Shown: positions 1 through 32,000 of the stretch, in pieces
Numbering within the stretch: position 1 is the first letter of the stretch
Layout of the letters: every line of letters starts with the position of its first letter
Assembly: GCF_004365815.1 (NCBI RefSeq)
Contig: NZ_SODD01000003.1
Location: forward strand, 60,001 to 92,000
Source: Breznakia blatticola
GTDB taxonomy: Bacteria; Bacillota_I; Bacilli_A; Erysipelotrichales; Erysipelotrichaceae
Length of the DNA stretch: 32,000 nt
Direction: 5' to 3'
The notes under the pieces: generated by a model
What the model was told of the DNA's origin: nothing
Databases searched by the model: none
The model's input: only the letters and a program-made list of their open reading frames with translations
Program-made: the position numbers and the translations under genes

Positions 1-593
1 TAAATTTTTGCTTTAGGGTTAGCAGCTAATGCTCCTTGTTCGAATCCAGCTTGGAATGCTCCAATAACTGGTCCTTCCATACCACCGATAAATCCAACAC
101 TGTCAGATCCTAATGCTTTTGCTTCTAATGCAGCAGCAACACCAGCTAAGTATGAACCTTCGTGAGCAGCAAATACTGCAGATTGTACATTGTCAGCTTC
201 TACTACAGAATCAATAATTAAGAAGTTTGTTTCTGGGAATTGTGCAGAAACATCTTTCATTGCATCTTCGAATAAGTATCCAGCAGCAACTACTAGATCA
301 AATCCATCTTCAGATAATTGTGTAAGGTTACTTACGTAGTCAGCTTCAGCTTTTGATTCAAGGTATGTAATACAGTCATCTCCTAAACCTTCGTCTTCAG
401 CAAATTTTTTGATTCCTTCCCAAGATCCTTGGTTGAATGAACGGTCATCAATACCACCCATGTCAGTTACGAAACCAATTTTTACTTTACATGATTTGTC
501 ATCTGATCCTTTGTCTTTGTCATCTGACCCACCACAAGCTGTTAGTGTGAATACTAACATTGCACATAGTGCGATAATACTAAATTTTTTCAT
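1..593 (-). CDS. BMP-family (PnrA/Med-like) ABC-transporter substrate-binding lipoprotein, probably nucleoside-binding; C-terminal part lies beyond the window edge
   Basis: Absent from the ORF track because it is open at position 1. My minus-strand translation from ATG 593..591 (GGAGGT SD just upstream) reads MKKFSIIALCAMLVFTLTACGGSDDKDKGSDDKSCKVKIGFVTDMGGIDDRSFNQGSWEGIKKFAEDEG...HEGSYLAGVAAALEAKA. It has a signal peptide plus lipobox LTAC and the VTDxGGIDDxSFNQ motif typical of the BMP family. Confidence 0.8.
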   Translation of the reverse strand, partial: MKKFSIIALCAMLVFTLTACGGSDDKDKGSDDKSCKVKIGFVTDMGGIDDRSFNQGSWEGIKKFAEDEGLGDDCITYLESKAEADYVSNLTQLSEDGFDLVVAAGYLFEDAMKDVSAQFPETNFLIIDSVVEADNVQSAVFAAHEGSYLAGVAAALEAKALGSDSVGFIGGMEGPVIGAFQAGFEQGALAANPKAKI

Positions 594-639
594 CTTTACC
601 TCCGCGGGAAACTCCCTAAAAAACATTTAGTCAATCTAT

Positions 640-1482
640 TTATACAACGTAAACTTGTCCTTGTCTATTCATTAAAGCGATTTTCTTATAAGCATTCGCT
701 TCCGCTTCACTTACCGTCTTCATTCCGAACACGGATACCCCCTCTGGACGTACTCCATAAGGGCGGTAGCGTAGTAACTTATAAGGAATGCTCGCCTCAA
801 GATGTTTACTTACATAGTCAACGGTCTTCGTATTTTGCTCATCTTCTTCAGGCAACAATACGGTTCGCACTTCGACCAGTTTTCCTATCGATTGTAAGTA
901 TTCAAGATTTTCAAGAACAACTTTATTGCTGTATCTGCAAAGCTTTTGATGAAATGCTTCATCTACAGCTTTTACATCTAACATCACTCCATCACTAATC
1001 TCAAGTAGTGGTTTATACTGTTTAAAATCATATGCACCATTACTATCAATCAGACAGGTTAATCCCAACTTTTTCACTTCAACAAATAAATCATAAATGA
1101 AGTCTGCATAATTCATACATTCACCACCACTAACCGTAATTCCGCTAATGAATAATGCATGTTCTTTAATATATGCGACTAGTGTTTGTACATCGTATGT
1201 TTTCACTTTCGGGGATGAATGGTGTTTACATACTTTTATGCACGTATCACAGTCTACACATTTACTAGAATCCCAGACAACTTTTCCATTCACTTTGCTA
1301 AGTGCATGGGTTGGGCATGTTGGTATACATTCTCCACAATCCACACAAAGATTAATCGTTTCTGGATTGTGACAATACAAGCAACGAAATGGGCAACTTT
1401 GGAAAAAGATAGCCGTTCGATTTCCTGGTCCATCTACATTTGAAAAGGGAATAATCTTATTTACAATTGCAGTTTTACTCAC
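640..1482 (-). CDS. yjjW: glycyl-radical enzyme activating protein, YjjW-type (radical SAM)
   Basis: 280-aa ORF. VDGPGNR followed by the radical-SAM cluster motif CPFRCLYCHN, plus two ferredoxin-like clusters CVDCGECIPTCP and CVDCDTCIKVC. The GTG start (1482..1480) overlaps the stop of the upstream GRE gene (GTGAGTAA), suggesting translational coupling. Confidence 0.8.
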   Translation of the reverse strand: MSKTAIVNKIIPFSNVDGPGNRTAIFFQSCPFRCLYCHNPETINLCVDCGECIPTCPTHALSKVNGKVVWDSSKCVDCDTCIKVCKHHSSPKVKTYDVQTLVAYIKEHALFISGITVSGGECMNYADFIYDLFVEVKKLGLTCLIDSNGAYDFKQYKPLLEISDGVMLDVKAVDEAFHQKLCRYSNKVVLENLEYLQSIGKLVEVRTVLLPEEDEQNTKTVDYVSKHLEASIPYKLLRYRPYGVRPEGVSVFGMKTVSEAEANAYKKIALMNRQGQVYVV

Positions 1483-2974
1483 TGTAAATTTTGCGACTTA
1501 ACGCTTTTCCTTTTTCTTCTGCACCTTTTCCAAACATCGTTACTTGGTTTAGACTTGCTTCATTATTTCTTAATTTTTCAATTTCACTTCGTTTTACTAA
1601 ATATCCAGTTACTCGGACTACATCGTTATCTGCATTATATCCTGAGAAATAACGCATTCCACTAGTTAGAGCACCTTTAATAATTTGTAAGACTGCTTCT
1701 GGTGTTTTCGTCCATGTTTCATCAAACTTGAAGATATCTCCAACTCCAGAAACAAAATGTTTATGCATTTTTGCTTCCAATAAAATATGATCCCGTAATT
1801 CTGGTTCACTACCAATCGGAATTCTCACACCTGGTGAGTTTTCCGTACCATCACTATCGATTCCAACCTGTGCATGCATGACATAGGTATCATTGCACCC
1901 TTCACAGTACAATCCCTTATGTCCAACAACAAGGTCGTGAATCGTATCTAATATTTGCAAACCAAGATTGGTTGCTTCTTCGTTATGTCCATATCCTGCA
2001 TTTTGATCCTTACTATCAAGAAGATGGTTTACACATTCGGCTAAACCAACAACTCCAAACATACCTGTGAAGTTTTCTTGTTTTACAAACCCTTCTTTGA
2101 CTAAGAAGTTACTTTTGAAGAAACTTGATTCTTCAACAATGTAACGAATTCTTTGGTCCATGTTTTTTAGCATGATTTGTACATAATTTGGTAATACATG
2201 CGTAATGAAATCATTTGCATCTTTTGCCTTCAATGACGCATTATACAAACGAATTCTTGGTAATGTATACCCACCTCCACCAACACGTAGTGAATTGTAG
2301 CAACTAACAATTGCATATTCTTTTGAACCTGCATCTTGTTGGTACATCACATCATTGGCAAAACTTGGTTTACTTGTTGCTAACATACATTTTACACTGG
2401 CAACACCAAAGTCATCACTTGTTTTCTCTGGGTTATATAAAAGTGTAATGTTAGGAATCGCAAGTTGCATTTCCTCTGTTAGTTCTAAAATAATTCGACT
2501 TACGCGATTATCTTCTGGACCGATATTTGCATGCACGAAACTATCTGTTAATGTGCTATCGATATGTTGTAAGAATAAGCGTAATGCTTTCTTTGTTTGC
2601 TTTTCATCTGTATCAAATGGAGCGAATAATTTTGAGAAGTTTCCTAAATATACTGGAAATGAAGTAATACTAGGTACATGCTTATAGAAAATCAATAAGG
2701 CATTAGTTGCTTCCCAAATATCTGTTGGTGCTTCTATGTTTAAAAACTTACACCCTTTTTCCATTAATACTTTGTAATCAGGCACTATATACCGTGGTCG
2801 GTATGGTGCAAGACCTTCACCTAAGTCACATAAAATTTCTTCATTTAATGCTTCAATCCATTCTGGATCACGAGCTAATGAATCATCCATGTTTTCCGCT
2901 AAGCGAGCAAGTGATAAAACTTGTTGTTCATACGTTAAGGTTGGATCGCTAATAATATCGTGTACTTTGCTCAT
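1475..2974 (-). CDS. yjjI: short glycyl-radical enzyme, YjjI family (substrate unknown)
   Basis: 499-aa ORF with SD AGGAGA 6 nt upstream. C-terminal glycyl-radical fingerprint VVRVTGYLVKR (Gly457 codon = 1604..1606). About 500 aa rather than the 750-850 aa of PFL-type GREs, matching the YjjI class. A dedicated activase lies immediately downstream. Confidence 0.75.
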   Translation of the reverse strand: MSKVHDIISDPTLTYEQQVLSLARLAENMDDSLARDPEWIEALNEEILCDLGEGLAPYRPRYIVPDYKVLMEKGCKFLNIEAPTDIWEATNALLIFYKHVPSITSFPVYLGNFSKLFAPFDTDEKQTKKALRLFLQHIDSTLTDSFVHANIGPEDNRVSRIILELTEEMQLAIPNITLLYNPEKTSDDFGVASVKCMLATSKPSFANDVMYQQDAGSKEYAIVSCYNSLRVGGGGYTLPRIRLYNASLKAKDANDFITHVLPNYVQIMLKNMDQRIRYIVEESSFFKSNFLVKEGFVKQENFTGMFGVVGLAECVNHLLDSKDQNAGYGHNEEATNLGLQILDTIHDLVVGHKGLYCEGCNDTYVMHAQVGIDSDGTENSPGVRIPIGSEPELRDHILLEAKMHKHFVSGVGDIFKFDETWTKTPEAVLQIIKGALTSGMRYFSGYNADNDVVRVTGYLVKRSEIEKLRNNEASLNQVTMFGKGAEEKGKALSRKIYSE

Positions 2975-2985
2975 CCTGTTCTCCT

Positions 2986-4185
2986 TTATTTTTCTAGTTG
3001 TTCAACTAGCGTATCTAAAACACTTTCACCAATGGTACCTTCTGGCATTGCAACTTCAAAGTTATCGCAAATCGTAGCACCAATATTGGCAAATGTATCA
3101 AATTCTGTAATATGTTTTCCCGCTACCATCTTCTTGCTGTAGGCGATGAATGGTACTGTTTCTTTGGTATGATCACTACCTTCATATGTTGGATCATTTC
3201 CATGGTCTGCAGTAATAATTACCAAATCATCATCTTGCATTTGTTCTATAAACACATTTAATTTTTCATCAAATCGTTCCAGTTCTTCTCCATATCCTAC
3301 AGGGTTTCTTCTGTGTCCCCATAAAGCATCGAAGTCAACTAGGTTGGTAAAACATAACCCGGTAAAATCTTTTTGTAGTAGATCAATGGTTTGTTCCATC
3401 CCGTGAACTGAACTTTTACTTTTATATGCTTCACTAATGCCTTCACCATCGAAGATATCTTTAATCTTTCCAACACTGATGACATCATAGCCACCATCTT
3501 TTAAAGCATCTAGTGCAGTTGGACCGTATGGTTTTAATGCATAATCATGACGATTTGCCGTACGGACAAATTCACCTTTTTTACTTCCTGTGTATGGACG
3601 TGCAATAACACGACCAACCATCCATTCTGGACGCATCGTTAATTCACGTGCAATTTCACAGTATTTATATAAAGTTTCTACACCCATCGTTTCTTCATTC
3701 CCACAAATTTGCAGAACGGAATCCGCAGATGTATACACAATTAAGACACCATTGTTGATTTCATCTTCACCAAATTCATCAAGAATTTCAGTACCTGATG
3801 CACTTTTATTTCCAACAATTTTACGACCTGTACGTTTTTCCAATTCATCAATTAATTCTTTTGGAAATCCAGTTTCTGTAAATGTTTTAAATGGTGTTTT
3901 AATTTCAAGACCCATCATTTCCCAGTGTCCAGTCATCGTATCTTTTCCAACACTTGCTTCTTTCATTTTTGTGTAAACTGCTTTAGGTGAAGCATTTGCT
4001 TCTACACTTGCAAGTGGTGTAATATTTGCCATTCCAAGTTTTTGTAATGTTGGAATTTTGAAGTTAGGCATATGATCTGCAATGTGTGCTAATGTATTTG
4101 CACCAGTATCATAACCTGGTAAATCATCTGCACCAACGCCAAGTGAATCAACGACGATGGTAAAGATTCTTTTATAGTTTTTCAT
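2986..4185 (-). CDS. deoB: phosphopentomutase
   Basis: 399 aa. N-terminal [14 protein letters not shown] and C-terminal [21 protein letters not shown] motifs of the alkaline-phosphatase-superfamily phosphopentomutase. SD AAGGAGA. Lies 11 nt after deoD. Confidence 0.93.
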
Positions 4186-4196
4186 TAGAACTCTCC

Positions 4197-4913
4197 TTAT
4201 AGTTTAATTGCACTTTCTAAGGCAACTTCCATCATTTCATTGAATGAATTTTGTCTTTGTTCAGCTGTTGTTACTTCGTGTGTTACTAATGAATCAGAGA
4301 TTGTTAGTAAACATGCAGCTTTCTTACCTAAGATTTGTGCGTTATGGAATAATGCAAAACTTTCCATTTCGACACATACACAACCATGTTTTTCATAGAA
4401 CTCAACGTGTCCATCTACATTATCTTCATGATAGAACACATCACTTGAGTGAATTGTATTCTCGTGAACGGTTTTTCCAATCTTTGTTGCTGTGTCAGCA
4501 ATCAATGCATTTAATTCACGGTTTGGTTCGATTACATCTTTATCATAACCAGATTGTGCAAGTGCAAAACTTGATTCACTCCATGCATCTTTTGCAAGCA
4601 CAAGATCAAATAGGTTTAAATTATCTGTATATGCTCCTGCACTACCAATACGAATAATTACTTCTACATCAAAGAATTTAAATAATTCATATGAGTAGAT
4701 ACCAATGCTAGGCATTCCCATTCCTGAACCCATAACACTGATTTCCTTTCCTTTATATGTTCCGGTAAATCCAAACATATTTCTTACACTATTAAATTGT
4801 TTTACATCCTCTAAGTATGTATCAGCGATAAACTTAGCACGTAAAGGATCACCCGGCATCAGAACAACTTTAGCAATTTGTCCCTTTTCTGCTTGAATGT
4901 GTGGTGTTGCCAT
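4197..4913 (-). CDS. deoD: purine nucleoside phosphorylase, DeoD type
   Basis: 238 aa. [30 protein letters not shown]...[17 protein letters not shown]...CVCVEMES, full-length resemblance to hexameric DeoD PNP. SD AGGAGGAG at 4920..4927. Confidence 0.93.
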
Positions 4914-4929
4914 AAATTTCTCCTCCTAT

Positions 4930-4960
4930 GACATGCTTTTTAAATTTTTCTGCGCATGTC
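4930..4960. promoter_or_regulatory. inverted repeat GACATGC-N17-GCATGTC in the deoD / crp-like divergent intergenic region (operator or 5'-UTR hairpin)
   Basis: GACATGC 4930..4936 and GCATGTC 4954..4960 are exact reverse complements. A third ACATGC lies at 4964..4969. On the minus-strand RNA the stem ends 2 nt before the deoD SD. Confidence 0.35.
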
Positions 4961-4961
4961 T

Positions 4962-4991
4962 TTACATGCACATCATAACTTGGTGTATAAT
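4962..4991 (+). promoter_or_regulatory. candidate sigma-A promoter of the Crp/Fnr-family gene
   Basis: TTACAT (4962..4967), 18-nt spacer, TATAAT (4986..4991), about 38 nt upstream of ATG 5030. Confidence 0.4.
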
Positions 4992-5029
4992 ATTAAAAAA
5001 GGCCATGTGTCCCTTTTTGGAGAAAAAAT

Positions 5030-5767
5030 ATGAAATTTTTATTAGATCAGATTGAGCACCTATTACAACCCGATACATATGCATTTCTAGCAACGCTTTT
5101 TAAGCAATGTCCAAAAGATATACTAATGCGTATGGATATCATGCATTTTCCCAAGAATCATATTATTATGCATACGGGAGATCCCAACAAAGATGTCTAC
5201 ATTCTTGTCAAAGGTGGAATTGAAGGGGTCGATGAGTCAGTACCAACCATTCCATATACATTCAGTGATTTACGTCCAATTGATATATTAGGTGACTATG
5301 AATTATTTAGTAATGTAGCCACACGGTATGTATCTTTACGAACAACAACTGAAACAACATGCTTAAGAATCAATGCCCAAGATTATTTAAGCTGGATGAA
5401 AACCGATATCAACGCGTTATTTATGCGTATGGGAATGTTAATGCTTGTACTTGGACAAGAGACCCAGTTCCATCGTCAATTCTTATTTTTAGACAATGAA
5501 ACTCGATTATTATTATTCTTACTCGAACAAGTAGAAAAGAAAGCAAAACACTTTCCGTACAAAGTTGAAGCAAGTCGTGAACAAATCGCTTCACGTATCG
5601 CAAGTAGTATTCGTACACTCAATCGAACACTATCAAAACTTGAAGACATGGGAATGATTTCTCGTGTTCATGGAAAAATCATTATTTCAAAACAACAGAG
5701 TGTTCTAATCAAAGCTGCAATTCATCAAGCAGAAAATGATTTACGACTCACTTTACCGAAGACATAA
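5030..5767 (+). CDS. Crp/Fnr-family transcriptional regulator (cNMP-binding-like domain + C-terminal HTH)
   Basis: 245 aa, SD GGAGA. The N-terminal beta-barrel-like effector region (..DVYILVKGGIEG..) and C-terminal HTH (REQIASRIASSIRTLNRTLSKLEDMGMI) fit the Crp/Fnr layout. There is no N-terminal Cys cluster, so it is not a classical FNR. Confidence 0.7.
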   Translation: MKFLLDQIEHLLQPDTYAFLATLFKQCPKDILMRMDIMHFPKNHIIMHTGDPNKDVYILVKGGIEGVDESVPTIPYTFSDLRPIDILGDYELFSNVATRYVSLRTTTETTCLRINAQDYLSWMKTDINALFMRMGMLMLVLGQETQFHRQFLFLDNETRLLLFLLEQVEKKAKHFPYKVEASREQIASRIASSIRTLNRTLSKLEDMGMISRVHGKIIISKQQSVLIKAAIHQAENDLRLTLPKT

Positions 5768-5778
5768 GAGTAATTATT

Positions 5779-5808
5779 AAAAAACTCTCAACAGTGTTGA
5801 AAGTTTTT
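5779..5808. terminator. bidirectional intrinsic terminator between convergent genes
   Basis: A-run, then CTCTCAAC (5785..5792), loop agt, GTTGAAAG (5796..5803), then TTTTT. One mismatch in an 8-bp stem. Confidence 0.65.
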
Positions 5809-5811
5809 AAT

Positions 5812-6198
5812 CTAGAGAAAACTTGAATGAATCACATCATTCACTTGAATTACATCTTTTCCTATAAATTTAAAATAGAAATTCTTTGTAGTTATTGAAT
5901 CAAACTTTGTTGTGTAATAAATAAGTCCATTGACAGTAACTTTAAATAATTCACGCTTTCCAATGGTTACCGTATCTTCTATTTGGCACACCACACTATT
6001 ATTTTCGGGAGAATCTAAAATTTTCCCAAATAAAAGTATTTTACAATCATATAGTTCATTCAATTTCATGAAATCGAAATTTTCTAAACTATATAAAGCT
6101 GAATCATCAAAACACTCATCTATAGTTAAGGTATCCTGATTTTGAAGATTTAATACTCTAGTCATTGCAGATTCCTTAATATTCAATAATTTGTACAT
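5812..6198 (-). CDS. hypothetical protein (128 aa)
   Basis: ORF with strong SD GGGAGG 6 nt before ATG 6198. No motif I recognise. Confidence 0.6.
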   Translation of the reverse strand: MYKLLNIKESAMTRVLNLQNQDTLTIDECFDDSALYSLENFDFMKLNELYDCKILLFGKILDSPENNSVVCQIEDTVTIGKRELFKVTVNGLIYYTTKFDSITTKNFYFKFIGKDVIQVNDVIHSSFL

Positions 6199-6590
6199 AT
6201 TAACCTCCCTATTTATTTACTGAGATAAAATAAAACGATAAAAACCATACTTCACATATGCAATAGTATATTTTGGAAAAAATCATCCATTATATATTTG
6301 CGATTTACACATACCTCTGTTTCTACTGTATTCATATTTCTCATACATAGAGATTTCTTTTTTCACCTACCTCTAGTACTTTTAAACCTATACGATGATA
6401 TTTGCATCACTATTCACAACGTGCTAAACTAAGTACGTCATTGTTATTCATTGACATTTCCTCCTTGTATTTATTGTTGAATGCAGTTGCTATGCCGCAC
6501 TTCAATCATCATACAGGAGGTTTTTTTCATTTTCCTCCACTAAAAATTATTAAGACTACTAAATTATGCAGAGTACTCTTTATACAACAG

Positions 6591-6613
6591 AAAAGCAGCA
6601 ACCGCTGCTTTTT
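6591..6613 (-). terminator. intrinsic terminator after the LytTR regulator gene
   Basis: AAAAGCAGC (6591..6599), loop aacc, GCTGCTTTT (6604..6612), a perfect 9-bp stem. It lies 9 nt downstream of the stop at 6622. Confidence 0.65.
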
Positions 6614-6621
6614 GTATTATA

Positions 6622-7293
6622 TTATAAAGTTTTCGCGCGTATGTAACGCAGTAATTTAGGTTTACGTGAGCGCGATATAGGTAGACGCACATGGTTATGT
6701 AGTTCTACTTCATCACCTTCAATTCTGAAAATATATTCATAATTGACAAGAATTCCGCTGTTTACCCGAACGAAATCGTATGGTTCAAACTCTTCACTTT
6801 TCTTGTTCATACTTCCACGTTCGTAAAATTCACCACGCTTTGTATAGTATACCAAGTTCTTTTCTTCTTTTATCACGTAATAAATGTCATGGTATTTCAA
6901 TTTCAATGTGACTCCATTATATGAGAATAAATACTCACTATGTTTACGTAAACGAATATTGATCATATCTTTGATGCGAACAAACTCATTGGCAAAATCC
7001 GAACGCTTGATGCGAAAGATTCGTCCATAGTTAACATTTTGACTTTCATATCCATCTTGGCATAAGTAAATATACACACTATTGCTTTTATCAAAATTCA
7101 ATGCAGATGTAATACGCACATTATTGTATGCCTCATTTAAAATGACAACATCAAATTGCCCTGTATCTTCTTTGACTAAATCCACAATCTTCTCATAGTA
7201 GTTAAACGTAAATTCATCACTTAGAATCTTCGGTAATAAGAAGATAACATCTTTAGCAATTTTTTCTTGTTCAACTATTGCAACTTTCAACAT
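6622..7293 (-). CDS. LytTR-family DNA-binding regulator with degenerate (non-phosphorylatable-looking) N-terminal receiver-like domain
   Basis: The C-terminal half (..LKYHDIYYVIKEEKNLVYYTKRGEFYERGSMNKKSEEFEPYDFVRVNSGILVNYEYI..) has the LytTR pattern. The start is moved to ATG 7293 (SD AGGAGA 8 nt upstream), because the track start at 7299 is a TTG. No sensor kinase is adjacent. Confidence 0.7.
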   Translation of the reverse strand: MLKVAIVEQEKIAKDVIFLLPKILSDEFTFNYYEKIVDLVKEDTGQFDVVILNEAYNNVRITSALNFDKSNSVYIYLCQDGYESQNVNYGRIFRIKRSDFANEFVRIKDMINIRLRKHSEYLFSYNGVTLKLKYHDIYYVIKEEKNLVYYTKRGEFYERGSMNKKSEEFEPYDFVRVNSGILVNYEYIFRIEGDEVELHNHVRLPISRSRKPKLLRYIRAKTL

Positions 7294-7351
7294 ACACAAA
7301 ATCTCCTACAGGTATTATACACTATTCTAATTTTTTCCCAAAGGATAATCG

Positions 7352-7380
7352 TTGACAAAATATCGAAACCGTTTTATTAT
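7352..7380 (+). promoter_or_regulatory. copA promoter
   Basis: TTGACA (7352..7357), 17 nt, TATTAT (7375..7380). Confidence 0.7.
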
Positions 7381-7383
7381 GAA

Positions 7384-7403
7384 TACACACCCCTAGGGGG
7401 TAT
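7384..7403. promoter_or_regulatory. CsoR-type operator (G/C-tract pseudo-palindrome)
   Basis: ATACACACCCCTAGGGGGTAT. The core CCCCTAGGGG (7390..7399) is a perfect palindrome flanked by ATAC/GTAT. It lies directly downstream of the -10 box, and a csoR gene is in the same operon. Confidence 0.7.
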
Positions 7404-7421
7404 TAGAAATGAGGTGTTACA

Positions 7422-9947
7422 ATGAAACAAAAAATCGATGTAACCGGAATGACATGTAGTGCTTGTGCTGCACATGTAGAAAAAGCAGTAAAGAAATTAC
7501 CAGGCACAAAAGAGGCTAATGTCAATTTAATGCAAAACAAATTACTCATTGATTACGATCCTAAAGTAACTAGTGAGCAAGATATCAGCAGTGCTATTGA
7601 AGCTGCAGGATATGGCGTAAAAAAAGAGGTGCAAACAGCCGATACAGAAAATCAATTTGCTAAACAAGCAAAACAGGAAAAGCGAAAACTTTGGATTTCT
7701 GTAATCTTATTGATCGTACTTATGTATATTTCTATGGGAAGTATGGTTGGCTTACCTTTACCATCCTTTTTAGATGGATTACATAATGCGATCACCTTTG
7801 CGATGGTTCAATCTCTTTTAACACTAGTTATCTTGAGTATGCATTTCCATTATTTTAAAAATGGCTTTAAGGCACTGATTCATCGTGCACCTACAATGGA
7901 TTCCTTAATTGCCTTAGGAAGTAGTGCTGCTTTACTTTATGGTATTTATGCAATTATCATGATGGGACAAGGTCTAGCAAATCAAGATATGCATATGGTT
8001 CACACATATCACATGGACTTATACTTTGAAAGTGCAGCAATGATTGTGACTTTAATTTCGGTAGGTAAATACTTAGAAACCCGTTCGAAAGGTAGAACCA
8101 ATGATGCCATTCAGAAATTAATGGATCTTACACCAAAAACCGCATTCGTTCAAAAAGGTGATCAAGTAATTGAAGTTTCCATTGAAGATGTGCAAAAAGA
8201 TGACATCTTAATTGTTAAGACTGGTGCAAGCATTCCTGTGGATGGAAAAATTATCGAGGGAAGTGGAACACTTGATGAAGCTTTAATTACTGGAGAAAGT
8301 ATTCCTGTTGAAAAACACGAAGCAGATAAAGTAATTGGTGGAACCATCCTTGTTTCTGGTTATATAAAAATGCAAGCACTTAGTGTTGGTGAAGATACAA
8401 CCATTGCTAAGATCATTCAACTTGTTGAAGATGCAAATGCCTCAAAGGCTCCAATTGCAAAACTTGCGGATAAAGTAAGTGCTGTATTCGTACCAATCGT
8501 TATTGTCATTGCAACTATTGCGACCATCACATGGTTAGCTCTAGGTTACGATCTTAGTTTCTCATTATCCATTGGTATTGCAGTTCTTATTATTAGTTGT
8601 CCTTGTGCACTTGGTTTAGCAACCCCAACAGCAATTATGGTTGCAACTGGAAAAGGTGCGCAATTAGGAATTCTATTCAAGAATGCCGAAAGCTTAGAAC
8701 AAGTTGGTAAAATGGATACTATCGTTTTAGATAAAACTGGTACCTTAACAAAAGGAAAACCGGAAGTTACTGATGTAGTAAGTGAAAATGAGATGCACTT
8801 ATATGCTGTTGCTTATGCACTTGAACATAGAAGTGAACATCCTCTAGCAAAAGCAATAATCAATTATACTAAAGATAAAGATATCGAAGCGATTCCTATT
8901 GAACAATTCGAACAAATCGCTGGACAAGGAATCAAAGCAAGTAGTGAGACAAACACCTATTTTGCTGGAAATGCAAAAATGATGGAAGTAAACCAAATAC
9001 AAATCGATGCTTATCAACAAGTTGCCTCGCAGTTTGCAAATGAAGGAAAAACTGTCTTGTACTTTGCTGAAAACAATCAAGTCATCGGACTGATTGCACT
9101 TGCAGATGTATTAAAAGATAGCAGTGTCGAAGCTATTGCAGCAATTAAGCAACTTGGTAAAGAAGTCGTGTTATTAACTGGTGATAACAAGCAAACTGCA
9201 GCCGCAATATCGAAAAAAGCAAATATCGATACCGTCATTGCTGAAGTATTACCACAAGATAAAGAAGAATATGTTCGTAAATTACAAGCGCAAGGAAAAC
9301 AAGTTGCCATGGTTGGTGATGGAATCAATGATGCACCTGCACTTGCCAGAGCAGATGTTGGAATTGCAATTGGTGCAGGAACCGAGATTGCCATGGAAAG
9401 TGCTGATGTTGTTTTAATGCACAGCGACTTAATGGATGTAGCAACAAGTATTCAATTAAGTAAAGCAACCATTCGCAATATCAAACAAAACTTATTTTGG
9501 GCATTCTTCTATAATGCCATCGGAATTCCATTAGCTGCAGGACTGTTCTATCCAACTTTCCAATTGAAACTAAACCCAATGTTTGGTTCAGCAGCAATGA
9601 GTTTATCCAGTTTATTTGTTGTAAGTAATGCATTGCGCTTACGTTTCTTTAAACCAACGTATACTAGCACAAGCTCACAACAACATGAAGTACATACAGA
9701 AACAATCGAAATAGACAAAAAGAAAGGAGGATTACCTATGAACAAAGTAATCCATATTAATGGCATGATGTGTGCCAACTGTGAACGTCACGTAAATAAC
9801 GCATTAAATGCACTAGATGGAGTTGAAGCAAAAGTGGATCTAGCAAATAATCTAGCAAATGTTACACTTTCAAAAGATGTTGATGATGCAACACTTACCA
9901 AAGCTGTTACTGATGCAGGATATGAAGTTACTTCCATTGAAGGTTAG
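7422..9947 (+). CDS. copA: copper-translocating P1B-type ATPase CopA with an N-terminal HMA domain and an unusual in-frame C-terminal CopZ-like HMA domain
   Basis: 841 aa. Motifs GMTCSACAAHVE, CPC (SCPCALGLATP), DKTGTLT, GDGINDAP. The C-terminal 69 aa are MNKVIHINGMMCANCERHV... The internal ATG 9738 is preceded by AAAGGAGG (9723..9730) with a 7-nt spacer. Confidence 0.95.
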   Translation: MKQKIDVTGMTCSACAAHVEKAVKKLPGTKEANVNLMQNKLLIDYDPKVTSEQDISSAIEAAGYGVKKEVQTADTENQFAKQAKQEKRKLWISVILLIVLMYISMGSMVGLPLPSFLDGLHNAITFAMVQSLLTLVILSMHFHYFKNGFKALIHRAPTMDSLIALGSSAALLYGIYAIIMMGQGLANQDMHMVHTYHMDLYFESAAMIVTLISVGKYLETRSKGRTNDAIQKLMDLTPKTAFVQKGDQVIEVSIEDVQKDDILIVKTGASIPVDGKIIEGSGTLDEALITGESIPVEKHEADKVIGGTILVSGYIKMQALSVGEDTTIAKIIQLVEDANASKAPIAKLADKVSAVFVPIVIVIATIATITWLALGYDLSFSLSIGIAVLIISCPCALGLATPTAIMVATGKGAQLGILFKNAESLEQVGKMDTIVLDKTGTLTKGKPEVTDVVSENEMHLYAVAYALEHRSEHPLAKAIINYTKDKDIEAIPIEQFEQIAGQGIKASSETNTYFAGNAKMMEVNQIQIDAYQQVASQFANEGKTVLYFAENNQVIGLIALADVLKDSSVEAIAAIKQLGKEVVLLTGDNKQTAAAISKKANIDTVIAEVLPQDKEEYVRKLQAQGKQVAMVGDGINDAPALARADVGIAIGAGTEIAMESADVVLMHSDLMDVATSIQLSKATIRNIKQNLFWAFFYNAIGIPLAAGLFYPTFQLKLNPMFGSAAMSLSSLFVVSNALRLRFFKPTYTSTSSQQHEVHTETIEIDKKKGGLPMNKVIHINGMMCANCERHVNNALNALDGVEAKVDLANNLANVTLSKDVDDATLTKAVTDAGYEVTSIEG

Positions 9948-9949
9948 TC

Positions 9950-10222
9950 ATGCAAGCAGATCATAAAAAAATAGAGCGCTATTTGAAAACTGCTCGTGGC
10001 CAAATTGATGGCATTTTAAAAATGATTGAGGAAGACAAGTACTGTATCGACATCGTCAATCAAGTATTGGCTAGTGAAGCATTATTATCAAAAGCAGCTA
10101 AACAAATATTACTTGGACATATCCAAGGCTGTATCGTTGAAAGCTTTGAATCCGATGATAAAGAATATCAAGCCGAAAAAATGGCTGAACTTTCAAAAGT
10201 ATTAGACCGAATCGCAAAATAA
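9950..10222 (+). CDS. csoR: CsoR-family copper-sensing transcriptional repressor
   Basis: 90 aa. The DUF156/CsoR pattern has ligand residues in ..KYCIDIVNQV.. and ..HIQGC.. (Cys-His-Cys set). The ATG lies 2 nt after the copA stop. Confidence 0.85.
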   Translation: MQADHKKIERYLKTARGQIDGILKMIEEDKYCIDIVNQVLASEALLSKAAKQILLGHIQGCIVESFESDDKEYQAEKMAELSKVLDRIAK

Positions 10223-10253
10223 GAGGTAAATCCGCAAAGATTGCCTCTTTTTT
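10222..10253 (+). terminator. intrinsic terminator of copA-csoR
   Basis: AGAGGTAAATC / GATTGCCTCT stem (one bulge, one G-U) with loop cgcaaa, followed by TTTTTT (10248..10253). Confidence 0.7.
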
Positions 10254-10316
10254 ATTTGAAATCACTAGCTTATATTATACATAAAGATGGGTAATTTTAT
10301 AAAACTGAGTTTGCAC

Positions 10317-10352
10317 AAAAAAAACAGAATTAACATTTCTGCTAACTCTGTT
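10317..10352 (-). terminator. intrinsic terminator of the perR-like/rubrerythrin operon
   Basis: Minus-strand RNA ACAGAGTTA-gcagaaatg-TTAATTCTGT followed by T8 (plus-strand A-run 10317..10324). Confidence 0.7.
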
Positions 10353-10363
10353 ATTTACACGAT

Positions 10364-10930
10364 TTATTTGTGGTTTGAAAATCTTGTATTTGTGAATTTC
10401 TTTTCTTCCACTGCGAATTCAGCTTGACCAAATCCACATACTGGACAAATTTTTGGTGCTTCTACACCTTCTGCATGATATCCACAGATTCCACATACCC
10501 AAGTAGTTGCTTCATCTTTTTTGAATACTTTACCTTCTTCTACATTTTTAAGAAGATCTAAGTAACGTTCTTCGTGACCTTTTTCGATTTTCGCAACTTG
10601 TTCCATTTGGAATGCAATTTTTGTAAATCCTTCTTCGTGAGCTTCTTTTGCCATACGGTCATACATATCTGTCCACTCGTAGTTTTCACCTTCTGCAGCA
10701 GCTTTTAAGTTGTCAGCAGTTGTGTGAATTTCTCCACCTTGAAGTGCTTTGAACCATAATTTTGCGTGTTCTTGTTCGTTACGTGCTGTTTCTAAGAAAA
10801 TTTCAGCAATTTGTTCCATACCTTCTTCACTAGCTTTTTGTGCAAAGTATGTATACTTGTTTCTTGCCATTGATTCCCCAGCGAATGCATCTAATAAATT
10901 TTTCTCAGTTTTTGAACCTCTTAATTCCAT
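10364..10930 (-). CDS. rbr: rubrerythrin
   Basis: 188 aa. The N-terminal ferritin-like di-iron domain has EESMARNKY / [11 protein letters not shown] / AAEGENYEW / KGHEERY-type E..H motifs. The C-terminal rubredoxin-like part is CGICG...CPVCG. SD GGAGGT. Confidence 0.9.
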
Positions 10931-10944
10931 GTCTGTCTAACCTC

Positions 10945-11331
10945 CTATTTTTCTAAACAATCCTTACAGACTCCTTTAACAACGACTTCATGTGAGTCGA
11001 TTTGACCAACCACATCGTCGTTTGTAAATTTGCTATGATATTCCGGGTCGAACGGTGCTTCTAAGTCGTATAATTTATGACACTTCTCACAAAAGAAATG
11101 ATAATGTGGATCACTTGTTTTATCGTAAACAAAGCGGTCTCCATCAATTGGAATTTTCTTTACTTGATGCATTTCACTAAGAATACCTAGGTTACGATAA
11201 ATCGTTGCTAGTGAAATCTTCAAGCCTTTTTGATTCATTCCTTCATAAATTTGTTCCGCACTGGCATGACCAATCATACCTTGCATATAATCTAAGATCA
11301 TATCCCTTTGTTTTGAGTGCTTATATGACAT
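10945..11331 (-). CDS. Fur-family metalloregulator, probable peroxide-stress repressor (PerR-like)
   Basis: 128 aa. Winged-helix N-terminus (..SLATIYRNLGIL..), HYHFFCEKC...CKDC structural Zn CxxC pairs. It lies 14 nt upstream of rubrerythrin in the same operon. The PerR assignment rests on context only. Confidence 0.7.
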   Translation of the reverse strand: MSYKHSKQRDMILDYMQGMIGHASAEQIYEGMNQKGLKISLATIYRNLGILSEMHQVKKIPIDGDRFVYDKTSDPHYHFFCEKCHKLYDLEAPFDPEYHSKFTNDDVVGQIDSHEVVVKGVCKDCLEK

Positions 11332-11359
11332 AAAGCTCCTCCTTCCTGAATATGAATGT

Positions 11360-11388
11360 ATTATATCACCTATTTTTCGATTTGTGAA
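11360..11388 (-). promoter_or_regulatory. promoter of the perR-like/rbr operon
   Basis: Minus strand TTCACA (11388..11383), 17 nt, TATAAT (11365..11360), about 28 nt upstream of the SD GGAAGGAGGAG. Confidence 0.6.
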
Positions 11389-11393
11389 TAACT

Positions 11394-11423
11394 TTAAGAA
11401 TAATTCTTAAAATAATTCTTAAA
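11394..11423. promoter_or_regulatory. Fur/PerR-box-like perfect palindrome plus a tandem half-repeat
   Basis: TTAAGAAT-A-ATTCTTAA (11394..11410) is a perfect 8-1-8 inverted repeat. AATAATTCTTAAA is directly repeated (11399..11411 and 11411..11423). It abuts the -35 box. A further TAGAAT-N7-ATTCTA repeat lies at 11453..11471. Confidence 0.6.
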
Positions 11424-11533
11424 TTATGCAAAGGTATATACTATATATCTATTAGAATCATACATATTCTACTTTTAGTTATCAAATGGTACACTCAGTT
11501 TTCTTGTAACTTCGTATATGTAGTTGAAGCAAT

Positions 11534-11567
11534 AAAAAAAGCTGATTACCCATATCACAAGTAATCA
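11534..11567 (-). terminator. intrinsic terminator after the grcA-like gene
   Basis: Minus-strand RNA TGATTAC-ttgtgatatgg-GTAATCA, then GC, then T7. Confidence 0.7.
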
Positions 11568-11577
11568 ACTCTTTGTC

Positions 11578-11814
11578 TTACATTCCTTCGTGCATTGTAC
11601 GATTGATAACGTCATCTTGTTGTTCTTTCGTTAACTTATTAAAGTTAACCGCATAACCAGATACGCGAATCGTAAGTTGTGGATAACGCTCCGGATGTTT
11701 TTGTGCATCAAGTAATGTCTCGCGTGTAAACACGTTTACATTTAAATGGTGCCCTCCGCTTTCGGCGTATCCATCAATCATCGTTACTAAATTATCAATA
11801 CGATCTTGTTTCAT
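11578..11814 (-). CDS. grcA: autonomous glycyl-radical cofactor, GrcA-like mini-protein (PFL C-terminal domain homolog)
   Basis: 78 aa. [54 protein letters not shown] aligns by eye with the PFL/GrcA radical domain (RVSGYAV). It has its own SD AAAGGAGG and its own terminator. Confidence 0.85.
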
Positions 11815-11846
11815 GATGTACCTCCTTTACTCTCACACAAATCATT

Positions 11847-12701
11847 CTATAATTCTTTAAAATATTGAATGGCTAATGAACCAATTCCCGTGTGTACTCC
11901 AACAACACTTACAAGTTTAATGAAATTGTAATGTGCATTTGGAAAATACTCTTTACACTGTTCCAAAAACTTTCTTCCTAATTCTTCAGCTTTTACATGC
12001 GTTACTGTAATACTATACTGTTCACCTAAAGCTGGAATTTCCTTTTTCATAATTTCTAGTGTTTCATCAAGTGCTTTACTCATTGTACGCACTTTATCTT
12101 TTACATCTACTTTTCCTTTAGTACTCTTGTTGATTTGTAAGATTGGTTTAATCTTTAGAAACCCACCAAGTGTTGCAGCTAGTGGTGTTAAACGTCCACC
12201 ACGACGCATATGTTGTAAATCATCAGGGATAATTAATGTATTTGTCGTATCACAAATCTCATTTAAGATATCCATAATTTCATCAATTGTTTTGCCTTGT
12301 TCGTATAGTTCTTTTGCACGAACAACCATATATCCTTCAACAACTGCAGTTACATGGTTATCAAATCCATAGAATATAAGCCCTACTTGTTTTGCGACCA
12401 TTTCCATGGCATCCATCGTTCCACTAAGTCCTTTACAAATCGGAACACAGAAAACGGCTTCATATCCATCATCTTTTAACTTAGTGAATAATTCTTCAAT
12501 TCTACCAAGTGGTGCTAGTGATGTTTTGATCACTTTCTTTTGTTCCATCAATTCGTTAACTTGGTCAACGTTAATGTCTTCATTTTCTAAATATGCGTGA
12601 TTTCCTTCAGAGATTTGCAAAGGCACACTGTACACGCCATGTGCAGCTGCTTCTTTTACACTCCATCCAGTTCCACTGTCAGTAACAAATGCTATTTTCA
12701 T
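11847..12701 (-). CDS. DegV-family fatty-acid-binding protein (FakB-like), paralog 3 of 3
   Basis: 284 aa. MKIAFVTDSGTG... start and the ..RRGGRLTPLAATLGGFLKIKPIL.. motif typical of DegV. Confidence 0.85.
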   Translation of the reverse strand: MKIAFVTDSGTGWSVKEAAAHGVYSVPLQISEGNHAYLENEDINVDQVNELMEQKKVIKTSLAPLGRIEELFTKLKDDGYEAVFCVPICKGLSGTMDAMEMVAKQVGLIFYGFDNHVTAVVEGYMVVRAKELYEQGKTIDEIMDILNEICDTTNTLIIPDDLQHMRRGGRLTPLAATLGGFLKIKPILQINKSTKGKVDVKDKVRTMSKALDETLEIMKKEIPALGEQYSITVTHVKAEELGRKFLEQCKEYFPNAHYNFIKLVSVVGVHTGIGSLAIQYFKEL

Positions 12702-12712
12702 ATGAATATCAC

Positions 12713-13561
12713 CTAAACTTTCTTAATATATTGCAATCCAATCGCTCCAGTTCCGGTATGCGCCGCAATAACTGGTGCAAGCAATCCAAATACTTTCATA
12801 TCTGTTTGTACTGTATCAAAGTATAATTCTTTCATCAGTACACCTGCTTCATCTGCATTTACATGTAAAATTGCAATCACATATGAATCATCAATTCCTC
12901 GTTCTAAAAATGTATCAACTGCTTGCTTAATCGCTTTTGACATCGTACGAACTTTTGCATGTTGATCCACTTTTCCACCACTTGATTCATTTAGTTTTAG
13001 GATTGGCTTAATTTTTAGCATTCCTCCTAATTTCGCCGCCATAGGTGTTAGTCTTCCTCCAGCTGCTAAATGATCAAGATTTTCTACAATTAAAAATGTA
13101 TTACTATCATCAATAGATGCTTGTATACGTGTTTTGATTTCTTCGATATCCAATCCTTCATCGACCAAACGTTTTGCACTTTCAGCAATATACATTTGAA
13201 TAAAAGCGGTTGTATAAATTTCGAAGCAAGTAATTGGTAATCCAACATTATCTGCTGCTAATTTTACTGCTTGCATCGTTCCTGAAATACCTGCACTCAA
13301 TGGTACAAAGATTAAATGTTCATATCCATCTTCTTTCATTTTCTCAAGCATTTCTTCAACCAATCCAATTGGTGGTAAACTTGTTTTCAACATCTTTCCA
13401 TCTTCTAACATTTGAAAGATTTGTTCAGTTGTTGTATCGACTCCATCTAAATATACGTTATCACCATCAATAATTTGTAATGGCAAAAAGTATAACCCTT
13501 TGGCTTCTACCTGCTCTTTGGTTAAACCGCACCCACTATCGGTTAATACTGCAATTTTCAT
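12713..13561 (-). CDS. DegV-family fatty-acid-binding protein (FakB-like), paralog 2 of 3
   Basis: 282 aa. MKIAVLTDSGCG... and ..AAGGRLTPMAAKLGGMLKIKPIL.. Confidence 0.85.
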   Translation of the reverse strand: MKIAVLTDSGCGLTKEQVEAKGLYFLPLQIIDGDNVYLDGVDTTTEQIFQMLEDGKMLKTSLPPIGLVEEMLEKMKEDGYEHLIFVPLSAGISGTMQAVKLAADNVGLPITCFEIYTTAFIQMYIAESAKRLVDEGLDIEEIKTRIQASIDDSNTFLIVENLDHLAAGGRLTPMAAKLGGMLKIKPILKLNESSGGKVDQHAKVRTMSKAIKQAVDTFLERGIDDSYVIAILHVNADEAGVLMKELYFDTVQTDMKVFGLLAPVIAAHTGTGAIGLQYIKKV

Positions 13562-13576
13562 GTTTTCTTTTCTCCT

Positions 13577-14434
13577 CTAATTTGTTTTCAAAGTTGTTTG
13601 TACTGCCACACAGCCAAGTCCCCCGTGACAAGTTAGGACTGTTGGTAGTTCAATGATTTCACACTCAATATCGTCAAAGTACGCTTTGGCAATTTTTTCA
13701 ACCTTTTGCGCTCCTTTTAAATTATTCGCATGCAAGATATAGGCTTTATGCGTTAGTGCTGTTACATTTAGTGAACGCAGTTTATCCACTGCTTCAGAAA
13801 CCAACTTTGTTTCCGTACGTGCTACTGCAAACTTATCAACAACACTTCCATCTTCTTTTAAATATAATAAGATTTTAATTCGCAACAAAGATGCGACATT
13901 TGCCGCAATTGGCGAAATACGTCCACCGCGTTTTAGTTGCGTTAAACTTTCTGGATATAAATACGAGAAACTGTTTTTACATTTTAAATCAATTACTTGT
14001 AAAATCTCATCTACGCTTTTATCTTCACTTGCCATTTGTTTCGCAGTGCGTACACAATCAAGAATCGGTGCAGCAACACTACGCGTATCAATAATGTATA
14101 CATTACTCATACCTAAATCTTCTTTTACCATGTGGTATGTGTGGTTTGCCCCACTTAAAGAAGATGAACATGTAAAGATTAGAATTGCTTCATAATCTTT
14201 TTGTTTCCACTCTTCCATACGTTGCGTAACATACCCAATACTTGGTTGTGATGTTGTTGGTACAACACCATTTTCTAATTCACGATAAAGCGTTTCTTTA
14301 TCTATATCTATAAGATCTTTAAATTCACGTTCATTTATAATGACGGAAAGCGGCAGCAATTCTACACCAAGTGCATCTGCCATTTCAAAATCCATTGCAC
14401 TTGTCGTATCACATACAATTAAATAGTTTTTCAT
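13577..14434 (-). CDS. DegV-family fatty-acid-binding protein (FakB-like), paralog 1 of 3 (most divergent)
   Basis: 285 aa. ..IVCDTTSAM.. and ..KRGGRISPIAANVASLLRIKILL..; SD GAGGT. Confidence 0.8.
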   Translation of the reverse strand: MKNYLIVCDTTSAMDFEMADALGVELLPLSVIINEREFKDLIDIDKETLYRELENGVVPTTSQPSIGYVTQRMEEWKQKDYEAILIFTCSSSLSGANHTYHMVKEDLGMSNVYIIDTRSVAAPILDCVRTAKQMASEDKSVDEILQVIDLKCKNSFSYLYPESLTQLKRGGRISPIAANVASLLRIKILLYLKEDGSVVDKFAVARTETKLVSEAVDKLRSLNVTALTHKAYILHANNLKGAQKVEKIAKAYFDDIECEIIELPTVLTCHGGLGCVAVQTTLKTN

Positions 14435-14535
14435 GTTTCTACCTCGTCTACGTTTATTTTACCACATTATACACCGCTTGATAGAAAAAACCCACTTGGT
14501 TGCTGTGGATAGTTAAATAATGATATGATACGTGT

Positions 14536-15156
14536 ATGTATAGAATAAAAGAAGCAACAAATCACGAGATTGTGATTGATAAAAGTCGATTCATTTGTTA
14601 CTTATTTCGCGTATTTAGCGAACAAGAAGCAAAAGATAGAATACTAGAAATCAAGAAATTACATCCAAATGCAACACACCACTGTTATGGCTTTATGATT
14701 GGAGCGCATAATGAAATCCAACGTAGCAACGATAATGGAGAACCTAGCGGAACTGCAGGTGCACCAATATTAGATAGTCTAACGAAAAATGAGATGAATG
14801 ATACACTTGCTATTGTAGTTCGCTATTTTGGTGGGATTAAATTAGGTGCTGGTGGTTTGATTCGTGCATACTCAAAAAGTACAAGTGAAGCAATTAAACA
14901 TGCAACTCGCACAAAGAAAATGGATACTATTGTTTCTATGATCACCTTTGATTATAGTTTCATTGGAATTCTTGATCATTATTTAAGCACCAACCAAATC
15001 ATCGTCTTAGACAAACAATACGAAGAACATGTAACATACACCTTACGTAGTACACACGATATTTCTAAAGATATCCAAGAACTAAGCAGTGGAAAGTTCT
15101 TACTTCAACATATTAAAAATGAAGAAGTGGAAATTGAGGTGCCTCATGAAGCATAA
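14536..15156 (+). CDS. YigZ/IMPACT-family protein (UPF0029)
   Basis: 206 aa. ..IDKSRFICYL..ATHHCYGFMIG..DNGEPSGTAGAPIL..VVRYFGGIKLGAGGLIRAY.. are the conserved YigZ motifs. No SD before the ATG. Confidence 0.85.
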   Translation: MYRIKEATNHEIVIDKSRFICYLFRVFSEQEAKDRILEIKKLHPNATHHCYGFMIGAHNEIQRSNDNGEPSGTAGAPILDSLTKNEMNDTLAIVVRYFGGIKLGAGGLIRAYSKSTSEAIKHATRTKKMDTIVSMITFDYSFIGILDHYLSTNQIIVLDKQYEEHVTYTLRSTHDISKDIQELSSGKFLLQHIKNEEVEIEVPHEA

Positions 15157-15199
15157 AAGACAGTTTACTCAATTATTTTTGAGTCAAACTGTCTTTTTT
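15157..15199. terminator. intrinsic terminator of yigZ, overlapping the 3' end of the convergent HAD gene
   Basis: AAGACAGTTTACTCA (15157..15171), loop, TGAGTCAAACTGTCTT (15180..15195), then TTTT. A 15-bp stem with one bulge. Confidence 0.75.
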
Positions 15200-15985
15200 A
15201 TGTGTATTAAGTAGTGTTTCAAGTGTTTGAATCACTGCTTCTTCATCATTTGTGCCAATAACATATTTTGCGACTTTTTTCACTTCGGGATGTGCATTTT
15301 CCATCGCATAGCTTTCTTTTGCTACTTTCAACATTTCATAATCATTTAAATAGTCACCAAATGCCATAACTTCTGATGTATCTAGATGTAAAAGTTCCGT
15401 AAGTTTTTTTACACCAAAACCTTTATTGATGCCATGATTACTAAAATCTGTCCACTCTACCGCTGATATTGTAATATCACAGTACTTTCGAAATGGTTCA
15501 AAGGTTTCTGTAAAATCCTTAGCATTGTAGTTTTCAAAGTACGTTGCCATCTTTACGATATCATCCTGGATATCTTCAAATGCATCTACCCATAACATGT
15601 TTGGGTAATACACATCAAAGATATGTCCAAGGTGCTTAAATTGATTCAATCCGTAAGTAACCATACCACATGCAAATAGTGGTACAACTCCTTCTAACTG
15701 TAAAATTTGTGCAACGATATCTTTTAAGATCGTTTTATCCATATTACTTGTATATAACATCTTGCCTTGATGGAACAATACACTTCCATTTTCCGCAATG
15801 ACAGTAAACCGATCTTTAAATTTTGGAAAATCCCGTTGTACACTTGCTAGAGATCGACCCGTCGCAATTCCAACGTAGTAACCACGATCCAACAACTGTT
15901 CAAATACTTCATTTGCTTTTTCAGGCAGACTTTTATCAGAACGTGCTAACGTTCCATCCATATCACTTAAAATTAACTTCACCAT
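15173..15985 (-). CDS. Cof-type HAD-IIB hydrolase (sugar-phosphate phosphatase-like), copy 2
   Basis: LILSDMDGTL (DxDGT), GIATGRS, and C-terminal AFGDYLNDYEML motifs. The start is set to ATG 15985 (SD AGGTG 6 nt upstream) rather than the GTG at 15994. Confidence 0.85.
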   Translation of the reverse strand: MVKLILSDMDGTLARSDKSLPEKANEVFEQLLDRGYYVGIATGRSLASVQRDFPKFKDRFTVIAENGSVLFHQGKMLYTSNMDKTILKDIVAQILQLEGVVPLFACGMVTYGLNQFKHLGHIFDVYYPNMLWVDAFEDIQDDIVKMATYFENYNAKDFTETFEPFRKYCDITISAVEWTDFSNHGINKGFGVKKLTELLHLDTSEVMAFGDYLNDYEMLKVAKESYAMENAHPEVKKVAKYVIGTNDEEAVIQTLETLLNTHKKDSLTQK

Positions 15986-15994
15986 TCTTGACAC

Positions 15995-16777
15995 CTACTT
16001 CAATTCAAATACTTCTTTTATCGTTTGGATAACTGCTAGTTCATCGTTACTACCAATTACATGTTTTGCAACTTTTTTTACTGGTTCTACAGCATTTGCA
16101 ACTGCATAACTTTCACCTGCATTTTTAAGCATTTCATAATCATTCATATAATCACCAAATGCCATTGTCTCTTCTTTAGAAATATGTAGTAATTCTTGCA
16201 GTTTTTGCAGGGCTTTTCCTTTATTTAAGTCCTTAGCAAACACATCAATAAAGTCAGATCCAGAATAAACAACTGTATAGTTTTCTTTATATGGTGCAAG
16301 TTCCTTTGCAAAACTTTCTGCATTTCCATCGGGCAAATAAATAGAGATTTCAAGAATTTCATCATCAACCAAGCATAAATCATCAACCATTTCCACAGCA
16401 GGAAAGTGATGCTCTAAAATTGGCAAGGCAAAAGCAAATTCCTTTTCAATGTATGCCATCTTTAAACCCGAAGCAACTAAACAATATCGTCCATCAATGT
16501 ATGCACGTATGCTTTGAATTACTGATGTATCTGTTGTTTCCAAATGAATGATTTTTCCTTTGTGACAAATAACCGCTCCATTTTCTGCAATAATTGTAAG
16601 CTCAGAAAAAATCTTTTTAAAATCTCGTTTTAATGAGCCTAGTGACCTACCTGTCGCAATTCCACAATATACACCCTTATCCAATAATTGTTTGAAGATT
16701 CCATCTACTTCACTAGGAATCTCAAAATTTGATTTTACGAGCGTCCCATCCATGTCGCTCAAAACTAGTTTTATCAT
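15995..16777 (-). CDS. Cof-type HAD-IIB hydrolase (sugar-phosphate phosphatase-like), copy 1
   Basis: LVLSDMDGTL, GIATGRS, AFGDYMNDYEML. The start is set to ATG 16777 (MIKLVLSD..., GAGGTG upstream). An extended -10 TGCTATACT lies at 16806..16814. Confidence 0.85.
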   Translation of the reverse strand: MIKLVLSDMDGTLVKSNFEIPSEVDGIFKQLLDKGVYCGIATGRSLGSLKRDFKKIFSELTIIAENGAVICHKGKIIHLETTDTSVIQSIRAYIDGRYCLVASGLKMAYIEKEFAFALPILEHHFPAVEMVDDLCLVDDEILEISIYLPDGNAESFAKELAPYKENYTVVYSGSDFIDVFAKDLNKGKALQKLQELLHISKEETMAFGDYMNDYEMLKNAGESYAVANAVEPVKKVAKHVIGSNDELAVIQTIKEVFELK

Positions 16778-16854
16778 AAACACCTCATCTATAATCATCT
16801 TCACTAGTATAGCATGAAACACAAAAGAACTCTTACTTCCTTATCATATTCATT

Positions 16855-16882
16855 AAAAAAGACTGACTACCTAAGTAATCAG
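16855..16882 (-). terminator. intrinsic terminator of nifJ
   Basis: Minus-strand RNA CTGATTAC-ttag-GTAGTCAG followed by TCTTTTTT. Confidence 0.7.
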
Positions 16883-16903
16883 CCCTTTACGCGTTATAGA
16901 ATA

Positions 16904-19900
16904 TTATTCAAATTCAGCTAATCCAGTTAAACGACGGAAACGTTTTTCAGCATCACTTCTAGTTTTAGCAAACGCAGCTTCTGCGTGTTCTTCACCAGTA
17001 AGTTTTAATAATGCAGAGTAACGAGTTTCATTCATAATAAATGTTTGGAACTTGTCGAAGTCTGGGTTTTTGAAGTCAATTTGTAATGGTTTTTCTAGGC
17101 GTGGATCGAAACGATATAATGGCCAGTAACCACATTCAACTGCAGCTTTTTGTGTTTTTTGGTGATTCATTAATCCACCTTTAATTCCGTGTTCAATACA
17201 TGGAGAGTAAGCGATAATTAATGAAGGTCCTTGGTAAGCTTCAGCTTCTTTAATTGCTTTTAATGTTTGGATCTTGTTAGCTCCCATTGCGATACTTGCA
17301 ACATATACATGTCCGTATGCCATAGCGATTTGTCCAAGATCTTTCTTAGCAGTTTGTTTACCACCAGCAGCGAATTTCGCAATACTTGCAGCTTGACTTG
17401 CTTTACTTGATTGTCCACCAGTGTTTGAGTAAACCTCAGTGTCAAGAACTAAGATGTTAACGTTTAATGCGTTAGCGATAACGTGGTCAAGTCCACCGTA
17501 TCCGATGTCATATGCCCATCCATCTCCACCAACGATCCAAATTGATTTGCCAACTAGGTCACGTTCGTAGTTTAATAATTCTTTAACTGCATCGTTTTTA
17601 CTTGCTTTTACACCAGCAACGATTGCATCTTTACAAGCACGTTGTGCATCACGGTTATCGTTAGCATCAATGTATGCTTGGAATGCTTCTTTTAATTCAG
17701 GTTCAACATCGTTGATGTTTTTTTCCATGATATCAAGGATTGTTCCTTCTTTGAATGTTTGTGCAAGCGCCATACCATATCCGTATTCAGCGTTGTCTTC
17801 AAATAGTGAGTTTGCCCATGCAACCCCTTCACCGTTTTTGTCAGCGATGAATGGTGTAGATGGAGTAGATCCACAGTAGATTGAAGAACATCCAGTAGCG
17901 TTAGCTACCATCATGTCTTTACCGTAAAGTTGAGAAATCAAACGGTAGTAAGGAGTTTCCCCACAACCTGGACATGATCCACTTACTTCGAAGTAAGGAG
18001 TCATGAATTGACTTTCTTTTACAGCGTTTGTTTCGTAGTAACCTAATTTAGGTTCAGTTTCTTTGTATAAGTAGTCAGCTAAAGGAGCTTCTGGTAATAC
18101 TTCGTGAATATCAACCATTTCAAGTGCTTTGTTTCCACCTTTACCTGGACATTCTACAGCACAAAGTCCACAACCAACACAGTTGTCTGGTGAAACTTGA
18201 ATGCGGTATTGGAATTCTTCAACACCTTTACCCATTGGCGTAATTGTTGTGAATTCTTGTGGTGCATTTTTAATGTCTTCTTCTGTTAATAAGAATTGAC
18301 GGATTGTAGCATGTGGACATACGAATGAACAGAATCCACATTGGATACAGTTTTCAGAATGCCATTTTGGTACTTCCGTTGCAATTGTACGTTTTTCCCA
18401 GAAAGAAACATTGTTTCTCATTGATCCATCAAGTAGATCGTATTTAGTAAATGCAGATACTGGTAAGTCGTATCCCATTGCCATGTTAATTGGAGCAACG
18501 TGTTTGTCGAAGTATTCATCTCCAGTTGTAGATGTTAATGGATCTGATTTTAAATCTGCCCATGCTGGATCAACAGTAACTTCAACTAAACCGGCTTTAC
18601 CTTCATCGATTGCTTTGTAGTTCATTTCTACAACTTCATCACCTTTTTTACCGTATGATTTTTTAGCAGCTGCTTTCATTAAGTCAATTGCTTTGTCATA
18701 AGGCATAATGTTTTCGTTAAGTGCGAAGAATGCAGATTGTAAGATTGTGTTTGTACGACGTCCCATACCAATCTTAGCAGCGATTTCAGTAGCATCAATG
18801 ATGTAGAATTTCGCATGTTTTTTCGCCAATTGTACTTTAATACGGTTTGGCATTTGGTTAATAATATCTTCTTTCTTGAATGTTGTGTTAAGTAAGAATG
18901 TTCCTCCATCTTTTAATGAACGAAGTAAGTCATACTTGAACATGTATGCATCAAGTGAGCAAGAAATAAAGTCAGCTTGGTTAATGTAGTAAGTTGAACG
19001 GATTGGACTTGATCCAAAACGTAAGTGACTACGTGTAACCCCACCAGCTTTTTTAGAGTCATATGCAAAGTAAGCTTGTGCATATAAGTCTGTGTTATCA
19101 CCGATAATTTTAATTGAGTTTTTGTTTGCAGATACAGTTCCATCTGATCCTAGACCCCAGAATAAACATGAAGTGTAGTCACTAGCAACTTTAAAGTCTG
19201 CATCTTCAGTTAATGATAAGTTTGTTACATCATCAACGATACCAATTGTAAATTCTTCTTTTGGTGCATCTTTAGCTAGTTCATCGTATACAGCTTTAAT
19301 TTGACCTGCAGTTGTGTCTTTTGAACCTAATCCGTAACGTCCACCAATAATTGTGATGTCTTTACGGTCTTTTAATACAGATAATACATCTAAGTATAAT
19401 GGTTCTCTAGCACCCATTTCTTTTGTACGGTCAAGAACTGCAATGCTCTTAACTGAACTTGGAAGTGCATCTAAGAAATATTTTGCAGAGAATGGACGGT
19501 ATAAGTGAACTTTCATAAGTCCTACTTTTTCTCCATTTTTGTTCATTGTATCAATTGTTTCTTGAATTGTTTCAGTTACTGAACCCATTGCGATAATGAT
19601 ACGTTCTGCATCTTCAGCACCATAGTAAGTAAATGGAGCGTAGTTACGTCCAGTTTGTTTACTGAATGCTTTCATGTAATCAGCTACGATATCTGCGATT
19701 GCAGCGTAGTGTTCGTTTTGTGCTTCTCTTCCTTGGAAGAAAATGTCATCGTTTTCTGCACCACCACGAGTCACAGGGTTAGTGTGTGGGTTTAATGCAT
19801 TTTGACGGAAGCGTTCTAATGCTTCTGTATCTAATTGTGATTTTAAGAAATCATAGTCCATTGTTTCAATTTTTTGAATTTCATGAGATGTTCTGAATCC

Positions 19901-20416
19901 ATCAAAGAAGTGGATAAATGGAACTGATCCTTTAATTGCAGCCAAGTGTGCAAGTCCACTTAAGTCCATTGCTTCTTGCACAGAGTGTGAAGCAAGAATT
20001 GCACATCCGATTTGACGACATGCGTAAACATCTTGGTGATCTCCAAAAATATTAAGTGCACGACTCGCTAAAGCACGAGCAGCAACGTGGATTACACCTG
20101 GTAATAATTCCCCAGTCATTTTGTAAATGTTTGGGATCATTAACAATAAACCTTGTGAAGCAGTGTATGTAGTTGACAACGTTCCACCCTGAAGCGCACC
20201 GTGTACTGCACCAGCAGCACCAGCTTCTGATTGTAACTCACTTACTTTCACTTTTTGTCCAAATACGTTTTCTTTACCTTGTGTTGACCAAGCGTCAGTC
20301 ACTTCAGCCATAGGTGAAGAAGGCGTAATTGGGTAAATTCCAGCAACTTCAGTAAGAGCGTATGACCCATATGCAGCAGCTGTATTTCCGTCCATAGACA
20401 CGAAATTTTTTGCCAT
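16904..20416 (-). CDS. nifJ: pyruvate:ferredoxin (flavodoxin) oxidoreductase, single-polypeptide PFOR
   Basis: About 1170 aa. Starts MAKNFVSMDGNTAAAYGSYALTEVAGIYPITPSSPMAE. Two ferredoxin-type clusters (CIQCGFCSFVCP, CVGCGLCAVECP) and a TPP-binding GGDGWAYDIGYGGLDH. The start is set to ATG 20416 (SD AGGAGGA), because the track start at 20449 has no SD. Confidence 0.95.
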   Translation of the reverse strand: MAKNFVSMDGNTAAAYGSYALTEVAGIYPITPSSPMAEVTDAWSTQGKENVFGQKVKVSELQSEAGAAGAVHGALQGGTLSTTYTASQGLLLMIPNIYKMTGELLPGVIHVAARALASRALNIFGDHQDVYACRQIGCAILASHSVQEAMDLSGLAHLAAIKGSVPFIHFFDGFRTSHEIQKIETMDYDFLKSQLDTEALERFRQNALNPHTNPVTRGGAENDDIFFQGREAQNEHYAAIADIVADYMKAFSKQTGRNYAPFTYYGAEDAERIIIAMGSVTETIQETIDTMNKNGEKVGLMKVHLYRPFSAKYFLDALPSSVKSIAVLDRTKEMGAREPLYLDVLSVLKDRKDITIIGGRYGLGSKDTTAGQIKAVYDELAKDAPKEEFTIGIVDDVTNLSLTEDADFKVASDYTSCLFWGLGSDGTVSANKNSIKIIGDNTDLYAQAYFAYDSKKAGGVTRSHLRFGSSPIRSTYYINQADFISCSLDAYMFKYDLLRSLKDGGTFLLNTTFKKEDIINQMPNRIKVQLAKKHAKFYIIDATEIAAKIGMGRRTNTILQSAFFALNENIMPYDKAIDLMKAAAKKSYGKKGDEVVEMNYKAIDEGKAGLVEVTVDPAWADLKSDPLTSTTGDEYFDKHVAPINMAMGYDLPVSAFTKYDLLDGSMRNNVSFWEKRTIATEVPKWHSENCIQCGFCSFVCPHATIRQFLLTEEDIKNAPQEFTTITPMGKGVEEFQYRIQVSPDNCVGCGLCAVECPGKGGNKALEMVDIHEVLPEAPLADYLYKETEPKLGYYETNAVKESQFMTPYFEVSGSCPGCGETPYYRLISQLYGKDMMVANATGCSSIYCGSTPSTPFIADKNGEGVAWANSLFEDNAEYGYGMALAQTFKEGTILDIMEKNINDVEPELKEAFQAYIDANDNRDAQRACKDAIVAGVKASKNDAVKELLNYERDLVGKSIWIVGGDGWAYDIGYGGLDHVIANALNVNILVLDTEVYSNTGGQSSKASQAASIAKFAAGGKQTAKKDLGQIAMAYGHVYVASIAMGANKIQTLKAIKEAEAYQGPSLIIAYSPCIEHGIKGGLMNHQKTQKAAVECGYWPLYRFDPRLEKPLQIDFKNPDFDKFQTFIMNETRYSALLKLTGEEHAEAAFAKTRSDAEKRFRRLTGLAEFE

Positions 20417-20653
20417 TTTGTTATGTCCTCCTTTAAACAGTCTTAGCATAAACCATTATAGTACTAATTAGTCGAAAAAAAAAGGGCTTTCCACGTTTTT
20501 GTTGAATGTAGAACCCATTTGCGAAAACCTTCACAAAGTTAGTATTCATCTAACTTTATGCTATTTTTTCACATTTTTGAAAAGGGTTTCAAAAAAACTG
20601 CCGTGATAGAAGCTCCTTTTTACTTATGTTATATTAAGATATCTCTAGAACGC

Positions 20654-20678
20654 AAATCTTGTTTCACCGTTTTTCAAG
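20654..20678. repeat. 25-bp direct repeat, left copy (orphan duplicate of the 3' end of the PfkB-like gene)
   Basis: AAATCTTGTTTCACCGTTTTTCAAG, 24/25 identical to 21961..21985. Confidence 0.9.
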
Positions 20679-20684
20679 ATACAC

Positions 20685-21086
20685 TTATGAATGAATGACT
20701 TTTATATCTGGTTCATAAGTTGTCAATATATCGATTACATCATCAATAGTAACTATAACTATATGTATAATTTCATCGACTGTATATATTCCACAACTTT
20801 CTTTTTCTAACCAAGATGCAAATGATGAATTTTCTACTTTGTAAAATGGCCAGTTTGAAAAATAGTATCGATCATTTTGTAATTTTTGATTTGCCATAAT
20901 TGTATTAATACGTTGTCCTTCATCTACATTTCTAAGTCCTAGTACAATTCCATTAAATAATATTTCTACTAGCATTTCCTCTTTTCGTAAAACTATCTTT
21001 GTATGTTTCGTATTTTGAACCAATTCATCAACTACATAACTACCTTTTTCGATTGACACAGGTGACCATTTTATCCATTTTTCCAT
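20685..21086 (-). CDS. hypothetical cytoplasmic protein (133 aa), islet gene 2
   Basis: ORF with SD GGAGA 6 nt before ATG 21086 (MEKWIKWSPVS...). No TM segment, signal peptide or recognisable motif. Confidence 0.6.
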   Translation of the reverse strand: MEKWIKWSPVSIEKGSYVVDELVQNTKHTKIVLRKEEMLVEILFNGIVLGLRNVDEGQRINTIMANQKLQNDRYYFSNWPFYKVENSSFASWLEKESCGIYTVDEIIHIVIVTIDDVIDILTTYEPDIKVIHS

Positions 21087-21181
21087 AAACTTTCTCCAAT
21101 CATTAAACAATCTTGATTACTCTATAAATCCAATCATTTTTAGTCTTACAGAAAACAAAAGTGCGAAGTCAAAGTAATCCA

Positions 21182-21703
21182 TTAGTTTGATATGCTTCCT
21201 TCAATGCCACCCGTTTCAGTTATAGCGTTGAGCACATGATACATCATACCTAAGAGAAATTTGTCAATCTTATTATCCTTATCTGATAACTCTTTAAAGA
21301 AAATCCCCTTTTTAGTTTTTAAATAAACTCTAACATTGTCACTATTGTAAAAGTCTGTTTTGTCTGTTTTTTTCATATATGGTAGAACTTGATGACTACT
21401 AATCAAAACTGATTGCATTGCGCGCATTACAGGATTTCTTTCCTCTAACCCCACAACAACAGAACCACTACCATGATATAAATGTGTATTCAGTCCAAAA
21501 ACAAGGGCTAAACTTTGTGTTTGAAATCCTACAATACCACTTTCAATAGGAATGTCAAAAACTGCAATATACACTTGCTCATCATTATCAAGTCTTAAAT
21601 TCATATCTTCATTTGTATACTGTAGAACCTGATCTCTATTGGCGATATATGTTGGACTCACGTTTAAACCTTCTACAAATTCAAAAATACTTTCTTTACT
21701 CAT
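21182..21703 (-). CDS. hypothetical cytoplasmic protein (173 aa), islet gene 1
   Basis: ORF with strong SD GAGGAGGAG before ATG 21703 (MSKESIFEFVEG...). No recognisable motif. Confidence 0.6.
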   Translation of the reverse strand: MSKESIFEFVEGLNVSPTYIANRDQVLQYTNEDMNLRLDNDEQVYIAVFDIPIESGIVGFQTQSLALVFGLNTHLYHGSGSVVVGLEERNPVMRAMQSVLISSHQVLPYMKKTDKTDFYNSDNVRVYLKTKKGIFFKELSDKDNKIDKFLLGMMYHVLNAITETGGIEGSISN

Positions 21704-21797
21704 AATACTCCTCCTCATTCATATGTATAACTCTATTATCGTTGGAAATGTTCTTATATTTATATTATTAACCAAATCAGCATTACCTCCACATATT

Positions 21798-21846
21798 AAA
21801 AAAGTGCAAAGTAAAATAACAAACGTTTTGCTTCTTAACTTCGCAC
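21798..21846 (-). terminator. intrinsic terminator between the PfkB-like gene and the islet genes
   Basis: Minus-strand RNA GTGCGAAGT (21846..21838) pairs with ACTTTGCAC (21812..21804), 9 bp with one G-U and a 25-nt loop, followed by TTTTTT. Confidence 0.55.
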
Positions 21847-21960
21847 ACATAATATACACACTCTAACATATAATATACGTTAATTTCTATATATCTTTAT
21901 CTTCAGCATTTCATTTCCAGCTATGCCTGATTTTTATTCAGCTTTTATAAATAGCACCAT

Positions 21961-21985
21961 AAATCTTGTTTCATCGTTTTTCAAG
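21961..21985. repeat. 25-bp direct repeat, right copy (covers the last 4 codons, the stop and 10 nt of 3' UTR of the PfkB-like gene)
   Basis: AAATCTTGTTTCATCGTTTTTCAAG. Its minus-strand reading is CTT GAA AAA CGA TGA + AACAAGATTT. Confidence 0.9.
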
Positions 21986-22870
21986 TTTTCCACAAACGAT
22001 TTTGCTTTTGATTTGTTCTACAGTGTCCTTGCTACCTGCAAAGATTCCGCTACTTAAGCTACTTGCCACATTACGCGCAAGACACTCTTGAATAAAGCGT
22101 GTAATATCTCCTTCATTTTCGTAGCATATTGCAATACCTGATGCAATCGCACCTAGATAACTTTGATTACTTTCATCTTTAACTGCACATGAACCATAGT
22201 ACATTTGATTTTCAACACTCACGATAATGCGATTGTTTTTCATTGCAAGTACGATAATTCGTGCGTATTTATGTAGCTCAGTTGTAAGTGCTTGAATCTT
22301 ATCCTGATCCAAAGCATCAATTTCGTATATATGTGCAAGTTCATCAAAGTCAAATACAAGTACATTGTAATATACATCTTGATGTACAACTTTCTCTACA
22401 GGTAATACACCTACAAGAATATCGACATGCTCTTTACACATTTGACTTAAATACTCTAATTGATTTGTGCTTGCATCTTGGCCATCACAAATAATTGCGA
22501 TATCACTTTTTTGTAACTTACTTTGTGCAAGCATACGATACAGTTGCATCTGTGAACCATCTAGTTCCATTTCATGTTCTGTCATGCTATGCAGCAATGT
22601 ATCATCTTCATACATCGATACTTGTAATTTATTGTGAGCAGTAATTTCTAGAACTTCAGTGTTAGCAATATCTACAAATTTGGTGGCATCACTAGCTAAC
22701 ATCATCATTTGTTTGCATGCAAGCCCTTCTTGCTGTATGTATGATTGACATTGCAAACCATCACCCATCACTTGATAGGTAATATGTTCACTATAAAACT
22801 GTCCATCTTCATCTGTTTTTCCACGTACTACTTTTTGTAGGTATGGATATAAGGATAAGATTTGTATCAT
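21971..22870 (-). CDS. PfkB/1-phosphofructokinase-like protein with degenerate catalytic motifs (family call by eye)
   Basis: 299 aa. The ATG overlaps the nnr stop (ATGA), with SD GGAGGAA. The layout resembles PfkB sugar kinases (MIQILSLYPYLQKVV.., ..IIVLAMKNNRIIV.., ..NQSYLGAIASGIAICYENEG..), but GGKG and GAGD signatures are not conserved. Confidence 0.45.
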   Translation of the reverse strand: MIQILSLYPYLQKVVRGKTDEDGQFYSEHITYQVMGDGLQCQSYIQQEGLACKQMMMLASDATKFVDIANTEVLEITAHNKLQVSMYEDDTLLHSMTEHEMELDGSQMQLYRMLAQSKLQKSDIAIICDGQDASTNQLEYLSQMCKEHVDILVGVLPVEKVVHQDVYYNVLVFDFDELAHIYEIDALDQDKIQALTTELHKYARIIVLAMKNNRIIVSVENQMYYGSCAVKDESNQSYLGAIASGIAICYENEGDITRFIQECLARNVASSLSSGIFAGSKDTVEQIKSKIVCGKLEKR

Positions 22871-24366
22871 CTATGTTCCTCCAATTTCCGTAATACTTGT
22901 TGTATTTCTTTTAATACATCTGTTGGTAATAACGAGAATACGCTTTTTCGTTTTTTCACTCGATCTCCAGCATATGCATGTAAAAATACACCCAGTACTG
23001 CAGCTTTTGCAGCATCTTCATTTTGTGCATACAAACCAGTAATACAACCAGCAAGCACATCACCACTTCCACCTTTTGCCAAGCCATTATTTCCATAGGT
23101 GTTAATCCATACTTCATCTTTATGGAAAATCAGTGTTGTTTCACTTTTTAAAACAAGTGTTGCCTTTGGAAATTTCTCCATAAATTTCTTACCCCAATAA
23201 AGAAAATCATCAATCACTTCTTTCGTGGTAATATTCATAATATCTGCGAATTCTTTTGGATGTGGTGTCAATATTACATGCTCACGGTCCGTATAATGAT
23301 CTTGAATTTGACGGAATGCCCATAGACCATCCGCATCAATAATTAATGGTTTTTTACTATCAAGAAGCATTTTTACCATATCAACCACAGCTTCACTTCG
23401 TCCAATCCCACAACCAACTAAGATTACACTGTATGGATCTAGTTGTGCTTGTAGTTCATCGACTGCTTTAGGTGCAATAATACCTGCTACATCTGATAAA
23501 GGAATAATCATTGATTCAAATACATTGGTCGCAATCACTTCACGTACACTTTCCGGTACAGCACAAGTCATCATTCCAGCACCACTACGTAATGCACTTA
23601 AACTAGCCATTGTGATTGCTCCACTCATGTGGATACTTCCACCAACACATAATACCTTTCCATAATCTGCTTTATTGGAATGCATAAAACGATCTGGTAG
23701 GAAATCTACCATTTCTTTCTTGGCAATCAAATGCGTTTTAGGGTGAATCGATTGTATATACATCTCAGGAATTCCGATATCAAGGATATGGACATTTCCT
23801 GCATGCAATCGCCCTGGATAAATATATAAACCGATTTTCCCAGTTTGTAAGGTATAGGTTTCGTGAGCTTGTACAGCAACACCCAACACCTTACCTGTTG
23901 CACTATCTACTCCACTAGGAATATCCACTGCAATAATGCGTTTTTCTGATGCATTCATCTGCTCGATTACATCTTTATATGTACCTTGAATGTCACGATC
24001 CAAACCCGTACCAAAAACACAATCCACAAGCACTGTTGCCTCCTCAAATATATCGATAAATGGTACACCTGCAACGACACATGACTCGCGATTCATGCGT
24101 GTTTCTAAACTTAATTTCGTTGTTTCTAGCGGAAAGATAAATACGTCATAGTCTGCTGCATAAAGTAGACGACTAAGCACATAGCCATCTCCTCCATTAT
24201 TCCCTCCTCCACACACAATGACAATCTTTTCCGTTTTCTCAACGTTTTGCACGAAAGCTTCAAATAGTGCATTCCCTGCTTGTTCCATCAATTGAAGACT
24301 TGGAATTCCCCCATCAATAGCCATTTGGTCAACTTCATGCATTTGCTTTCCTGTAAGTATTTGCAT
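22867..24366 (-). CDS. nnr: bifunctional NAD(P)H-hydrate repair enzyme Nnr (NnrE epimerase + NnrD ADP-dependent dehydratase; YjeF)
   Basis: About 499 aa. The N-terminal YjeF_N part is ILTGKQMHEVDQMAIDGGIPSLQLMEQAG...CGGGNNGGDGYV. The C-terminal kinase-fold part is ..LAKGGSGDVLAGCITGLYAQ.. The start is set to ATG 24366 (MQILTGKQM). Confidence 0.9.
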   Translation of the reverse strand: MQILTGKQMHEVDQMAIDGGIPSLQLMEQAGNALFEAFVQNVEKTEKIVIVCGGGNNGGDGYVLSRLLYAADYDVFIFPLETTKLSLETRMNRESCVVAGVPFIDIFEEATVLVDCVFGTGLDRDIQGTYKDVIEQMNASEKRIIAVDIPSGVDSATGKVLGVAVQAHETYTLQTGKIGLYIYPGRLHAGNVHILDIGIPEMYIQSIHPKTHLIAKKEMVDFLPDRFMHSNKADYGKVLCVGGSIHMSGAITMASLSALRSGAGMMTCAVPESVREVIATNVFESMIIPLSDVAGIIAPKAVDELQAQLDPYSVILVGCGIGRSEAVVDMVKMLLDSKKPLIIDADGLWAFRQIQDHYTDREHVILTPHPKEFADIMNITTKEVIDDFLYWGKKFMEKFPKATLVLKSETTLIFHKDEVWINTYGNNGLAKGGSGDVLAGCITGLYAQNEDAAKAAVLGVFLHAYAGDRVKKRKSVFSLLPTDVLKEIQQVLRKLEEHR

Positions 24367-24382
24367 ATGGCTATTATACAAC

Positions 24383-24407
24383 AAAAAAGAGGCAATATGC
24401 CCCTCTT
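24383..24407 (-). terminator. weak intrinsic terminator after the 140-aa hypothetical gene
   Basis: Minus-strand RNA AAGAGG-ggcatattg-CCTCTT followed by TTTTG. Confidence 0.45.
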
Positions 24408-24410
24408 GTT

Positions 24411-24830
24411 CTACTTACTTATATAATTGCACCAATTTGTTTGCATCATGTAAGCCAAATGTTTGCTACTATAAAGCATCTCTTTTGCTCCATCGATCAT
24501 CACAAAGAACTGTACAACTTCTCCTTCATAGTAAAACTTCACTTCTATTTTATAGTGTTTTTTCTTTACTTGAAAATCATCCATTTGCACTTTGTAATAT
24601 ACAAAAGATTCATTTCCATCAATACTAGCTAAAACCATTTTATCTGGTCCAACCACAAGTTTATATGGTCTTTCTTCATAATATGAAGATTGATGATCTT
24701 GTTGCATCACAAATGATAACAGGCTTTTCTTTTTACCAAAGGTACGAAAAGCAATCATCGTATTTTGATTTGGTTCTATTTCATGAGATTGTGCAAAGAC
24801 TTCCATGTCTTTTTCTGTTGGTAGTTGCAT
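24411..24830 (-). CDS. hypothetical protein (about 139 aa)
   Basis: ORF. SD AAGGAG is followed by tandem ATGs at 24833 and 24830, and I chose the better-spaced one. No recognisable motif. Confidence 0.55.
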   Translation of the reverse strand: MQLPTEKDMEVFAQSHEIEPNQNTMIAFRTFGKKKSLLSFVMQQDHQSSYYEERPYKLVVGPDKMVLASIDGNESFVYYKVQMDDFQVKKKHYKIEVKFYYEGEVVQFFVMIDGAKEMLYSSKHLAYMMQTNWCNYISK

Positions 24831-24896
24831 CATATACTCCTTATCTATATATAGTATAGTCACATGCAACTATAAAACAACAGTTCTTCCTAGGAT

Positions 24897-25496
24897 TTAT
24901 TTCTGGAATTTACTAAACAAATGCACATAGCGATCCACTAATGGACCTGTTGTTAAGAAACAGAAAATTGTTCCTACACCAACAACTCCACCAAGCATAA
25001 ATCCAACTGCAACTAAAAAGAAGTCAACACCCATTCGCGCGATACGAAAACTGATTTTCGTTTTCTCTTCTATATAATATGCGATTGCATCAAATGGATT
25101 CATTCCTTGCTTATAAATAATCAATAATGCATACGATGCACATAAAATACATTGTGCCAAAATAATGATAATGACTTTAATTGCAACATCCATTTGTCCA
25201 AGTTGTTCTATGCTAATGATACTGCAGAAAAAATCGATAGCAAATCCTGCCAATGCATTATAAACAATCGACATCCATCCCATCTTATCGCGTGCCACAA
25301 GAAGTCCAATCGCAATAAAAATAATACTTGTAATACGTGATCCCCAACCTAAGGATACATGTAAACTCTTATGTAATCCTTCATTAAATACCGTAATTGC
25401 ATCACTACCTAATCCTGCACCAACAAATAAGGTACAACCCAATCCAAGTAGCATTACAGCAACAAATAATACCAACCATGCCTTTATATCTTTCAT
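24897..25496 (-). CDS. polytopic membrane protein, YczE/YitT-like (family call tentative)
   Basis: 199 aa with five to six hydrophobic segments. The N-terminal ..LGLGCTLFVGAGLGSDAITVFNEGL.. resembles YczE/YyaS/YitT-type proteins. SD GAGGAGA. Confidence 0.6.
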   Translation of the reverse strand: MKDIKAWLVLFVAVMLLGLGCTLFVGAGLGSDAITVFNEGLHKSLHVSLGWGSRITSIIFIAIGLLVARDKMGWMSIVYNALAGFAIDFFCSIISIEQLGQMDVAIKVIIIILAQCILCASYALLIIYKQGMNPFDAIAYYIEEKTKISFRIARMGVDFFLVAVGFMLGGVVGVGTIFCFLTTGPLVDRYVHLFSKFQK

Positions 25497-25511
25497 GTTC
25501 TCTCCTCTATC

Positions 25512-25561
25512 AAAAAAAACCTACGCCAAAAATAACTGCAAGGTTATCCTGGGTAGGTTTT
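25512..25561 (-). terminator. strong intrinsic-terminator hairpin inside the 5' leader of the YczE-like gene (candidate attenuator)
   Basis: Minus-strand RNA AAAACCTACCCAGGATAAC-cttgca-GTTATTTTTGGCGTAGGTTTT plus a further T-run (T8 in total). It ends 4 nt before the SD. Confidence 0.6.
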
Positions 25562-25604
25562 AACTTGTCTTAACATGAAGTAATTTAGCACAGAACTATA
25601 AAAA

Positions 25605-25635
25605 TGTAAATCACTTCCAACATTTTTTTGTGTAT
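25605..25635. repeat. 31-nt direct repeat, copy A
   Basis: TGTAAATCACTTCCAACATTTTTTTGTGTAT. Identical to 30563..30592 except for one extra T. Confidence 0.9.
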
Positions 25636-25692
25636 ATACTAAATAGAAAATAATGACATCTATCAATATATGTTATTTTTATAAAAATAACT

Positions 25693-25739
25693 AAAAAAAC
25701 CACAAAATAGTAAGTTATGTACTGTTTTTGTGGTTTTTT
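25693..25739 (-). terminator. intrinsic terminator of the beta-glucoside operon
   Basis: ACCACAAAA ... TTTTGTGGT stem flanked by an A7 run and a T6 run (bidirectional shape), 54 nt downstream of the EIIA stop. Confidence 0.75.
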
Positions 25740-25792
25740 GTATTTTGATTAACTACTTCTAACTTTAGCTCACTATTTGCTAAACATAATTA

Positions 25793-26286
25793 CTATTTGT
25801 TAATCTTATTTGCTCTTTCTACAATAGTTGGATCAATAAAATCTATTTTGTAATCATCTTTTGCTTTATCAGTTACTATTATCATAATAGTTGTGTCATG
25901 ACCTTCTTTTTTTACTTCGCTCAAATCTACATCTATAATCTTCTGTCCTGCCGCAACTTCATCACCTTGCTGTACAAAACATTTAAATCCTTTACCATTC
26001 ATTGATGATGTATTTATTCCAATGTGAATTAAATATCCGTTACCATTCTTTCCCATTATTCCAAAAGCATGTCCAGTTGGATATAATGCAACAATAGTTC
26101 CATTTACGGGTGAAACAACCGTTCCATCAGAAGGAATAATACCAATCGTCTGTCCCATCATCTCTTGTGCAAATACTCCATCATTGATTTCAGATGCAGG
26201 AATTATCTCTCCATTCACTGGAGATACTACATCTGTATCAGCAAATAGTTGCAATTCCTTTTTTCCTAGTTTCTTAAGTAAACTCA

Positions 26287-26287
<1 letters not shown>
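25793..26287 (-). CDS. PTS EIIA component, glucose/beta-glucoside family
   Basis: 164 aa from ATG 26287, which overlaps the upstream stop (TAATG). ..VFAQEMMGQTIGIIP..PTGHAFGI..GYLIHIGINTSSMNGKGF.. includes the two conserved His residues of EIIA-Glc. Confidence 0.85.
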
Positions 26288-27801
<1,514 letters not shown>

Positions 27802-27812
27802 CTATCTTTGGT

Positions 27813-29405
27813 TTATATTTCATTTTTCTCGTTATATGTAATCCATGTAATTATTGCAGTAACAACAGCTCCAACTACAACTGATGCAATCATAAATATA
27901 ACATTCATAGAATTCTCTCCTACAAATCCTGTCACAGTAAAGAATACTCCACCCATTACTATTTGATATGCAATAACCTTTGTTAACGCAAGCACAATTG
28001 CTCCAGCAGCATTTCCAATCATTGCCGCAATTAATGGTGTTCTCAGTTTTAAATTTACACCAAATAGTGCAGGTTCAGTAACTCCTGCAACGATTGCAGT
28101 TACTGTGCTAGACATTGCATTTGTTTTTAGCTCACGATTCTTACTTTTTAGTGAGACGACTAATGTGGCAACACCTTGATTTGTATTACTAATTACGATA
28201 CATAACCATAAAAACGGTTCATACCCCAATGTTGCATACAATCCAAATACAACTGGTACAATCGCTGCATGCATACCAGTAATAACCATAATTGGGTACA
28301 AGAATGCAAATAATACTATTGCAACAATTCCTGTTTTATCGTATAACCACATAATAAAATCAGATAAGTAAGTTCCTAATACTGATCCAAGCGGTGCTAA
28401 CACACACAATGTAAGTGGAATCATAACAAGAATTGTTAAAAATGGTACACTAATATCCTTAATTATTGCAGGAGAATGCTTTTCAATAAACCTTTCTACA
28501 TGTGACATCACAAATACTGCCATAATTGAAGGAAATAATGTTGATGCATATGATCCTGCATATACTGGTAATCCAAACAAAGATAATTCAGTCCCTGAAG
28601 TTACATATGTAATAAATGTAGGTGAAATTAACATAGCACATAAGAACATAGCAATATAAATATTACTATTGAAACGTTTTGCAGCTGCAGCACCTACATA
28701 AATTGGCATGAAGTAAAATGCTGCGTCCGCTGCAAATGATAAAACTAAATATGTAGAACTTGTTTCTGTAATCAAAGGTGTATAAAGCAATAATATTAAT
28801 AATACTTTTAATAACCCCGCAGCCACAAAAACATTGATCATAGGATATAAACAAGCTGATATAGTTGCAGTAAAATCAAGAAATTTCTCTTTAACCCCAC
28901 TTTTCTTTTTAGCATCATTAACTTCTTCAATCATATCCTCTTTTTTAAAATCATAACTTCTGCAAATTGCGTCATAAACCTCACTAACAAATGGCCCAAC
29001 AATTACTTGAAGTTGATTACCACTCCAATTGACACCAATAACTTCATTTATTGTTTTAATTTCTTCATCACTTACTAATGATTTATTTTTAATTGTAAAC
29101 CGCAACCTTGTAACACAGTGTGTAAAATAATTAACATTTTCTTTTCCACCAACAAGTGTAATGATCTTGTCAGCTAATTCACTATAATTTTTAGACATAT
29201 TTTTTTCCTCCGATTTTTTGGTATTGAAAGATATGATAACTCTGTTTCTTTTCATCTGAACACTTTCAATTGTTATCATTTCTTTAATTTTAAGAGAATT
29301 TACTAATCCAGCATCCTTAATAAAGACGTGTAACAGTTCATCTTTTTTTTCTGATTTAATGATATTTTCCTTACCACCTAATAACTCTATTAATTCAATT
29401 TTCAT
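27813..29405 (-). CDS. PTS beta-glucoside-family EIIBC permease with an extra N-terminal Cys-less EIIB-like domain (alternative start at ATG 29198)
   Basis: 530-aa ORF. Residues 70 onward carry the canonical EIIB (..LVGGKENVNYFTHCVTRLRF..) and a multi-TM EIIC. Residues 1-69 are a second EIIB-like module (..LLGGKENIIKSEKKDELLHVFIKD..). Both ATG 29405 (GGAGG + 6 nt) and ATG 29198 (GGAGG + 8 nt) have strong SDs. Confidence 0.85.
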   Translation of the reverse strand: MKIELIELLGGKENIIKSEKKDELLHVFIKDAGLVNSLKIKEMITIESVQMKRNRVIISFNTKKSEEKNMSKNYSELADKIITLVGGKENVNYFTHCVTRLRFTIKNKSLVSDEEIKTINEVIGVNWSGNQLQVIVGPFVSEVYDAICRSYDFKKEDMIEEVNDAKKKSGVKEKFLDFTATISACLYPMINVFVAAGLLKVLLILLLYTPLITETSSTYLVLSFAADAAFYFMPIYVGAAAAKRFNSNIYIAMFLCAMLISPTFITYVTSGTELSLFGLPVYAGSYASTLFPSIMAVFVMSHVERFIEKHSPAIIKDISVPFLTILVMIPLTLCVLAPLGSVLGTYLSDFIMWLYDKTGIVAIVLFAFLYPIMVITGMHAAIVPVVFGLYATLGYEPFLWLCIVISNTNQGVATLVVSLKSKNRELKTNAMSSTVTAIVAGVTEPALFGVNLKLRTPLIAAMIGNAAGAIVLALTKVIAYQIVMGGVFFTVTGFVGENSMNVIFMIASVVVGAVVTAIITWITYNEKNEI

Positions 29406-29461
29406 AATAAACCTCCTTTAATAAACAAAATTGATAAATAGCTGCGCGCTTAACTATTTCT

Positions 29462-29511
29462 CAAAAATAAAATCCAGAGCAACTTAAAAATACTTTTAAG
29501 TTGCTCTGGAT
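29462..29511 (-). terminator. conditional intrinsic terminator between licT and the PTS gene
   Basis: Perfect 16-bp stem CCAGAGCAACTTAAAA (29474..29489) / TTTTAAGTTGCTCTGG (29494..29509), extendable to 18 bp. On the minus-strand RNA it is followed by ATTTTATTTTT. Confidence 0.85.
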
Positions 29512-29538
29512 ATCGCACCTTATTTAGGTTAACACTCC
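29503..29538 (-). promoter_or_regulatory. RAT-like antiterminator target overlapping the 5' arm of the terminator
   Basis: Minus-strand RNA GGAGTGTTAACCTAAATAAGGTGCGATATCCAGAGC. It resembles the BglG/LicT RAT pattern GGaTTGTTAC..loop..AGGCaaaACC, starts right after the licT stop, and shares ATCCAGAGC with the terminator stem. Confidence 0.6.
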
Positions 29539-30357
29539 TTAGCCTTTTATTCTATTAATGTGTAACATTAAATATAACACTTCATCATCATTACATTTCC
29601 AACCCCAGGTACCCTCTAGATAGTTTGCAATTGACTTTGCACATTCATAAATTAGAGGATATTCTTTTGTAAGAGTATTTAACATCATTTCATTCTTTAC
29701 TTCAACCGATTGATTGCTTGACAGCCTTTGAATGAGATATCTTAAATGAGCTACTAACCTGGAATATTCATAGCTATTCTTATCTAACTTATAATTTAGA
29801 TAACTTTCAATAATGTTTTCTACTTCATTCAAGATTTTAGTTGTCTTCATTACCTGTGACAAATCTTCTACTTTCGATTCAGCATTAATCAAATGCATAG
29901 CTATATTAACAGCCTCAGTATCCGGTAGTGTTATTTTTGTCTTATCTTTAAAGACTTCTAAACCTCTTTTTCCAATTTCTGTTTCTTTTGGATAAAGATG
30001 TTTAATATCATAAGCAATCGCACCAGTTAAATCCATCCCTTTTTTCAATCTATTAACAGCAAAATTCAAATGATCTGCTAAAGTGAATGGAAGATTCGGG
30101 TTTAGCTCAGCACCCAATTCTAACTCTGCCATTTCAGCTATTTCAGCACTTGCTAATAATATTGATTGAGGTAACCCTTCAATCATTCCAAAATACCTAG
30201 AATTTACATCATAAAACGTTTTTTCAATTCTTGATAAATCAGTTAGTTCATATGGAACAGAAGGAAATCCTATTCCTTTACCTAATACTACAATTTCATT
30301 CCCAGCTGAATCAAGGGCAATTGCAGCTGAAGTATTAATTTTCTTTATTATTTTCAT
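29539..30357 (-). CDS. licT: BglG/LicT-family PRD-containing transcription antiterminator
   Basis: 272 aa from ATG 30357. The N-terminal CAT domain (MKIIKKINTSAAIALDSAGNEIVVLGKGIGF) is followed by two PRD-like halves with conserved His (..ADHLNFAV.., ..VAHLRYLIQR..). Confidence 0.88.
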   Translation of the reverse strand: MKIIKKINTSAAIALDSAGNEIVVLGKGIGFPSVPYELTDLSRIEKTFYDVNSRYFGMIEGLPQSILLASAEIAEMAELELGAELNPNLPFTLADHLNFAVNRLKKGMDLTGAIAYDIKHLYPKETEIGKRGLEVFKDKTKITLPDTEAVNIAMHLINAESKVEDLSQVMKTTKILNEVENIIESYLNYKLDKNSYEYSRLVAHLRYLIQRLSSNQSVEVKNEMMLNTLTKEYPLIYECAKSIANYLEGTWGWKCNDDEVLYLMLHINRIKG

Positions 30358-30372
30358 CAATTACCCATCCTT

Positions 30373-30433
30373 AAAAAAATCCTTGATTGCATACTACCCG
30401 ACAAAAAAATCTTGTAAGTAGCGCCTCCAAGGA
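30373..30433 (-). terminator. composite terminator-like hairpin in the licT leader
   Basis: Minus-strand RNA TCCTTG-gag-GC-GCTACT...GGTAGT-at-GC-aat-CAAGGA followed by T7 (plus-strand A-run 30373..30379). About 14 bp including G-U pairs, so less certain than the 29462 terminator. Confidence 0.4.
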
Positions 30434-30444
30434 GTATCACCTAT
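30411..30444 (-). promoter_or_regulatory. RAT-like element 2 (proximal), overlapping the licT-leader terminator
   Basis: Minus-strand RNA ATAGGTGATACTCCTTGGAGGCGCTACTTACAAG. Its 3' part is the 5' arm of the hairpin at 30373..30433. Confidence 0.4.
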
Positions 30445-30466
30445 GTTTTAAGTTTGCTTTATTTAT

Positions 30467-30501
30467 GCTGTAAGTAATCGCCCACTGAAGGTAACGACCT
30501 C
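30467..30501 (-). promoter_or_regulatory. RAT-like element 1 (distal)
   Basis: Minus-strand RNA GAGGTCGTTACCTTCAGTGGGCGATTACTTACAGC. It aligns well by eye with the RAT-like element at 29503..29538 and shares GGCG(AT/C)TACTTACA with element 2. A candidate promoter TTGCAT-17-TACATT (30541..30513) lies just upstream. Confidence 0.4.
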
Positions 30502-30562
30502 TTAGCAACATTAATGTATCATATTATTTTCATATATGCAAGAGCTCTCTTGAATTACTTAG

Positions 30563-30592
30563 TGTAAATCACTTCCAACATTTTTTGTGTAT
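30563..30592. repeat. 30-nt direct repeat, copy B
   Basis: TGTAAATCACTTCCAACATTTTTTGTGTAT. On the minus strand it begins at the first nucleotide after the TAA stop (30595..30593) of the partial GH1 gene. Confidence 0.9.

Positions 30593-32000
<1,408 letters not shown>

Follow-up and report, generated by a model that had tools for sequence, protein, structure and literature searches.

A YjjI-family glycyl radical enzyme and its YjjW activase in a nucleoside-utilization operon of an anaerobic Erysipelotrichaceae member

The locus of Breznakia blatticola described here is a nucleoside-utilization operon of an anaerobic, gut-type member of the Erysipelotrichaceae, and it contains the genes for a glycyl radical enzyme (GRE) of the YjjI family and for its activase YjjW. 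In the preferred reading, to which a probability of about one-half is assigned, nucleosides taken up by the cell give rise to a phosphorylated pentose or ribosyl compound on which YjjI would carry out radical chemistry. The protein is an additional member of an already known orphan family, found in an operon that is unusually informative.

Organization of the operon

In the window, which is the whole 32-kb stretch of DNA analyzed, five co-directional genes are located on the minus strand in the order deoD-deoB-yjjI-yjjW-bmp. The first one, deoD (positions 4197 to 4913), encodes a DeoD-type purine-nucleoside phosphorylase of 238 aa (TIGR00107, 283 bits; NF004489, 294 bits), which is 83% identical to the orthologue at the same operon position in Breznakia pachnodae. 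It is followed by deoB (2986 to 4185) for a phosphopentomutase of 399 aa (TIGR01696, 529 bits; NF003766, 534 bits), and both products match their profiles at the equivalog level. The 499-aa GRE is encoded by yjjI (1475 to 2974; PF11230 and TIGR04040) and the 280-aa activase by yjjW (640 to 1482; TIGR04041, Radical_SAM, and several Fer4 matches in Pfam). The last gene, bmp (1 to 593), encodes a BMP/PnrA-like lipoprotein as substrate-binding protein of an ABC importer (Pfam Bmp, E = 3e-43; lipobox LTAC). It is cut by the window edge with the N-terminal 197 aa present, and its translation from 593 to 1 opens as a lipoprotein N terminus, MKKF...LTAC/GG.

The intergenic gaps as read from the junction sequences are 11, 11, −8, and 46 nt. 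The GTG start codon of yjjW lies within ...CAGTGAGTAA, resulting in the overlap of 8 nt with the yjjI stop. AAGGAG ribosome-binding sites are positioned ahead of deoB and yjjI and a GGAGG site ahead of bmp. No terminator-like site was found on the minus strand between positions 1 and 5900, and this absence is consistent with one transcription unit from deoD to bmp. The first-pass annotation had listed these five genes with their coordinates and gaps, regarded the arrangement as operon-like, and noted that the operon lacks deoC and deoA; the list of open reading frames (ORFs) and the junction sequences agree with all of this, and neither deoC nor deoA is among the annotated ORFs of the 32-kb window. 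The gene order is identical in B. pachnodae, where bmp is followed downstream by genes for an ABC ATPase, two permeases, cdd, and a pyrimidine-nucleoside phosphorylase (pdp, DeoA-like), and where deoC is likewise not at the yjjI locus. By analogy, the operon of B. blatticola probably continues past the window edge with genes for an ABC ATPase and two permeases, cdd, and pdp.

A control region of 116 nt (4914 to 5029) separates deoD from a divergently oriented gene on the plus strand (5030 to 5767), which encodes a Crp/Fnr-family transcription regulator of 245 aa (matches to cNMP_binding and HTH_Crp_2) without the N-terminal cysteine cluster of the FNR type. Alignment with B. pachnodae revealed blocks conserved in this region, along with short inverted repeats, and a search for Rfam riboswitches found none there. 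A 50% identical orthologue of the regulator occupies the same divergent position in B. pachnodae, and this Crp-family regulator probably controls the operon. An anaerobic role of yjjI and yjjW agrees with the direct activation of yjjI by FNR in Escherichia coli (PMC3688515), with the anaerobic induction of both genes in Yersinia (PMC3792023), and with the presence of rubrerythrin and PFOR genes in the window.

YjjI and YjjW as a glycyl radical enzyme and its activase

YjjI matches PF11230 (YjjI-like, formerly DUF3029) with 693.8 bits over residues 13 to 496 of 499 and TIGR04040 with 680.2 bits (cutoff, 498.3; residues 3 to 496). The catalytic Cys225 resides in the loop S224-C225-Y226-N227 and the radical-bearing Gly457 in the motif VVRVTGYLV (R454-V-T-G457-Y458), its codon being 1606 to 1604 when counted from the start codon at 2974. 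With S-C-[YF]-N and R-[VI]-[TS]-G-[YF] as the family signature, the loop was kept in 21 of 21 checked sequences from 50%-identity clusters and the glycine motif in all 18 of these that were not C-terminally truncated. Across 378 full-length homologues, S224-C225-Y226-N227 (Asn227 in 372 of them), G457, R61, R240, R384, H148, and H367 were invariant or nearly so; the invariant Lys202 is also retained. A second cysteine residue, C49, located toward the N-terminal side of the barrel, is near-universal (353 of 355 sequences in the three main clades), and no cysteine occurs beyond residue 360.

When the AF2 model of YjjI (pLDDT, 93.8; pTM, 0.92) was compared with the PDB by Foldseek, 120 matches with an E value of ≤0.001 were obtained, the top 50 of which were all GREs, led by the class III ribonucleotide reductase (RNR) 8p2c_A (E = 3e-16; TMq, 0.72). 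In the alignment to pyruvate formate-lyase (PFL), S224-C225 corresponds to C418-C419 and G457 to G734. By these matches, YjjI is predicted to adopt the GRE fold, a ten-stranded barrel in the core of which the glycine and cysteine loops meet. It is a true, if minimal, GRE and, as judged from the model and the motifs, a compact and distinct class of these enzymes.

The partner protein YjjW matches TIGR04041 with 357 bits (cutoff, 250) and contains the cysteine motifs CPFRCLYCHN, CVDCGECIPTCP, and CVDCDTCIKVC. The radical-SAM motif CX3CX2C is C30-x3-C34-x2-C37 within CPFRCLYC, and two ferredoxin-type CX2CX2CX3C motifs, CVDCGECIPTC and CVDCDTCIKVC, provide the eight cysteine residues of the ferredoxin-like insert typical of the family. 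Of the 80 related loci compared, 68 have the activase gene directly 3' of yjjI, and YjjW is the dedicated activase of YjjI. Both the glycyl radical fingerprint and CPFRCLYCHN with two ferredoxin-like clusters had already been recognized in the first-pass annotation and are present in the translations, and the assignment to the YjjI/YjjW families made from them was confirmed by the profile searches. The small size of YjjI had been noted as well; it compares, for instance, with about 765 to 810 aa for YbiW and PflD. Also in agreement with that annotation, no function or substrate was assigned to YjjI in the literature, PDB sequences, NCBIfam 2026 (“hypoth_equivalog”), and RefSeq 2026 names searched.

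The GRE 1,2-eliminases and isomerases (GDH, PD, CutC, HypD, IslA, YbiW, PflD, and HplG) carry Cys-x-Glu on the cysteine loop (PMC13450708). An assignment of YjjI to this class was rejected, as the loop is Cys225-Tyr226-Asn227, and so was one to the formate-lyases (PFL and TdcE) with their Cys-Cys pair, at which YjjI has Ser224-Cys225. YbiW and PflD, both former orphan GREs of E. coli, are C-O lyases for 1,5-anhydroglucitol-6-phosphate and 1,5-anhydromannitol-6-phosphate, cyclic sugar phosphates that undergo hydrogen abstraction beside the C-O bond and subsequently a ring-opening elimination (PMC13450708). They are a precedent for the assignment of an orphan GRE from its gene context. Their structures (PDB 8id7 and 8id0) match YjjI with E values of about 1e-12 to 1e-13, whereas a search of the PDB sequences with YjjI revealed no significant similarity to YbiW or PflD (best match, E = 0.26).

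Genes in the vicinity of yjjIW

The neighborhoods of yjjIW were compared in 80 species-level genomes with YjjI proteins 55 to 78% identical to that of B. blatticola; these loci come from related species, so that the counts are not independent. Both deoD and deoB were within 10 kb of yjjI in 2 of the 80 loci, those of B. pachnodae and one Clostridiales MAG. Beyond this clade of close relatives, deo genes adjoined yjjIW in 2 of 13 contexts, E. coli and Edwardsiella, and were not found beside yjjIW in Proteus, Caminicella, Tepidibacter, Lutispora, an Atribacteria MAG, and six further contigs. In about 60% of the close relatives and in 11 of the 13 outside contexts, yjjIW stand alone with unrelated neighbors. 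Linkage of deoD and deoB to yjjIW is rare, and the earlier claim of a deo linkage conserved across phyla was not supported in the form in which it had been made.

The adjacency in E. coli K-12, which had been part of that claim, is correct: yjjW-yjjI (b4379-b4380) are located beside deoCABD (b4381-b4384). The E. coli proteins belong to the same families (TIGR04040, TIGR04041, and PF11230) with scores far above the cutoffs, and the two YjjI proteins share 38% identity over the full length, S-C-Y-N, and RVTGY. In both organisms, the activase gene is directly downstream of the GRE gene and overlaps it, deo genes are adjacent, and there is an anaerobic lifestyle or anaerobic regulation. The arrangements differ in that yjjIW are co-directional with deoD-deoB here and placed between them and the importer gene, whereas yjjW-yjjI of E. 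coli are on the minus strand and divergent from deoCABD on the plus strand. The yjjI gene of E. coli overlaps the deo control region, with the DeoR operator O1 inside its coding sequence, and in contrast to deoCABD, neither deoC nor deoA is in the visible part of the operon here.

The recurrent partner of yjjIW in the clade of close relatives is a BMP-type ABC importer. Genes for the BMP lipoprotein or its permeases were found within 6 kb of yjjIW in 26 of the 80 loci, or in 32 with the ATPase counted, and the corresponding number for the 46 loci with full flanks was 19. Seventeen of 20 BMP genes were within 2 kb of yjjIW, a density of 6.1 per 100 kb compared to about 0.4 per 100 kb at 2 to 10 kb, which is an about 15-fold concentration. 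The association recurs in Erysipelotrichales and in several groups of Clostridia, where at least five different gene orders were found, one of them with yjjIW inserted between the ATPase/permease genes of the transporter and its BMP gene. Pfam counts among the immediate neighbors were 22 for ABC_tran, 15 for Bmp, 8 for BPD_transp_2, 5 for IU_nuc_hydro, and 4 each for ADP_ribosyl_GH and PfkB, and no other transporter family was enriched among the neighbors of yjjIW.

Nucleoside ABC importers of the BMP family include PnrA of Treponema pallidum and BmpA-NupABC, RnsBACD, and NupNOPQ of Firmicutes. The protein encoded here shares with them the Bmp/PnrA-like domain and the lipobox, and their characteristic set of a double-ATPase gene and two BPD_transp_2 permease genes is present in relatives of this locus; we know of no characterized BMP system with a GRE pair inside the transporter operon. 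BMP-family binding proteins are nucleoside receptors, but not exclusively, and the best NCBIfam match of the protein encoded here is a weak one to a putative B6 transporter binding protein. Nucleoside hydrolase, ADP-ribosylglycohydrolase, PfkB kinase, cdd, and deoC genes are sporadic companions: cdd is near yjjI in loci L050 and L002 and deoC in L050 and L005, a PfkB kinase gene is directly upstream of yjjIW in Holdemania, an RbsK-like kinase gene adjoins yjjW in L077, and L022, L027, L028, L077, and L078 combine yjjIW with genes for IU-type nucleoside hydrolases and for large proteins of the ADP-ribosylglycohydrolase family. In Edwardsiella, yjjIW are flanked by deoCABD on one side and, beside yjjW, by nupC on the other. 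The proposed link to nucleoside uptake and catabolism is supported, though in altered form, by the BMP-type transporter, the sporadic nucleoside genes, and Edwardsiella nupC.

Proposed reaction and alternative explanations

Following the GRE paradigm, YjjW would use radical-SAM chemistry and its three [4Fe-4S] sites to abstract a hydrogen atom from Gly457. The radical would then pass to Cys225, which forms the tip of the finger loop S-C-Y-N, and the thiyl radical at this residue would in turn abstract hydrogen from the substrate. As judged from the gene context and the conserved residues, this substrate would be a ribosyl or pentose compound that is anionic, probably phosphorylated, and produced from nucleosides after their import. 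The invariant residues Arg61, Arg240, Arg384, Lys202, His148, and His367 are retained in YjjI. The leading candidates would be ribose-5-phosphate, deoxyribose-5-phosphate, and ribose-1-phosphate; DeoD plus DeoB, nucleoside hydrolase plus PfkB kinase, and the deo genes of E. coli converge there, and a pentose phosphate is plausible. The reaction may be a redox-neutral radical beta-elimination or isomerization that would cleave a C-O, C-OP, or C-C bond of the pentose and yield a deoxy-keto compound entering fermentation, although this chemistry is weakly inferred. The near-universal C49 would be equally compatible with an eliminase and a reductase.

As such a reductase, YjjI would be a stripped-down, NrdD-like enzyme that forms the 2-deoxy derivative of ribose-5-phosphate, ribose-1-phosphate, or a ribonucleoside, with formate or a thiol as reductant. 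DeoC would subsequently generate acetaldehyde and glyceraldehyde-3-phosphate from the product, or deoxyribose-1-phosphate would be used for deoxynucleoside synthesis via the reversible reactions of DeoB, DeoD, and Pdp. Class III RNRs, which act on a ribose ring and are, like YjjI, among the smallest GREs, are indeed its best structural matches (8p2c_A, 4coj, and 1h7b; TMq, 0.67 to 0.73) and also have the glycyl radical near the C terminus and the thiyl cysteine on a finger loop, but with 12 to 16% identity, and other GRE classes match nearly as well (E = 1e-14). The Pfam NRDD match covers residues 238 to 348 only, its 29.5 bits barely exceeding the cutoff of 26.2. C49 could be the second cysteine of a reductase, but hhalign places C175 of NrdD at R61/Y62, 12 residues downstream of C49, with a probability of just 42%. 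The Met-Gly-Cys context of C384 in E. coli NrdD is replaced by Val/Ala-Ser-Cys (Val-Ser-Cys225 here), and RVCGY of class III RNRs by RVTGY. The C-terminal zinc ribbon, the allosteric specificity site, and the ATP cone are not present in YjjI, which starts 12 residues ahead of its family domain, and the activase is of the ferredoxin-domain type with its two-cluster insert, which NrdG does not have. The context is divided as well: deoB and deoD are directly upstream of yjjI here, and deoC is the immediate divergent neighbor in E. coli and Edwardsiella and nearby in two related loci, but it is in neither Breznakia operon, and no thioredoxin-like or formate-related gene recurs among the neighbors of yjjIW. 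An NrdD-like reductase is rather improbable.

The gene context could also mislead altogether, if yjjIW were a self-contained two-gene module that inserts at many positions in genomes and has a substrate unrelated to nucleosides. Its neighbors would then be due to chance, to inherited synteny, or to anaerobic regulation in common. This would agree with the stand-alone position in most sampled lineages, the diversity of neighbors (genes for DHFR, a recombinase, an MCP, MFS plus GDPD, LysR, a topoisomerase, LuxR, and branched-chain ABC proteins), the lack of a nearby nucleoside gene in about 60% of the close relatives, and a 2011 study of co-expression that placed E. coli yjjI in a group with nitrate/nitrite genes (PMC3228777). 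Such a module is nevertheless unlikely in view of the concentration of BMP genes near yjjIW in several gene orders, with no such enrichment of other transporters, and of the different nucleoside genes, deoCABD and nupC, that flank yjjIW in unrelated Enterobacteriaceae. Finally, the importer may deliver a noncanonical ribosylated compound, such as a modified nucleoside, a ribosylated cofactor, or an ADP-ribose-like metabolite, with YjjI acting on this compound or its unusual moiety and DeoD and DeoB merely cleaning up the ribose. Radical chemistry is not needed for canonical nucleosides, and the ADP-ribosylglycohydrolase-family proteins and IU-type hydrolases in five loci as well as the weak match to a B6 binding protein would fit. 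The data yield no specific candidate, however; the operons of B. blatticola, B. pachnodae, and L050 contain canonical enzymes only (deoD, deoB, cdd, pdp, and deoC), and yjjIW of E. coli have no adjacent BMP transporter. This is the least probable of the explanations considered.

Returning to radical chemistry on a nucleoside-derived pentose, YjjI does not possess the signature residues of any characterized GRE class and therefore would be a separate one. That it represents an eighth functional GRE class, acting on ribose-5-phosphate or another ribosyl compound from imported nucleosides, is put forward tentatively, with somewhat more against it than for it. Its activity may be a dehydration with ring opening to a deoxy-keto-pentose phosphate or an RNR-independent reduction to deoxyribose phosphate. 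If true, either activity would add a hitherto unknown anaerobic branch to the metabolism of nucleosides and pentoses, one that E. coli, Salmonella, and many Firmicutes of the gut and rumen would possess. An oxygen-sensitive YjjI inside an operon for nucleoside import and breakdown is a concrete clue to the role of a core gene of E. coli.

The yjjIW pair in a nucleoside operon

On the minus strand of the window, deoD (4913..4197, 238 aa; TIGR00107, 283 bits) is followed by deoB (4185..2986, 399 aa; TIGR01696, 529 bits), yjjI for the glycyl radical enzyme (GRE; 2974..1475, 499 aa), yjjW for its activase (1482..640, 280 aa with a GTG start), and a gene for a Bmp/PnrA-like lipoprotein (BMP), the substrate-binding protein of an ABC importer (593..1, 197 aa, cut by the window edge; Pfam Bmp/PnrA-like, E = 3e-43). 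The ORF table and the junction sequences agreed exactly with the gene coordinates, gaps, and junctions of the first-pass annotation; from deoD to bmp, the intergenic gaps were 11, 11, −8, and 46 nt. Ribosome-binding sites, AAGGAG or GGAGG, were present upstream of deoB, yjjI, and bmp. The start of the activase gene overlaps the stop of the GRE gene, which suggests translational coupling of yjjI and yjjW. A scan of the minus strand between positions 1 and 5900 yielded no terminator-like structure, as had been claimed for the spaces between the operon genes.

The YjjI protein matched PF11230 (YjjI-like, 694 bits) and TIGR04040 (680 bits, cut-off 498), and YjjW matched TIGR04041 (357 bits, cut-off 250). 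These scores are well over the cut-offs and the proposed membership in the YjjI/YjjW families was retained; judged by the curated profiles, the identity of the operon proteins is beyond doubt. Gly457 of YjjI is located within VVRVTGYLV, and YjjW contains CPFRCLYCHN plus two CX2CX2CX3C motifs. This is a bona fide GRE/activase pair embedded in a nucleoside operon.

The nearest homologues were found in Breznakia and other Erysipelotrichaceae. Breznakia pachnodae possesses the same operon, with 83% identity for DeoD, 78% for DeoB, 78% for YjjI, 56% for the N-terminal part of BMP, and 50% for a Crp/Fnr-family regulator. Beyond the position corresponding to the window's end, the B. pachnodae operon contains bmp, a double-ATPase gene, two permease genes, and genes for cytidine deaminase and a DeoA-like pyrimidine-nucleoside phosphorylase. 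By analogy to this continuation, the GRE pair in the window is probably positioned midway in a ten-gene nucleoside-utilization operon.

The gene for the Crp/Fnr-family regulator is divergent from the operon in the window (5030-5767) and in B. pachnodae. The regulator does not possess FNR-type cysteines and is the obvious candidate for control of the operon. The 116-nt spacer between both transcription units (4914-5029) shares the blocks GGACAC(A/T)TG(G/A)CCTTTT and AATTATACAC(C/T)AAG with B. pachnodae and contains short inverted repeats, for instance, GACATGC/GCATGTC, which may be the operator of the regulator. A consensus promoter scan of 4914-5029 gave no convincing promoter, and no riboswitch or other RNA element was found 5' of deoD.

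The other genes of the window include those for rubrerythrin and PFOR, for three paralogues of DegV, and for two HAD phosphatases, as well as a beta-glucoside PTS operon; the host is an anaerobic fermenter. No further gene bearing on nucleosides was present in the rest of the window. The DegV-family paralogues (284, 282, and 285 aa) are arranged in tandem on the minus strand at 11847-14434. A P-type heavy-metal ATPase (7422-9947) carries N-terminal as well as C-terminal HMA domains and is adjoined by a LytTR-domain regulator without a recognizable receiver domain (6622-7299). The PTS operon (25793-30360) is of the beta-glucoside type and encodes a BglG-family antiterminator (PRD plus CAT_RBD), EIIBC, a GH1 phospho-beta-glucosidase, and EIIA; Rfam identified no RAT or terminator element within it. 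Five ORFs of 128 to 299 aa had no Pfam match at E ≤ 1e-5 (5812-6198, 21182-21718, 21971-22870, 24411-24869, and 24897-25496); the last two are located on the minus strand just 3' of the PTS operon, and 21971-22870 overlaps the end of a YjeF-type NAD(P)HX repair gene.

YjjI among the glycyl radical enzymes

A scan of all 1.84 billion 50%-identity protein representatives returned 685 matches to YjjI. Only about 20 of these were full-length 50%-identity clusters; YjjI is a small family with sharp boundaries. The AF2 model of YjjI was confident (pLDDT 93.8, pTM 0.92), and its best matches in the PDB were class III ribonucleotide reductases (NrdD; 8p2c_A, E = 3e-16, TMq 0.72), closely followed by dehydratases, the YbiW/PflD isomerases, and pyruvate formate-lyase (PFL) with E values of 1e-14 to 1e-11. 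Single-sequence and profile searches of the PDB found no solved relative of YjjI, and the similarity to solved structures was negligible. In structure, YjjI is the most compact core among the GREs.

In a profile alignment, Ser224-Cys225 of YjjI aligned with Cys418-Cys419 of PFL and RVTG457Y with RVSG734Y. Invariant or nearly so among 378 full-length homologues were S224-C225-Y226-N227, G233, E53-G54, R61-Y62, H148, N175, K202, R240, E294, H367, Q369, D375, R384, and R494. The invariant residues include three arginines, one lysine, and two histidines, a pattern suggestive of an anionic substrate that is probably phosphorylated. Among the tabulated homologues, Cys49 was present in 353 of the 355 members of three large clades; substitutions by His, Tyr, or Asp were confined to the divergent cluster representatives, 7 of 22. 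An hhalign alignment with a single E. coli NrdD sequence placed the second cysteine of NrdD 12 residues downstream of Cys49, but with a probability of 42%, it was too weak for a confident mapping of active-site residues.

The features defining the known GRE classes were taken from PMC13450708, and YjjI lacked the defining feature of every class tested. Eliminases and isomerases use Cys-x-Glu on the Cys loop and formate-lyases a Cys-Cys pair, whereas YjjI possesses Cys-Tyr-Asn and Ser-Cys, respectively; NrdD is characterized by Met-Gly-Cys, a Zn ribbon, and an ATP cone, none of which occurs in YjjI (PMC13450708). Moreover, the NrdG-type activase of NrdD has no ferredoxin domain, while YjjW carries a ferredoxin insert. 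Because of the compact core and the missing signature residues of known classes, the chemistry of YjjI is likely new.

Gene neighborhoods of yjjIW

The linkage of yjjIW to deo genes had been thought to be conserved across phyla, and this did not hold. The sample of close relatives comprised 80 species-level loci from Erysipelotrichales, several families of Clostridia, and a few Anaerolineae, with YjjI proteins 55 to 78% identical. The yjjW gene was directly 3' of yjjI in 68 of them, but DeoD plus DeoB were encoded within 10 kb of yjjI in only 2 of 80, B. pachnodae and the rumen Clostridiales MAG L050, the latter with a different gene order and with deoC and cdd also present. Outside this clade, 13 contexts came from the representatives of 50%-identity clusters and from two additional homologue searches, and the deo operon was a neighbor in two, divergent deoCABD in E. 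coli and Edwardsiella, with nupC beside yjjW in the latter. Proteus has yjjIW without the deo operon in a preserved regional synteny, and yjjIW stands alone among unrelated neighbors in Caminicella, Tepidibacter, Lutispora, an Atribacteria MAG, and six other contigs. In H. influenzae, HI0520/HI0521 presumably adjoin nupC and deoD. The deoD-deoB-yjjI fusion is rare and lineage specific. A different nucleotide-metabolism neighbor was seen once, a dihydrofolate reductase gene with an 8-nt overlap with the yjjI start in Caminicella sporogenes (7499-8008 of locus L083).

The recurrent partner of yjjIW was instead a BMP-type ABC importer, as revealed alike by an assumption-free clustering of all ORFs in the 80 loci and by Pfam family counts for the two nearest genes on each side of yjjIW (ABC_tran, 22 members; Bmp, 15; BPD_transp_2, 8; IU_nuc_hydro, 5; ADP_ribosyl_GH and PfkB, 4 each). 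A BMP gene or its permeases were located within 6 kb of yjjIW in 26 of the 80 loci, or in 32 with the ATPase counted, raw numbers that overstate independence because the loci are phylogenetically related; among loci with complete flanks, 19 of 46 displayed the association. Seventeen of 20 BMP genes were at most 2 kb away from yjjIW, which is 6.1 per 100 kb compared to about 0.4 per 100 kb farther away, and no other transporter family was enriched near yjjIW in these 80 loci.

The association occurred in at least five architectures: a co-directional transporter downstream of yjjIW, yjjIW between divergent ATPase/permease genes and a convergent BMP gene, an arrangement with a divergent pair of nucleoside hydrolase and ADP-ribosylglycohydrolase genes, yjjIW at the end of a transporter-hydrolase operon, and the deoDB fusion as in the window. 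These varied gene orders argue for repeated selection of the linkage. Genes for ADP-ribosylglycohydrolase-family proteins (about 650 to 680 aa) and an IU-type nucleoside hydrolase adjoin yjjIW in L022, L027, L028, L077, and L078; an RbsK-like kinase gene adjoins yjjW in L077, and a PfkB kinase gene is directly upstream of yjjIW in Holdemania. BMP transporter genes are directly 3' of yjjI in three loci (L034, L070, and L079 [Anaerorhabdus]) and other genes in two (L018 and L081). In these five, no yjjW-like activase gene was found within 10 kb of yjjI, and therefore an activase must be either shared or encoded at another site.

In E. coli, yjjI-yjjW was present in 5,424 of 5,426 complete genomes, and the adjacency described in the first-pass annotation was found in MG1655, with yjjW-yjjI (minus strand) back-to-back with deoCABD (plus strand). 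The search for DeoR operators used the consensus motif TGTTAGAATTCTAACA. A perfect palindrome, TGTTAGAATTCTAACA, was located at 10665-10680 of the K-12 locus (L001) inside the yjjI coding sequence (9516-11066, minus strand) and a second one with one mismatch at 11264-11279 in the yjjI-deoC spacer. Both sites are exactly 599 bp apart, with a chance expectation of none. The deo upstream promoter region therefore overlaps yjjI physically, which is a closer entanglement than mere adjacency, and a transcript starting at the upstream deo promoter must cross the yjjI promoter and 5' end in antisense orientation. Direct activation of E. coli yjjI by FNR (PMC3688515) and anaerobic induction of yjjI in Yersinia (PMC3792023) have been reported.

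Possible substrates and reactions

No functional study of YjjI/YjjW, or of a GRE in a nucleoside or pentose context, was found in the searched literature, and a GRE review of June 2026 did not mention the YjjI family; the statement that no substrate has been assigned thus agrees with the absence of a published function in this literature. The functions of YbiW and PflD were assigned around 2024, and YjjI would be the only E. coli GRE still lacking a substrate. As in all GREs, YjjW should cleave SAM and take a hydrogen from Gly457, the radical would pass to Cys225, and the resulting thiyl radical would take a hydrogen off the substrate, which may be a pentose phosphate or a ribosyl compound derived from nucleosides. 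Candidates are ribose-5-P and deoxyribose-5-P, on which DeoD plus DeoB, hydrolase plus kinase, and the E. coli deo genes converge. A redox-neutral beta-elimination or isomerization of the pentose is favored, with YbiW and PflD, which act on anhydro-sugar phosphates, as precedent. Reduction to a deoxy-sugar in the manner of NrdD ranks second: the structural neighborhood to class III ribonucleotide reductases, Cys49, and the adjacency to deoC fit such a reaction, but the other hallmarks of NrdD are missing in YjjI.

Two further alternatives remain real. The nucleoside context may be incidental, being absent in about 60% of the close relatives and most distant lineages; the BMP importer association, however, is independent of the deo linkage and gives stronger support for a nucleoside tie, and in Enterobacteriaceae yjjIW is flanked by different nucleoside genes, deoCABD and nupC. 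Alternatively, the true substrate may be a non-canonical ribosylated compound, and the pairing of ADP-ribosylglycohydrolase with IU-type hydrolase hints that the imported compound is perhaps a more complex riboside. The reading with the best support connects yjjIW functionally to the uptake and catabolism of nucleosides. The earlier idea of a radical step on nucleoside-derived metabolites is supported in its broad form by the BMP importer association, without the conserved deo linkage.

The YjjI of the window locus belongs to a known family that is still a functional orphan, and the operon fusion around it is rare and unusually informative. The adjacency to deo in E. coli was a hint visible for long; the operon in the window together with the BMP importer association narrows the search for the substrate to a few compounds that are commercially available, and an enzyme that has long been an orphan thereby gains a brief list of testable substrates. 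If the link holds, an oxygen-sensitive step would be added to the nucleoside and pentose catabolism of gut anaerobes.

Follow-up and report, generated by a model that had tools for sequence, protein, structure and literature searches.

A strain-variable islet of predicted orphan immunity genes inserted at the 3' end of a gene in Breznakia blatticola

Introduction

In a 32-kb stretch of the Breznakia blatticola genome (contig NZ_SODD01000003.1, positions 60,001 to 92,000; hereafter the window), two small genes lie between two copies of a short sequence, one of which also forms the end of the neighbouring gene. This arrangement raises the question of what the segment is, how it came to lie there and what its two genes might do. 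A preliminary description of the locus had proposed that a cassette was inserted there, carrying a candidate two-gene system. Here we compare the locus with its counterparts in related genomes, and the two proteins with the gene context of their homologs. The gene context leads us to favour, as the probable reading, a small strain-variable orphan-immunity (polyimmunity) islet, whose repeat would be an attL/attR-like integration scar. The features referred to throughout are the following.

21971..22870, minus strand: 299-aa gene, translationally coupled to nnr; its 3' end is the insertion target
21961..21985, minus strand: proximal copy of the 25-nt repeat, attL-like; comprises the four final codons (L E K R) and stop codon of the 299-aa gene plus the next 10 nt
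21798..21846, minus strand: intrinsic-terminator-like hairpin and U-run, in the inserted DNA and common to alleles A, B and C
21713..21793, minus strand: allele-specific spacer of 81 nt, delimited by blastn between alleles
21182..21703, minus strand: Y, 173 aa, acidic and cytoplasmic; predicted orphan immunity protein from the gene context of its homologs
20685..21086, minus strand: Z, 133 aa, acidic and cytoplasmic; predicted orphan immunity protein from the gene context of its homologs
20654..20678, minus strand: distal orphan copy of the 25-nt repeat, attR-like; begins 6 nt past the stop of the 133-aa ORF
20450..20653, minus strand: PFOR promoter and leader region, homologous to the sequence directly after the 299-aa gene in the empty-site genome

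Results

A direct repeat bounds the islet

The repeat, AAATCTTGTTTCA[C/T]CGTTTTTCAAG, occurs in direct orientation at 20654-20678 and 21961-21985, with 24 of 25 positions identical and the copies 1307 nt apart; its core is AACTTGAAAARCGRTGAAACAAGATTT. These two copies are the sole matches in the window at up to three mismatches, with 0 expected from 100 shuffles, and the islet's self-alignment score of 45 was reached in one of 100 shuffles. The repeat is present at both islet ends in three Breznakia alleles (A, which is that of the window, B and C), extends to 27 nt in two of the three, and carries one lineage-specific mismatch per lineage; in the more divergent strain L005 the distal copy has decayed to three mismatches. 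The repeat pair noted earlier is therefore real and non-random as judged by the shuffles, and it is conserved in all occupied alleles. Its reading also stands, with the right copy as the functional 3' end of the 299-aa gene and the left as an orphan lying 6 nt past the 133-aa ORF. We saw no clear recombinase-site symmetry, inverted-repeat architecture or structure in the repeat core.

A second short motif had been reported on either side of the Y gene (21800-21819 and 21157-21177). It is there, but equal or better local self-matches arose in 39 of 100 shuffles, and it is less alike in the other Breznakia alleles; we rejected it as a cassette boundary, since it is at chance level.

An empty site in a relative

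Erysipelotrichaceae bacterium MTC7 (L015) encodes an ortholog of the 299-aa protein (60.5% identical), and there the gene runs into the PFOR promoter through a single copy of the core. This homologous core is 19 nt long (L015 10886-10904) and can be aligned in two places in the window, with the terminus of the 299-aa gene and with the beginning of the sequence below the left repeat copy. Right past the distal repeat copy, the sequence returns to what ancestrally followed the 299-aa gene (window 20678-20381 against L015 10886-11183, 79.7% identity by blastn). The empty-site allele that the preliminary description had suggested seeking in relatives thus exists, with one core, and so its proposal stands: the segment was inserted at the very 3' terminus of the 299-aa gene, and a core of about 25 nt was duplicated in the process. 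The segment between the repeats is an insertion, and the proximal core copy completes the 299-aa gene. GC content is 28-32% in the islet and 34-40% in the flanks.

The boundary direct repeats, one of them completing the target gene, and the single-core empty site in a relative are features of an island integrated by site-specific recombination. An integrase or recombinase in or beside the islet was not found: the reported absence of a recombinase inside it is confirmed and extends to the ORFs of the other alleles and to the whole 32-kb window. An attP-like copy of the core was likewise not found as an exact match in the viral contigs or JGI metagenome contigs scanned. No phage matched the islet DNA, and the sole plasmid match was the Y coding region itself.

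The 299-aa protein had no family match in Pfam, NCBIfam or PDB sequence searches, which leaves the 'PfkB-like' label given to it unsupported. The hairpin at 21798-21846 (fold -17.5 kcal/mol, z -3.5), missed by a strict terminator scan, is followed by a U-run. It had been taken for the islet's own upstream terminator; the hairpin and its U-run exist, but more probably they terminate the nnr/299-aa operon. Upstream of the 173-aa gene, where a promoter-sized gap had been described, our scan gave no convincing promoter for Y and Z. No known RNA family was found in the region.

Islet content differs between strains

As described, the window allele has two ORFs between the repeat copies (173 aa, 21182-21703; 133 aa, 20685-21086), which share the minus strand and are separated by 95 nt. 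The idea that exactly two genes form the unit did not survive comparison with other strains, where the same repeats enclose five or six genes. At the place of the window's 81-nt spacer, blastn showed 2.0-2.3 kb of additional cassettes in alleles B and C. Allele B (L001) encodes Imm32, DUF4279, a decayed DUF6883, DUF4926, DUF7674, Y and Z, and allele C is allele B less an internal deletion of about 310 nt. In allele E a truncated group II intron is fused to the end of Z and followed by a decayed distal repeat. Within the same boundaries, then, the content is strain-variable: the window's allele has two genes, others have five or six, and yet another contains a truncated group II intron. Y and Z occur together in every Breznakia allele, always PFOR-proximal, and Y is 97-98% identical between the strains and intact in all alleles. 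No further alleles came from the Logan contigs, where L082-L086 and L002-L004 reproduce only parts of alleles C and B; none of the Breznakia contigs examined showed an excised or empty form.

Allele B contains two pairs of shared junction motifs (L001 8484-8507/9077-9100 and 8788-8803/9392-9407), which look like conserved ends of decayed toxin genes. An integron-like cassette array was considered and rejected: there is no integrase, and junction motifs are shared only as these two pairs. For one decayed fragment of allele B an Ntox50 identity was dropped, as Pfam gave it no support; the other fragment reconstructs as DUF6883. An RT-domain match (P0122) was also set aside as a sign of retroelement function in Z, since it reflects the truncated group II intron fused to the Z 3' end in another strain.

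Y homologs accompany T7SSb toxins

Y (pI about 5.1, GRAVY -0.18) has no strongly hydrophobic character. Searches of Pfam, NCBIfam, PADLOC and PHROG returned no usable family, the one PADLOC match being a weak and implausible Cas5b (E 0.003). Homologs, at least 208 of them and mostly with 55-70% identity, occur in genera that include Listeria, Enterococcus, Pseudolactococcus and Amphibacillus. The gene order in Listeria and Pseudolactococcus is EssC, EsxC, WXG100, DUF5081, toxin, X, Y; the toxin C-terminal domains of the Y modules are 58% identical and the X proteins 50%. The Listeria toxin (L008 5953-7623) has 556 aa, of which about 130 make up the C-terminal domain. Among the 41 Y loci with at least 1 kb of upstream sequence, the toxin C-terminal domain, X and Y stand at fixed spacing in 29, and Y is an orphan in the other 12. 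The orphan Y genes that we inspected sit in arrays of small genes downstream of other T7SS toxins (e.g. L026); on an Agathobacter rectalis plasmid, an orphan Y lies in an array after a TNT-related toxin. The Listeria members are found in T7SSb variable regions, with or without an intact upstream toxin. Judged by sequence and gene order, the Y family is a conserved, unnamed Bacillota family and usually the third gene of a T7SSb toxin module.

The homologs of Y thus adjoin a T7SS-delivered toxin with a co-varying C-terminal domain, but the usual cognate slot right after the toxin holds X, and Y comes next. In conservation Y surpasses most immunity proteins and even the toxin domain itself. Given this position and conservation, Y could be a second immunity protein or another accessory factor. 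The AF2 model of Y (pLDDT 89.4) had no match in the PDB by Foldseek (best E 0.04, TM at most 0.3), and sequence searches of the PDB found no relatives of Y or of the Y-linked toxin.

Z homologs follow toxins with a shared C-terminal domain

Z (pI about 5.1, GRAVY -0.12) is similarly without strongly hydrophobic character, and it too had no usable family in Pfam, NCBIfam, PADLOC or PHROG. Its own family is large and diverse, with relatives in at least 621 representative clusters at E <= 0.001. In three independent contexts a Z-family gene starts 5-12 nt past the stop codon of a large protein: L075 (LXG, 565 aa), L077 (at least 554 aa) and L079 (907 aa), one of which matches Pfam LXG with E 5e-58. 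The LXG protein of L075 is from Salipaludibacillus and is encoded at 6298-7995. The part shared by the three is a C-terminal domain of about 85 aa, 46-50% identical, and nothing more. In these contexts, Z homologs therefore lie directly after toxins that have this domain in common and differ in their N-terminal delivery regions. Membership of Z in the X family was tried and rejected, as hmmsearch gave no match.

The top Foldseek match of the Z model (AF2 pLDDT 82.9) was chain D of 8owu, the PT7(Bc)-PIM7(Bc) complex, which we infer from its 114-residue length to be PIM7 (probability 0.90, E 0.12, TM 0.41-0.46; not significant). No sequence relation to PT7 or PIM7 was found for the Z family or the Z-linked toxin domain, and neither Z nor that domain had sequence relatives in the PDB. 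The structure prediction suggested in the preliminary description has thus been carried out for both proteins, without a significant fold match.

The cognate toxins of Y and Z are absent from the locus. A search for remnants of these toxins or of X inside the islets gave only matches with E > 0.1.

Discussion

Our results suggest that the cargo of the islet consists of orphan immunity genes against type VII-secreted polymorphic toxins, a role that the gene context predicts through the ties of the Y family to a T7SSb toxin C-terminal domain and of the Z family to LXG and other toxins with a short shared domain. As small acidic cytoplasmic proteins, Y and Z would inactivate, by binding, the corresponding toxin domains that competitors deliver, each acting independently of the other, and the islet would amount to a miniature heterogeneous polyimmunity locus, that is, a locus of acquired interbacterial defence. 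The layout agrees with this: the genes are small, co-oriented, in tandem and of immunity type, no allele contains a toxin or toxin remnant of the families cognate to Y or Z, and gene content varies among alleles A, B, C and E and the empty site. Defence islets of this kind are already known, and we take the present one for a small member of that class rather than for a new type of system.

The proposal that Y and Z form one functional two-gene system on the cassette (toxin-antitoxin, anti-phage or similar) drew on their being adjacent, co-oriented, 95 nt apart and together in every Breznakia allele. The preliminary description had itself named co-occurrence of the pair elsewhere as the point on which this would turn, and no Y/Z pairing was seen outside the Breznakia loci examined: none of the 67 Y loci from outside Breznakia, which represent about 11 distinct genomic contexts, has Z, nor does L092; DNA similarity to the closest foreign Y does not reach past the Y coding region, and Z-family genes in other genomes come after toxins of their own, with no Y. 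The reading fails on this account, and we consider it very improbable. PADLOC gave no meaningful match either (the weak Cas5b for Y, nothing for Z), and the wider alleles are series of independent small genes. Since Y and Z belong to different toxin-linked families, they are better taken as two independent orphan immunity-type genes than as a pair. Of the accessory functions suggested earlier, immunity fits the context, whereas a toxin-antitoxin pair or an anti-phage role has support neither from co-occurrence nor from PADLOC. A more serious alternative concerns Y alone, which might be a conserved accessory factor of its toxin (a second immunity partner, a folding or export chaperone, or an activator), leaving the Breznakia copy as a functionless leftover. 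It is X, not Y, that directly follows the toxin, with start and stop overlapping, and Y is 55-70% conserved, about as much as the toxin domain, compared with about 30-50% for X; two-immunity arrangements are also reported for other toxins (PMC12744356, PMC11699363). Yet 12 of 41 loci and every Breznakia allele keep an intact orphan Y with neither toxin nor X, often within arrays of orphan immunity-type genes. Such persistence is hard to explain for a factor that serves its own toxin only, and we find this alternative reading of Y doubtful. It is conceivable that the complete toxin-X-Y module serves an uncharacterised T7SS toxin domain with two immunity proteins, or with one and an accessory protein; Y would then be a strongly conserved neutraliser whose fold has not been described before.

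As to its origin, an ancestor of these Breznakia strains would have acquired the islet between the nnr/299-aa operon and the PFOR gene. The duplication would be the scar, of attL/attR type, left when an element integrated site-specifically at the gene's 3' end and brought its own copy of that end; the recombinase would have been lost later or have always acted in trans. The duplication might instead have arisen without any site-specific recombinase, by staggered-break capture, replication template switching or homology-facilitated illegitimate recombination, where fill-in duplicates the target. Consistent with such an origin, neither a recombinase nor a remnant of one was found in any allele or in the window, the core has no clear inverted-repeat architecture or structure, and the limited databases scanned yielded no attP-like copy. 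Against it, 25-27 nt is long for a fill-in target duplication, and insertion at a gene 3' end by an element that restores this end fits integrase-borne islands, of which it is the classic signature; we judge a recombinase-free origin possible but unlikely, and retain the integration scar. That scar would now be part of an immobile relic, with the orphan repeat copy drifting. The islet could also be mobile still, as an integrase-less cis-mobilisable element with the repeats as live att sites of a recombinase encoded elsewhere. In three alleles the two copies show hardly any mismatch, strains differ in their cargo, and polyimmunity loci sometimes adjoin XerC/D-type recombinases (PMC3482391). However, the allele differences are internal indels rather than exchanges at the repeats, the distal copy is decaying in L005, copies of the core were not found elsewhere in the viral and JGI metagenome scans, and the Breznakia contigs examined included no excised or empty form; present mobility is accordingly quite improbable. 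We would allow a slim chance for the idea that the 25-27-nt repeat is a live site and the islet an integrase-less carrier of immunity genes that is loaded, unloaded or moved at the 3' end of the 299-aa gene by a recombinase encoded elsewhere. If true, the islet would be to Bacillota what the recombinase-associated immunity arrays are to Bacteroidales, but aimed at T7SS toxins.

Streptococcus thermophilus carries cis-mobilisable elements derived from ICEs that integrate at the fda 3' end, including integrase-less relics with att repeats. Like such relics, the Breznakia islet lies between direct repeats (about 25-27 bp) copied from a protein-coding gene's 3' end, lacks an integrase and has empty sites in relatives. 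It differs in that no integrase-bearing relative using its core was found, its mobility is putative and its cargo consists of immunity-type genes only.

Closer in content are the heterogeneous polyimmunity loci of polymorphic toxin systems, which vary between strains of a single species and have been proposed to give pre-emptive protection against the toxins of non-kin (Zhang et al. 2012, PMC3482391). There as here, small co-oriented genes of unrelated immunity-type families stand in tandem without a full toxin gene and vary between strains, and alleles B and C include a named family, Imm32. Unlike those loci, the window allele has only two genes, neither of them in a named Imm family, and the islet is bounded by a gene-end direct repeat, with a documented empty site and no adjacent recombinase. 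Orphan immunity genes are also known from the T7SSb variable regions of Listeria (PMC10327511); immunity genes are kept there without their toxin, and the Y family occurs in exactly those regions, whereas the Breznakia orphans lie between housekeeping genes and not beside a T7SS locus. The AID and rAID clusters of Bacteroidales are arrays of horizontally acquired orphan immunity genes directed against the toxins of other species, some of them associated with recombinases and mobile elements (bioRxiv 10.1101/471110). The likeness is in the array of acquired orphans; those clusters are larger, belong to Gram-negative Bacteroidales and counter T6SS toxins, and in the islet neither a recombinase nor a repeated inter-cassette site was found. 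Finally, the PT7 toxin domain of Bacillus cereus is short and forms the C-terminal part of an LXG fusion, and the gene for a small immunity protein lies downstream (PDB 8owu; bioRxiv 10.1101/2021.10.19.465003). A Z-family gene likewise lies downstream of an LXG protein with a short C-terminal domain, but no sequence relationship links the two systems, whether through their toxins or through their immunity proteins, and the fold match of Z to chain D is non-significant.

The locus offers a clean minimal case of orphan immunity genes settling among housekeeping genes, with both boundaries, the empty site and several stages of decay and remodelling available for comparison. It also suggests that contact-dependent toxin warfare shapes even the small genomes of insect-gut Erysipelotrichaceae. 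The gene context provides functional predictions for two families that are unannotated in the libraries searched (at least 208 relatives for Y, at least 621 clusters for Z), and it points to two uncharacterised T7SS/LXG toxin C-terminal domains and to a conserved toxin-X-Y module that is testable in Listeria.

Repeats, gene layout and empty site

The islet is the segment between two 25-nt direct repeats, AAATCTTGTTTCACCGTTTTTCAAG at 20654-20678 and AAATCTTGTTTCATCGTTTTTCAAG at 21961-21985. These copies are the sole matches to one another in the 32 kb with up to three mismatches allowed, where none would be expected by chance, and the self-alignment score of the pair in the islet (45) is reached in one of 100 dinucleotide shuffles. 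The proximal copy comprises the final four codons and stop of a 299-aa gene with the 10 nt that follow, and the distal copy begins 6 nt past the stop of the second islet gene, Z. The features lie in the following order:

22867-24384, minus strand, nnr (YjeF_N and Carb_kinase domains)
21971-22870, minus strand, 299-aa ORF, after nnr
21798-21846, minus strand, hairpin with U-run (-17.5 kcal/mol, z -3.5)
21182-21703, minus strand, Y, 173-aa ORF
20685-21086, minus strand, Z, 133-aa ORF
16904-20449, minus strand, PFOR, last in order, after Z

The preliminary description of the repeat and islet was correct in its main feature; a second short motif that it reported at 21800-21819 and 21157-21177 is at chance level, with equal or better self-matches in 39 of 100 shuffles. 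The G+C content of the islet (28-32%) is slightly lower than that of its flanks (34-40%).

Among species-representative genomes, the 299-aa protein has a single relative, in Erysipelotrichaceae bacterium MTC7 (contig L015; 60.5% identity), where the region is collinear (DUF6198, 139-aa, nnr, 299-aa, PFOR, hydrolase and DegV genes). There the 299-aa gene ends in ...CTTGAAAATCGATGAAACA and is followed without interruption by the PFOR promoter region, the PFOR start lying 214 nt further on. By blastn, window 22090-21967 corresponds to L015 10781-10904 and window 20678-20381 to L015 10886-11183; since these alignments overlap on L015, one 19-nt stretch fits both repeat copies. MTC7 therefore carries an empty site with a single 19-nt core, the check that the preliminary description had named for its proposed insertion, and this supports the view that the islet was inserted. 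Below the distal copy lies the sequence that ancestrally followed the 299-aa gene.

The 299-aa gene, which with nnr spans window 21971-24384, has a 4-nt overlap with the nnr stop and adjoins nnr in MTC7 too. Its product had been labelled PfkB-like, but neither a PfkB match nor a match of any other kind was found in Pfam, NCBIfam or the PDB sequences. Given the nnr overlap, the conserved neighbourhood and the absence of a known family, it is a candidate for an uncharacterised NAD(P)HX-repair partner.

Alleles of the islet

Several versions of the islet were recovered by exact-protein look-ups. Allele A, the window's own, is 100% identical in contigs L006/L088. Allele B, from Breznakia genome GCA_029892945.1 (L001), has 3.56 kb between the same repeats, containing Imm32, DUF4279, a decayed DUF6883 followed by DUF4926, a second decayed fragment followed by DUF7674, Y and Z. 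Allele C is allele B minus an internal deletion of ~310 nt, and allele E, on metagenomic contig L005, is more divergent than the others. The repeat stands at both ends of A, B and C (27 nt long in B and C), each lineage having a single mismatch of its own. A and B share an opening ~190 nt that ends with the terminator, and their sequences converge again 9 nt ahead of the Y start codon and stay shared from there; between these segments lie 81 unique nt in A versus 2.3 kb in B. The alleles thus differ by internal replacements within fixed boundaries, for which one ancestral integration with later internal remodelling is the simplest explanation, and this remodelling takes place away from the repeats.

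In allele E (L005 1-1125), a truncated group II intron is fused in frame to the last 47 codons of Z. It matches RF02001 (94.6 bits) and RF01998 (45.5 bits), has the D1-D4 domains of Rfam and encodes a reverse transcriptase with an internal deletion; the fusion is followed by a decayed distal repeat and then the PFOR upstream region. It could be either a real rearrangement of the islet or an assembly chimera. Two inner cassettes of allele B share a ~24-nt motif at their 5' junction (L001 8484-8507 and 9077-9100; core TTGGATAGGGTTCGG) and a 16-nt motif directly before the downstream small gene (L001 8788-8803 and 9392-9407), which resemble ends that have stayed conserved in decaying toxin genes of one family. 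The ~310-nt deletion in allele C produced a fusion ORF (L081 6131-6367) in which the DUF4926 gene start runs into the decayed toxin-like fragment that precedes DUF7674.

The Y family

Y matches no curated family. Its 208 homologs, typically 55-70% identical, occur in Listeria, Enterococcus, Pseudolactococcus, Amphibacillus and many metagenomic Bacillota. In Listeria and Pseudolactococcus raffinolactis, Y lies within a T7SSb locus with the order EssC, EsxC, WXG100, DUF5081, a ~100-aa gene, a 443-556-aa protein with a weak match to the PT-TG pre-toxin domain, X (130-135 aa) and Y. The large proteins of these two loci are 58% identical in their ~130-aa C-terminal domain and 35% in their N-terminal regions, and the two X proteins share 50% identity. 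Among the 41 Y loci with at least 1 kb of upstream sequence, many of them near-identical copies, so that locus counts exceed the number of independent contexts, 29 have the toxin C-terminal domain, one 107-158-aa ORF and Y at near-constant spacing; the other 12 are without such a toxin. Of the 17 unique ORF sequences in this slot, 16 form a single family, X. Z was considered as a member and ruled out, as it falls outside this family.

Where Y is an orphan, it is found among small genes and toxin fragments arrayed behind other T7SS toxins; a 252-kb plasmid of Agathobacter rectalis, for example, has EsxB, DUF5081 and a TNT-related toxin with its neighbours ahead of Y. The closest foreign Y (contig L092, 73% identity) has neighbours unrelated to the Breznakia islet, and DNA similarity is confined to the Y coding region. 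A confident AlphaFold model of Y (pLDDT 89.4, pTM 0.86) shows a mixed sheet packed on helices, with no significant PDB neighbour (best E 0.04, TM <= 0.3).

The T7SSb toxin-X-Y module is itself conserved (L008 5953-8495; L012 5783-8495), and the ~130-aa C-terminal domain of its toxin has no Pfam, NCBIfam or PDB sequence match. Conservation of Y equals or exceeds that of the toxin domain and is far above that of X, which is unusual in an immunity-type gene. Because Y is second after the toxin and so conserved, it may not be the primary immunity protein but a second one or another accessory factor.

The Z family

Z seemed an orphan in a word-indexed search; an exhaustive HMMER search found 621 representative proteins (E <= 0.001). 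These are mostly ~135 aa long, with conserved W..W.P, DEG.R, F(F/Y)KV.NS.Y..W and H...T...D...EP motifs, and have no meaningful Pfam match. Some are tandem Z-Z fusions of ~275 aa (among them P0128, P0144 and P0149, 274-280 aa), and these resemble the 'polyimmunity proteins' of the literature. In P0124 (2,774 aa), Z residues 45-96 are matched in 26 separate stretches, and this is therefore a repeat protein made from part of the Z fold.

Gene context was inspected in three independent cases. In Salipaludibacillus agaradhaerens, 5 nt separate Z from a preceding 565-aa protein that carries a Pfam LXG domain (E 5e-58), and a CdiI_3 immunity gene comes after Z; on two Logan contigs the gap is 9-12 nt and the preceding proteins measure 907 aa and at least 554 aa, with a run of small genes after Z on one of them. 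The only common part of the three large proteins is a ~85-aa C-terminal domain (46-50% identity; pattern ...GTLPDGR.VNVR..S.DGRPTLEI....IKIRY) with no Pfam or PDB sequence match, and two of the three have no Pfam match in their N-terminal regions. A conserved toxin tip, varied delivery domains and a small gene directly 3' define polymorphic toxin-immunity pairs. The genes carrying this domain are at L075 6298-7995, L077 1-1665 and L079 5269-7992, and a Z-family gene comes next in all three.

The top PDB neighbour of the Z model (pLDDT 82.9) is 8owu chain D, which is not significant (E 0.12, TM 0.41-0.46). This entry is the LXG-linked DNase toxin PT7 in complex with its immunity protein PIM7 (bioRxiv 10.1101/2021.10.19.465003), and from its 114-residue length we infer that chain D is PIM7. 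Neither Z nor the toxin domain has a sequence link to PIM7 or PT7, and the predicted fold similarity is only a lead.

Discussion

Site-specific integration at the 3' end of a gene is marked by a direct duplication, a proximal copy that completes the target and a single-core empty site. Since the islet has a 25-27-nt duplication, a proximal copy completing its target and a single-core empty site in MTC7, we tentatively regard such integration into the 3' end of the 299-aa gene as its most likely origin. Counting against this, no recombinase or remnant of one was found in any allele or in the 32-kb window, the rest of which holds metabolic and regulatory genes; viral and JGI metagenome scans yielded no attP-like copy of the core; and neither symmetry nor structure of a recombinase site is evident in the core. 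Recombinase-free capture with target duplication is a serious rival to site-specific integration. Ongoing mobility of the islet is unlikely, since the alleles differ internally, L005 has a decayed distal repeat and excised forms were not observed.

The proposal of an uncharacterised two-gene system is unsupported, since Y and Z come from toxin-linked families that are unrelated to each other and, in the Y and Z contexts examined, never occur together outside Breznakia. Both are small, acidic (pI about 5.1) and not strongly hydrophobic, and in the larger alleles they end a row of small genes that includes the named immunity family Imm32; no allele holds traces of a cognate toxin or of X. The islet is best read as a small, predicted orphan-immunity islet, a known kind of locus. 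It resembles the heterogeneous polyimmunity loci of Zhang et al. (PMC3482391), which are co-oriented immunity genes without a toxin and with strain-variable content, in its co-orientation, toxin absence and strain-variable content, and it matches the orphan immunity genes reported from Listeria T7SSb variable regions (PMC10327511). Our best explanation, drawn from gene context, is a protective role: Y and Z would each block their own toxin domain and pre-emptively shield the cell from toxins that competing Bacillota deliver through T7SS. That orphan Y copies persist intact argues for such a role of Y. As a by-product, the analysis predicts from gene context the functions of two protein families that lack annotation, and it draws attention to two uncharacterised T7SS/LXG toxin domains and to the conserved module of toxin, X and Y.

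Two further observations concern PFOR. Between Breznakia and MTC7 (window 16904-20449; L015 11115-14660) its protein is 98.6% and its DNA 96% identical, whereas the flanking genes share only 60-80% protein identity and the DNA upstream of PFOR ~80%, a pattern suggesting that PFOR was recently exchanged by recombination or is extremely constrained, with a boundary near the islet. On the far side of PFOR, allele-B strains carry a 490-aa ApeA-like HEPN gene (PF18862 and PF18739; L001 14851-16323) that separates PFOR from the first hydrolase gene and reads on the opposite strand; the equivalent in the window is a mere 81-nt gap (16823-16903). This is a second strain-variable accessory spot.
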